Origin: an uncultured Gemmatimonadales bacterium
GTDB lineage: Bacteria; Gemmatimonadota; Gemmatimonadetes; Gemmatimonadales; GWC2-71-9
Reading direction: 5' to 3'
Assembly (NCBI GenBank): GCA_963798915.1
Contig: CAWCVB010000006.1
Span: 1-64,000, forward strand
Length of the DNA stretch: 64,000 bases
Both the position numbers and the translations under genes were made by a program. Position 1 is the first letter of the stretch, and every line of letters begins with the position of its first letter. Of this stretch, positions 1 through 64,000 are shown piece after piece. Under the pieces are notes generated by a model. It was given only the letters and a program-made list of their open reading frames with translations, had not been told where the DNA came from and ran no database searches.

Positions 1-933
1 GCGCTCCCTTGGCGCGCGGAGCGTTGCAGAGGCTGCTCACCGACGCACGCCAAGCCATCCATGAAGGCGCCCCGGTCGGCTCGGCACTCGCTGCCGGGAT
101 GGGGCTCGTTCCTGGGGGTCATAACCGGAATGGTGGCGCCGGTGAACGAGCCGGACGCCTGGGCCTGGCACTGGATCGGGCAGCGTCGCACCTGGAGCAG
201 GAGGCCGAACTGCTAGGGAAGCTTCGCCAGTCGTTGGCGTATCCGGTCATGCTGGCTGTCACCGGAACCATCTCCGTGCTCGTGATCGGCACTGTGGTTG
301 TTCCCCGGTTCGCGGCCCTGCTCGCGGATCTGGGACAATCGCTTCCGCACTCCACCCGGTTGCTGCTGGCCGGTTCCGCCTTGCTCTACCCGGCATGGTC
401 CCGTCCTGGCTGGAATCGCGATCGTTATCTCCATCGTGCTGTACCGGGATGCACTATACGATCGGCGGTTCTCTTGATTCACCACGTGCTTCTGTCATTG
501 CCGGTTGTCGGGGCAGTGCGTCATTCCCTCGCATCCGCCCGATTCTGCCGAGCGCTGGCAAGCACGCTGACAGCGGCATGCCGGTCCTTCCGGCACTCAG
601 CGCCGGGGCGGAAGCGTTGGGTGACGCGGCGCTGCTGTCACGTCTGGAGCGGGTCCGCGAGCGGGTTTCCCGAGGCCAGCCGCTTGCGAGTTCACTCTCA
701 GCGGAGCGCGCCGTCGTCCCGGTATGTGCCCAGTTGCTCGCGGTAGGGGAGGCCGGCGGGCGTCTGGCGGACCTGGCGGAGCGGGCCGCCGATGTGGCAG
801 CGGGCGAAGGCGAGCGGTCGCTGCGCACGCTTGTCGCCGTCATCGAACCGCTCTTCATCCTTTCTTCGGCGGCATAGTCGTCTTCGTCGCGATGGCGCTG
901 CTGCAGGCCGTATACGGACTCAGGCCGGTATAA
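1..933 (+). CDS. gspF: Type II secretion inner-membrane platform protein F (5'-partial, several frameshifts)
   Basis: GspF/PilC motifs are spread over three frames: GERAGRLGLALDRAASHLE..LRQSLAYP..VVVPRFA (9..746), GMPVLPAL..VGEAGGRL..VIEPLFIL (395..877), FGGIVVFVAMALLQAVY* (724..933). Confidence 0.85.
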
Positions 934-1196
934 CCCGACAGGGCTTCACGCTGGCGGAACTGATCGTGGTGCTTGCCATTATGGGAATTCTGTCCGGCGT
1001 TGCCGCGTTCGCGGCCAGCGGCGAGATGAAGAATGGATCTGGAAACGCTCTCGATCAGGACCTGGTGCTCCGCGACTCAGCCGTGTCCCTCGGGCGCCGC
1101 CTCACACGGCGTTTCACCGACTCCGCCGGAGTCACTTTCTGGACGACGTATCAGCCGGATGGCCGCGTCATACGTGGTTCAGCCCTTGGCCGGTAA
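930..1196 (+). CDS. Short type II secretion pseudopilin (GspH-like), ~88 aa
   Basis: Prepilin motif TRQG|FTLAELIVVLAIMGIL with E5. The in-frame codon overlapping the gspF stop is ATA (ATAA, where the operon otherwise has NTGA overlaps). Confidence 0.7.
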   Translation: MTRQGFTLAELIVVLAIMGILSGVAAFAASGEMKNGSGNALDQDLVLRDSAVSLGRRLTRRFTDSAGVTFWTTYQPDGRVIRGSALGR

Positions 1197-1198
1197 AA

Positions 1199-1258
1199 GA
1201 CATGGGACACGAGACACGAGACACGGGACTTGAGACACGAGACACGAGACACGAGACA
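1199..1258. repeat. Heptanucleotide tandem repeat (GACACGA)n, ~8.5 units
   Basis: gacatgg gacacga gacacga gacacgg gacttga gacacga gacacga gacacga gaca read directly. Confidence 0.95.
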
Positions 1259-1277
1259 GTCGGTCGAAGGAGAGCAA

Positions 1278-1624
1278 TTGATACGCAATGAACGTGGTGT
1301 AGTCCTGCTCGAAGTGATCATCGCCCTGACGATTCTCTCGGTGAGCGGCCTCTCGATGACAGCGCTGGTCTCGGCCGGGTTTGACGTCCAGCGCCAGGTC
1401 GAGGCACGGGAGCTGGAGCTACGCAGTGCCGACCGCGTCCTTGCTGCATACGCGCTTCTCACGCGCGACGAGCTCGACCTGCGCCTGGGTCAGCGTAAGG
1501 TCGGCGAGTTCCGGGTAACGGTGCAACGGCCCGACCCCGCTCTCTATCGGGTCGGCGTCGCAAGCGATGACGCACCGGACCCGCCCTGCTGGTAACGGTG
1601 CTCTATCGGCCGCCATCTCCATGA
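1278..1624 (+). CDS. gspI: Minor pseudopilin GspI-like (frameshift near 1580)
   Basis: AAGGAG RBS then TTG 1278; NERG|VVLLEVIIAL prepilin motif. The shifted frame LLVTVLYRPPSP* ends at an ATGA overlap with the next gene. Confidence 0.7.
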
Positions 1625-2151
1625 TCAATCGACGTAGCGGGTTCACGCTGATCGAGCTGCTGGTGGCCATCACCGTTGCCGGCATGGTGCTCCTCCTGGC
1701 GCACGCGCTTTTCGGGGCGGTTGCCGATGGGGCTGCGCGTATCGGACGGCACCATGCCGAAGCCGAGGCCCGGGCTGCGAGTCTCAGCTGGATGCATGAG
1801 ATACTGCGCTCGGCTGAAATCGGCCGGCCGGATGACGGCGGATTCGAGGGCGCGACCGATTCCGTGGCATTCACCGGCTATCTCCGGACGCCGGGAGGCT
1901 GGCCGGAGCGGCGCCGGATCACGCTGAAGACGGAATCGGGGGGTCTTCTGCTCCTGGCCGGTGACGACACGCTGCCACTGCAGCGCGGAGTAAGAGGAGT
2001 CTCGTTCGATTATCTGCTGGAGCCGGGAGCCGGCTCCCGATGGGTCAATGAGTGGCATTCCCCGGTGAGTGTGCCTCTGGCCATCCGCCTTCGACTTGCC
2101 GACTCACTCCGCGTGGATACGATGCTTTTTCTCGTCGGGACGCGGGGTTGA
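1621..2151 (+). CDS. gspJ: Minor pseudopilin GspJ-like
   Basis: MINRRSG|FTLIELLVAI; C-terminal W..EW...VPLAIRLRL typical of GspJ; position between I and K. Confidence 0.75.
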   Translation: MINRRSGFTLIELLVAITVAGMVLLLAHALFGAVADGAARIGRHHAEAEARAASLSWMHEILRSAEIGRPDDGGFEGATDSVAFTGYLRTPGGWPERRRITLKTESGGLLLLAGDDTLPLQRGVRGVSFDYLLEPGAGSRWVNEWHSPVSVPLAIRLRLADSLRVDTMLFLVGTRG

Positions 2152-3007
2152 ACGTGCCTGCTCGCTCCCGTCGCGGCTTTGCGTTGCTCACCGTGCTCTG
2201 GCTGGTGGCGCTGCTTGGCGGCGTGACGAGTGGTCTGCTCATGATCGTGCGGCACGAGCAGAACCTGAGCCAGAACCGGGTCGCGCTGACGCGGGTTCGC
2301 TGGGCCCAGGATGCCTGCCTCGGAATCCTGCAGGCGCACTATGCCCGGCAACAGGATGTCCGCGTCGTTGATTTGACGGACCTAGGCCGGGGAGTCTGGT
2401 GCAGAGCCGCAGTGACGGATCTTACGGCGCGGGTGAACCTCAACCTTGCGCCGCGAGCCCTGCTGCGGGCCGCATTGGATAACGATTCACTGGTTGACGC
2501 GCTCATGGACTGGCGGGATCCCGATTCGGCGCTCACCGGCCGTGGTGCGGAGCAGGGCTGGTACGCCGCGCACCGGCGTGATGGCCCGCGCAACGGCCCG
2601 TTCCGCAGCGTGGCCGAACTCACCCTGGTACGCGGGTTCGAGGCGGCACCTGATGCGTGGCTCGACGCGATCTTCACGGTCGAAGGTGACGGACGGATCA
2701 ATCCCACCTGGTTCCTCCCGCAGTGCTGAGTGGCATCCCCGGCCTCGATGCGGAGGCGGTTCATGTGCTCACGCTGCGACCGCCGGTGGCCGGCCTCGAT
2801 CAGCTTGCGAGCCGGGTGTCCTCCGCCTCGCGCCGCACCCTGTCTTCGGCATATCGAGAACTGAGCGCGCAGCTCGCCTTCCAGCCCGCCTGGCTGCAAG
2901 TCAGGCTCGAAGGCGGTGTGGGCGGCACCGCGGTCATCGCTGCCGAGCGGGTGCTCGCGGTGCCACTCGAATCCCGGCTGGCCATCATCATGCGGGAGCC
3001 CTGGTGA
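2148..3007 (+). CDS. gspK: Minor pseudopilin GspK (frameshift near 2705-2720)
   Basis: RRG|FALLTVLWLVALL lacking E5; RVNLN, DALMDWRDPD, GAE..Y, PRNGPFRSVAELTLVRG, GRIN motifs; continues in ORF 2723..3007. Confidence 0.85.
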
Positions 3008-4011
3008 CCCGGCGCCTGCTGCTTCGTATCTCCGGCGGCCACGTCCGGGCAGAACTTCAGGCCGATGGTAAAGCCTCGTGGGCGGCGGAGGCGGCCTTCA
3101 CGACAGCGGACGAACTGGAGCAGGCCATCGCCCAGCTGGCCGGTGAGCTGCCGCCCGGCCGGCGCCGACATGCCGACGTGCTGCTGCTCCCGCCCATGGT
3201 GCAGGCTCGGCGCCTGACTGACGTGCCGCCGGTACGAAGCCAGCGCGCGCTCGACGGAATCATCGCCAACCAGGCGAATCGCTATTTCCGACGCAACAGC
3301 CACCCGCTGGTCACTTCCGCTCGTCGTGTGAGACCAGGATGTTGGTTGGGCCGGGCGAAGCCGTCGCCCGTGGCAGCGGCCGCAGTCGAGCAGCAGTGGC
3401 TCGATGCCATTGGATCGGGACTCGATGCCGCGGGACTGGACGAGGGTTTCATCAGTGCGGGCCCGGAGCCTGGCGGGCCAGAATTTCGCTCCCGCAATGC
3501 CATGCTGTTTCATGCTCGGCGCACGCGCAGGCAGATCCTTAACCTCACCGTCATGGCCCTGGTCCTCTGGTCCGCGGCCGCCGTCACGTTCATCGCCCGG
3601 GCCCGGCAGGTCAAGGCCACGCTCGTGTCCCAGATCGCACGGTTGCAGGAACCAGCCTCGGCGGCGGCCAGTGCGCGCCGGGCACTGGAGCAGGCGCAGG
3701 AGGCTCTGGATTCGGTCTCGCTCTCCCGCCGCAGCACAATACATGCGCTCAGTACCATCGCAGCCCTTTCGGCAGCGATTCCCGACAGCGCCTTTCTCAC
3801 GTCACTGGAGTGGAGTGCCGCCGAGGGGGGCGCGGGCGCGGGCAGTTTGACCGGGGCCGGGCGGCACGCCGTCAACGTGATCGCGGCGCTGGAGCGTGCC
3901 GGAATGCCGCAGCCACGGATGGAGGGCGCGCCGGTGGTTGATATGTCCGGTGCGGAGCCACGCGAGCGATTCCTCATCCGGTTCGGAGCGGCATTGGAGG
4001 CCGGGCAATGA
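3004..4011 (+). CDS. gspL: GspL/PilN-like assembly protein
   Basis: GTGA overlap with gspK; cytoplasmic domain, single TM (ILNLTVMALVLWSAAAVTFIA), coiled coil, PilN-like LSAAIPDSAFLTSLEW..LTG. Confidence 0.6.
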   Translation: MTRRLLLRISGGHVRAELQADGKASWAAEAAFTTADELEQAIAQLAGELPPGRRRHADVLLLPPMVQARRLTDVPPVRSQRALDGIIANQANRYFRRNSHPLVTSARRVRPGCWLGRAKPSPVAAAAVEQQWLDAIGSGLDAAGLDEGFISAGPEPGGPEFRSRNAMLFHARRTRRQILNLTVMALVLWSAAAVTFIARARQVKATLVSQIARLQEPASAAASARRALEQAQEALDSVSLSRRSTIHALSTIAALSAAIPDSAFLTSLEWSAAEGGAGAGSLTGAGRHAVNVIAALERAGMPQPRMEGAPVVDMSGAEPRERFLIRFGAALEAGQ

Positions 4012-4571
4012 CCTCGCGCGAAGCCCGGGTGGTCAAGGTGGCGGGGGCGATCGTCATCGCAGCGCTGTTCATCCGGATGATTCCTGCCGTCACCCACCGG
4101 TGGCAGCGACAGCGGCTGCAGTTGCGGCAGCAGGCGGCGCTGGTTGCACGGTTCGAGCGCGAAGTCGAGTTCATCGGAGGCTTGTCCGAGCTGGCAGACA
4201 GCGTCCGGCGCCAGTTCCTCGCGTTGGACACCGCCATTCTTGCGGGGCGCACCGGCGCGGAAGCCGATGCCAGCCTCTCGGCCCATCTCAATCTTGCCGC
4301 GGACCGTGCCGGCACTCTGCTGCAGCAGGCGGTGCCCGTGGCAGATTCCGCAACAGCCGGCGCTCTCCATCGAGTCACGGCACGCGCCACCTTCGCGGGA
4401 GATACCCGCGGCATCGTCGCCACGCTCCGGTCGCTGGCGGAAGACCCGGTGTCCATGGCAGTGCGCACGGTTCGTATCGTGGCTCCTGACCCGGGCTCGC
4501 CCGATGGCACCGCCGAGACCTTGTCGCTCGAGCTGCAGGTCTCGGCGTGGTATCAGGAGCGGCGTCCATGA
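4008..4571 (+). CDS. gspM: GspM/PilO-like assembly protein
   Basis: MTSREARVV + N-terminal TM + coiled coil + ferredoxin-like C-terminus; operon position after gspL. Confidence 0.6.
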   Translation: MTSREARVVKVAGAIVIAALFIRMIPAVTHRWQRQRLQLRQQAALVARFEREVEFIGGLSELADSVRRQFLALDTAILAGRTGAEADASLSAHLNLAADRAGTLLQQAVPVADSATAGALHRVTARATFAGDTRGIVATLRSLAEDPVSMAVRTVRIVAPDPGSPDGTAETLSLELQVSAWYQERRP

Positions 4572-5050
4572 GAAGACTCGCTCGAGCCGGCCTGCTCGGC
4601 CTGACACTGGGCGGGGCTGTTGCGCTGGTGATCGCGGCACGTTGGGAACTGGTGAGGTGGGTGAGCGCAGCCGAGACGCGGATTCATCCTGCGGGCGTCG
4701 TGTTGCCGGCGTTCGACGTTGATTCATTGGGGCAGGTGATGGTGCGGGCGGCAGTGTTCCGGGAGCGGCGAACGCTCGCGCAGGTTGCCTTCGACCCGGT
4801 GCATGCCGGCGGAAACCAGTCGCCGGCGCCGGTCGCTGGTCCGCCGAGGCCCGCCATCCTGCTGGTCGGGATTGCATGGAGCGCTGCGCCGGTGGCGCTG
4901 CTCGATGGCGTGCCGGGCGTGGACGGCAGCCGAGCGATGCAGCGCGGCGACACGGCCGGTGGTCTCAGAGTCCGACGGATTACGCCAAGGGAGGTGGTGA
5001 TGACGGGATATGACACGACCTGGACGCTCCGCATCCGGGAGTTCCGATGA
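4568..5050 (+). CDS. T2SS-associated membrane-anchored protein (GspC/PilP-like candidate)
   Basis: ATGA overlaps on both sides; N-terminal TM; LLVGIAW..ALLD..GD..GGLRVRRITPREVV resembles the GspC HR/PilP beta-domain. Confidence 0.45.
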   Translation: MRRLARAGLLGLTLGGAVALVIAARWELVRWVSAAETRIHPAGVVLPAFDVDSLGQVMVRAAVFRERRTLAQVAFDPVHAGGNQSPAPVAGPPRPAILLVGIAWSAAPVALLDGVPGVDGSRAMQRGDTAGGLRVRRITPREVVMTGYDTTWTLRIREFR

Positions 5051-6516
5051 AACGTCCATTGCTGATCGTGATGCTCGGGCTGGTTGCGGGCGTGCCGTCT
5101 CTGCGGGCGCAGGACTCGTCGGGCGTCACGCTGCGGGTGACTCCGTCACCATTCACTTCGTCGAAGCCGACATGCGGGCGGTGATCCAGGCGCTGTCACA
5201 GTATCTGCCCAAGCCGCTGCTCACCATGAACCTGCCGGGAGACCGCGTCACCTTGGAGACGCCGGCTCCGGTGGCGCGGGAGAATATCCTCCCGCTGCTC
5301 AAGGGACTGGCTGAGGCGCATCGCCTCAGTCTGACGGAGGATTCCGCCTACTTCCGGCTGGGGCCCGTCCCCGCTGCGCAACCGCCAGCGCCAGCGGCGG
5401 CAGCCACAGCGCAGGGAAACACTCAACTCTTCGTGATTCATCTCAAGCATGCCAACGCGCCTGACGTGGCGGCAACCGTCAACATGCTCTATGGCGGCAG
5501 CGGCGCCTTCTCTGGCGCTGGACTCTCGACCGGAACGCTGTCGGACGAACTGCGCCGGACCAGCGCCGCGACCATGGCGGGAGGCGCTGCCGCGCCGGCC
5601 GATGCAGCCGGCGCGCCGGCGGGCGGCGCGGTGATCGTGCCCGACGCCCGCACCAATTCGCTCCTGATCCGTACCACCGCCGCCAACTTCACCCTGCTGC
5701 AGGATGCCGTGGCGCAGCTCGACACCCGGCCGCTTCAGGTGCTGATCGAAGTGCTCATCGTGGAGGCTCGGCGCGACAAGTCATTCTCGCTGGGCGCCGA
5801 CCTGGATCCTGGCGACCCAGGATCTGGGTAACGGTGCCACTGTGGAAGGTACCGTGAGCGGTGCCGGCGTGGGTGACGTGGTGCTCAAGTTCATGGACCT
5901 GGCCAAGGGACGGATCGATGCGCTGCTGAGCGTGGCCGAGTCGCGCGGGGACGTGAAGATAGTCTCCCGGCCGGTGCTGCTGGCGTCGAACAACACCGAA
6001 GCCCGGTTTCTGGTGGGCACCCAGCGCCCCTTCGTGCAGGTGAGCCGCAGCCTGCCGACCGATACCCCGAGCCGGGACCAGGTGGTGCAGTACAAGGACG
6101 TGGGCACCAAACTCACCGTGCGGCCTACAATCAATGAGGATGGCTACGTCTCGCTGGTCATCCAGCAGGAGATCAACGCCGCCACCAGCGAGACCCAGTT
6201 CGACGCCCCGATCATCTCCACTCGGGAGGCCTTCACCCAGGTGCTGGTGCATGACGGCCAGACCATCGTGCTGGGCGGACTGCGGGACCAGCAGTGGGAC
6301 CGGTCGCATTCCGGCGTGCCCCTGCTCTCGGGGATTCCCATCATCGGCGGCCTCTTTGGCAGCACCAGCCGGCGAAGCAGCGCCACCGAGCTCTATCTCT
6401 TTCTCACGCCGCGCATTCTCAGGACCGATGCGGACGCGGATGCGGTGACCCAGCCGAAGCTGCCGGCGTCCGAGCGGACCGATTCGGTGGCGGCGCAGGA
6501 GGTGCCGGCGCCATGA
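5047..6516 (+). CDS. gspD: Type II secretion secretin, short form ~490 aa (frameshifts near 5135 and 5810-5840)
   Basis: Signal peptide MKRPLLIVMLGLVAGVPSLRA; HFVEADMRAVIQAL (N0); LKHANAPDVA..VPDARTNSLLI..QLD.RPLQVLIEVLIVE; YKDVGTKLTVRPTIN; GVPLLSGIPIIGGLF..ELYLFLTPRI. Confidence 0.9.
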
Positions 6517-7485
6517 GCACGGCTGCGCTGAGCGCCAGGCTTTCCCTGGTACCTGACGATATGGGGCCGGAGATCATCACGGTCTCGGAGGCCATGCTGG
6601 ATGCCATCGCCGACGCGGATCGCTATGCGGTCCAGGGCTTCCCGGTGCTGCTCGTGGGTGAGACGGGGACCGGCAAGGAGCTCGTTGCCCGACGCATTCA
6701 TGCTCGGAGTGGGCGCCGCGGCGAGCTGGTGCCCGTCAATTGTGCCGAGCTGCGGCCGGAGCAGGCGGCGAATCTGCTCTTCGGGCACAAAACGTGGCGC
6801 ATTCACGGGCGCTACTGAAAGCACAACGGGGTTCGTGCGCCGGTCGTTGAGAGGCACGCTGTTGCTGGATGAAGTGACGAGTTTGCCGCTCGAAAGTCAG
6901 CCGACCTTGCTCCGGGTCCTGGAGACCGGCGAGGTCACGCCTTTCGGCGATGACAAGGCCGTGGAGGTTGATTTGCGGGTCGTGGCGGCGGCGCAGCCGT
7001 CGATCCGGCAGATGCTGTCGTCGGGCATGGCCCGGCTTGACCTCTTCGAGCGGCTCGCCGTCGCCACGGTTGTGCTGCCGCCGCTCAGGGCGCGCCCGGC
7101 TGACATCCGGTTGCTGGCGGAGGCGTTCGCGAAGCAGCAGGGAGTCCGCCTCCATCCCGGTTTGGGCGTGCAGCTTCAGGGTCACGCCTGGCCCGGTAAT
7201 GTACGAGAGCTGAAGTCGGTCATTGCACGGGCGGCGGCGCATGCGATGGGAATGAGCATCGGGAGCGAGGAGCTGGCAAAGGCCATGCAACCGGATCTCC
7301 TGACCCCCACGAACCTGGAGGAGGAGGCGCACCGGGTGCAGCAACGGGAGCGCCTTCGCGACCTCTGCGTCGAGGCCGCTGGCGATTGGCGCCGGCTGGT
7401 GGAGCTCACTTGCCTGAGCCGGGCAAGCCTGTACCGACACTTGGGAAAGCACGGGTTGCACCTGCGACACTTCCGGCATTCTTGA
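6513..7485 (+). CDS. Sigma-54-dependent enhancer-binding protein (AAA+ plus HTH, no sensor/receiver domain; frameshift at A-run ~6789-6793)
   Basis: Walker A GETGTGKE, VNCA, LFGH(K)RGAFTGA, Walker B LLLDEV, WPGNVREL, C-terminal HTH SRASLYRHL; ATGA overlap with gspD. Confidence 0.88.
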
Positions 7486-7526
7486 GAATTCTCACGGTCC
7501 CACGAGAAAAAATGAGAATATGAGAC
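7483..7526. promoter_or_regulatory. Candidate upstream activator sequence (palindrome plus GAGA repeats)
   Basis: Perfect 12-bp palindrome TGAGAATTCTCA (7483-7494) followed by CGAGAA, TGAGAA and TGAGAC half-sites, ~70-110 bp upstream of a -24/-12 element. Confidence 0.45.
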
Positions 7527-7549
7527 TAATCCGGAGCGTCGAAGTGACG

Positions 7550-7562
7550 TAACTCGTTGGCT
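7550..7562 (-). promoter_or_regulatory. IHF-like binding site
   Basis: Reverse complement AGCCAACGAGTTA has 2 mismatches to WATCAANNNNTTR; lies between the candidate UAS and the sigma-54 promoter. Confidence 0.4.
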
Positions 7563-7590
7563 GGTGAGTACGTCCTCGTCACGCTCGACG

Positions 7591-7605
7591 CGGCACGCCG
7601 CCTGC
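7591..7605 (+). promoter_or_regulatory. Sigma-54 (-24/-12) promoter of the rhs gene
   Basis: CGGCACGCCGCCTGC: GG(7592-3)-N10-GC(7604-5), close to TGGCACG-N4-TTGC; followed by GGAG RBS (7631) and GTG (7641). Confidence 0.6.
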
Positions 7606-7640
7606 CTTATCCGATGGGCATTCCCTTACCGGAGCCCATT

Positions 7641-10600
7641 GTGCGGACGCTCTCACCTGGCTGGTCCCGTGGTCTGTCTCGTGCCGTCGTTTTGCTTCTC
7701 CTCGGGCTGCTGCCGCTGGCCCTGAATGCCCAAGGGAATAGCGGCGGGAAGAGCGGAGGCGGGAGTATCGGGGGAGGGGGGATCCAGCCCCTCTGCGTCT
7801 CCGGCTGCCTGCCGGACTACGCCGTCAGTGTCACGCCCGATGGGGACGACACGCCCGACCGCAATGCGACGAGCGGTGGCTACTACGCCACCTTCTCCAT
7901 TCACAATAGCGGCCAACTGAATGATACGTATTGGCTGAACTGCTCGGCGACCGGTCCCGTGACTTGCGACAGTCTCAGCGTCTCGAGCCTCGCGGTGAAT
8001 GCGGGAGCTACCAAGACCGCCAGAGCCTGGTACTCAGTTGGCAACCCCGGCACCGGGACGGTCACGCTTCATGCCGAGGGCGAGGCCTCCGATGTGGGCT
8101 ACTACGATGTGCATGTGGTAACCCCGCCCGCGAGCCCGATCGTGCTGCTCAGGCCCTGGAACGGGGCGGTGCGGGACCTCTCGGCCTGCGTCAACGCCTG
8201 CTTCGAGAAAGTGGTGACCCACGCCACGCCAGCCTACATCTCGATGGACGTGCCGCGGTCGTTCGGGCTGACCTACGCCAGCGGCAGCGTGCGGCCCACG
8301 CCGGTCGTCTGGGTGGACGTGCTCCGGCCCAGCGGTGCCACCAGTCTCACCATCAGCCTGCAACGCGTCTCGTCAGGTCAGAACCTGACGCTTCTCAACG
8401 GGACGGCGGCGGCGTGGTACGCCGTCTCGGGCGACACGGTCCGGATGGCGGCTGCCTTCGATGCCGTGGCCAACAGCATCACCGCCTCCGGCGTCTACGC
8501 GATCCGGGTCACGGTGACCGCCAACTTTCCGACGACTTCCTCCAGCACCACGCTGACCACGACGGTACCCGTGGTCTATACCCATGGCGGGGCCTTCGGC
8601 GAGGGCGTCTGGCCCACCGGCCTGCCGCGGCTGGTGACGAATACGGACGCCGGTGGCAGTGCGCTGATCCAGTCGGATGGGTCCATCTTCTATTATGGCG
8701 CGGGCCATCCCGGCGGCATTATCGCGTCCCTGAGCGGCACGACGCTCACCGGACTGGATGGATCGACCGTCACCTTCAACGCCGCGGGCCTGCCGACGGC
8801 GGCCAGCGACCGGTATGGCAATGCCAGCCATTACTATTGGACCGCTGCCCAGCTCGACAGTATCAAGGATCCAATGGGGAAGCGCATCCGGCTCACCTAT
8901 GCAAGCGGGAAGCTGGCCACCGCCACCGATCCCGGCGGCCGGGTCACCCACTATACCATCAATGGCTCCAACCAACTGGCGGCCATCCAGGACCCCGACA
9001 CCGTGTCCACCCAGTTCGGCTACGACGCGCTGGGGCTGCTCACCACGCTCACCGGCCGGAACGGGGCGGTCTGGAAGACGGTCTACGATGAACTCCACCG
9101 GGTCAAGGCGGACAGCGCCCCCGCCGTGCTGCTCCACGACGGGACCACCAAGCGCCCAGCCGTGACGTATCTGGCCGCCGAGCGGGTGGTCTGGCAGCCC
9201 CAGACGGCGGGGACCTCGGCGGCGACCGCCAAGGCGGCGGTCAAGATCGATACCATCCGCGCCGATATCACCGGTCCGCTGGGTGCCCGGAGCCGGTTCA
9301 AGCTCGACCGGTTCGGCTCGCCACTGCTCGCGATCAATCCCCTCGGCGCCACGACGACCTTCACCCGCGACACGGCGGGTCGGGTCACCCAGACCATCGA
9401 ACCCAACGGGCATGTCACCCAGGTGACCTACGGGTACGAGAATATCCAGCAGGGCGTTCCGTACAATCCGTATGTGGTACAGGAGCAGAGGGATGCCAGC
9501 AAGGGCAAGGGCATCTTCTATAACTACAATACGAATCACGACGTTACAGTGATCGTTGGCAGCTATGGCGATTCCTGGATCCCACGGCGGGATTTCACGT
9601 ATGACACGCAGCACCGCCTCTCCACTGTCAAGATCGGCGGCAGCACGGTCGCTAGCGCCACCTACCATTACGACGCGATGAGCCGGGATACGTCGGTCAA
9701 GGATGCGGAAGGGCATCGGGTAAGAAAGGTCTACGATCTGGTGACCGGCAACGTCAAGGAGAGTTATGACGCGCTGGGCCACCGCACCCGGCGGCATTTT
9801 GACGCGCTCGGGCGTACCGACTCGGTCTATGCCCCGAACGGCGCGGTCAGTGGCACGCAGTATGGCATCCTGAACCAGATCCTGGCGGTCAAGAATCCGC
9901 TGGGCTATACCACCCAGACCAGGTACAACCCGGATCTTACGGTGCAGCGGATCATCGACGCCAGGAATCAGGTCTACAAGTTCAGCTATAATACGCTGGG
10001 GTGGCCCACCGCCCGGTTCGACCTGGCCGACACCACCAAGGCCGACTCGATGTGGTATGATGCGGCAGGACAGGTCAAGCGGACGAAGACCCGGCGCGGC
10101 AACGTGCTGCAGGCGCAGTATGACATTACCGGCCGGTTGACTGAGCTCATGTACCGGCGGCCGGGCGCCACCGTGGACACGGCGTATGCCATCTTCAGCT
10201 ACGATACGGTCGGCAAACGCGTCCGGGGCTGGAACTGGAATCAGACCGACTCACTGGTGTACAACTACCTGGGGCAGCTCACCGACCATTGGATGCGGCA
10301 GGGCACGGAAATGTTCCAATGGGTCTACCAGTACGATAGCCAGGACCGCCTCACCACGCGTCTCCTCTCCCAGAACGGCACGTCGGTGTCGGCGGGCACG
10401 CTCTCCCGGTATTTTGACAGTTACGGCCAGCTGAACTCTATATCCGCCGCCGGGGTCACTGTCCGGTTTGATCGCACGACCGCCGACTCGCTGCCCACCA
10501 AGCAGGTGATCAATCCCGGCAGCGCCGGCAGCTGGTGGATGAGTTCGGTCCTGGACAGCGCGCACATGCCCGTCCGCGACTCGCTATCCATCTCTACCCT

Positions 10601-12131
10601 CGACGACAGGTATGGAAAGATCATTCAGCATGATTCTTTGGGTCGGCTCGCCTCGACTGATCCATACAACTACTTGGGCGGCCGCCGGTATCGCTATGAT
10701 GCGGCGGGACAGTTGCGCCAAGCCTGTACCCAGATCGCGACCTATTGTATTGGTGCCAACGGTACAGACGCGTTGACTGAAGACGCCTATAGCTATGATG
10801 CCACAGGCAATCGCACCGACACCGCCGCCACCACAACCACGGTCATCGGTGCCGGTAACCGCGTGACGCAGTTCAAGGGCTTCGCGCTCAGCTATGATGC
10901 CGACGGCAACATCCTCTCCAAGAGCGGCAATGGGGAATCCTGGACCTACACCTGGGACCCGTTCGACAAGCTGACCGACGTGACGTTGAACGGCGTCTTG
11001 GTCTACCATTTCGTCTATGACGCCTTCGGTAACCGGGTCAATCGCTGCACCAATGCGGGCTGCTCGGCGGGCGAGCGGCAGATCAACGACGGCAGCCAGT
11101 TCATCCTGGCCCGGAATGGCAGCAACGTGGTCACCGACGCCTACGGCTTCTATCCCGGCGGCGACCAGCCGATGAGCCTCAAGCTGGCGAGCGGCCGGAC
11201 CGGCGTCTTCCTCACCGATCCCCAGCTGCGAGGCACCGTGCGCGCCATTGCCGACGCCGACAAGAACGCGACCAACGTCGAGTTCAAGACCTATGACGTC
11301 TCGCCCTGGGGCGAGGTGGCGGCGGATACCGGCACGGTGACCCGGCTCCGGCTGGCGGGACAGCAATATGACCAGGGATCGGAACTCTACTACATGCGAG
11401 CGCGGTACTATGATCCGGAACTGGGGCGGTTTCTCTCCGAAGATCCGATCGGGATCAATGGGGGTTTGAATCTCTACGCCTATGCCGGGAATGATCCGGT
11501 CAACATGTGGGACCCGAGCGGGACAAGCGGCATGGGACCAGGGCCCTCGTGCGTGCGCGGTGGGCCGCCATGCGAACTACCGGATGTCGTCGTTCCCAAC
11601 CCTCCCACGGACATCGTGACGATTGCGCCTGGAGTGCGGTCGGGTTCCTATGGAGGATCAGGGTATCCTGGAAAAGGCGGTCAGGCACCATGGCAAACGG
11701 GGGATGACGGGGCCGGGACGCCGAAGCAGTCGTGTGAGCGCCTGTTTGTTCAATTCGCGACCAACGTTGCGATTGACGCAGCCCTCGGAGGATTGGGCGG
11801 TGTTGCACATGGCATTGAGGCGATTGGCCACTCCAACGCCTTGCTGCGGGTTGGAGCGGAAAGCCTGAATGATGCGAGAGCATTCCTGAGGGCCGGCAAT
11901 CCTGGCACGGCGGCGGTGTTTGAGGCGAATGGCCTGAGGCTACTCGCGAATGGAGGGGCGCTCAGCGCCGAGCGGCTCGAAGGGGAACAGTTGCTCGCGC
12001 GTGGCGTGGCAGGATCGGCCCACAGCTTCGCAACAGCCAAGACCCTTTTTGATGTGGCCGTTTCGTTCATCCCTTACGGTGCCTCAGCTGTCAGTGGTTA
12101 TGAATGGGTGAGGAAATGCGTAATCAAGTAG
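7641..12131 (+). CDS. Rhs/YD-repeat protein with Sec signal peptide, N-terminal Ig-like domain and C-terminal putative toxin (~1,496 aa)
   Basis: N-terminus MRTLSPGWSRGLSRAVVLLLLGLLPLALNA|Q; many YDxxGR-type repeats; Rhs core LYYMRARYYDPELGRFLSEDPIG..GGLNLYAYAGNDPVNMWDPSG; ~201-aa variable tip after 11525. Confidence 0.93.
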   Translation: MRTLSPGWSRGLSRAVVLLLLGLLPLALNAQGNSGGKSGGGSIGGGGIQPLCVSGCLPDYAVSVTPDGDDTPDRNATSGGYYATFSIHNSGQLNDTYWLNCSATGPVTCDSLSVSSLAVNAGATKTARAWYSVGNPGTGTVTLHAEGEASDVGYYDVHVVTPPASPIVLLRPWNGAVRDLSACVNACFEKVVTHATPAYISMDVPRSFGLTYASGSVRPTPVVWVDVLRPSGATSLTISLQRVSSGQNLTLLNGTAAAWYAVSGDTVRMAAAFDAVANSITASGVYAIRVTVTANFPTTSSSTTLTTTVPVVYTHGGAFGEGVWPTGLPRLVTNTDAGGSALIQSDGSIFYYGAGHPGGIIASLSGTTLTGLDGSTVTFNAAGLPTAASDRYGNASHYYWTAAQLDSIKDPMGKRIRLTYASGKLATATDPGGRVTHYTINGSNQLAAIQDPDTVSTQFGYDALGLLTTLTGRNGAVWKTVYDELHRVKADSAPAVLLHDGTTKRPAVTYLAAERVVWQPQTAGTSAATAKAAVKIDTIRADITGPLGARSRFKLDRFGSPLLAINPLGATTTFTRDTAGRVTQTIEPNGHVTQVTYGYENIQQGVPYNPYVVQEQRDASKGKGIFYNYNTNHDVTVIVGSYGDSWIPRRDFTYDTQHRLSTVKIGGSTVASATYHYDAMSRDTSVKDAEGHRVRKVYDLVTGNVKESYDALGHRTRRHFDALGRTDSVYAPNGAVSGTQYGILNQILAVKNPLGYTTQTRYNPDLTVQRIIDARNQVYKFSYNTLGWPTARFDLADTTKADSMWYDAAGQVKRTKTRRGNVLQAQYDITGRLTELMYRRPGATVDTAYAIFSYDTVGKRVRGWNWNQTDSLVYNYLGQLTDHWMRQGTEMFQWVYQYDSQDRLTTRLLSQNGTSVSAGTLSRYFDSYGQLNSISAAGVTVRFDRTTADSLPTKQVINPGSAGSWWMSSVLDSAHMPVRDSLSISTLDDRYGKIIQHDSLGRLASTDPYNYLGGRRYRYDAAGQLRQACTQIATYCIGANGTDALTEDAYSYDATGNRTDTAATTTTVIGAGNRVTQFKGFALSYDADGNILSKSGNGESWTYTWDPFDKLTDVTLNGVLVYHFVYDAFGNRVNRCTNAGCSAGERQINDGSQFILARNGSNVVTDAYGFYPGGDQPMSLKLASGRTGVFLTDPQLRGTVRAIADADKNATNVEFKTYDVSPWGEVAADTGTVTRLRLAGQQYDQGSELYYMRARYYDPELGRFLSEDPIGINGGLNLYAYAGNDPVNMWDPSGTSGMGPGPSCVRGGPPCELPDVVVPNPPTDIVTIAPGVRSGSYGGSGYPGKGGQAPWQTGDDGAGTPKQSCERLFVQFATNVAIDAALGGLGGVAHGIEAIGHSNALLRVGAESLNDARAFLRAGNPGTAAVFEANGLRLLANGGALSAERLEGEQLLARGVAGSAHSFATAKTLFDVAVSFIPYGASAVSGYEWVRKCVIK
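11013..11525 (+). repeat. Rhs core repeat copy 1 (other copies at 12675-13140, 14128-14640 and partial 18340-18429)
   Basis: Direct comparison: 11060-11278 is identical to 12675-12893 (offset 1615); copy 3 is colinear at offset 3115. Confidence 0.95.
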
Positions 12132-12210
12132 CCACGTTCAAGACAGGGAACAACGTGCGCTGGGTGACATCACATGGCGATTTCCGGAGACTGGAATTGG
12201 AAGTGGCTCA

Positions 12211-12606
12211 GTGACCGACAAGACTTCCGAGACCGTGCGTGCTCGCGCCGCCGCCGGAGCTTGGCGAGGACTGCGATGGGGTGCGCTCCTAGCTCTATAT
12301 GTAAGTGTCATGGATGTGATTGGCAAAGGGCGCGCGCTCAGAGACTTGAGCGCGTCTCTGCCTGCTCTGATTTGGGCCTATTTGCTGGGAGGAATGTTGG
12401 CAGGAGCACTGCTCGCTGCCCTGCGGCCGCTCAGGCGAGCGTGGTGGGGTCGGCTGGCGAGCGGCATAGTCGCTGGCACGGTCGGTGGATTCGTACTTCT
12501 CGTGGCATTGCGGCCGGAAGGTTCGCTCGCCGTGAAAGTCGCCAGCGCACTCCTGTTCGGTCTAACGGTTGGCGGCCTGAGCGGGCTGCTCTGGCTGCGG
12601 CGCTGA
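12211..12606 (+). CDS. Small multi-pass membrane protein, putative immunity protein for Rhs-CT1
   Basis: 131 aa, ~4 hydrophobic Gly-rich helices, directly downstream of the toxin tip. Confidence 0.6.
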   Translation: MTDKTSETVRARAAAGAWRGLRWGALLALYVSVMDVIGKGRALRDLSASLPALIWAYLLGGMLAGALLAALRPLRRAWWGRLASGIVAGTVGGFVLLVALRPEGSLAVKVASALLFGLTVGGLSGLLWLRR

Positions 12607-13749
12607 TTGGGCACGAATATCGCCCCGCCTGAGGGACTCAGCTACTGTCGTGCGGCGCGCTGCACCTCGGCGATCTGCTCGGCGGGCGAGCGGCAGATCA
12701 ACGACGGCAGCCAGTTCATCCTGGCCCGGAATGGCAGCAACGTGGTCACCGACGCCTACGGCTTCTATCCCGGCGGCGACCAGCCGATGAGCCTCAAGCT
12801 GGCGAGCGGCCGGACCGGCGTCTTCCTCACCGATCCCCAGCTGCGAGGCACCGTGCGCGCCATTGCCGACGCCGACAAGAACGCGACCAACGTGGAGTTC
12901 AAGACCTACGCCGTCTCGCCCTGGGGCACGGTGGCCGCGGATACCGGGACGGTGACCCGGCTCCGGATGGCGGGCCAGCCCTACGACCAGGGGTCGCGGC
13001 TCTACTACATGCGGACCCGGTACTATGATCCCGAGTTGGGGCGGTTTCTGTCCGAAGACCCGATCGGGATCGCGGGTGGTTTGAATCTGTATGCCTATGC
13101 CGGGAATGATCCGGTGAACATGTGGGACCCGAGCGGGACAAGCGCGACGGGGCCGGGCGACAAGTGCACGACTCCAAAGGGGCGTCCAGGTCTCATAGGA
13201 GCCGATGGTAATTCATGCGTCCTTTCACTGCCGGATATTGACGTTCCGTCCGGCGAGCCTCCTACGGACATCGTGACGATAGAGCCTGGAGTGCGGTGGT
13301 CAACGGGTTCCTATGGAGGATCAGCGTATCCTACGAAAGGAGGCCAGAAACCATGGCAGACGTCAGGGGATGGGAGTCAAACGGGATCAACACGACTCAG
13401 CGAGCCTTCATTCTGCTCGCAGTCATGGACTGAGACTTTCGAGGATGCCAAACGTGTCGGAGTACGCGGTGCCATAGTGGGAGCCGATGCTGGTGCTGTC
13501 ATTGGGTATATGGTTGGCGGAGGTGTCGGCGGTGCCGCCGGTGTGCTCGCTGCCGAAGGGCTCTCAAGTGGTCTTGCGATTCCTACGGCGGGAGTCTCCA
13601 CAATCGTGGCCTACTCCGTAGGAGAAAGCGCCGGAACTGCCGCGGGCGCATTTGCGGGTACACACATCGGTGCCATCGCAGGCGGCGTCATCGGAGGTGC
13701 GGGCAGTTTCCTCGGAACTCTTGGGGCGCGCTTGGCCTTCTGTAATTAA
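12607..13749 (+). CDS. Orphan Rhs core plus C-terminal toxin cassette 2 (glycine-zipper tip)
   Basis: Rhs core to DPSGT (13126-13140), then a 202-aa tip with GAIVGADAGAVIG..GAFAGTHIGAIAGGVIGGAG; no signal peptide or convincing start. Confidence 0.85.
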   Translation: MGTNIAPPEGLSYCRAARCTSAICSAGERQINDGSQFILARNGSNVVTDAYGFYPGGDQPMSLKLASGRTGVFLTDPQLRGTVRAIADADKNATNVEFKTYAVSPWGTVAADTGTVTRLRMAGQPYDQGSRLYYMRTRYYDPELGRFLSEDPIGIAGGLNLYAYAGNDPVNMWDPSGTSATGPGDKCTTPKGRPGLIGADGNSCVLSLPDIDVPSGEPPTDIVTIEPGVRWSTGSYGGSAYPTKGGQKPWQTSGDGSQTGSTRLSEPSFCSQSWTETFEDAKRVGVRGAIVGADAGAVIGYMVGGGVGGAAGVLAAEGLSSGLAIPTAGVSTIVAYSVGESAGTAAGAFAGTHIGAIAGGVIGGAGSFLGTLGARLAFCN

Positions 13750-13796
13750 TCATACCGCTGCTGAGTTCCCAATCTATCGCACGCAGGAGTGTACGC

Positions 13797-14054
13797 TTGT
13801 TTAAAGACACATCGGGAAACGCACCAACGGTTGTACGACTCGCAATTGTCTGGGGGTTGCCCTTCGGGGTGATCTTGGCGCTGACCACTTGGCCAATGAT
13901 GCATGAGAAGATTGCTCTTCCTGGTCACGCCAACGCAGCATTTGTGAAGTGGCTCATATACTGGATGATACTCGGATTGGCCATGGGCGTCGTGTGGGGA
14001 TGGGTCTTTCGCTGGCTTGCACACGCTCGCAAGGACAGGGAAAAGAATACGTAA
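13797..14054 (+). CDS. Two-TM membrane protein, putative immunity protein for CT2
   Basis: AGGAG RBS before TTG; 85 aa, two hydrophobic segments (LAIVWGLPFGVILAL; WLIYWMILGLAMGVVWGWVF), basic tail. Confidence 0.6.
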   Translation: MFKDTSGNAPTVVRLAIVWGLPFGVILALTTWPMMHEKIALPGHANAAFVKWLIYWMILGLAMGVVWGWVFRWLAHARKDREKNT

Positions 14055-14127
14055 CACTTGGCAGCACTTAATTCATCGACGAGCTGTCGGGATGCGAGAT
14101 CCCGGAAGGGAATGCCGGGCCGCTATT

Positions 14128-15216
14128 GTCTATGATGCCTTCGGCAACCGGGTGGCGGGCTGCACCACCGCCACCTGCTCAGCGGGCGAGCGGCAGATCA
14201 ACGACGGCAGCCAGTTCATCCTGGCCCGAAACGGCAGTGGAACGATCACCGACGCGTACGGGTTCTACCCGGGCGGGGACCAGCCGATGAGCCTCAAGCT
14301 GGCCAGCGGCCGGATCGGGATCTTCCTTACCGATCCCGCGCTTCGCGGCACCGTGCGGGCCATCGCCGACGCCTACCAGAACGCGACCAACGTGGAGTTC
14401 AAGACCTACGACATCTCGCCCTGGGGTGAGGTCGCGGCGGATACCGGCACGGTGACCCGGCTTCGGATGGCGGGGCAGCCCTACGACCAGGGCGCGCGGC
14501 TCTACTACATGCGGGCCCGGTACTATGATCCCGAGCTGGGGCGGTTTCTCTCGGAAGACCCGATCGGGATCAGCGGCGGCTTGAACCTCTACGCCTATGC
14601 CGGGAATGATCCGGTGAATAAGGCAGACCCGACTGGCACGTCGGAGCAGTGCGGATGGGCGTGGTTCGAATACACCTACCGCTATATTGAGGGTCCCAAC
14701 AAGGGCGAGATTAGCCGGACCGAATATGGCCAGGAGTGGGTGTGTGACGACATCGCCGGTCCTCCGGCAGCCGCGCCATCGGAGTATCCTGCCAAGGGAG
14801 GCCGCAAGCCGTGGCAGGAGGACGGGAACTTCGAAGGCTTTGGTGGCAAACCTCCCAAGCTGTCGGAGCGGATACATTCCTGCGTGGAGTCAGAGATGCT
14901 GTCTCCGGAGGAGGCAATGGCGGGTGCCGCCGCGTTCGCTCCAATCTCCAAGCGTGCAGTTGGGCTTAAGGTAGTTGGTGGTGCAAGTGAGTACACAAAT
15001 GCGGTCAGTTTGACGCGCTTCGTCACTGGCGATGTACATCTACCTGCAAAAATTGCCGGCTCACCGAGTCTGTTCGGCGCTGCCGGTCGCGTCGGCCCTT
15101 ATGCTGCGGCTGGAATGCTTCTATTCCAGGCATCTGAAGTCGTGGCTTGTGTTGACGCCGGTAGCAGCGCTTCAGGCAGTGGCTTTGGAGGGGCTGGAGC
15201 CGGCGGGGACTTTTGA
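14128..15216 (+). CDS. Orphan Rhs core plus C-terminal toxin cassette 3
   Basis: Homology to the rhs gene starts at VYDAFGNRV (14128); core ends DPTGT (14626-14640); 191-aa distinct tip. Confidence 0.85.
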   Translation, partial: VYDAFGNRVAGCTTATCSAGERQINDGSQFILARNGSGTITDAYGFYPGGDQPMSLKLASGRIGIFLTDPALRGTVRAIADAYQNATNVEFKTYDISPWGEVAADTGTVTRLRMAGQPYDQGARLYYMRARYYDPELGRFLSEDPIGISGGLNLYAYAGNDPVNKADPTGTSEQCGWAWFEYTYRYIEGPNKGEISRTEYGQEWVCDDIAGPPAAAPSEYPAKGGRKPWQEDGNFEGFGGKPPKLSERIHSCVESEMLSPEEAMAGAAAFAPISKRAVGLKVVGGASEYTNAVSLTRFVTGDVHLPAKIAGSPSLFGAAGRVGPYAAAGMLLFQASEVVACVDAGSSASGSGFGGAGAGGDF

Positions 15217-15263
15217 TATGGAATTTTATCGACTTCAGGGCACTCAGCTGGATGGTTCATTCA

Positions 15264-15515
15264 ATGGGTGATACGAAGCGCTCGATCATCCGCTCTGCTG
15301 TATATGATGTGCTGGCAGCCATCACGCTGCGAGCGACGAGTAATATCCACGACGAGGACGACCTGATTGCGGATCTGGCAATCGACAGCGATGATCTGTC
15401 CATGTGGATGATACCCGAGCTCGAGCGGCGACTAGGGCATACGACAAGCCAACGGGACTGGGATCACGTGGCGACGGTGCAAGACGTGATCGATGTGTTC
15501 GAGTCACGCCGGTGA
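15264..15515 (+). CDS. Acyl-carrier-protein-like protein in the immunity position (DUF1493-like candidate)
   Basis: DDLIADLAIDSDDLSMWMIPELERRLG..WDHVATVQDVIDVF follows the ACP pattern L..DLG.DS.D....LE..FG....TV.D. Confidence 0.6.
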   Translation: MGDTKRSIIRSAVYDVLAAITLRATSNIHDEDDLIADLAIDSDDLSMWMIPELERRLGHTTSQRDWDHVATVQDVIDVFESRR

Positions 15516-15613
15516 AGCTGGGTGACCGCGAGGTCTCAGGACGGGCGGGACTCGCCATGCCGAGCGGAGCATCAGCGGATGGCGCTGATATGAGACGAAC
15601 AGGCAGATGCTCC

Positions 15614-15935
15614 CGTAAGCTTCCCCGTCAAGGACACAGGCCGGAAGTAGACTCTCACGCGGCGATCGGCCTCGGCAAATAGGTCCGCGGCGGCACCCGG
15701 CCGAGGCTGCGATGGGGTCGCTCGCTGTTGTAGCGCTCCAGCCAGTCGTCCGTCACCTGGCGCACCTCAGCCAGTGAAGTGAAGACCCAGGCATCCAGGA
15801 CCTCGGTCCGATACGTCTTGTTGAAGCGCTCAATGAAGGCGTTCTGGTTCGGCTTGCCCGGCTGGATGTGCTGGAGCGTGATCCCACGCTGCGCGCACCA
15901 CGCCGCCAGGGCGACCGCCACAAACTCGGGGCCGT
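15614..15935 (-). mobile_element. IS3-family remnant A (transposase C-terminus plus right end)
   Basis: GPEFVA..IQPGKPNQNAFIERFNKTYRTEVLD..YNSERPHRSLG..PP; terminal sequence CGTAAGCTTCCCCGTCAAG. Confidence 0.9.
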
Positions 15936-25728: not shown

Positions 25729-27702
25729 TCAGGGCGTTGCGCTGGCACTCCATGTGTCATTGGTGCGATTGATGTCGCCAAACCAGTCCTGGGTCCAGAG
25801 CCGCGCCCCCACCACCGGCTTGGGTGTCGTGACCTCGGCGTTGGCGGTATCGCCGAAATACCAGACATCGACCGGCAGTCGGACGACCTGGGTGGTGCTG
25901 TCGGCCAGCGTCAGCGTGACTTCCACGGGCATCACCTGGGATCCCACATTCCGGAGTGCCACGGTCACGTGGTTGACGTTGCCGGAATCGGTCTTCTGGG
26001 TGACGCCCGTGATGGCCTGATCCAGGCTGGCTGTCGAGAAGAACCATCCCCTCCAGAACCAGCTCAGGTCGCGCCCCGACATGTCTTCCATGGTCCGGAA
26101 GAAGTCGGCTGGCGTGGGATGCTTGAAGGCCCAGCGCCGGCTGTACTCGGCAAAGGCCTTGTCGAACACGTCCGGGCCGAGCACGTGATTGCGCAGCGCC
26201 AGCAGCGCGATGGACGGCTTGACGTAGGCAAGCTCGCCAAGATTGTTGTTGTTCCGGTACCGGTTGGCCGGGGTCATGATGGGCTGGGCGCTGTCGCTCT
26301 GGTCGAGGCGGAGCACGAACTGCTCCTCGCCGCCGCGCCGCCGCGAGTCATCCCGCTTGAAGTAATCTTCTTCCGAGAACGTATTGATGAAGGTATTGAA
26401 GCCCTCGTCCATCCAGGCGTACAGCCGCTCGTTGGAGCCCACGATCATGGGATACCACATGTGGCCGATCTCGTGGGTGACGACGCTGTACAGCCCCTCT
26501 CTGGACCGGCTGTGCGCCTCCATCGCCACCATCGGGTATTCCATGCCGGAGATCGGGCCCTCGATGGCGGAGATCTGCGGGTAGGGATACGGCAGCCAAC
26601 GGCGACTGTATTCCTGCAGGGTAAATGCCGACATCTTCGCGGCTTCATGCCAGAGGTCGGTGGCGCTTTGCCGGTAGTACGCAAAGGCGTAACGGCCATC
26701 GTAGCTCTGTCCGTCCCAGATGAAATCGGGCGACGCGGCCCAGGCGACGTCGCGGACATTCTTGGCGGAGAAGTGCCAGGTCAGCGTGCCGGATGACGTG
26801 GGCCGGGCCGAGCCGCTATCCAGTTCAGCCTGCGTCACGATGTGCAGGGTCGTGTCGCTGGTCTTGGCGGCGGCCATCCGGCGTCGCTCAGTCGCGGTCA
26901 GGACTTCGGCCGGATTGCTGACCAACCCGGTGCCAGCCACGATGAACCCGGCCGGCACGGTCACGGCATAATCGAAGTCGCCATATTCGAGATAGAACTC
27001 TCCCTGGCCCTGGTACTGGTCGGTATTCCAGCCGCGAATGTCGTCGTAGACAGCCAACCGCGGGTACCACTGTGCCAGCTCATAGAGGCTGCCGTCGCGG
27101 CCCATGCGGTCGGCGCCATGCTCCGGGATATTGAAGGCGAAGTCGAGCGAAATGACGGTGCTGGCTCCGGGCGCGAGGAGATTTGCCAGCTCCAGGTACA
27201 TCATCGTGTCATCGACCCGGCCGCTCAGGGGCTTGCCGGCCGGCGCCTTGCCCTTGGCGGGGGCAGGCCCTGACTGCATCAGGTTGCTCAGCTCGAAACC
27301 GCCGTTGAAGTTCGCGCCCCCGAAGCGGGAACCAGCCGGGAAGAGCAGGGAACCGGTGCTGCCGGGCTTGAACAGATTCTGGTCGAGCTGGAGGTACAGG
27401 TGCTGCAGCGCCATCGGCGAGTGATTCTGGTAGGTGATCTGCTCATGCCCGGTGAGGCGCTTGGCCGTGGTGTCGAGGGTGGCGGTGATGCGGTACGATA
27501 CTTTCTGCTGCCAGTACTCCGGTCCGGGCCGGCCATCCGCCGAGCGGATCTCGTTCGCCGGGCGCAGGGCCAGGTGAGCGAACATGCTGGTGTCCATGGC
27601 CGGCGGCCGGAGGGTTGGGGCTGCCGGTCGCGCCGGCGGCTGCTGCGCCGACAAGCCGCCGGCGAGACAGAGCAGTAGGCTCACAGATCGTAACGTGCGC
27701 AT
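25729..27702 (-). CDS. Secreted M1-family zinc metallopeptidase
   Basis: Signal peptide; GMEYP; HEIGH..WMDEGFN (HExxH-x18-E); YWQQ..Y.I.A.LD. Confidence 0.9.
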   Translation of the reverse strand: MRTLRSVSLLLCLAGGLSAQQPPARPAAPTLRPPAMDTSMFAHLALRPANEIRSADGRPGPEYWQQKVSYRITATLDTTAKRLTGHEQITYQNHSPMALQHLYLQLDQNLFKPGSTGSLLFPAGSRFGGANFNGGFELSNLMQSGPAPAKGKAPAGKPLSGRVDDTMMYLELANLLAPGASTVISLDFAFNIPEHGADRMGRDGSLYELAQWYPRLAVYDDIRGWNTDQYQGQGEFYLEYGDFDYAVTVPAGFIVAGTGLVSNPAEVLTATERRRMAAAKTSDTTLHIVTQAELDSGSARPTSSGTLTWHFSAKNVRDVAWAASPDFIWDGQSYDGRYAFAYYRQSATDLWHEAAKMSAFTLQEYSRRWLPYPYPQISAIEGPISGMEYPMVAMEAHSRSREGLYSVVTHEIGHMWYPMIVGSNERLYAWMDEGFNTFINTFSEEDYFKRDDSRRRGGEEQFVLRLDQSDSAQPIMTPANRYRNNNNLGELAYVKPSIALLALRNHVLGPDVFDKAFAEYSRRWAFKHPTPADFFRTMEDMSGRDLSWFWRGWFFSTASLDQAITGVTQKTDSGNVNHVTVALRNVGSQVMPVEVTLTLADSTTQVVRLPVDVWYFGDTANAEVTTPKPVVGARLWTQDWFGDINRTNDTWSASATP

Positions 27703-27749
27703 GCTTCCTTCCTGGATGGTCGCGTGCCCGGTCGCGCGAGCGAGAGAGC

Positions 27750-28328
27750 TCAGAGCCGGGGCAGGGTGACGCCCTGCTGTCCCTGATACTTGCCTTTCTT
27801 GTCCCGGTAACTGACTTCGCAGACGTCGTCATCATCCGCCTCGAAGAACAGGACCTGGCAGATGCCTTCGTTGGCGTAGATGCGAGCGGGGAGCGGAGTC
27901 GTATTGCTGATTTCGAGCGTCACATGCCCTTCCCACTCGGGCTCGAAGGGCGTCACGTTGGTGATGATGCCGCATCGGGCGTAGGTCGACTTGCCCACGC
28001 AAATGGTGAGCACGTTCCGGGGGATCCGGAAATATTCGACCGAGCGCGCCAGCGCAAAACTGTTGGGGGGGACGATGCAGGTGTCCCCCTCGAATTCCAC
28101 GAAGCTGCGTGCGTCAAATTCCTTCGGGTCCACCACCGCTGACAGGACGTTGGTAAAGATCTTGAATTCCGGTGCCACGCGCATGTCGTAGCCGTAGGAC
28201 GAGATGCCGTACGAGATCGCCCGCCGTCCCCGCGTGTCCGCGTCGCGAACCTGTTGTTCCTCGAACGGCTCGATCATCTGGTGCTCCAGGGCCATGCGGC
28301 GGATCCAGCGATCGGACTTGATGGACAT
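27750..28328 (-). CDS. dcd: dCTP deaminase
   Basis: [45 protein letters not shown]. Confidence 0.96.
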
Positions 28329-28410
28329 CGGGTCCCTCGGCTCGGGTCGGATGGGCGGCGAGGCCGGAATATAGCCAGTCCCTTAAGGGTATGTGACGCC
28401 GGGGCTTGGG

Positions 28411-28439
28411 TTGAATCGGTCCGGGGGGCGGATTAGATT
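28411..28439 (+). promoter_or_regulatory. Sigma-70-type promoter of the nuo operon
   Basis: TTGAAT-N17-TAGATT. Confidence 0.5.
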
Positions 28440-28450
28440 CTGGAGGCTTC

Positions 28451-28468
28451 TTGTGAAAATTCTCACGA
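28451..28468. promoter_or_regulatory. Rex-like operator upstream of nuoA
   Basis: TTGTGAAAATTCTCACGA versus consensus TTGTGAA-N4-TTCACAA (2 mismatches), just downstream of the predicted start site. Confidence 0.6.
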
Positions 28469-28476
28469 ACGGGCCC

Positions 28477-28842
28477 ATGCTTCAGCCCTATATCCCCATC
28501 CTGCTGCTGCTCGCCTTTGTGATCGCCAATGCGATTCTCATGCTTGGCCTGTCACACCTCCTGTCGTGGTACCGGCCCACGAAGGTCAAGGCGGCGCCCT
28601 ATGAGTCCGGCATGCCGGTCCTGGGCAGCGCCCATGAGCGGTTCTCGATCAAGTTCTACCTGGTCGCAATGATGTTCATCATCTTCGACATCGAGACCGT
28701 CTTCATGATTCCCTGGGCGGTGGCCTTTCGGCAGCTCAAGGCCCTCTCGGGCGTGCTGATCCTGGAAATGCTGGTCTTCGTGCTGATCCTGGCGGTGGGC
28801 TACATCTATATATGGAAACGGGGGGCACTCGAATGGGATTGA
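28477..28842 (+). CDS. nuoA: NADH-quinone oxidoreductase subunit A
   Basis: [33 protein letters not shown]. Confidence 0.95.
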
Positions 28843-29450
28843 ATGATCCCGCCCGGGTGGACACCGGCACCACCATGTCCATGACGTCGCCCAACTGGGT
28901 GACGACCTCGCTCGATTTCCTGACCAACTGGGCTCGCGCCAATTCGCTGTGGCCCATGCCGTTCGGCACCGCCTGCTGCGCTATCGAATACATGGCGACC
29001 GCGGCCAGCCGGTTTGATCTTGCCCGGTTCGGCATGGAGCGCCAGAGCTTCTCGCCCCGGCAGGCCGATGTGCTGATCTGCGCCGGTCGGCTGCCCTTCA
29101 AGCTTGCGCCGGTGATCCGGCGCATCTGGGACCAGATGCCGCAACCCAAATGGGCCATCTCGATGGGTGCCTGCGCCTCCTCGGGCGGCATTTTCGACAA
29201 CTATTCCATGGTGCAGGGTATCGATACGATCATTCCGGTCGATGTGTACGTTCCAGGGTGCCCGCCTCGGCCGGAGGGGCTGCTGTACGGCATCCTGCTC
29301 CTGCAGAAGAAGATCAAGGGCGAGTCGGTGGCCGACCCCACGCTGCGCGACGAGCACCTGGTCGGGCCTGACGGGCTGTTCCTGCCGCCCGAGCGGATCG
29401 ACGAACTGTCGGAACCGTTCGGGAATTCGGTCTCCCAGACCCGGTCATGA
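28833..29450 (+). CDS. nuoB: NADH-quinone oxidoreductase subunit B
   Basis: [33 protein letters not shown]. Confidence 0.96.
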
Positions 29451-30073
29451 GCACCGCCGCCGCCGCGTCCCCGTCGGCCGCCGCCCTGCGTGCCCAGTTC
29501 GGCGACGGAGTCGAGCAGGTGGAAGTCTCCTGCGGGGACACCATCGTCTACGTTCAGCGCGAGCGAGCCCATGAGGTGCTGGCCTGGCTCAAGGACGCGC
29601 CCGACCAGCAGTTCGACTACCTCACCGACATCACCGCCGTTGACTACCGCGACCCCGAGCGTCCGCTCGAGGTGGTCTACCAGCTTCGTTCGCTGCGACG
29701 CCGGGCGGACTTGCGCATCAAGGCGGCGCTGCGTGACGAGCAGAACCTCGAGATCGCCACGGTCTGGGACCTCTGGAAGGGGGCAGACTGGCTGGAGCGC
29801 GAGGTGTTTGACATGTTCGGCGTGCGGTTCGTCGGCCACCCGGACCTCCGGCGCATCCTGATGTGGGAGACCTACGCCGAGGGCTATCCGCTCCGCAAGG
29901 ATTTTCCGCTTCGGGGCCACTTCAGCCGCGCGGAGCAGACTCGTCAGGCGCTGGCGGCCAATCCGGAAGCGCACTATTCCCTCGAAGAGCTGTCCATCGC
30001 CGAGGCCTACGACGACCTGCCCGAGGACATGCACGAGCGCCTGGATCGCGGCGAGCGGGGGTTCCTCAAGTGA
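29447..30073 (+). CDS. nuoC: NADH-quinone oxidoreductase subunit C
   Basis: [27 protein letters not shown]. Confidence 0.95.
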
Positions 30074-31356
30074 CCGACACGCGCACGGTGGAAATGTCGC
30101 TTTCCACCCCGGGGCTGGATTCCGAAGGCCGCGTCAGCCGGGTGGCGCTGGGCCTGGCCGGTCAGGGTGGTGGCTACGATGAGGATTTTGGCGCCGACCA
30201 CCTGCTGGTGAACATCGGCCCGCAGCACCCGGCCACGCACGGCGTGCTGCGCCTGGTGCTCGAGCTGGAGGGTGAGACGGTCAAGCGTTGCATCCCGCAC
30301 GTGGGCTATCTCCATTCCGGGTTCGAGAAGCTGGGCGAGTACCGGACGTACAATCAGATCATTCCGCTCACCGATCGCACCGATTATCTGGCTCCCATGG
30401 CCAACAACGTGGGCCTGGCCCTCGCGGCTGAAAAGCTGATGGGACTGGAAATCACGGAGCGGTGCCGAGTCCTGCGCGTCATCGCGTGCGAAATGAGCCG
30501 CGTCATATCGCACCTGGTCTGGCTGGGCACCACCGGCATTGACCTCGGCGCGTACACACCGTTCCTGTGGTCCTTCCAGGAGCGCGAGCGCATCTACAAC
30601 CTGCAGGAGGCCTGGACCGGGGCTCGGCTCACCACCAGCCTGACCCGGGTAGGCGGGCTCCTGGCCGACATCCCGGCCGGATGGGAAGACGGGCTCCGCG
30701 AGTTCTGCCGGACCTTTCCGGACACGCTCCGCGAAGTAGACACCATGTTCACCCGGAACGCCATCTGGTGCGGGCGCACCCAGGGCGTCGGCGTCCTGAC
30801 CTACGACGAAGCCATCAACTATTCGCTCAGCGGCCCAATGCTCCGCGCCAGCGGTGTGGATTACGACGTGCGCAAGGACCGGCCCTATCTGGGGTACGAT
30901 ACCTACGATTTCGACGTGCCGATCGGTGAGCACGGCGACATCTATGACCGCTACCGGGTGCGAATGGAAGAAATGGCGCAGTCGGTCCGGATCATGGAGC
31001 AGGCGCTCGACCGCCTCGAGCCCGGGCCGATCAACGTGGACGATCCCCGCGTGATCCTCCCGCCCAAGTCGCGCGCCATGGGTGACATGGAAGCGATGAT
31101 CTACCACTTCAAGCAGGTGATGGAAGGCGCCAAGCCGCCTCCGGGCGAGGCCTACATGGGCATCGAGAACCCGAAGGGCGAGCTGGGCTACTATCTCGTC
31201 TCGGATGGCACGGCCAAGCCGGTCCGCTGGCGCATCCGGCCACCGGCTTTCCTCAACCTTGCCGCGCTGCCAAAGATGTGCGAGGGCGCCTTGCTGGCCG
31301 ACGTGATCGCGATCAACGCCAGCGTGGACATCGTCATGGGAGAGGTGGACCGATGA
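30070..31356 (+). CDS. nuoD: NADH-quinone oxidoreductase subunit D
   Basis: NIGPQHPATHGVLRL, GYLHSGFEK, ENPKGELG, DIVMGEVDR; GTGA overlap. Confidence 0.96.
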   Translation: MTDTRTVEMSLSTPGLDSEGRVSRVALGLAGQGGGYDEDFGADHLLVNIGPQHPATHGVLRLVLELEGETVKRCIPHVGYLHSGFEKLGEYRTYNQIIPLTDRTDYLAPMANNVGLALAAEKLMGLEITERCRVLRVIACEMSRVISHLVWLGTTGIDLGAYTPFLWSFQERERIYNLQEAWTGARLTTSLTRVGGLLADIPAGWEDGLREFCRTFPDTLREVDTMFTRNAIWCGRTQGVGVLTYDEAINYSLSGPMLRASGVDYDVRKDRPYLGYDTYDFDVPIGEHGDIYDRYRVRMEEMAQSVRIMEQALDRLEPGPINVDDPRVILPPKSRAMGDMEAMIYHFKQVMEGAKPPPGEAYMGIENPKGELGYYLVSDGTAKPVRWRIRPPAFLNLAALPKMCEGALLADVIAINASVDIVMGEVDR

Positions 31357-31862
31357 GTGGTGCAGCTGCCCACGCCGAAGAAGCGTACGAGCCGGTCTTC
31401 ACCGGAGAAACCCTGGCCGCGCTGGAGCGTCGCTACGCCGAGTATCCCACACGGCAGGCGCTGCTGCTGCCGGCGCTGTGGGTGGTGCAGGAGAAACGCG
31501 GCTGGATCAGCGAGAAGGCCATCGGCGAAGTAGCCGCCGTGCTCGGGCTGACGCCGGCCCTCGTCAAGGGCGTCGTCACATTCTACACGATGTACCACAC
31601 CCATCCAGTCGGCAAGTATTTCATCCAGGTCTGCACCACATCCCCGTGCGGGTTGTGCGGCGCCGAAGAGACGCTCAAGGCACTGCTCCTGCACACCGGC
31701 TGCGGGGAGCTCGGCGCCACCAGCGCCGATGGTCGCTTCACGGTCATCGAAGTGGAGTGCCTCGGAGCCTGCGGCTTCGCGACGCCGGTCATGATCAACG
31801 AGGAGTTCGTGGAAAGCGTGACACCGGAGACGGTGCCGGCGCTGCTCGAGAGGTATCGCTGA
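31353..31862 (+). CDS. nuoE: NADH-quinone oxidoreductase subunit E
   Basis: VVTFYTMY, VCTTSPC, VECLGAC. Confidence 0.95.
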   Translation: MSGAAAHAEEAYEPVFTGETLAALERRYAEYPTRQALLLPALWVVQEKRGWISEKAIGEVAAVLGLTPALVKGVVTFYTMYHTHPVGKYFIQVCTTSPCGLCGAEETLKALLLHTGCGELGATSADGRFTVIEVECLGACGFATPVMINEEFVESVTPETVPALLERYR

Positions 31863-33175
31863 TGGGGTTCCCGCATCCGAGTCATCCCGGCGAAACAGTC
31901 GTCCTCTCCCGGTATTTTGGCGATGCCGAGGCACGGACCTATGACGGCTGGGTCAAGCGGGGCGGTTACGAGGCGCTGCGCAAGGCGCTTGGCATGCCGC
32001 GCGAGGCCATCATCGAGGAAGTGAAGGCGTCGGGACTGCGCGGCCGGGGCGGGGCAGGCTTTCCGACCGGGTTGAAGTGGAGCTTCATGCCCAAGGACGA
32101 CGGCAAGCCGCACTTCCTGGTGTGCAATGCCGATGAGTCCGAGCCAGGCACATTCAAGGACCGCGAGATTCTGCGGTGGACGCCGCACGCGCTCATTGAG
32201 GGCTGCGCCATCGGGGCCTACGCCATTGCCGCCGAGCGGTGCTACATCTATATCCGCGGCGAGTTCACCGAGCCCTGGGCCGTCATGGCTGCTGCGGTGG
32301 CCGAGGCCTACGCCAACGGCATCCTCGGCGAGAATGCGTGCGGAAGCGGGACACGAATCGATGTCACGCTGCATCGGGGCGCCGGCGCCTACATCTGCGG
32401 CGAAGAAACCGCGATGCTCAATTCGCTGGAAGGACGCCGTGGCAACCCCCGCATCAAGCCGCCCTTTCCCGCCCAGGCCGGCGCCTTCGGTCTGCCGACC
32501 ACAGTCAACAATGTCGAGACGCTGGCTGCCGTGCCGCACATTCTCACTCGGGGAGCCGCGTGGTACAAGGGCCTGTCGCTAGGCAATCCCAAGAGCACTG
32601 GGACCAAGCTGATGTCGGTCTGCGGCCACGTGAAGCGGCCCGGCAATTATGAGATCACCATGGGCACCCCCATGAAGGATCTCATCTACGACATGTGCGG
32701 CGGCATGCCCGAAGGGCGGAAGCTCAAGGCCGTCATTCCCGGGGGGTCGTCGGTTCCCATCCTGACCGCTGAGGAGGCGGAGCGCTGCGTCACCGACTAC
32801 GAAGGGGTGGTTGAGGCGGGTTCAATGCTGGGCTCGGGCGGCATGATCGTGATGGACGACAGCACCGACATGGTCTACCAGATCTGGCGGCTGGCGAAGT
32901 TCTACGCCCACGAGAGCTGCGCCCAGTGCACCCAGTGCCGTGAGGGCACCGGCTGGACCACGCGGATCCTCGCCCGCATCCTCGCTGGGGAGGGCAAGCC
33001 GTCCGATTACGACCTGCTGCTCGACCTGTCCCGGAACATGACCGGCACTACCATCTGCGTCCTCAGCGATTCATGCGCCGTGCCCATCGTGAGCGGCATC
33101 GAGAAATTCCGGGACGAATTCGAAGCCTATATCCGCCATGAGCGCGAGCCGGCGCTCGCGCTCGGGCCCGCGTGA
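31862..33175 (+). CDS. nuoF: NADH-quinone oxidoreductase subunit F
   Basis: SGLRGRGGAGFPTGLKW, NADESEPGTFKD, GAGAYICGEET, ESCAQCTQCREG. Confidence 0.96.
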   Translation: MGFPHPSHPGETVVLSRYFGDAEARTYDGWVKRGGYEALRKALGMPREAIIEEVKASGLRGRGGAGFPTGLKWSFMPKDDGKPHFLVCNADESEPGTFKDREILRWTPHALIEGCAIGAYAIAAERCYIYIRGEFTEPWAVMAAAVAEAYANGILGENACGSGTRIDVTLHRGAGAYICGEETAMLNSLEGRRGNPRIKPPFPAQAGAFGLPTTVNNVETLAAVPHILTRGAAWYKGLSLGNPKSTGTKLMSVCGHVKRPGNYEITMGTPMKDLIYDMCGGMPEGRKLKAVIPGGSSVPILTAEEAERCVTDYEGVVEAGSMLGSGGMIVMDDSTDMVYQIWRLAKFYAHESCAQCTQCREGTGWTTRILARILAGEGKPSDYDLLLDLSRNMTGTTICVLSDSCAVPIVSGIEKFRDEFEAYIRHEREPALALGPA

Positions 33176-33181
33176 GGTGAG

Positions 33182-34762
33182 ATGAGCCAGGACATGGTGA
33201 CCGTCACGATCGACGGCATCGCTGTCTCCGTGCCCAAGGGGACGACCATCATCGAGGCCGCCAAGCAGGCCGGCATCCTCGTACCGCATTACTGCTACCA
33301 CCCGTCGTTGCCCGCGCCGGCGGTCTGCCGCATGTGCCTGGTCGAGGTGGAAAAGGCGCCCAAGCTCATGCCGGCGTGCGTTACCACCGTGGCGGACGGC
33401 CAGGTGGTCCATGTCCAGAGCGAACGCGCACTGGAGCAGCGCAAGGGCGTGCTCGAGTTCCTGCTCATCAATCATCCGCTGGACTGTCCCATCTGCGACC
33501 AGTCCGGGGAATGCGAGCTGCAGGACTACACCTTTCAGGAGGGCCGGGCGGCGACGCGCTACACCGATTTCGCCAAGCGCTACAACCCGGTCGAAGATTT
33601 CGGGCCGGACATTGTCTACGTGCCCAACCGCTGCATTCTCTGCACCCGCTGCGTCCGGTTCATGGGCGACGTGGCCCAGCAGGCGACGCTCAACGTGAGC
33701 GAGCGGGGGGATCGCGCCTTTATCGGGATCGCCGAGCAGGAGCGCCTGGACCATCCGTGGAGCGGGAACGTGGTGGATCTCTGCCCGGTCGGCTCGCTGC
33801 TCTCCAAGGACTTCCTGCACAAGGCACGCGCGTGGGACCTCGACAAGACAGGCAGCGTCTGCCCCGGCTGCAGCCAGGGATGCAATATCACCATCGAGAT
33901 GCGCGACGATGCCGTGGTGCGCCTCAAGCCCCGGCCCAACATGGACGTGAACCGTCACTTCATGTGCGACCACGGCCGGCTCGACTATCGCTGGATGAAT
34001 CGCGGTGACCGGGTCGAGGCACCACTCATCCGTGCCGGCGCTGGTGCCACCGCGGCGGCCGACTGGGATCGGGCACTCGACGCCGCCGGCGATCTGATCC
34101 GGGTGGCGCACGGCCAGGCGGTGATCCTCGCCTCGGGCCGCGCCTCACTGGAGTCGCTCGGGATGGTTCGAAAGCTGGTGGAGCGGCTGGAGGTCACCGC
34201 AGCGGTCAAGGTGCCGCAGGGAGACGAAGCGCCCCTCGCTGGAATTCCGGGGCTCGCCCTGCGCCGGGAACGGGTACCCAACCTCGATGGCGCCCGGATG
34301 CTCGGCTTCACCGCGGCGTGGGATTCCGCCGTGGAAGCCGCGCGCACGGCATCGCTGGTCCTGGTGCTCGACGCCGAGCTGAGCGAGGCAGAAGCATCGG
34401 CCCTGGCCAGCGCGAGCGGGACCGTGATCGCTCTCTCGTGTGTGGTGGCAGACTGGCAGGGCGCGGCGGCGGTGGTGCTGCCGGTCACCACGATGGTCGA
34501 GGAGAGCGGCGTTTACGTGAACCGGGACCGCCGGGCGCAGCGCTTCCAGCAGGCCAAGGCCGCGCCGGCCATGGCCCGACCGGCCTGGTGGGCCGCGGGC
34601 GAGATCCTGGCCGGTCAGGGCCCCGACATCGACTCGCCGTCGTCGCCGGCCGAGGCGTTCGAGATCGTGGTGCATGGCCATCCGGAGCTGGATGGGCTCA
34701 CGCACGACGCGCTGGGGTGGGGCGGGCTGGTGGTGGGGCAGGGCGCGGAGGTGAGTGCGTGA
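33182..34762 (+). CDS. nuoG: NADH-quinone oxidoreductase subunit G (short, 526 aa)
   Basis: CYHP..CRMC, HPLDCPICDQSGEC, CILCTRC..CPVG, CPGCSQGC. Confidence 0.92.
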   Translation: MSQDMVTVTIDGIAVSVPKGTTIIEAAKQAGILVPHYCYHPSLPAPAVCRMCLVEVEKAPKLMPACVTTVADGQVVHVQSERALEQRKGVLEFLLINHPLDCPICDQSGECELQDYTFQEGRAATRYTDFAKRYNPVEDFGPDIVYVPNRCILCTRCVRFMGDVAQQATLNVSERGDRAFIGIAEQERLDHPWSGNVVDLCPVGSLLSKDFLHKARAWDLDKTGSVCPGCSQGCNITIEMRDDAVVRLKPRPNMDVNRHFMCDHGRLDYRWMNRGDRVEAPLIRAGAGATAAADWDRALDAAGDLIRVAHGQAVILASGRASLESLGMVRKLVERLEVTAAVKVPQGDEAPLAGIPGLALRRERVPNLDGARMLGFTAAWDSAVEAARTASLVLVLDAELSEAEASALASASGTVIALSCVVADWQGAAAVVLPVTTMVEESGVYVNRDRRAQRFQQAKAAPAMARPAWWAAGEILAGQGPDIDSPSSPAEAFEIVVHGHPELDGLTHDALGWGGLVVGQGAEVSA

Positions 34763-36087
34763 GCCCGGAAATGAAGGGTTTTCTGCTGTTCTCCGTGATC
34801 AAGCTGCTGGTGGTATTTACGGTCGTCCTGGTCGGCGTGGCGATGCTCACGCTGATGGAGCGCAAGGTCTCGGCCTGGATGCAGAACCGCCGCGGACCCA
34901 ACCGGGTCGGCTGGGCGGGGCTGCTGCAGCCGGCCGCCGACGGGCTGAAGAACATCCTCAAGGAAGAGACGCTGCCGGCGCGCTCGACCCGTGGCCTCTT
35001 CGTGCTGGCACCGGCGCTGTCGTTCATTCCCGCACTCATGCTCAGTGCCGTCATTCCCTTTGCGGCGCCACTCAGGCTCAATTTTGATGATCTGGGCGCC
35101 GCGCTGGCGGCGCACCTGCCGGTGATCGGCGGGCTGCTTGGTGCCATCGTGCACGGCCTGTTCGGTACCGTCGCCTATCATGGCGCGCTCCCGATGGTGG
35201 TGGCCGACGTGCCGGTGGGCTTCCTCTTTGTCATCTCGGTCAGCTCGATGGGCGTCTATGGGATTGCGCTGGCCGGCTGGGCATCCAACAGCAAGTACAG
35301 TCTCCTGGGCGGGCTGCGCGCCAGCGCACAGATGATCAGCTACGAAGTCGCCATGGGGATGAGTCTGATTCCCATCCTGCTCCTGAGCGGCAACGTCTCG
35401 TTCTCGGCAATCATTGCGGCGCAGCACACGCTCTGGTACATCCTCCCGCTGTTCTTCTCCTTTTTCCTGTTCCTGGTGTCCGGCTTTGCCGAGACCAACC
35501 GGTTGCCGTTCGACCTGCCCGAGGCGGAGTCGGAGCTCATCGCGGGATACCACACCGAATACAGCGCGATGAAATTCTCCATGTTCTTCATCGCCGAGTA
35601 TGCCAACGTCGTGACCATCAGCGCCATGGTGGCGACCCTGTTCTTCGGCGGCTGGGACGTGCCGTTCACGCACTGGGATGAATCGGGCACCGTGCTGGCC
35701 GTGCTGGCCAGCGGCGCCTGCTTCTTCCTCAAGACGTTCTTCTGGATCTTCTTCGTGATGTGGATCCGATGGACACTCCCGCGCTTCCGCTACGATCAGC
35801 TCATGGCCCTCGGCTGGAAGGTGATGCTGCCGCTGGCACTGGGCTACATCATGGTCACGGCCACCACCGTCTGGTTGCTGGAGTCGGTGCTTGGCCTCTC
35901 GAGCGAGCTGCTGCGCATGGGGCTCCTCACCGCCCTCAACCTGGTGATTGCCGTCTGGGTATTCCGGCTGCTGGATCGCGGGGCGATCATCTCGGGTTCT
36001 GACCAGCGGCGCTTTCGTCTGGAAGCGGAACGTGCCGCCGCAAACGCAACCTTTGTCGGGCGCAGTGAAGCGCCGGTGGCTGGCTGA
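34759..36087 (+). CDS. nuoH: NADH-quinone oxidoreductase subunit H
   Basis: ERKVSAWMQNRRGPNRVG, QPAADGLK, AETNRLPFDLPEAESEL, TLPRFRYDQLM. Confidence 0.96.
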   Translation: MSPEMKGFLLFSVIKLLVVFTVVLVGVAMLTLMERKVSAWMQNRRGPNRVGWAGLLQPAADGLKNILKEETLPARSTRGLFVLAPALSFIPALMLSAVIPFAAPLRLNFDDLGAALAAHLPVIGGLLGAIVHGLFGTVAYHGALPMVVADVPVGFLFVISVSSMGVYGIALAGWASNSKYSLLGGLRASAQMISYEVAMGMSLIPILLLSGNVSFSAIIAAQHTLWYILPLFFSFFLFLVSGFAETNRLPFDLPEAESELIAGYHTEYSAMKFSMFFIAEYANVVTISAMVATLFFGGWDVPFTHWDESGTVLAVLASGACFFLKTFFWIFFVMWIRWTLPRFRYDQLMALGWKVMLPLALGYIMVTATTVWLLESVLGLSSELLRMGLLTALNLVIAVWVFRLLDRGAIISGSDQRRFRLEAERAAANATFVGRSEAPVAG

Positions 36088-36605
36088 TGGCAATAGGCGT
36101 CAAGGTCATGAAGCGGCCCGAAGCGGAGGTCAGCTACATCCGGGCCACGCTCAAGGGCCTGCGACTCACCTTCCGGCACATGTTCGAGACCAAGGTGACG
36201 ATGCAGTACCCCGAGGAGAAGGCCACCCGCGACGAGCGGGGAGCATGGGCGCTCTCGGCACGCTGGCGGGGCACCCACCGCATGCTCACCGACGAGCAGG
36301 GACGCTCAAAATGCGTGGCCTGCGGCCTCTGCCCACAGATCTGCCCGGCGAATTGCATCAAGCTGGTGCCGGGCGAGGACGAGGCGGGGAACCGCTATCC
36401 GCTGATCTACGAGATTGACGAGTTCCGGTGCGTCTTCTGCGGGTATTGCCAGGAAGTCTGCCCCGAGGAGGCAATTCACGTCGGACAGCACTACGAGAAC
36501 TCGGAATACAGCAGAGGCCGGTTTGTGTACGACCTCGAGCGGCTGCACGCCCAGACCCACGCGGTCTCGACGCTCTGGGACCCGTCCGATCCGGCGGGGG
36601 AATAG
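36087..36605 (+). CDS. nuoI: NADH-quinone oxidoreductase subunit I
   Basis: TMQYPEE, CVACGLCPQICP, CVFCGYCQEVCP. Confidence 0.95.
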   Translation: MAIGVKVMKRPEAEVSYIRATLKGLRLTFRHMFETKVTMQYPEEKATRDERGAWALSARWRGTHRMLTDEQGRSKCVACGLCPQICPANCIKLVPGEDEAGNRYPLIYEIDEFRCVFCGYCQEVCPEEAIHVGQHYENSEYSRGRFVYDLERLHAQTHAVSTLWDPSDPAGE

Positions 36606-37156
36606 TGACGTCTTTCGTCTTCTACCTGTTCGCGATCACGGCCATCCTCGGCGCGGCGCTCTGCGTGGTCCAGCGGAGTGCTGTCGTGTCGGCCATGTGG
36701 CTCATGTCCACGATGTTCTCGCTCGCCGCACTGTTCATCCTGCTGCACGCGGAGCTGCTGGGCATCCTGCAGATCCTGGTGTACGTGGGCGCGGTGCTGG
36801 TGCTGTTCCTCTTCGTCGTCATGCTGCTCAACCTCGACCGTGAGGCCGCCGATATCCGCGGGCCCGGCGGCATCGGCGCCGCCGTCTCGATCGCCGGGCT
36901 GCTCCTGGTGGAGCTGATAGCGCTCTGGCGCTACACCCCCGCACGAGTGGCCCAGGAACTGGCCCAGTATCCGCACGCGTCTGGCGCGGTCCTGGGCGGC
37001 GCCGCAACGCTGCAGGCCGCGACGGCCGAGCACGGGGTGGTGGGCGCGATCGCGGAACCCATGTTCCGGACTTACCTCGTGCCGTTCGAGATCACTTCGC
37101 TGCTGCTGCTCGCCGCGCTGGTTGGCGCGGTAGTGCTGGCCAAGCGGAGGATCTGA
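36605..37156 (+). CDS. nuoJ: NADH-quinone oxidoreductase subunit J
   Basis: [39 protein letters not shown]. Confidence 0.95.
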
Positions 37157-37464
37157 TGCCACAGCCGAGCTTCCTCGGGCCGTCGCTGGCCGTCAGCGCC
37201 ATCCTGTTCAGCATCGGAGTCGCCGGCGTTCTCCTGCGACGCAATGCGATCATCGTGTTCATGTGCGTCGAAATCATGCTGAATGCCGTGAACCTGGCGT
37301 TCATCGCACTGGCGCAGCTCCATGGGGTGGGGGGGCAGATCATGGTGTTCTTCGTCATGACGGTGGCGGCCGCCGAGGCTGCCGTCGGCCTCGCGATCAT
37401 TCTCGCGATCTTCCGCCATCGGCAATCGGTGGACCTCAAGAACATCAACCTGCTCAAGGGCTGA
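37156..37464 (+). CDS. nuoK: NADH-quinone oxidoreductase subunit K
   Basis: [25 protein letters not shown]. Confidence 0.96.
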
Positions 37465-39497
37465 TGACTCACTCCCTCGTTGTACCCGCCCGCGAAGCGG
37501 CCAGCCAGGGTGGGGCCATCGCCTGGCTCTGGCTTACGATTGCGTTGCCGCTGGCGGGCTCCTTGGTGAATGGCTGGCTCTCCGTGAGCCGCTCCCGGGC
37601 CAAGGCTGTGGTGTCGGTGGTGGGTCCTGGCGTGCTGTTCGCCGCGTTTGCCGTGGCGCTGGCGGCATTTCTCCAGCTGCGGGGTCTTGAGGCCGAGCAC
37701 CCGATCGTCCAGACGTTCTGGAGCTGGCTCCCGGTGGGCAATCTCCATATCAATTTTGCCATCCAGTATGATCAGCTCTCGGCGGTCATGCTGCTGGTCG
37801 TCACCGGCGTCGGCAGCCTGATTCATCTGTTCAGCGTTGGCTACATGCGGAGCGATGCCGGTTACGCTCGGTACTTTGCGTACCTGAACCTGTTCATCGT
37901 CTTCATGCTGGTGCTGGTCCTCGGGGCAAATTATCCGGTGCTCTTCATTGGCTGGGAAGGCGTGGGCCTCGCCTCCTACCTGCTGATCGGTTTCTGGTTC
38001 AGCGACAAGGCCAACGCCGATGCGGGGAAGAAGGCCTTCCTGGTCAACCGGATCGGCGATTTCGGCTTCCTCGTGGCCATGTTCATGCTCTGGCAGGCCG
38101 CCGGCACCCTGGACTTCACCGGCGTCACCGCCTGGGCGGCCGCCCGTCCGGACCTGGTGGGCTCGGGGCTCGTCACTGCCATCGCCCTCTTCATGTTCCT
38201 GGGCTGCGCCGGCAAGTCAGCCCAGATCCCGCTCTATACCTGGTTGCCCGACGCGATGGCGGGCCCGACACCGGTTTCAGCGCTGATCCATGCCGCGACC
38301 ATGGTCACCGCCGGCGTCTATCTGGTGGTGCGAAGCAACGCGATCTTTGCGATGAGTCCCGTCGCCAGCACGGTGGTGGCGGGCGTGGGCGCCCTCACCG
38401 CACTCTTTGCGGCCACCATTGGCCTGCGCCAGTACGACATCAAGAAAGTGCTGGCCTATTCCACCGTCTCGCAGCTTGGCTACATGTTTGTGGGCGTCGG
38501 GACTGGCGCATATGTGGCCGGCATCTTTCACCTCGTCACGCACGCCTTCTTCAAGGCACTGCTCTTTCTCGGGGCCGGCGCCGTGATCCATGCGATGCAC
38601 GAGGCCTACCATGCGACCCATTCCGGCGCCGATGCGCAGGACATGCGAAACATGGGCGGGCTGAGACGCTACATGCCCGTCACCTGGTGGGTGATGCTCC
38701 TGGCGACGCTCGCCATCGCCGGCATTCCGCCGTTCTCGGGCTTCTTCTCGAAGGATGAGATCCTGTCGCTGGCCTTTGCGCGAGGGGCCGAGCAGCCGCT
38801 GTTCTATGTGTTCTATGGCTTCGGATTGCTGGCGGCACTGCTCACGGCCATCTACATGGCCCGACTGATGGCGATGACCTTCCTCGGAGCCAACCGCACC
38901 GGTGCCGAGGAGGCCACGCACTTGCACGACGCGCCGCGCACCATGACCTGGCCGCTGGTCGTTTTGGCGCTGCTGTCAGTCGTGGGCGGACTTGTCAACC
39001 TGCCGCACCTGGTCGGCGGGCAGCAGTGGCTGGATCGTTGGCTCGAGCCGGTGCTGGCTCCCGCTGCCGCGACGCCGTTCGGAAGCGCGCTGCGCCTGCC
39101 GGAGGGTTCCACCGAGCTGGTGCTGGTGGGCATCGCCGTACTGGTGGGGGTCGTGGGCCTCGTCATCGGGTTCCGCGGCAACCTGGCGCGCCCCGTGGTC
39201 ACGCCGGACGCCGCCCCGGCGGAACGCGGCCTGAACCGGGTGCTGTTCCACAAGTACTGGATCGATGAACTGTATGACCGCGTCATTGTGCGGCCCCTGG
39301 TGTGGCTCTCCCGTGCTGTGCTGTGGAAGACGACGGACAAGGGTCTGATCGATGGCGCATTCGTCAACGGATCGGCCTGGTTTGCTCGCAGTGTCCTGGG
39401 CAAGGCCGGAAGCCTGTTGCAGAACGGGCAGGTCGGCCTCTACGTGATCGCCTTCCTCGTCGGCGCGCTCTGGATCCTGCGCGTCATGGTGGGGTGA
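37464..39497 (+). CDS. nuoL: NADH-quinone oxidoreductase subunit L
   Basis: GWEGVG, NRIGD, GKSAQIPL..WLPDAMAGPTPVSALIHAATMV, THAFFKALLFL. Confidence 0.96.
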   Translation: MTHSLVVPAREAASQGGAIAWLWLTIALPLAGSLVNGWLSVSRSRAKAVVSVVGPGVLFAAFAVALAAFLQLRGLEAEHPIVQTFWSWLPVGNLHINFAIQYDQLSAVMLLVVTGVGSLIHLFSVGYMRSDAGYARYFAYLNLFIVFMLVLVLGANYPVLFIGWEGVGLASYLLIGFWFSDKANADAGKKAFLVNRIGDFGFLVAMFMLWQAAGTLDFTGVTAWAAARPDLVGSGLVTAIALFMFLGCAGKSAQIPLYTWLPDAMAGPTPVSALIHAATMVTAGVYLVVRSNAIFAMSPVASTVVAGVGALTALFAATIGLRQYDIKKVLAYSTVSQLGYMFVGVGTGAYVAGIFHLVTHAFFKALLFLGAGAVIHAMHEAYHATHSGADAQDMRNMGGLRRYMPVTWWVMLLATLAIAGIPPFSGFFSKDEILSLAFARGAEQPLFYVFYGFGLLAALLTAIYMARLMAMTFLGANRTGAEEATHLHDAPRTMTWPLVVLALLSVVGGLVNLPHLVGGQQWLDRWLEPVLAPAAATPFGSALRLPEGSTELVLVGIAVLVGVVGLVIGFRGNLARPVVTPDAAPAERGLNRVLFHKYWIDELYDRVIVRPLVWLSRAVLWKTTDKGLIDGAFVNGSAWFARSVLGKAGSLLQNGQVGLYVIAFLVGALWILRVMVG

Positions 39498-39504
39498 CAA
39501 TACC

Positions 39505-41055
39505 ATGACCGCATTCCTCGACTCCATCGGCTATGGCAGCTGGGTGCTTCACGTCCTGGTGCTGCTGCCGCTCGTGGGCGTTCCCCTGGTGCTGCTGGCG
39601 CCCGTCCGGGCGGCCAAGCATGTCGCGCTGGGCGTGGCACTGGCGGAGTTCATCGTGTCGGCCGGCCTCTGGTGGCATTTCGATCCGGCCGCCGGCATGC
39701 AGTACCAGTCGACGCTCGCCTGGATGCCGCTCTGGGGCATCAGCTACACCGTGGGGCTGGACGGCACCAGTCTGGTCATGGTGCTGCTGACCACCCTGCT
39801 GGGGCCCATTTCCGTCCTGGGCAGCTATCGCTACATCACCCAGCGCGAGCGCGCGTTCTATGCCTTGCTGCTGGCCATGGTCACCGCGATGGTCGGCTGC
39901 TTCATCGCGCTCGACCTGTTTGTCTTCTACGTCTTCTTCGAGCTGATGCTGATTCCGATGTACTTCCTGATCGGGATCTGGGGTGGCTCCCGCCGGATGT
40001 ATGCGGCCATCAAGTTCTTCGTGTACACGTTCCTGGGCTCGCTGCTCATGCTGGTGGCCATCGTGGTGCTGGTCTGGAAGGTCGCGGCGGCCACGGGGAC
40101 GCTCTCATTCGCGTACGACCAGGTGCTGCGGCATGCCGGCGCGGCAGGAACGGCGGCACCGTGGTTGTTTGGCGCCTTTGCGCTCGCCTTTGCCATCAAG
40201 GTGCCCATCTTTCCCCTGCACACCTGGCTGCCGGATGCGCACACCGAGGCGCCCACCGCGGGCAGCGTGATGCTGGCCAGCGTCATGCTGAAAATCGGGA
40301 CCTACGGCTTCATCCGCTTCGCGGTGCCCTTTTTCCCCTCGGTAGCGCTGAGTCCGAAGGTCACGGCGCTGATCGTAGTACTGGCCGTGATCGGGATCGT
40401 GTATGGTGCGCTGGTCGCCATGGTGCAGCCAGACTTCAAGCGGCTGGTGGCGTACAGCTCGGTCAGCCACCTGGGCTTCGTGATGCTGGGGATCTGGGGC
40501 CTCACGCTCCAGAGCGTGCAGGGCGCCCTCATGGTCATGATTGCGCACGGGCTTTCCACCGGCGCGCTGTTCCTCATGATCGGCATGCTCTACGAGCGCC
40601 GCCACAGCCGTGACATCGCCGCCTTCGGCGGCATTGCCCGGAGCGTGCCCATCCTGAGCCTGATCCTCACCCTGGTGGCGTTCTCGTCGATCGGGTTGCC
40701 CGGTCTGAATGGTTTCGTGGGTGAGTTTCTCGTGCTGCTGGGCAGCTTTGGCCGATTCCCCTGGGCCACGGGCATCGCCACGACGGTGGTGATCCTGGCC
40801 GCCGCGTACCTGCTCTGGGCACTCCAGCGCATCATCTTCAACCCGATCGACAAGCCCGAGAACGAGTCCATGACCGACCTTTCCGTGCGCGAGCTGGTGG
40901 TGCTGGCGCCGCTCGTGCTCGGCATTCTCTGGATGGGACTCTATCCCGCGCCATTGCTGCGCCGGACCGAGACGGCGGCCCGCCAGTTCATCGAGTATGC
41001 ACGGCCACCGGCTGCCCGGGCGCTGGACACTGTGCGTCCGGAGGTCGTGCCGTGA
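39505..41055 (+). CDS. nuoM: NADH-quinone oxidoreductase subunit M
   Basis: FFELMLIPMYFLIGIWG, HTWLPDAHTEAPTAGS, AYSSVSHLG, LPGLNGFVGE. Confidence 0.96.
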   Translation: MTAFLDSIGYGSWVLHVLVLLPLVGVPLVLLAPVRAAKHVALGVALAEFIVSAGLWWHFDPAAGMQYQSTLAWMPLWGISYTVGLDGTSLVMVLLTTLLGPISVLGSYRYITQRERAFYALLLAMVTAMVGCFIALDLFVFYVFFELMLIPMYFLIGIWGGSRRMYAAIKFFVYTFLGSLLMLVAIVVLVWKVAAATGTLSFAYDQVLRHAGAAGTAAPWLFGAFALAFAIKVPIFPLHTWLPDAHTEAPTAGSVMLASVMLKIGTYGFIRFAVPFFPSVALSPKVTALIVVLAVIGIVYGALVAMVQPDFKRLVAYSSVSHLGFVMLGIWGLTLQSVQGALMVMIAHGLSTGALFLMIGMLYERRHSRDIAAFGGIARSVPILSLILTLVAFSSIGLPGLNGFVGEFLVLLGSFGRFPWATGIATTVVILAAAYLLWALQRIIFNPIDKPENESMTDLSVRELVVLAPLVLGILWMGLYPAPLLRRTETAARQFIEYARPPAARALDTVRPEVVP

Positions 41056-42554
41056 ACGCCATCGACCTCTCCTCGCCGCAGGGCATGACCCAGGCGCTGT
41101 TACCCGAGCTGCTGCTCGTCGGGGCAACCCTGGTCGTGCTGCTGGTGGTGGCCTGGCGGCACCGGACGGCTGCCGACAGCCGCCTGGCCGGATGGATCAG
41201 CGCGGCAGGACTCGTGGTCTCCGGCGGCGGACTCGCCTGGCTCTGGCTTCACCATGCCCGTGCAGCCGGCCTTGCGCAGATGATCGCGCTCGACGGGTAC
41301 CGCTATGCGGCTGACGGGCTGATCCTGCTTGCGGCACTGGGAACGGTGCTGGCGTCCCTCGGCTACCTCGAACGGGAAGGGATGCTGGCGCCCGAGTACT
41401 ACCCGCTCATCCTGATGGGAACCGCGGGCATGCTGTTCCTCGCGGGGGCGGAAGATCTCATCGTGCTCTTTCTCGGGCTCGAGGTCATGTCCGTCGCGGT
41501 CTATGTGCTGGCCGGGTTTGACCGCCGGGATGTCTTCTCGGCCGAAGCGGCGCTCAAGTACTTCCTCATTGGCGCCTTTGCGTCGGGCTTCCTGCTCTAC
41601 GGCATCGCCCTGACGTACGGGGCCACCGGCCAGACCAGCATGCAGCTGATCGGGGCCGCGCTCGCCACTGGCGCACCCTCGTTGCTGGCCCGGCTTGGCC
41701 TGGGCCTGCTGCTGATCGGCCTCGGCTTCAAGGTGGCGGCGGTGCCCTTCCATATGTGGGCTCCGGACGTGTACGACGGCTCGCCCACTCCGGTCACCGG
41801 CTACATGGCCACCGGCGTGAAGGTGGCGGCGTTCATCGCACTGTCCCGGCTGCTGGTCGAGTCGTTCCCGGCGCTCGACCAGTTCTGGCAGCCGGTGGTC
41901 GGCGTCCTCGCGGTCGTCACCATGGTGGCCGGAAACCTGATTGCGCTGGCGCAGAAAACCGTCAAGCGCATGTTGGCGTACAGCTCGATCGCCCACGCCG
42001 GCTATCTCCTGGTGGCGCTCTGGCCCGGCACCCATCTCGGCACCAGTTCCGTGATGCTGTATCTGGCCGCCTACACGCTCACCACGCTCGCGGCCTTCGT
42101 CCTGCTCGCCTCCCTCGGCCGCGATGGCGAGCGCTCGGTACGCTTTGACGATCTTGCCGGGCTGGCCCGCCAGCGGCCCTGGACGGCGCTCGCCCTGACG
42201 ATCTGCATGCTCAGCCTGCTCGGGTTTCCGGGCACCTTCGGGTTCATCGGCAAGTGGTACATCCTGCAGGCGGTGCTTGCCACCAGGCAGTACATTCTGC
42301 CGGTCGTGCTGGTGCTGACAAGCGTGGTCTCCGCCGGATATTACCTGCCCGTGATCATGGCCATGTACATGCGCGAGCCGGGCGAAGGTGCGGCCTGGCA
42401 GGGACTTCGCCTGGCCCGGCCGGCGGCGTGGGTGGCGGGGCTTTCGGTGGTGGCGGTCATTCTGGTTGGTGTGCTGCCCAACGGCGCCATCGGCATCGCC
42501 ATCAACAGCGTCCGCTCGCTGGTCATGACCCAGCTGCCAATGGCGGGACACTGA
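41052..42554 (+). CDS. nuoN: NADH-quinone oxidoreductase subunit N
   Basis: EAALKYFLIG, FKVAAVPFHMWAPDVYDGSP, KRMLAYSSIAHAG. Confidence 0.96.
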   Translation: MNAIDLSSPQGMTQALLPELLLVGATLVVLLVVAWRHRTAADSRLAGWISAAGLVVSGGGLAWLWLHHARAAGLAQMIALDGYRYAADGLILLAALGTVLASLGYLEREGMLAPEYYPLILMGTAGMLFLAGAEDLIVLFLGLEVMSVAVYVLAGFDRRDVFSAEAALKYFLIGAFASGFLLYGIALTYGATGQTSMQLIGAALATGAPSLLARLGLGLLLIGLGFKVAAVPFHMWAPDVYDGSPTPVTGYMATGVKVAAFIALSRLLVESFPALDQFWQPVVGVLAVVTMVAGNLIALAQKTVKRMLAYSSIAHAGYLLVALWPGTHLGTSSVMLYLAAYTLTTLAAFVLLASLGRDGERSVRFDDLAGLARQRPWTALALTICMLSLLGFPGTFGFIGKWYILQAVLATRQYILPVVLVLTSVVSAGYYLPVIMAMYMREPGEGAAWQGLRLARPAAWVAGLSVVAVILVGVLPNGAIGIAINSVRSLVMTQLPMAGH

Positions 42555-42557
42555 GCG

Positions 42558-43928
42558 ATGAAAGTTCCTCGTACGATCTTCCGGGAATATGACGTTCGTG
42601 GCATCGTCGATAGCGAGCTGACGCCCGAATTCGCCCGGGCGCTCGGACGGGCGTATGCGTCGGTGGTCTGGGACAAGGTGGGGCATGCGCCAGTGCTGAC
42701 GGTGGGTCGCGATAACCGCCCGTCAGGTGACGCGCTGGCCACCGGGTTTCGCCAGGGCATCGCGGATGCGGGCGGGACGGCGGTGGACGTCGGCATGCTG
42801 CCGACGCCGGCGCTCTATCTGAGCGTTCACGCGCTCGAATCCGATGGCGGAGCGCAGGTCACCGGCTCGCATAATCCGCCTGAATTCAACGGTTTCAAGA
42901 TGGTGGCGGGCGGTGAATCGCTGCACGGTCCTGAGATCACGCATCTCTGGGAATTGATCGAGACGGAATCCTGGCGGAGCGGGGCAGGGGCGGAACGAGC
43001 GGACTCCTCGATGCTCGGTCGCTATCGCGACGCCATCTGTGAACGGAACTCGCTGGACCGGCCCGTCAAGGTCGTCGTTGATTGCGGGAACGGCGTGGCC
43101 AGCCTGATTGCGGTGGCGACGTTGCGGCAGGCCGGCGCGGAAGTGATCCCGCTCTTCTGTGACTCGGATGGAACGTTTCCCAATCATCACCCCGACCCGA
43201 CGGTTCCCGAGAACCTGACTGACCTGCGGGCCGAGGTGCGCCGCAGTGGCGCTGAACTTGGCATCGCCTTCGACGGCGATGGCGACCGGATCGGCGCCGT
43301 CGATGAAAGTGGCCGGGTCCTCTATGGCGACCAATTGCTCATTCTCTTCGGGCGCGACGCGGTGGCACGTTTTGGCCGCGGCTCGACGGTTATTTTCGAC
43401 GTGAAGTGTTCGGATGTGCTTCCGGAGGCATTGCGGGCGGCTGGCGCACGGCCGGAGATGTGGAAGACCGGCCACTCGCTGATCGAGGCGCGCATGAAGG
43501 AGCTGGACGCCCCGCTCGCCGGCGAGATGAGTGGACACATCTTTTTCGGCGGTGATTACTACGGGTTTGATGACGCCCTCTTTGCCGCGGCGCGACTCCT
43601 TGGCATTGTCTCGCACGCCAAGTACGGCCTGGCGGCGCTGCTGGCCGACGTGCCTGAGACTTTCGCCACGCCCGAAATCCGGGTGGAGTGTCCCGAGGAC
43701 CGCAAGTTTGCCATCGTGGCCGAGGCAGCGAGCCACTTCGGCAGCAAGTACCCGGTCAATACCATTGACGGCGTGCGCATGTCCTTCCCGCAGGGCTGGG
43801 GCCTGGTCCGGGCGAGCAACACCCAGGCGGTGCTCGTGCTGCGCTTCGAGGCCAAGAGCCAGGAACTGCTCGAGACCTATCGCGCCGAGGTCACACAATG
43901 GCTCGCGGCACAGGGTGTCCGCGGCTGA
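42558..43928 (+). CDS. Phosphomannomutase/phosphoglucomutase
   Basis: IFREYDVRG, TGSHNP, FDGDGDR, GEMSGH, RASNT. Confidence 0.93.
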   Translation: MKVPRTIFREYDVRGIVDSELTPEFARALGRAYASVVWDKVGHAPVLTVGRDNRPSGDALATGFRQGIADAGGTAVDVGMLPTPALYLSVHALESDGGAQVTGSHNPPEFNGFKMVAGGESLHGPEITHLWELIETESWRSGAGAERADSSMLGRYRDAICERNSLDRPVKVVVDCGNGVASLIAVATLRQAGAEVIPLFCDSDGTFPNHHPDPTVPENLTDLRAEVRRSGAELGIAFDGDGDRIGAVDESGRVLYGDQLLILFGRDAVARFGRGSTVIFDVKCSDVLPEALRAAGARPEMWKTGHSLIEARMKELDAPLAGEMSGHIFFGGDYYGFDDALFAAARLLGIVSHAKYGLAALLADVPETFATPEIRVECPEDRKFAIVAEAASHFGSKYPVNTIDGVRMSFPQGWGLVRASNTQAVLVLRFEAKSQELLETYRAEVTQWLAAQGVRG

Positions 43929-43931
43929 CCC

Positions 43932-46307
43932 GTGACACGCCGCCGGACATGGCTGCTTGCCGGCGGCGCACTCGTCGTGGTCTGCCTCTTTGCCGGCCGA
44001 TTCACCGCCGAGCTGCTGGCCGACCGCTGGTGGGCGGCGCAGTTTTCCGACGAGGCCAGCCGGGTCGTGACACGCTGGCATTTGTGGGCCCTTGGCATGG
44101 GCGGCGTCGCCGTGATCTTTGCCACGGCCTGGTTTGTCCTGCAGATGCTGATTGTTATCCGGGCCGTAGGCTCGGTGCAGATTCTTCGGGATGTCGGCGG
44201 GCTCCAGTTCCGTGAGGTAGTGAGGCCCGGCGCGCTCAAGACCTTTGCGCTGGGCGCGGGTGTCTGCCTGGGGATCGTCACCGGCATCAGCATGGCCGGC
44301 GAGTGGCCCGCCGTACTGCTTGGGATCCATGGGCTCACGATGGGCATCACGGATCCGCTGCTCCAGCACGACGCCGGCTGGTATGTCGCGCGACTTCCTC
44401 TCTGGCAGCTCCTTCACAGCTTCACGCTTGCCCTGGCGCTGCTCGCGCTGGTCACGGCGACGGTCCTGTATGCCGTGATGGGGGCCCTCCGGCTGGATCG
44501 TCGCCGGCCCGCCATCAATGATCACGCCCGACGCCATCTTGGGGCGCTCCTTGCGCTGGTTGCGCTCGTGATTGCGTGGGGCTTTCTGCTCCGCACCAGC
44601 GGTGTCGTGGCGCAGGCTGGCGCGCCTGATCCCGCGGCCGGGTTTCACCGCAACGCCCTGGTCGGCCCTGCTCTGGCGGGGACCGCCTTGATGGTGGCGG
44701 CGTTGTCGGCGCTCTGGTCCGGCTATGGGCGCCACGCGTTGCTTGCGGCGGGCTGGGCCGTGCTTGGTGTCGCGACCCTCGTGGCCCGCACCGGTGTCCC
44801 GTTGCTGCTGCCGGAGAACGCCACCAGTCTGCCGGATTCGCTGCGCCAGACGTTCGAGGATTCGGCGTTCGGACTGGGCGCACGCGATGGCGAGGCGCCG
44901 GCGACCCTCGGGGCCGCACCGCTGTTCGAGCGGCCCGATGTGCGGCAGCTCTTTGGTTCCGGCGCGCAGGTGGTCGCGATATCCGCCGCCAGGCTGCCGG
45001 TCGCCAACATTCCTCGGCCGGTCTGGCTGGCGTTGATCGAGCCGGAGGCAGGTCCGCCCGCCATCGTGGCCATCGCCGCCGACACCGCCGGCGCTGGCGG
45101 AAGCGCGCTCGCGTATCGCTTGCAGGATTCGCTCGCCTATCCGACGCTCTATTCGCTGGTCAAGCTTGGTCCCGCGGCGGTTCGCCCTGGCGCTCCCGAC
45201 GTGGCGGCGGTGGAATCCGCTCGAGGCGTACCGGTGGGCGGATCGCTGCGCCGCCTGATGCTGAGCTGGGCGACACAATCGCGTCTGGCGTTCGGCGCCC
45301 CGCGGATCGACTGGGCCTTGCACCCGATGGCACGGCTCAATCGGCTGGCTCCCTTTGCGGACTGGTCCGGCATGCGGTCCTCGGTCCAGGATGGAAGAGT
45401 GGTATGGCTGGCAGACGGCTACATCGCCAGTTCCAATTTCCCGCTCACCAGACCGGAGCCGTGGCTGGGCGGCTCAGCCCGGCTGCTCAGGGCGGGATTC
45501 ATCGGCGTGATTGACGCCGAATCCGGCGCCACCCGGATATTCCGGCGGCCCGATGGCGGCGCCCTGGCCGAAGCGTGGGCCGATCTGTCCCGGGGCCTGG
45601 TGGAGCCGCCGGGGGCATTGCCGACAGGACTCCTCGCCGCCGCCGGACCGGCCAGCGCACTCGCCGACGTTCAGGCGCAGATCCTGGTGCAGCGGCTGGC
45701 TGCGGCAGGTGGGGCGGAACTGGTGAGGGTGGGCGTCGCCGGGGCGCAGCTGGAAGAGAGCTGGACTGAGGACGCGTCACCGATGCTGAGCCAGCCGGTG
45801 GCTCTCGGCGGCGCCGACCACCTCTTCGCGGTCATCAGCATGACCGGTACGGCCCCGCCGGCTGTCACCCTGCTGGGCACGGCACCACTGGGATCTCCGG
45901 CGGCGCTGGAGCGGATGTGGGGCCGCTTTGCCACCTTTGCTCCGATTCAGGATTCAGTCCTGGGCGATGGCGCCCATCTGCGTGCGGGCAGCGTGCACCT
46001 CTGGTCGTCTCCCCAAGGTCTTGCGGCCCTCGAGGTGACCACCGCCGCGCGACCCGGTGCGCGACCCGCCATCGTCTGGGTATCGGTGGCCGTCTCGGAC
46101 CGGCTCGGCGCCGGACGAACCTTCGAGCTGGCCTGGCAGAACTTGCTGGGCAACAGCAGTCCCATTGCCCCGGGCCAGGGTGGCAGCACGTTGGAGGAGG
46201 CGCGGCGCTGGATGCAGATCGCCGACGAGGCGCTTCGCAGCGGTGACTGGGGCGCATTTGGCCGAGCTTTTGAGGCCCTGCGGGGCGTGCTGCAGGCCGG
46301 CAAATAG
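43932..46307 (+). CDS. UPF0182-family membrane protein (divergent)
   Basis: Multi-TM N-half with DPLLQHDAGWYVARLP; RLNRLAPF..GRVVWLADGY..FP; GVIDAESG; C-terminal ALRSGDWGAFG. Confidence 0.75.
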   Translation: MTRRRTWLLAGGALVVVCLFAGRFTAELLADRWWAAQFSDEASRVVTRWHLWALGMGGVAVIFATAWFVLQMLIVIRAVGSVQILRDVGGLQFREVVRPGALKTFALGAGVCLGIVTGISMAGEWPAVLLGIHGLTMGITDPLLQHDAGWYVARLPLWQLLHSFTLALALLALVTATVLYAVMGALRLDRRRPAINDHARRHLGALLALVALVIAWGFLLRTSGVVAQAGAPDPAAGFHRNALVGPALAGTALMVAALSALWSGYGRHALLAAGWAVLGVATLVARTGVPLLLPENATSLPDSLRQTFEDSAFGLGARDGEAPATLGAAPLFERPDVRQLFGSGAQVVAISAARLPVANIPRPVWLALIEPEAGPPAIVAIAADTAGAGGSALAYRLQDSLAYPTLYSLVKLGPAAVRPGAPDVAAVESARGVPVGGSLRRLMLSWATQSRLAFGAPRIDWALHPMARLNRLAPFADWSGMRSSVQDGRVVWLADGYIASSNFPLTRPEPWLGGSARLLRAGFIGVIDAESGATRIFRRPDGGALAEAWADLSRGLVEPPGALPTGLLAAAGPASALADVQAQILVQRLAAAGGAELVRVGVAGAQLEESWTEDASPMLSQPVALGGADHLFAVISMTGTAPPAVTLLGTAPLGSPAALERMWGRFATFAPIQDSVLGDGAHLRAGSVHLWSSPQGLAALEVTTAARPGARPAIVWVSVAVSDRLGAGRTFELAWQNLLGNSSPIAPGQGGSTLEEARRWMQIADEALRSGDWGAFGRAFEALRGVLQAGK

Positions 46308-46385
46308 GACTTTGCCAAATGGTGCGCCGGCCGTAGGTTAGTGGTTGATCCGTTCCCACTGAAACATTCGCCACAGGAGGTCCCC

Positions 46386-47060
46386 ATGGCATTGCTCCCT
46401 GACTCCTCCACTCCTCGTCGCGGCTTTCTCGGCCGCATGGCGGTCGCGGCGACAGCACTTGGGCTGAGCGGTTCAGTCGCCGCCCCACTCGCAGCTGCTA
46501 CTGAATCCAGGAGCCGGAACCCGGGAACCGATCCCGATCTCGACGCCTGGTTCGGCAAGCTCACGGGCAAGCATCGCCAGGTCTTTGATGCGCCTGCCGC
46601 CAATGGCGGCATGCCTGCGGTCTGGCCGAGAGTCTATCTGCTCACGATGGGCGCGACCTATCCGGGTGAGCAGAGCACCGCGATGGTCATCCTTCGGCAC
46701 GCCGCCATACCGCTGGCCATGAGTGACGCGCTCTGGAGCAAGTACCATTTCGGCGAAATGTTCGACATCAAGACAGGGGACAAGCCGGCGACCGCCAATC
46801 CATTTGCCACGATCACCGGCTTGCCGATTCCCGGTCTCGGCGTGACCGAACTGCTCAAGTCGGGCGTGCTGATCGGTGCCTGCGATGCCGCACTTACCGT
46901 CTTCAGCGGGGCTGCGGCAAAGAAGATGAACCTCGACCCCGCGGCGGTGAAGCGTGAGTGGGTTGCCGGCCTCTATCCGGGGATTCAGGTCGTGCCGTCC
47001 GGCGTGATGGCAGTCGGGCGCGCCCAGGAGCTGGGCTGCAGTTATTGCTTTGCCGGTTGA
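46386..47060 (+). CDS. Tat-exported conserved protein, DsrE-like fold candidate
   Basis: AGGAGG RBS; PRRGFLG twin-arginine signal; GVLIGACDAAL, VVPSGVMAVGRAQELG. Confidence 0.7.
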   Translation: MALLPDSSTPRRGFLGRMAVAATALGLSGSVAAPLAAATESRSRNPGTDPDLDAWFGKLTGKHRQVFDAPAANGGMPAVWPRVYLLTMGATYPGEQSTAMVILRHAAIPLAMSDALWSKYHFGEMFDIKTGDKPATANPFATITGLPIPGLGVTELLKSGVLIGACDAALTVFSGAAAKKMNLDPAAVKREWVAGLYPGIQVVPSGVMAVGRAQELGCSYCFAG

Positions 47061-47197
47061 CAGCAATGGCGGGGACGCGCCAGGGATGCGCGCCCCCGCT
47101 GCCCGCCTCATCGCCATCCACGCTATCTCCCTACCTTGATTGAGCTTGGGCCCCCGGCTACCTTCGGTGATTGTTCCGAAACCGGGGGCATTCGACC

Positions 47198-48142
47198 ATG
47201 TCGAGAACAGCGGTTCTGGCCCTCGGAGGCAATGCGCTCTCCCACTCGGGCGAGCGGGCCACAATCGCCAACCAGTTCCGCCACGCGCGCGAGAGCGTAG
47301 CGCCGATCGTGGAACTGGCTCGGGATGGCTGGAACATCGCCATCGTCCACGGCAACGGTCCTCAGGTGGGCGACGAACTGGTGCGGCACGAACTCGCCAG
47401 CGCGGAGGCCGAACCACTGCCCCTCGGTGTGCTCGTCGCGGGCACGGCGGGATGGATCGGCTACATGCTGCAGCAGTCGCTCGAGAATGGCCTTGCTGAT
47501 GCCGGCGTCGATCGCCCTGTCATCACGATCATCACGCAGACGGAGGTGGATCCCTCCGATCCGGGCCTCGAGCGCGCGACCAAGCCGATCGGGCACGAAA
47601 TGCCGCAGAGCCGGGCCGACCTCTTGCGGGCGACGGGCATTCCGGTGGGCAAGGACGGGGCAGGGCGCTGGCGTCGCCTGGCCGCCAGCCCGCTGCCGAT
47701 CGGCATCGTCGAGGCTGCGCTGGTCCGTTCGCTGGTGCATGCCGGCGTGATCGTGATTGCTGCGGGAGGCGGGGGACCGCCAGTCTATCGGGACCCGCTG
47801 CTCGGGTTCGAAGGGCTCGATGCGGTGGTGGATAAGGACCTGGTCGCGTCACTGCTCGCGACCGGGCTGGAGGCGAATGTGCTGTTGATCCTGACCGATG
47901 TGGACGGGGTCTACCGCAATTGGGGCGCCGCTGACGCCAAGCGCATTCCACGAATGTCGCTCGACGAGGCCGATGCCCTCATCGGGTCAGGGACCGTCCC
48001 GGCTGGCAGCATGCAACCGAAGCTGGAGGCGGCAATCGAATTTGTTCGCGCCGGCGGAGACCGGGCGGTCATTGCCCGCCTCGCCGACGGCCCGGCTGCC
48101 CTCAGGGGTGAGACCGGAACGACAATTGCGAGGGAGACGTGA
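47198..48142 (+). CDS. arcC: Carbamate kinase
   Basis: ALGGNAL, HGNGPQVG, TKPIG, GGGGPPV, AVVDKD, GSMQPK. Confidence 0.92.
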   Translation: MSRTAVLALGGNALSHSGERATIANQFRHARESVAPIVELARDGWNIAIVHGNGPQVGDELVRHELASAEAEPLPLGVLVAGTAGWIGYMLQQSLENGLADAGVDRPVITIITQTEVDPSDPGLERATKPIGHEMPQSRADLLRATGIPVGKDGAGRWRRLAASPLPIGIVEAALVRSLVHAGVIVIAAGGGGPPVYRDPLLGFEGLDAVVDKDLVASLLATGLEANVLLILTDVDGVYRNWGAADAKRIPRMSLDEADALIGSGTVPAGSMQPKLEAAIEFVRAGGDRAVIARLADGPAALRGETGTTIARET

Positions 48143-49278
48143 ATCTTCACGAGTACCAGGCGCGCGAGCTGCTCAAGGCGGCGGGCGTGCCGATGTTCGA
48201 TGGCGGTGTGGCGAGTACACCCGAAGAGGCCGAAGCGATCGCGCGCAAGCTGGGCGGGAACACGGTCGTCAAGGCGCAGGTGCACGCGGGCGGCCGTGGA
48301 AAGGCGGGTGGTGTGAAGCTGGCGAATTCGCCGGACGAAGCGCGCCAGCATGCCAAGGCCATCCTGGGCATGAGCATCAAGGGGCTGACCGTCAGCAAGG
48401 TGCTGGTTGTCCCCGCCGCCGAAATCGCCAGCGAATCCTACGTCGGGCTGATCATGGATCGGGTCACCCAGGGACCGGTCTTCATCGTGAGCGCGGCGGG
48501 TGGAGTGGACATCGAAGAGGTCGCTGCCACCACGCCCGAAAGGATCACCCGGCTGCCGATCGATCCAGTCTACGGCCTGCTGCCGCACCAGGCCCTTGGC
48601 CTGGCATTTTCACTCTATCAGGATTACGCGCAGGTCCGGACTGCTGCGCGGATCATGCAGCAACTCTACCAGGTGTTCACCGCCAACGGCTGTTCGCTCG
48701 CGGAGGTGAATCCACTGGTGACGACCCCCGCCGGAGAGGTGCTCGCGCTCGATGCCAAGATTTCGCTGGACGACAATGAGCTGGACCGTCGCCCCGATCT
48801 GGCTGCGCTGCGTGACGATTCCGCTGAGGCGCCGAGTGAAGTGGCTGCCCGCCAGGCGGGCCTGACCTTCATCAAGCTCGACGGCAACGTCGGATGCGTG
48901 GTCAATGGCGCGGGATTGGCGATGGCGACGATGGATCTGGTCAAGTATTACGGTGGTGAGCCCGCAAATTTCCTGGACATCGGCGGCAGCTCGAACCCGG
49001 CCAAGGTAGTCAACGCCCTCCGCATCATCACGTCCGATCCCGCGGTGAAAGCCATCCTCTTCAACATTTTCGGCGGGATCACGCGCACCGACGACGTTGC
49101 CAATGGGATCCGGACGGCGCTGGAAGAGTTCCCGGTGACGGTGCCGATCGTGGTGCGGTTGACGGGAACAAACGAGGCTGAGGCAGTAAAGATCCTGCAG
49201 GGCATTGGCATGACGGCGCTGAGCGACATGGACGAAGCAGTCGAGAAGGTGGTGGCGCTCGTGAAGGAGGCGGCGTGA
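48139..49278 (+). CDS. sucC: Succinyl-CoA synthetase beta subunit
   Basis: [39 protein letters not shown]. Confidence 0.96.
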
Positions 49279-50147
49279 GCATCTTCATCAACCGCGACAC
49301 CCGCCTCGTCGTCCAGGGCATCACGGGCCGTGACGGCTCGTTCCACAGTCGCCAGATGATGGAGTACGGCACCAGCATCGTGGCCGGCGTCACCCCGGGC
49401 AAGGGCGGTCAGCAGTTCGAGGGCCAGGTCCCCATCTTCAACACCGTGGCCGATGCCGTAGCGCAGGCCGGTGCGAATACCTCGGTCATCTATGTTCCGC
49501 CCGCCGGTGCGGCCGGCGCCATCATGGAGGCGGTGGACGCCGGGATCGGGCTGGTGGTCTGCATTACGGAAGGCGTGCCCGTCATGGAGATGACACGGGT
49601 CATGCCCTACGTCCGCGCACGGGGGGCACGGCTCATCGGGCCGAACTGTCCGGGGCTCATCTCGCCCGGCCAGAGCAAGGTGGGAATCATCCCGGGCAAC
49701 ATCTGCGCGCCGGGGCGCGTCGGATTGGTGTCCCGAAGCGGCACGCTCACTTACGAGGTCGTCAATCACCTGACGCTCCAGAAGATCGGTCAGAGCAGCT
49801 GCGTGGGCATCGGTGGCGATCCGTTGATCGGCACCAACTTCATTGACTGCCTCCGGGCATTCGAGAACGACCCCGATACCGACGCGGTGGTGATGATTGG
49901 CGAAATCGGCGGCACTGACGAACAGAACGCTGCTGACTTCGTGCAGGCCAGCATGTCCAAGCCGGTCGTCGGATTCATTGCCGGCCAGACGGCGCCCAAG
50001 GGGCGTCGGATGGGTCACGCGGGCGCCATCATCTCGGGCTCGAGCGGCACCGCTGAGGAAAAGATGGCCGCGTTCGGCGCCGCCGGGATCGCCGTGATGA
50101 AGCGACCTGTGGATGTGGTGGAGCTGGTCAGGCGGGCGCTCGCGTAG
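49275..50147 (+). CDS. sucD: Succinyl-CoA synthetase alpha subunit
   Basis: [28 protein letters not shown]. Confidence 0.96.
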
Positions 50148-50180
50148 GGGCTCGGGCCCGGTTCATTCACGGAGAGTTTC

Positions 50181-50624
50181 ATGTCAGGCAATCGAACGCT
50201 GGCCATCATCAAGCCGGATGCTATCGAGAGCGGAAAAGCCGGGGTCATCCTGGCGCATCTCGAGCGCGAGGGCTTCACCGTCCGCGCCGCACGGCTGGTT
50301 CGGATGTCGCCGGGGCAGGCGGGCGCATTCTACGAGGTGCACCGGGGCCGGCCGTTCTACGATGAGCTGGTGCGATTCATGTCGAGCCGGCCATGCATGC
50401 CGCTCGTGCTGGAGCGCGACGATGCGGTGGCGCGCTACCGTCTGGTCATCGGCGCCACGGATCCGGCGGAAGCCGATGCCGGAACGGTTCGCAAGCTGTA
50501 CGCAGAATCCAAGGGGCGGAACGCCGTGCACGGCTCCGACAGCGACGACAACGCCCAACGCGAGATCGGGTTCTTCTTTTCCGAAGGCGAGCTGGCCCAG
50601 CTCTGGGCCGAGGGCTCGGCTTGA
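50181..50624 (+). CDS. ndk: Nucleoside diphosphate kinase
   Basis: TLAIIKPDA, GATDP, NAVHGSDS. Confidence 0.96.
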   Translation: MSGNRTLAIIKPDAIESGKAGVILAHLEREGFTVRAARLVRMSPGQAGAFYEVHRGRPFYDELVRFMSSRPCMPLVLERDDAVARYRLVIGATDPAEADAGTVRKLYAESKGRNAVHGSDSDDNAQREIGFFFSEGELAQLWAEGSA

Positions 50625-50649
50625 CCTAACTTGCGCCGTTGTCTAGCTT
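50621..50649 (+). promoter_or_regulatory. Sigma-70-type promoter of the yceD-rpmF-plsX-fab cluster
   Basis: TTGACC-N17-TAGCTT; the ATG at 50658 lies near the expected +1. Confidence 0.5.
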
Positions 50650-50657
50650 TAATGGCT

Positions 50658-51128
50658 ATGCTTCAAGTTGACTTGCGGGACATCCGGCGGGGTCCGGTCA
50701 CCACGGACGGGCAGCTCGCTCAGGACGACCCCGCGCTGGAAGGGCTGGAGATCCAACTGCTTGCGCCGGTGGAGGTGACCGGGCGGGTGCAGGCCACCGA
50801 GGAAGGCGACTTCCTGTGGCGCGGTTCCATCCGCACCCGGGTCGCGGGCGAGTGCCGCCGCTGCCTCGCGCCGCTCGAGCTGGACGTCGCCGTCGAGCCC
50901 GATATCCTCTTCAGCGCCGACCCGGATTCGGCCGAGGACCCCAGCGTGTACCAGTTGGCGGCGAGCGATACCCATCTTGAGTTGGCGAAAGCCATTCGCG
51001 AGGAACTTGCGCTGGCCGTGTCGCCACTCCCGGTTTGCCGGGAAGACTGTGCCGGTCTATGCCCACGGTGTGGTGCAGACCTCAATGCGGGCCCGTGCGG
51101 TTGCACGGCGGCCGCCGAACCCGTCTAG
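50658..51128 (+). CDS. yceD: YceD/DUF177 protein
   Basis: ECRRCL, CREDCAGLCPRCGADLN..CGC; upstream of rpmF. Confidence 0.9.
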   Translation: MLQVDLRDIRRGPVTTDGQLAQDDPALEGLEIQLLAPVEVTGRVQATEEGDFLWRGSIRTRVAGECRRCLAPLELDVAVEPDILFSADPDSAEDPSVYQLAASDTHLELAKAIREELALAVSPLPVCREDCAGLCPRCGADLNAGPCGCTAAAEPV

Positions 51129-51136
51129 AGGATTCA

Positions 51137-51319
51137 ATGGCAGTCCCGAAGCGTCGTACCTCGAAGTCGCGCAAGCGCCTCCGCCGCGGTCACCATAACG
51201 CGATCTCCACCACGCCGCAGGCCTGCGCACGATGCGGGTCCCCCAAGCTGCCCCACCGCGTCTGCGGATCGTGCGGCTACTATCGCGGCAAGAAGCAGGT
51301 CGAGGTCGAGGACCAGTAG
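51137..51319 (+). CDS. rpmF: 50S ribosomal protein L32
   Basis: MAVPKRRTSKSRKRLRR..CARCG..PHRVCGSCGYY. Confidence 0.97.
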   Translation: MAVPKRRTSKSRKRLRRGHHNAISTTPQACARCGSPKLPHRVCGSCGYYRGKKQVEVEDQ

Positions 51320-51321
51320 CC

Positions 51322-52332
51322 GTGATCCGCGTCGCGCTAGACGCGATGGGGGGCGACACCGCTCCGCAGGCCGAAGTCGAGGGAGCACTCCTGGCGATCC
51401 AGGAGTATCCCGACCTGCAGGTCCAGCTGGTCGGTCGCCCTGAGGCGGTGCACGCCGTGCTGGCCGGCCGGCCCGGCGCGGAGGCTGCACGCCTGTCAGT
51501 GATTCCTGCAAGCGAAGTGATCGGCATGGAGGAGAAGCCATTGGCTGCGGTGCGGGCCAAGCGCGACTCCTCGATCGTTGTCGGGCTGGGCCTGCAGAAG
51601 CGGGGCGAGTCGGACGCGTTTGTCTCGGCCGGCAATACGGGCGCCGTGCTCGCAGCTTCTACCATCCAGCTCGGCTTGCACGATGGAGTGGAACGGGCCA
51701 CGGTCGCGACGCTGTTTCCCACCGCGGACGCCCCGGTGCTGGTCCTCGATGGCGGCGCCAATGTCGATTGCAGCGCTCGCGAGCTCGCCGGCTTTGCCCT
51801 GCTCGGGATGGTCTACGTGCGCGAGATCTTTGGGCGGCCGGACCCGGCCATCGGGCTGCTCAACGTCGGCGAGGAAGAGGAGAAGGGCAACGCCGCGGTG
51901 CGCGAGGCCAATCGGCTCCTCCGGGCCATGCCCGGCATCCGCTACATCGGGAACATCGAGGGGCGCGACATCCTGGCCGGCCACGAGAAGCACGGGGCAG
52001 TCGACGTGGTCGTTTGCGACGGATTCGTCGGCAACATCGTCCTGAAGTTCTACGAGTCGGTCGCCCGGCTCATCGTGCGGATGGTCAAGCGCCAGGCGCC
52101 CGCGATCCTGGAACGCGACGACGTGCGCAAGGTGTTCCGAACCCTCGACTATGCCGAGTATGGCGGTGCACCCCTGCTGGGGGTCAAGGGAGTCTCGATC
52201 ATCGCCCACGGCTCTTCCGGGCCCAACGCCATCAAGAACGCGCTGCGTGTTGCGCAGCAGGCCGTCCGCGCCGAGCTGAGCGAGCACATCCGGCTGGAGC
52301 TGGCCCAGCGGGCCGCCGTGGCCAGCACATGA
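51322..52332 (+). CDS. plsX: Phosphate acyltransferase
   Basis: ALDAMGGD, SAGNTGA, LDGGAN, LLNVGEE..KG, CDGFVGN, HGSS. Confidence 0.95.
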   Translation: MIRVALDAMGGDTAPQAEVEGALLAIQEYPDLQVQLVGRPEAVHAVLAGRPGAEAARLSVIPASEVIGMEEKPLAAVRAKRDSSIVVGLGLQKRGESDAFVSAGNTGAVLAASTIQLGLHDGVERATVATLFPTADAPVLVLDGGANVDCSARELAGFALLGMVYVREIFGRPDPAIGLLNVGEEEEKGNAAVREANRLLRAMPGIRYIGNIEGRDILAGHEKHGAVDVVVCDGFVGNIVLKFYESVARLIVRMVKRQAPAILERDDVRKVFRTLDYAEYGGAPLLGVKGVSIIAHGSSGPNAIKNALRVAQQAVRAELSEHIRLELAQRAAVAST

Positions 52333-53337
52333 AGGGCCCGCCCCGTCCCTTTGCCCGCATCGCCGGCCTTGGCGTCGCCGTGCCCGAGCGCGTCGTTCCC
52401 AACAGCTGGTTCGAGGAGCGGCTCGACACGTCCGACCAGTGGATTGTGGACCGTACCGGCATCCGGGAGCGGCATTTTGCCGGCCCGGCCGATACGGTAG
52501 CGAGCCTCTCCGCTACCGCGGCAGCTGGCGCCCTCGAGCGGGCCGGGCTCACGCCCGCGCAGCTGGACGCCATCGTTCTGGGCACGGCAACGCCGGACCG
52601 CCTGCTGCCCGCCACGGCCTGTGACCTGCAGGCCCTCATCGGCGCCACCAACGCCTTCGCGCTCGATATCGATGCGGCCTGTCCGGGCTTTCTCTTTGCG
52701 CTGTCCATGGCCGAGGGCCTCATCGCTGCCGGGCAAGGCGACAACATTCTCGTCCTGGGTGCGGAAAAGCTGACGGCCATTACTGACTTTGAGGACCGCG
52801 GGACGGCCGTGCTCTTCGGAGACGGGGCCGGCGCCGTGGTCTTGACGCGCACGGTTCCCGATGGGCCGGCACCGCGGGGGATTCTTTCCTCGTTTCTCAA
52901 GTCGGACGGTCGCCTTGCGGACCTGCTGTATCGGCCGGGCGGAGGGTCCCTGCAGCCGATCAGCCATGAAGTGGTGACCGAGCGTTCCCAGTTCATGAAG
53001 ATGCAGGGGCGCGAGGTCTTCAAGGCCGCGGTGCGGGCCATGGCCGAGGCCTGCGACGAGGCGCTGCAGCGTGCCGGCGTCACCGGCGACGACATTGATC
53101 TCCTCGTGCCCCATCAGGCCAACCTTCGCATCATCGACGCGACGGCGCGGCATGCGGGCGTGCCGATGAACAAGGTGATGGTCAATGTCGAGAAGTATGG
53201 CAATACCTCGTCGGCGTCGATCCCGCTGGCACTGGCCCAGGCCGGAAGCCGAGCAGCGTATACGCCCCGGTTCGCTGGTGCTGCTGGTGGCGTTTGGCGC
53301 CGGCTTCACCTGGGCGAGTTCGGTCGTCCGGTGGTAA
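52329..53337 (+). CDS. fabH: 3-oxoacyl-ACP synthase III (frameshift near 53243)
   Basis: [41 protein letters not shown]; the shifted frame gives [11 protein letters not shown]. Confidence 0.92.
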
Positions 53338-54272
53338 CTGTGGTCATCTGCCCGGGGCAGGGCTCCCAGAAGGTGGGCATGGGGCGTGAGCTGGCCGACG
53401 CCTTTCCGGCCGCGCGCGAGGTCTTCGAACGGGTGGACGATGCGCTTGACGCGCATCTCACGCGCGTCATGTGGGACGGCCCCGAGGAGGAGCTGACCCT
53501 CACGCACAATGCCCAGCCGGCGATCCTCGCGCATTCAATCGCGGCACTCGCAGCCGCAGGCGAGCTGGTGGGCACGGTGGCACTGGCGGCCGGTCACAGT
53601 CTGGGCGAGTACTCCGCCTATGTCGCGGCCAGGTCGCTGAGCATCGAAGATGCCGCCCGATTGGTTCGGCGCCGCGGCGAGCTCATGTTCCAGGCGGGAC
53701 AGGCACGCCCGGGTGCCATGGCGGCTGTGCTTGGTCTTGCCACCGCCGAAGTGGCGTCGGCCTGCGCCGAGTCGAGCGACGGCGCGGGCGTTGCTGTCGC
53801 GGCCAACCAGAACGCCCCTGACCAGACTGTCATCTCAGGAGACCCGGAGGCGGTGGAGCGGGCCAGCGCCCGCTGCCGGGATGCCGGCGCCAAGCGGGTC
53901 ATTCCCCTCAAGGTGAGCGGCGCGTTTCATTCGCCGCTCATGGAGCCCGCAGTGGCCGGGCTGGCCGCGGCACTGGGCGAGACCGACTTCAAGGAGCCCG
54001 CCTTTCCTGTCGTGGCCAACGCGACGGCGACGCCCGTCCGCACCGCGGCGGAGGCGCGCCAGCGGCTCGTCGAGCAGCTCACGGCGCCGGTCCGATGGGT
54101 GGCCAGCGTAGAGACACTGGCCCATGAGGCTCCGGGAGCGCGCTTCATCGAAGCGGGACCCGGCGCTGTGCTCTCGGGGCTGGTGCGCCGGATCATCCCC
54201 GGTTGTGAGACGCTGACGCTCGGCACGCCTGACGATGTCAGCCGACTCTCCGCGCCAACGGAGGGCTCCTGA
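53331..54272 (+). CDS. fabD: Malonyl-CoA:ACP transacylase
   Basis: PGQGSQ, AQPAI, GHSLGE, VSGAFHS; the fusion with fabH in ORF 51768..54272 arises from the frameshift. Confidence 0.94.
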
Positions 54273-55021
54273 TGGGCACTGCGCCGCAGATGGACCTGAG
54301 CGGCCAGGGCGCCCTGGTGACGGGCGGGAGCCGCGGGATCGGGCTGGCCATTGCCCGCTCGCTCGCCTCTGCCGGTGCCAGAGTGGCCATCGCCGCGCGC
54401 GACCTGGAGCGAGCCAGCGCGGCGGCCGCCGATCTCGGGCGCGGCACCGTGGCCGTCGGCTGCGACGTCGCCAACGAGGGCCAGGTCGAGAAAGCCATCC
54501 GGGAGGCGGAAGCGGGAATCGGAAGCATCGATATTCTGGTCAACAACGCGGGGCTGACCCGGGACAACATCCTCATGCGGCTGGGCGATGACGACTGGGA
54601 CGCGGTGCTCGACGCCAATCTCAAGGGCGCCTTTCACACGACGCGTGCCTGCATCAAGGCCATGATGAAGCGCCGCCGGGGGCGCATCATCAACATTACG
54701 AGTGTGGTCGGGTTGACCGGCAACAAGGGGCAGGCCAATTACGCGGCGAGCAAGGCCGGACTGATCGGGTTCACCAAGTCGGTGGCGCGGGAGTACGCCA
54801 GCCGCGGTATCACCGCCAATTGTGTGGCCCCCGGTTACATCACCACCGACATGACGGATGCCTTGCCCGATGGGGCACGGAAGGCGTTATTAGACAGCAT
54901 CGCGCTCGGGCGGCTCGGCAGCCCCGATGACGTGGCCGGGGCGGTCCTGTTTCTGGCCTCGGAGCTGGCGAGCTACATCACGGGGCAGGTGCTCGTGGTG
55001 GACGGCGGCATGGTCATGTGA
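54272..55021 (+). CDS. fabG: 3-oxoacyl-ACP reductase
   Basis: TGGSRGIG, NNAGLTRD, NYAASKAG, VDGG. Confidence 0.95.
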   Translation: MGTAPQMDLSGQGALVTGGSRGIGLAIARSLASAGARVAIAARDLERASAAAADLGRGTVAVGCDVANEGQVEKAIREAEAGIGSIDILVNNAGLTRDNILMRLGDDDWDAVLDANLKGAFHTTRACIKAMMKRRRGRIINITSVVGLTGNKGQANYAASKAGLIGFTKSVAREYASRGITANCVAPGYITTDMTDALPDGARKALLDSIALGRLGSPDDVAGAVLFLASELASYITGQVLVVDGGMVM

Positions 55022-55051
55022 GCGGGCTCTCAATCCTAACACGAGGAAGAC

Positions 55052-55291
55052 ATGGACAACCTTGAAGAGAAGGTCAAGGATATCATCGTGGAGGAGCTCG
55101 GTGTCGAGCGTGAAAAGCTCACGTCCGAAGCCAGCTTCATGGAGGATCTGGGTGCGGACAGTCTGGATACCGTGGAGCTCGTGATGGCGTTCGAGAAGGA
55201 GTTCGACATCGACATTCCGGACGAGGACGCGGAAAAGATGCGCACCGTCGGCGATGCCATGAACTACCTGCATTCCAAGATCGGAAAGTAG
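55052..55291 (+). CDS. acpP: Acyl carrier protein
   Basis: [17 protein letters not shown]. Confidence 0.97.
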
Positions 55292-55295
55292 GCCG

Positions 55296-56534
55296 TTGGC
55301 CCGCCGCGTCGTCGTCACCGGCATGGGGCTGGTGACCCCTGTCGGCAGCGATACCGAGTCGTCATGGAGCGCCCTGCTTGCAGGGCGCTCTGGTGCTGGC
55401 CCCATCACCAAGTTCGATGCTTCCCGGCTGTCCGTTCGCTTTGCGTGCGAGGTCAAGGACTTCGATCCGCTTCAGTACATCGATCGGAAGGAAGCCCGGC
55501 GCTACGACCTCTTCGCCCAGTTCGCCCTCGGCGCTGCCGCACAGGCGGTGCACCAGGCCGGCCTCGAGGGCGGCTTTCCCGCGCCCGAGCGGACCGGCGT
55601 CGTCATTGGCAGCGGCATCGGCGGCATGCAGACCTACGAGGACAATTGCCGGGCCTTCATCGAGCAGGGGCCCGACCGGGTCTCGCCGTTCTTCGTGCCC
55701 ATGTTCATCCCCGACATCGCCGCCGGACTGGTCTCCATCCGGTATGGCTTGCGGGGGCCAAACTTCGCCACCGTTTCCGCCTGCGCATCCTCGGCCCACG
55801 CCATCGGCGAGTCGTTGCGCATCATCCAGGCGGGACGGGCTGACTGCATGGTCACCGGTGGGTCAGAGGCGGCAATCACCGGCCTCACAGTGGCGGCATT
55901 CGCCAACATGAAGGCCCTGTCACCCCGGAACGACGACCCGGCGACAGCAAGTCGCCCCTTCGATCTGCACCGCGACGGCTTTGTGCTCGGCGATGGCGGA
56001 GGCGTGGTCGTGCTGGAAAGCCTGGAGCACGCCGAGGCGCGGGGAGCCACCGTCCTCGGCGAGGTCGCCGGGTATGGCGCCAGCGCCGATGCCTTCCACA
56101 TCACCTCTCCGCCCGAGTCGGGTGAGGGCGCCCAACTCGCCCTGCGGGCCTGCCTCGAGGACGGCGGTATCGCGCCCGAGGACGTGGGCTACATCAACGC
56201 GCACGGCACGTCCACGCCCGTGGGTGATGCGGCGGAGACGCGCGCGGTGAAGGCGGTATTTGGCGACCGGGCCAGGGACCTCGTGTTCGGTTCGACCAAG
56301 TCCATGACGGGCCACCTGCTGGGGGGCGCCGGCGCGCTGGAGTTCTGCGTGGCGCTGCTCAGCGTGATCCATGGCAAGATCCCGCCCACCATCAACCAGA
56401 TCACCCCGGACCCAGCCTGCGACCTGGACTCCGCCCCCAACGTCGCGCGTGAGCGGGAGGTCAAGGTGGCGCTCAGCAACTCGTTCGGCTTTGGTGGGCA
56501 TAACGCGACGCTTGCCGTCAAGCGCTTTACCTGA
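55296..56534 (+). CDS. fabF: 3-oxoacyl-ACP synthase II
   Basis: RRVVVTG, SACASS, NAHGTST, KSMTGHLLG, SNSFGFGGHN. Confidence 0.96.
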   Translation: MARRVVVTGMGLVTPVGSDTESSWSALLAGRSGAGPITKFDASRLSVRFACEVKDFDPLQYIDRKEARRYDLFAQFALGAAAQAVHQAGLEGGFPAPERTGVVIGSGIGGMQTYEDNCRAFIEQGPDRVSPFFVPMFIPDIAAGLVSIRYGLRGPNFATVSACASSAHAIGESLRIIQAGRADCMVTGGSEAAITGLTVAAFANMKALSPRNDDPATASRPFDLHRDGFVLGDGGGVVVLESLEHAEARGATVLGEVAGYGASADAFHITSPPESGEGAQLALRACLEDGGIAPEDVGYINAHGTSTPVGDAAETRAVKAVFGDRARDLVFGSTKSMTGHLLGGAGALEFCVALLSVIHGKIPPTINQITPDPACDLDSAPNVAREREVKVALSNSFGFGGHNATLAVKRFT

Positions 56535-56553
56535 GGCGACAGCCACCGGTCCG

Positions 56554-56589
56554 ACGAAGGCGCGGGCGTTGCTCGCGCCTTCGTTTTTT
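56554..56589 (+). terminator. Intrinsic terminator after fabF
   Basis: ACGAAGGCGCGGGC-GTT-GCTCGCGCCTTCGT followed by a T tract. Confidence 0.85.
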
Positions 56590-56648
56590 GCTGCCTGGTC
56601 ATATAGATTGCAGGTCCGTGCCACCCTGAGCTGTGTCAAGGAGAGACG

Positions 56649-57839
56649 ATGGCGGTGGAGCTGGATCGAACCCGCATTTCGGACCCTGCGCTCGAGCCGA
56701 TTGCGGAACAGGTGGAGGCGGGTGAGCGCCTGAGCCTTGACGCCGGCGAGGTGCTCTTCAGCACTCATGACATTCTCGGCCTTGGGACCCTGGCGGACTT
56801 TGCCAACCAGCGGCTCAACGGTGACCGCGTCTTCTTTTCCGCCAACCAGCATATCAACCCGACGAACGTCTGTATCCTGCGCAATACCTGCACCTTCTGC
56901 TCCTTTGCGCGCATGCCCAGGGAGGACGGTCACTACACCCGCACACTCGAGGAAGTGTTCCACGAAGCCGAGCAGGCGCGGGGCGCACCCACGCGTGAAT
57001 TCCACATCGTGGGCGGGTTGCACCCCAAGCTGCGGCTGGCGTACTACACCGACATGCTGCGCGGGCTCAAGGAACGGCATCCCGAGGTCCACATCAAGGC
57101 GCTGACGGCCGTGGAGATTGCCCACCTTGCGCGGATCGAGCGAACCTCGTCCCGAGAGGTGCTCGCGGCGTTGAAGGAGGCGGGCCTCACCAGTCTTCCC
57201 GGTGGCGGGGCAGAGGTCTTCAGCACCGCCGTGCGCGCCACCATCGCCGAGCGCAAGCTGACCGGCGCGGAGTGGATCCGGGTGCACCGCGAGGCACACG
57301 AGCTGGGGATCCCCACCAATTGCACCATGCTCTACGGGCATGTCGAGTCGCCGCGGGATCGGGTCGAACATCTGGACGCGCTGCGCCGGCTGCAGGATGA
57401 GACCGGCGGCTTCCTGACCTACATCCCGCTCGCTTATCACCCGGACAACAACGAGCTTGGAGAAGAACTGCATCGGGTCGGGACGGCCACGAGTGGTTTC
57501 GAGGATCTCAAGGCGATTGCGGTCGGCCGGCTCTTTCTCGACAACATTCCGCACATCAAGACCCATTGGCCGATGGTCACGCCATTCCTGTCGCAGATCG
57601 GCCTGAGTTTCGGCTGCGACGACGTTGAAGGCACGGTGGTCTTCGAGCGGATTTATCACGACGCCGGTGCCCACACCGATCGGGGGATGGCCTACTATGA
57701 CCTGGTGGAGCTGATTCGCGGTGCGGGCCGCCGGCCGGTCGAGCGCGACAGTCTCTACCATGCCGTGCGGGACAACTTCGATGATCTGGCACCACCGGCG
57801 CGGCCAGCACGTTCGCTGCCGGTCGTGAACGCCGCATGA
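56649..57839 (+). CDS. mqnE: Aminofutalosine synthase (radical SAM)
   Basis: HINPTNVC..CTFC, EFHIVGGLHP, HIKALTAVEI, PGGGAE, TMLYGHVE, ERIYHDAGA; clustered with mqnA and mqnC. Confidence 0.88.
   Translation: MAVELDRTRISDPALEPIAEQVEAGERLSLDAGEVLFSTHDILGLGTLADFANQRLNGDRVFFSANQHINPTNVCILRNTCTFCSFARMPREDGHYTRTLEEVFHEAEQARGAPTREFHIVGGLHPKLRLAYYTDMLRGLKERHPEVHIKALTAVEIAHLARIERTSSREVLAALKEAGLTSLPGGGAEVFSTAVRATIAERKLTGAEWIRVHREAHELGIPTNCTMLYGHVESPRDRVEHLDALRRLQDETGGFLTYIPLAYHPDNNELGEELHRVGTATSGFEDLKAIAVGRLFLDNIPHIKTHWPMVTPFLSQIGLSFGCDDVEGTVVFERIYHDAGAHTDRGMAYYDLVELIRGAGRRPVERDSLYHAVRDNFDDLAPPARPARSLPVVNAA

Positions 57840-64000: not shown

What the first reader, a model, noticed from the sequence alone, without database searches (positions are those of the whole stretch)
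11601..14817. Conserved YPxKGGxxPWQ linker inside the variable tips: second recombination point or processing signal
Seen: YPGKGGQAPWQ (11664-11696), YPTKGGQKPWQ (13327-13359) and YPAKGGRKPWQ (14785-14817) lie between the two Cys pairs. Tips 1 and 2 also share ~100 bp of DNA similarity encoding PPTDIVTI.PGVR..GSYGGS (11601-11700 vs 13258-13362), although sequence on both sides differs. Established: Rhs similarity normally ends at the DPxG autoproteolysis motif. Inference: a pre-toxin-like motif (analogous in role to VENN in CdiA) that marks a cleavage/translocation site or lets the loop and toxin modules be swapped independently.
Basis: partly seen in the sequence, partly recalled or inferred. 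Interest (0 to 1): 0.72.

Follow-up and report, generated by a model that had tools for sequence, protein, structure and literature searches.

The report
Conserved import-like linker in Rhs toxin tips
Three toxin cassettes of one secreted Rhs protein share a short conserved peptide inside a flexible linker that also carries a copy of the docking motif ("TonB box") of this bacterium's own nutrient receptors, suggesting that the toxins enter rival cells the way colicins do.

Summary
YPxKGGxxPWQ occurs exactly three times in the window (0 in 100 shuffles) and nowhere else in the genome. Each copy lies 51-67 residues after the Rhs core end (DPSGT/DPTGT), between an early Cys pair and a Cys pair that brackets the toxin domain.

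The motif is kept at protein level: 8 residues are invariant while synonymous sites differ (pS 0.44-0.87), and exact DNA runs inside it are under 10 nt. So it is not a DNA recombination signal.

It is very narrow. Strict-pattern scans of public genomes and metagenomes gave only chance hits. An HMM search of 1.84 billion proteins found two more clusters from the same Rhs lineage, with variants KPGQ and KTG; one carries a fourth toxin type. A sixth tip has the tip-3 hairpin but no motif.

New points:
- Type-A linkers carry LPD[IV]xV, the genus-specific TonB box of this organism's own TonB-dependent receptors.
- The Rhs has a signal peptide (read by eye) and follows a T2SS cluster; no T6SS sheath gene was found.
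- Immunity candidates 1 and 2 are membrane proteins.

Best reading (about 0.45): a colicin-like, probably disordered import linker, with the motif as a shared docking or processing epitope.

The parts
3..6516 (+). Type II secretion gene cluster directly upstream: GspF-like 3-877, pseudopilin 1567-2151, GspK-like 2052-2729, GspM-like 4008-4571, and a secretin split over two frames (5010-5831 and 5842-6516)
   Evidence: Pfam T2SSF, N_methyl, T2SSK_1st, T2SSM_b (21.5 bits, just under the 21.7 cut-off), Secretin_N, Secretin
7557..12131 (+). Full-length Rhs gene (1524 aa) with an N-terminal hydrophobic signal-peptide-like segment, YD repeats, core end and tip 1
   Evidence: RHS_repeat E 4.5e-37; Rhs_assc_core at residues 1249-1322. 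The signal peptide was read by eye and not tested with a predictor
11511..11525 (+). DPSGT, end of the Rhs core and expected autoproteolysis site. Equivalent sites in the orphans are at 13126-13140 and 14626-14640
   Evidence: Cleavage is inferred from what is known of Rhs/Tc C-terminal aspartyl proteases (recalled)
11550..11573 (+). Tip 1 Cys1-Cys2 mini-loop (tip residues 14-21)
11574..11594 (+). Tip 1 ELPDVVV, a TonB-box-like heptapeptide
   Evidence: It has the same form as the pre-plug TonB box of this genome's and this genus's TonB-dependent receptors
11601..11624 (+). Tip 1 PPTDIVTI block, invariant in the three type-A linkers (tip 2 copy at 13258-13281)
11664..11696 (+). Motif copy 1, YPGKGGQAPWQ
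11733..12119 (+). Tip 1 toxin domain bracketed by Cys3 and Cys4. Gly/Ala-rich and predicted all-helical at low confidence
12211..12606 (+). Candidate immunity gene 1 (131 aa, several hydrophobic segments)
   Evidence: No Pfam family
12607..13749 (+). Orphan Rhs cassette 2: about 175 core residues plus tip 2
13228..13245 (+). Tip 2 LPDIDV, TonB-box-like
13327..13359 (+). Motif copy 2, YPTKGGQKPWQ
13797..14054 (+). Candidate immunity gene 2 (85 aa, two hydrophobic segments)
14017..15216 (+). Orphan Rhs cassette 3. The database protein P0004 starts at the ATG at 14092
14650..14745 (+). Tip 3 aromatic beta-hairpin closed by Cys9-Cys40 (type-B loop). It carries no TonB-box-like motif
   Evidence: AlphaFold2 strands 9-21 and 28-40, 10-residue pLDDT block means 66-79
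14785..14817 (+). Motif copy 3, YPAKGGRKPWQ
15213..15515 (+). ORF overlapping the stop of cassette 3 (100 aa, acidic, no hydrophobic segment). It would be an unusual immunity candidate

Best explanation
YPxKGGxxPWQ is a short linear motif, constrained at protein level, inside a Gly/Pro-rich and probably disordered pre-toxin linker. The linker lies between the Rhs autoproteolysis site and the toxin domain.

Each tip is built in this order:
1. A Cys1-Cys2 loop.
2. In type-A tips only, LPD[IV]xV, the TonB box of this genus's own TonB-dependent receptors, followed by PPTDIVTI.
3. YPxKGGxxPWQ.
4. A toxin of about 110-130 residues, Gly/Ala-rich and helical, closed by Cys3-Cys4.

Proposed mechanism:
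- The Rhs protein is exported by Sec and probably by the adjacent type II secretion system. No T6SS sheath gene was found.
- Once the tip is released from the Rhs shell, the linker acts like the unstructured translocation region of colicins and pyocins. It threads through an outer-membrane receptor of a related cell, and in type-A tips it engages TonB through the TonB box.
- The toxin then reaches the periplasmic face of the inner membrane, where membrane-embedded immunity proteins protect kin.
- The conserved motif is a second epitope shared by all cassettes, either a docking site for a target-cell envelope protein or a processing site. That would explain why it is kept while loops upstream and toxins downstream are exchanged.

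Shown: the motif, its constraint, the mosaic architecture, the TonB-box identity at motif level, and the T2SS context.
Inferred: disorder, disulfides, TonB binding, import, membrane action, and the motif's exact role.
For: Motif reality and constraint:
- 3 of 3 tips carry the motif, with 0 matches in shuffles.
- 8 invariant residues coexist with pS of 0.44-0.87 within the motif. dS for the tip1-tip2 linker blocks is 0.43, against 0.21 for the adjacent core.

Mosaic architecture:
- Four toxin types lie downstream of the motif and two loop types lie upstream. All 6 known tips have the same four-Cys pattern.

Structure prediction:
- The AlphaFold2 model of tip 3 has a hairpin at 9-40 (10-residue pLDDT block means 66-79), and the motif region 43-77 has pLDDT under 50.
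- In the tip 1 model, residues 1-74 have no secondary structure except one short turn at 60-62, followed by five helices.

TonB box:
- 3 of 8 Plug-domain receptors of this genome have ELPD[IL]xV just before the plug, and 3 more have close variants.
- 11 of 19 receptor loci from 8 congeneric genomes have LPD[IVM]xV. 0 of 9 loci from other families of the order do; those have the ..IVVTA form.
- Tips 1 and 2 and P0007 carry ELPDVVV, LPDIDV and LPDITV directly after Cys2.
- Genome-wide, LPD[ILV].V occurs 17 times in 3.6 million six-frame residues. 3 of these are receptor TonB boxes and 2 are the tips.

Context:
- A T2SS cluster lies directly upstream.
- No TssC was found.
- A bona fide TonB with orthologues in the genus is present.
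- Hydrophobic immunity candidates follow tips 1 and 2.
Against: - The TonB-box match is only 6-7 residues. A profile of receptor N-termini (TonB box plus the start of the plug) does not pick up tips 1 or 2 at E up to 100, and finds P0007 only at E = 18. There is therefore no extended homology.
- Tip 3 and P0005 keep YPxKGG but lack the TonB-box-like motif, so the motif's role cannot be tied to TonB.
- P0010 lacks the motif altogether. P0005 has W changed to G and P0007 has GG changed to TG, so not every position is essential.
- No ExbB or ExbD was found in the assembly, which is 84.8% complete.
- The upstream secretin is split over two frames and may be defective.
- Both AlphaFold2 models are of low confidence (mean pLDDT 45 and 49, six-row alignments), so low pLDDT is weak evidence of disorder.
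- The toxin domains match no Pfam, PDB or ESM Atlas family, so membrane action rests on composition and on the immunity candidates.
- The ORF after tip 3 is not a membrane protein.
Confidence: 0.45

Rival explanations
1. Processing signal, the first reader's VENN-like idea. The motif is the site where a protease or an autocatalytic step separates the loop and linker from the disulfide-closed toxin after export or import.
For: The motif sits in a low-confidence, probably exposed stretch exactly between the two Cys-bounded modules. It is kept across four toxin types. Pre-toxin domains are proposed as processing sites in polymorphic toxins (PMC3482391, passages read).
Against: No protease gene lies in the locus. 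There is no similarity to PT-VENN, PT-TG or PT-HINT. The GG-to-TG change in P0007 argues against a double-glycine type site (the rule for such sites is recalled). No conserved nucleophile follows the motif. Cleavage was not tested.
Confidence: 0.2
2. Passive or structural remnant. All tips descend from one ancestral tip, and the motif is its slowest-evolving part, for example a cap that packs on the toxin fold. It has no separate delivery role.
For: The motif is confined to one Rhs lineage: 6 tips, none in 460 other genomes of the phylum and none in 31 other Rhs loci. All six tips share the four-Cys pattern and a Gly/Ala-rich composition.
Against: The toxin domains show no significant pairwise similarity except tip3/P0005. 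Two unrelated loop types precede the motif. P0010 has the tip-3 loop without the motif. Mosaicism fits the data better than uniform divergence.
Confidence: 0.15
3. Packaging signal. The motif docks the unfolded tip to the inner wall or exit of the Rhs shell, so that any cassette recombined into this particular core is encapsulated and released correctly.
For: The motif co-occurs strictly with one core lineage. The core segments of P0011, P0005 and the window are near-identical. It is absent from the other four Rhs loci of the same genome, which have different cores.
Against: P0010 has the same core end without the motif. No such signal is known for Rhs or Tc shells (recalled). This was not testable here.
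Confidence: 0.1
4. DNA-level recombination site that lets cassettes be exchanged by homologous recombination at the motif.
For: Sequence diverges on both sides of the motif in tip 3 versus tips 1 and 2.
Against: Exact identity within the motif is under 10 nt. No in-register run of 10 nt or more is shared between tip 3 and the others. Synonymous sites are strongly diverged. Only the type-A block upstream has runs of 14-21 nt.
Confidence: 0.05

Closest known systems
PT-VENN and other pre-toxin domains of polymorphic toxins (Zhang et al. 2012, PMC3482391)
   Same: A short conserved element between the constant delivery part and the variable C-terminal toxins, kept across unrelated toxin domains.
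   Different: There is no sequence relation: Pfam listed no such family at E up to 1. The motif lies 51-67 residues beyond the constant/variable boundary, inside the variable tip. It is known in only one Rhs lineage. Cleavage is untested.
Unstructured N-terminal translocation regions of TonB-dependent bacteriocins (colicins B, Ia and M; pyocins). For ColM-type bacteriocins see PMC5821083, passages read
   Same: A Gly/Pro-rich, probably disordered segment at the N-terminus of the released toxin carries a TonB-box peptide that matches the producer group's receptors. Membrane immunity proteins are present, and the toxin module is exchanged behind a shared import region.
   Different: Here the segment is embedded in an Rhs tip and exposed only after Rhs autoproteolysis. 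No receptor-binding domain was recognised. There is no homology to colicin pore domains. TonB binding has not been shown.
Bipartite CdiA-CT/Rhs-CT tips with a shared N-terminal entry domain (recalled, not read here)
   Same: An N-terminal part of the tip is shared between cassettes that carry different toxins.
   Different: Those entry domains are folded and exploit inner-membrane proteins. Here the shared part is a short linear motif in a low-complexity linker.
Classical Rhs main gene plus orphan cassette arrays (enterobacterial rhs loci; recalled)
   Same: A full-length gene is followed by core-fragment orphans, each with its own tip and a small downstream gene. IS fragments and a further core remnant are present.
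   Different: A signal peptide (read by eye) and a T2SS neighbourhood take the place of a PAAR/VgrG/T6SS context.

Membership tests
Rhs/YD-repeat polymorphic toxin | RHS/YD repeats and an Rhs-associated core (TIGR03696) ending in the PxxxxDPxG motif | tested here: met
   RHS_repeat E 4.5e-37 with 10 stretches. TIGR03696 scores 93-95 bits in all three copies. The ...NDPVNMWDPSGT end is seen.
Rhs/YD-repeat polymorphic toxin | Variable C-terminal tip with a cognate immunity gene, plus orphan cassettes | tested here: met
   Three tips have unrelated toxin parts. Small downstream ORFs follow each tip. Immunity function itself was not tested.
Known pre-toxin domains (PT-VENN PF04829, PT-TG, PT-HINT) | A match to the family profile | tested here: not met
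   A Pfam scan of P0001-P0003 at E up to 1 listed RHS_repeat and two sub-threshold matches (DUF6736, SlpA) in the repeat region.
TonB-dependent bacteriocin (colicin/pyocin-like import) | A TonB-box peptide in an unstructured N-terminal region | tested here: inconclusive
   There is a motif-level match to the genus-specific receptor TonB box. The linker has low pLDDT and almost no secondary structure. No profile-level similarity was found. The motif is absent from type-B tips.
TonB-dependent bacteriocin (colicin/pyocin-like import) | Physical binding to TonB and TonB-dependent killing | not testable with these tools
TonB-dependent bacteriocin (colicin/pyocin-like import) | A known cytotoxic domain family, such as the colicin pore-forming domain | tested here: not met
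   No Pfam or NCBIfam family covers any tip. No PDB sequence match was found. The best ESM Atlas score was 0.76.
T6SS-delivered Rhs effector | A T6SS in the genome, and a PAAR/VgrG-linked N-terminus | tested here: not met
   No VipB/TssC match was found in the 84.8%-complete assembly. The N-terminal 381 residues have no Pfam family. The N-terminus looks like a signal peptide (read by eye).

The most novel reading that the evidence does not exclude
A Sec/T2SS-secreted Rhs shell works as a diffusible, bacteriocin-like carrier. Its autoproteolytically released tips carry a mimic of the TonB box of the producer genus's own receptors, plus a second universal epitope (YPxKGGxxPWQ). They use TonB-dependent receptors of kin cells to import disulfide-stapled membrane toxins. 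If so, Rhs toxins would not be restricted to contact- or T6SS-dependent delivery, and the linker would be a portable import module for exchangeable toxins.
Probability: 0.3. Interest if true: 0.8.

Novelty: new variant of a known kind. Interest (0 to 1): 0.55.

Why it matters
Rhs toxins are usually discussed as T6SS- or contact-delivered. How Sec-exported Rhs proteins of diderm bacteria get their tips across a target's outer membrane is open.

A TonB-box mimic matched to the producer genus's own receptors, placed at the N-terminus of the released tip and next to a second conserved peptide, gives a concrete and testable entry route. It would link Rhs systems mechanistically to colicins and pyocins.

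The motif itself is confined to one Rhs lineage. It matters as a handle for mutagenesis, not as a general signature. My two literature searches found no paper describing a TonB box in an Rhs tip; that covers only the held library.

Tried and rejected
- **Wider distribution of the motif.**
  - The strict DNA pattern in genome contigs gave 8 stretches. None is in an Rhs context, and 3 have a stop codon inside the motif.
  - The strict pattern in metagenome contigs gave 1 stretch, with a stop inside the motif.
  - The search for related loci on metagenomes gave 127 pattern matches, and 0 were confirmed. Confirmation is made against tip 1, so type-B relatives could be missed.
  - The linker HMM found nothing credible in 60 relatives or in 400 genomes of the phylum. 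The best hits were E 0.005 and 2.6e-4, both with internal stops.
  - A search with the tip-1 region against proteins of full-length size scored 0 of 5302 candidates.
- **TolB-box idea.** Dropped. The two TolB_N hits lie in Ser/Thr kinase-TPR proteins, not in a TolB.
- **My first guess that PPTDIVTI is the TonB box.** The better match is LPD[IV]xV just upstream. PPTDIVTI remains unexplained.
- **Mimicry of a host protein by YPxKGGxxPWQ.** Six partial patterns found no credible second protein in the genome.
- **Descent of the linker from a receptor N-terminus.** BLAST gave only short matches, and the profile search was negative.
- **First TonB candidate (C10:148250).** It has a composition unlike the rest of the genome, sits at a contig end, and had no orthologue in 40 relatives at E 1e-10. 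It was replaced by L036:1033-1716.
- **Complex prediction.** No verdict, because the job never ran.
- **Position-weight scoring of TonB boxes.** This step was stopped and not completed, so the statistics rest on the regex count.
- **Fold searches.** Not run, because both models are of low confidence.

Full report
**1. What is there**

The window (65.7% G+C) holds a full-length Rhs gene at 7557-12131, encoding 1524 aa. It has RHS repeats and an Rhs-associated core at residues 1249-1322. Two orphan cassettes follow at 12607-13749 and 14017-15216. Each repeats the last 125-175 residues of the core and then carries its own tip.

The cores end in ...NDPVNMWDPSGT, or ...KADPTGT in cassette 3. The tips are 206, 207 and 196 residues long, counted from the D of that motif.

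Small ORFs follow each tip:
- 12211-12606 (131 aa) has several hydrophobic 19-residue windows.
- 13797-14054 (85 aa) also has several hydrophobic windows.
- 15213-15515 (100 aa) has none.

Downstream lie IS110 and IS3 fragments and a further broken Rhs core remnant at 18319-18438.

**2. The observation**

The back-translated pattern for YPxKGGxxPWQ matches exactly at 11664, 13327 and 14785. It matched 0 times in 100 shuffles and nowhere else in the 3.3-Mb genome. Six partial patterns found no credible second site.

Each tip has exactly four cysteines. The motif always lies between Cys2 and Cys3. Cys3 opens the toxin domain, and Cys4 lies 1-21 residues from the C-terminus.

Tips 1 and 2 share a wider 'type-A' block: LPDxxVP, PPTDIVTIxPGVR and GSYGGSxYPxKGGQxPWQT. 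This block is 82% identical over 129 nt, with exact runs of 21, 17 and 14 nt.

Tip 3 shares only the 11-residue motif. Upstream of it, tip 3 has an aromatic 32-residue Cys-closed segment. AlphaFold2 models this as a beta-hairpin (strands 9-21 and 28-40, 10-residue pLDDT block means 66-79).

**3. Selection, not DNA identity**

Within the motif plus one flanking codon on each side, pS is 0.44, 0.87 and 0.54 for the three pairs, while eight residues stay invariant.

For the tip1-tip2 linker blocks, dS is 0.43 and dN is 0.13. For the adjacent 145 core codons, dS is 0.21. The linker is therefore older than the last homogenisation of the core, and it is held at protein level.

No exact run of 10 nt or more lies within the motif. 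Tip 3 shares no in-register run of 10 nt or more with the others. This argues against the motif serving as a crossover site.

**4. Distribution**

- Strict-pattern scans found 8 stretches in one-genome-per-species contigs and 1 in JGI metagenome contigs. None is in an Rhs context, and 4 of the 9 have a stop codon inside the motif.
- Linker profiles found nothing credible in 60 relatives or in 400 genomes of the phylum.
- A profile search of 1.84 billion representative proteins gave 6 hits at E up to 0.001. These were the window's own tip 3 (P0004), P0005, P0007 and three repeat proteins that are spurious.
- A word-indexed search of 5.8 billion clusters added P0010.
- P0005 is an orthologue of tip 3 (50% identity over the toxin part) with the motif variant ...KPGQ.
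- P0007 and its longer cluster mate P0011 have a type-A linker, the variant YPAKTGRKPWQ and a fourth, unrelated toxin.
- P0010 has the tip-3 hairpin, no motif (only ...GGKGG... remains) and a fifth toxin.
- The core parts of P0005 and P0011 are near-identical to the window's core, so all six tips belong to one Rhs lineage.
- None of 31 other Rhs loci has the motif or PPTDIVTI in any frame. These are 27 loci from other genera of the family and 4 others from this genome.

Caveat: representatives at 50% identity can hide tips of full-length Rhs proteins, and the word search scored only 8000 candidates.

**5. Not a known family**

Pfam and NCBIfam recognise only the Rhs parts; Pfam otherwise listed two sub-threshold matches inside the repeat region. 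The linker profile and tip 1 match no PDB sequence at a meaningful level; the best E-value was 0.23. The ESM Atlas gave only scores of 0.76 for tip 2. The toxin parts have no significant mutual similarity except tip3/P0005.

**6. The lead that changed my reading**

I asked whether the linker resembles the unstructured translocation region of TonB-dependent bacteriocins, so I read the segment just before the Plug domain of this genome's 8 TonB-dependent receptors.
- Three receptors have ELPD[IL]xV.
- Three more have close variants (LPAIEV, LAPLIV, LEEIAV).
- In 8 congeneric genomes, 11 of 19 receptor loci have LPD[IVM]xV. The rest have LPPIQV, LEDI.V or LADITV.
- 0 of 9 loci from other families of the order have it; these show the usual ..IVVTA form.

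The type-A linkers carry ELPDVVV (tip 1), LPDIDV (tip 2) and LPDITV (P0007) directly after Cys2.

Genome-wide, LPD[ILV].V occurs 17 times in 3.6 million six-frame residues. Three of these are receptor TonB boxes and two are the tips. That gives roughly 3 in 10,000 for one 60-residue linker, counting the related tips as a single event.

The limits of this evidence are real:
- The match is 6-7 residues long.
- BLAST of linkers against the receptors gives only short matches.
- A 95-position profile of receptor N-termini does not list tips 1 or 2 at E up to 100, and lists P0007 only at E = 18.
- Tip 3, P0005 and P0010 have no such box.
- A finer position-weight scoring was not completed.

**7. Context that fits a secreted, colicin-like toxin**

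- The Rhs N-terminus has a basic stretch, then a hydrophobic stretch, then ...ALNA/QG. I read this by eye as a signal peptide.
- Directly upstream lies a type II secretion cluster: GspF, a pseudopilin, GspK, GspM (just under the cut-off) and a secretin. The secretin is split over two frames.
- No T6SS sheath gene was found (the assembly is 84.8% complete).
- Zhang et al. 2012 list RHS repeats among Sec/T2SS-exported polymorphic toxins and describe pre-toxin domains as possible processing sites (PMC3482391, passages read).
- A genuine TonB is present, with an N-terminal anchor carrying the S...H pair and a C-terminal TonB_C domain. It has orthologues of 47-54% identity in the genus.
- ExbB and ExbD were not found.
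- The AlphaFold2 model of tip 1 shows almost no secondary structure in residues 1-74 (block pLDDT 37-56), followed by five helices. Only residues 110-150 reach pLDDT 65-79.
- ColM-type bacteriocins carry their TonB box in an unstructured N-terminal part (PMC5821083, passages read).
- Two full-text searches found no paper describing a TonB box in an Rhs tip.

**8. A wider pattern, noticed but only partly followed**

I read 26 Rhs tips from 26 other genomes of the family. The two genomes flagged as unpublished were left out.
- 21 of 26 have a Cys pair within 50 residues of the core end.
- 13 of the 23 complete tips also have a Cys within 25 residues of the C-terminus.
- A strict receptor-derived regex hit 1 of 26 tips, against 0.16 expected.
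- A relaxed regex hit 4 of 26, against 0.58 expected. I chose the relaxed regex after seeing the data, so it is only a lead.

**9. Verdict**

The motif is real, constrained at protein level, and lies at a junction where modules have been exchanged on both sides. It is confined to one Rhs lineage and is not a DNA recombination signal.

The best-supported mechanism is that the whole linker is an import region of a secreted Rhs toxin. It has a TonB-box mimic in type-A tips, and YPxKGGxxPWQ is a second shared epitope whose partner is unknown. A processing site remains a live rival.

The tallies include two genomes flagged as unpublished (G023, G214). No sequence-level claim rests on them.

Noticed in passing
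window 5010-5831 and 5842-6516: The secretin of the upstream T2SS cluster is split into two ORFs in different frames, Secretin_N and Secretin. This could be a frameshift, an assembly error or a decaying gene.
   Followed up: no
window 6601-7485: This sigma-54 activator ORF matches the AAA+ profile only from position 72 onwards, so it looks N-terminally truncated. It lies between the T2SS cluster and the Rhs gene.
   Followed up: no
window 18319-18438: A fourth, broken Rhs core remnant (...YFMRARYYDPQLGRF... followed by a stop) lies downstream of the IS110/IS3 fragments at 15974-17167. It points to a formerly longer cassette array.
   Followed up: partly
window 15213-15515: The ORF that overlaps the stop of cassette 3 is acidic, has no hydrophobic segment and contains a DSDDL stretch reminiscent of carrier proteins. 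It is unlike the membrane-type immunity candidates of tips 1 and 2.
   Followed up: no
L117-L144 (Rhs tips of 26 other genomes of the family): 21 of 26 tips start with a Cys pair within 50 residues of the core end, and 13 of the 23 complete tips also have a Cys near the C-terminus. A few carry TonB-box-like peptides right after the loop (L118, L119, L124). The disulfide-loop architecture is much wider than the YPxKGG motif.
   Followed up: partly
G000:C7:187011-187244 and downstream (L042): Another Rhs of the same genome has Cys followed by ISLKEVDIAIT directly after its core end. This resembles the LKEIVVTA-type TonB box seen in receptors of other families of the order. Its long tip has a Cys-rich region and a GDPH motif.
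   Followed up: no
G000:C10:148250-148903 (L049/L058): A 218-aa protein with the best TonB_C score has a Lys/Asn/Ile-rich composition unlike the rest of the genome. It sits near a contig end and has no orthologue in 40 relatives at E 1e-10. It may be contamination or a recent transfer.
   Followed up: partly
G000:C7:59510-62710 and G000:C2:301525-303888 (L047, L048): The genome's TolB_N matches above the search threshold lie inside Ser/Thr kinase-TPR proteins. No canonical TolB, ExbB or ExbD was detected in the 84.8%-complete assembly.
   Followed up: partly
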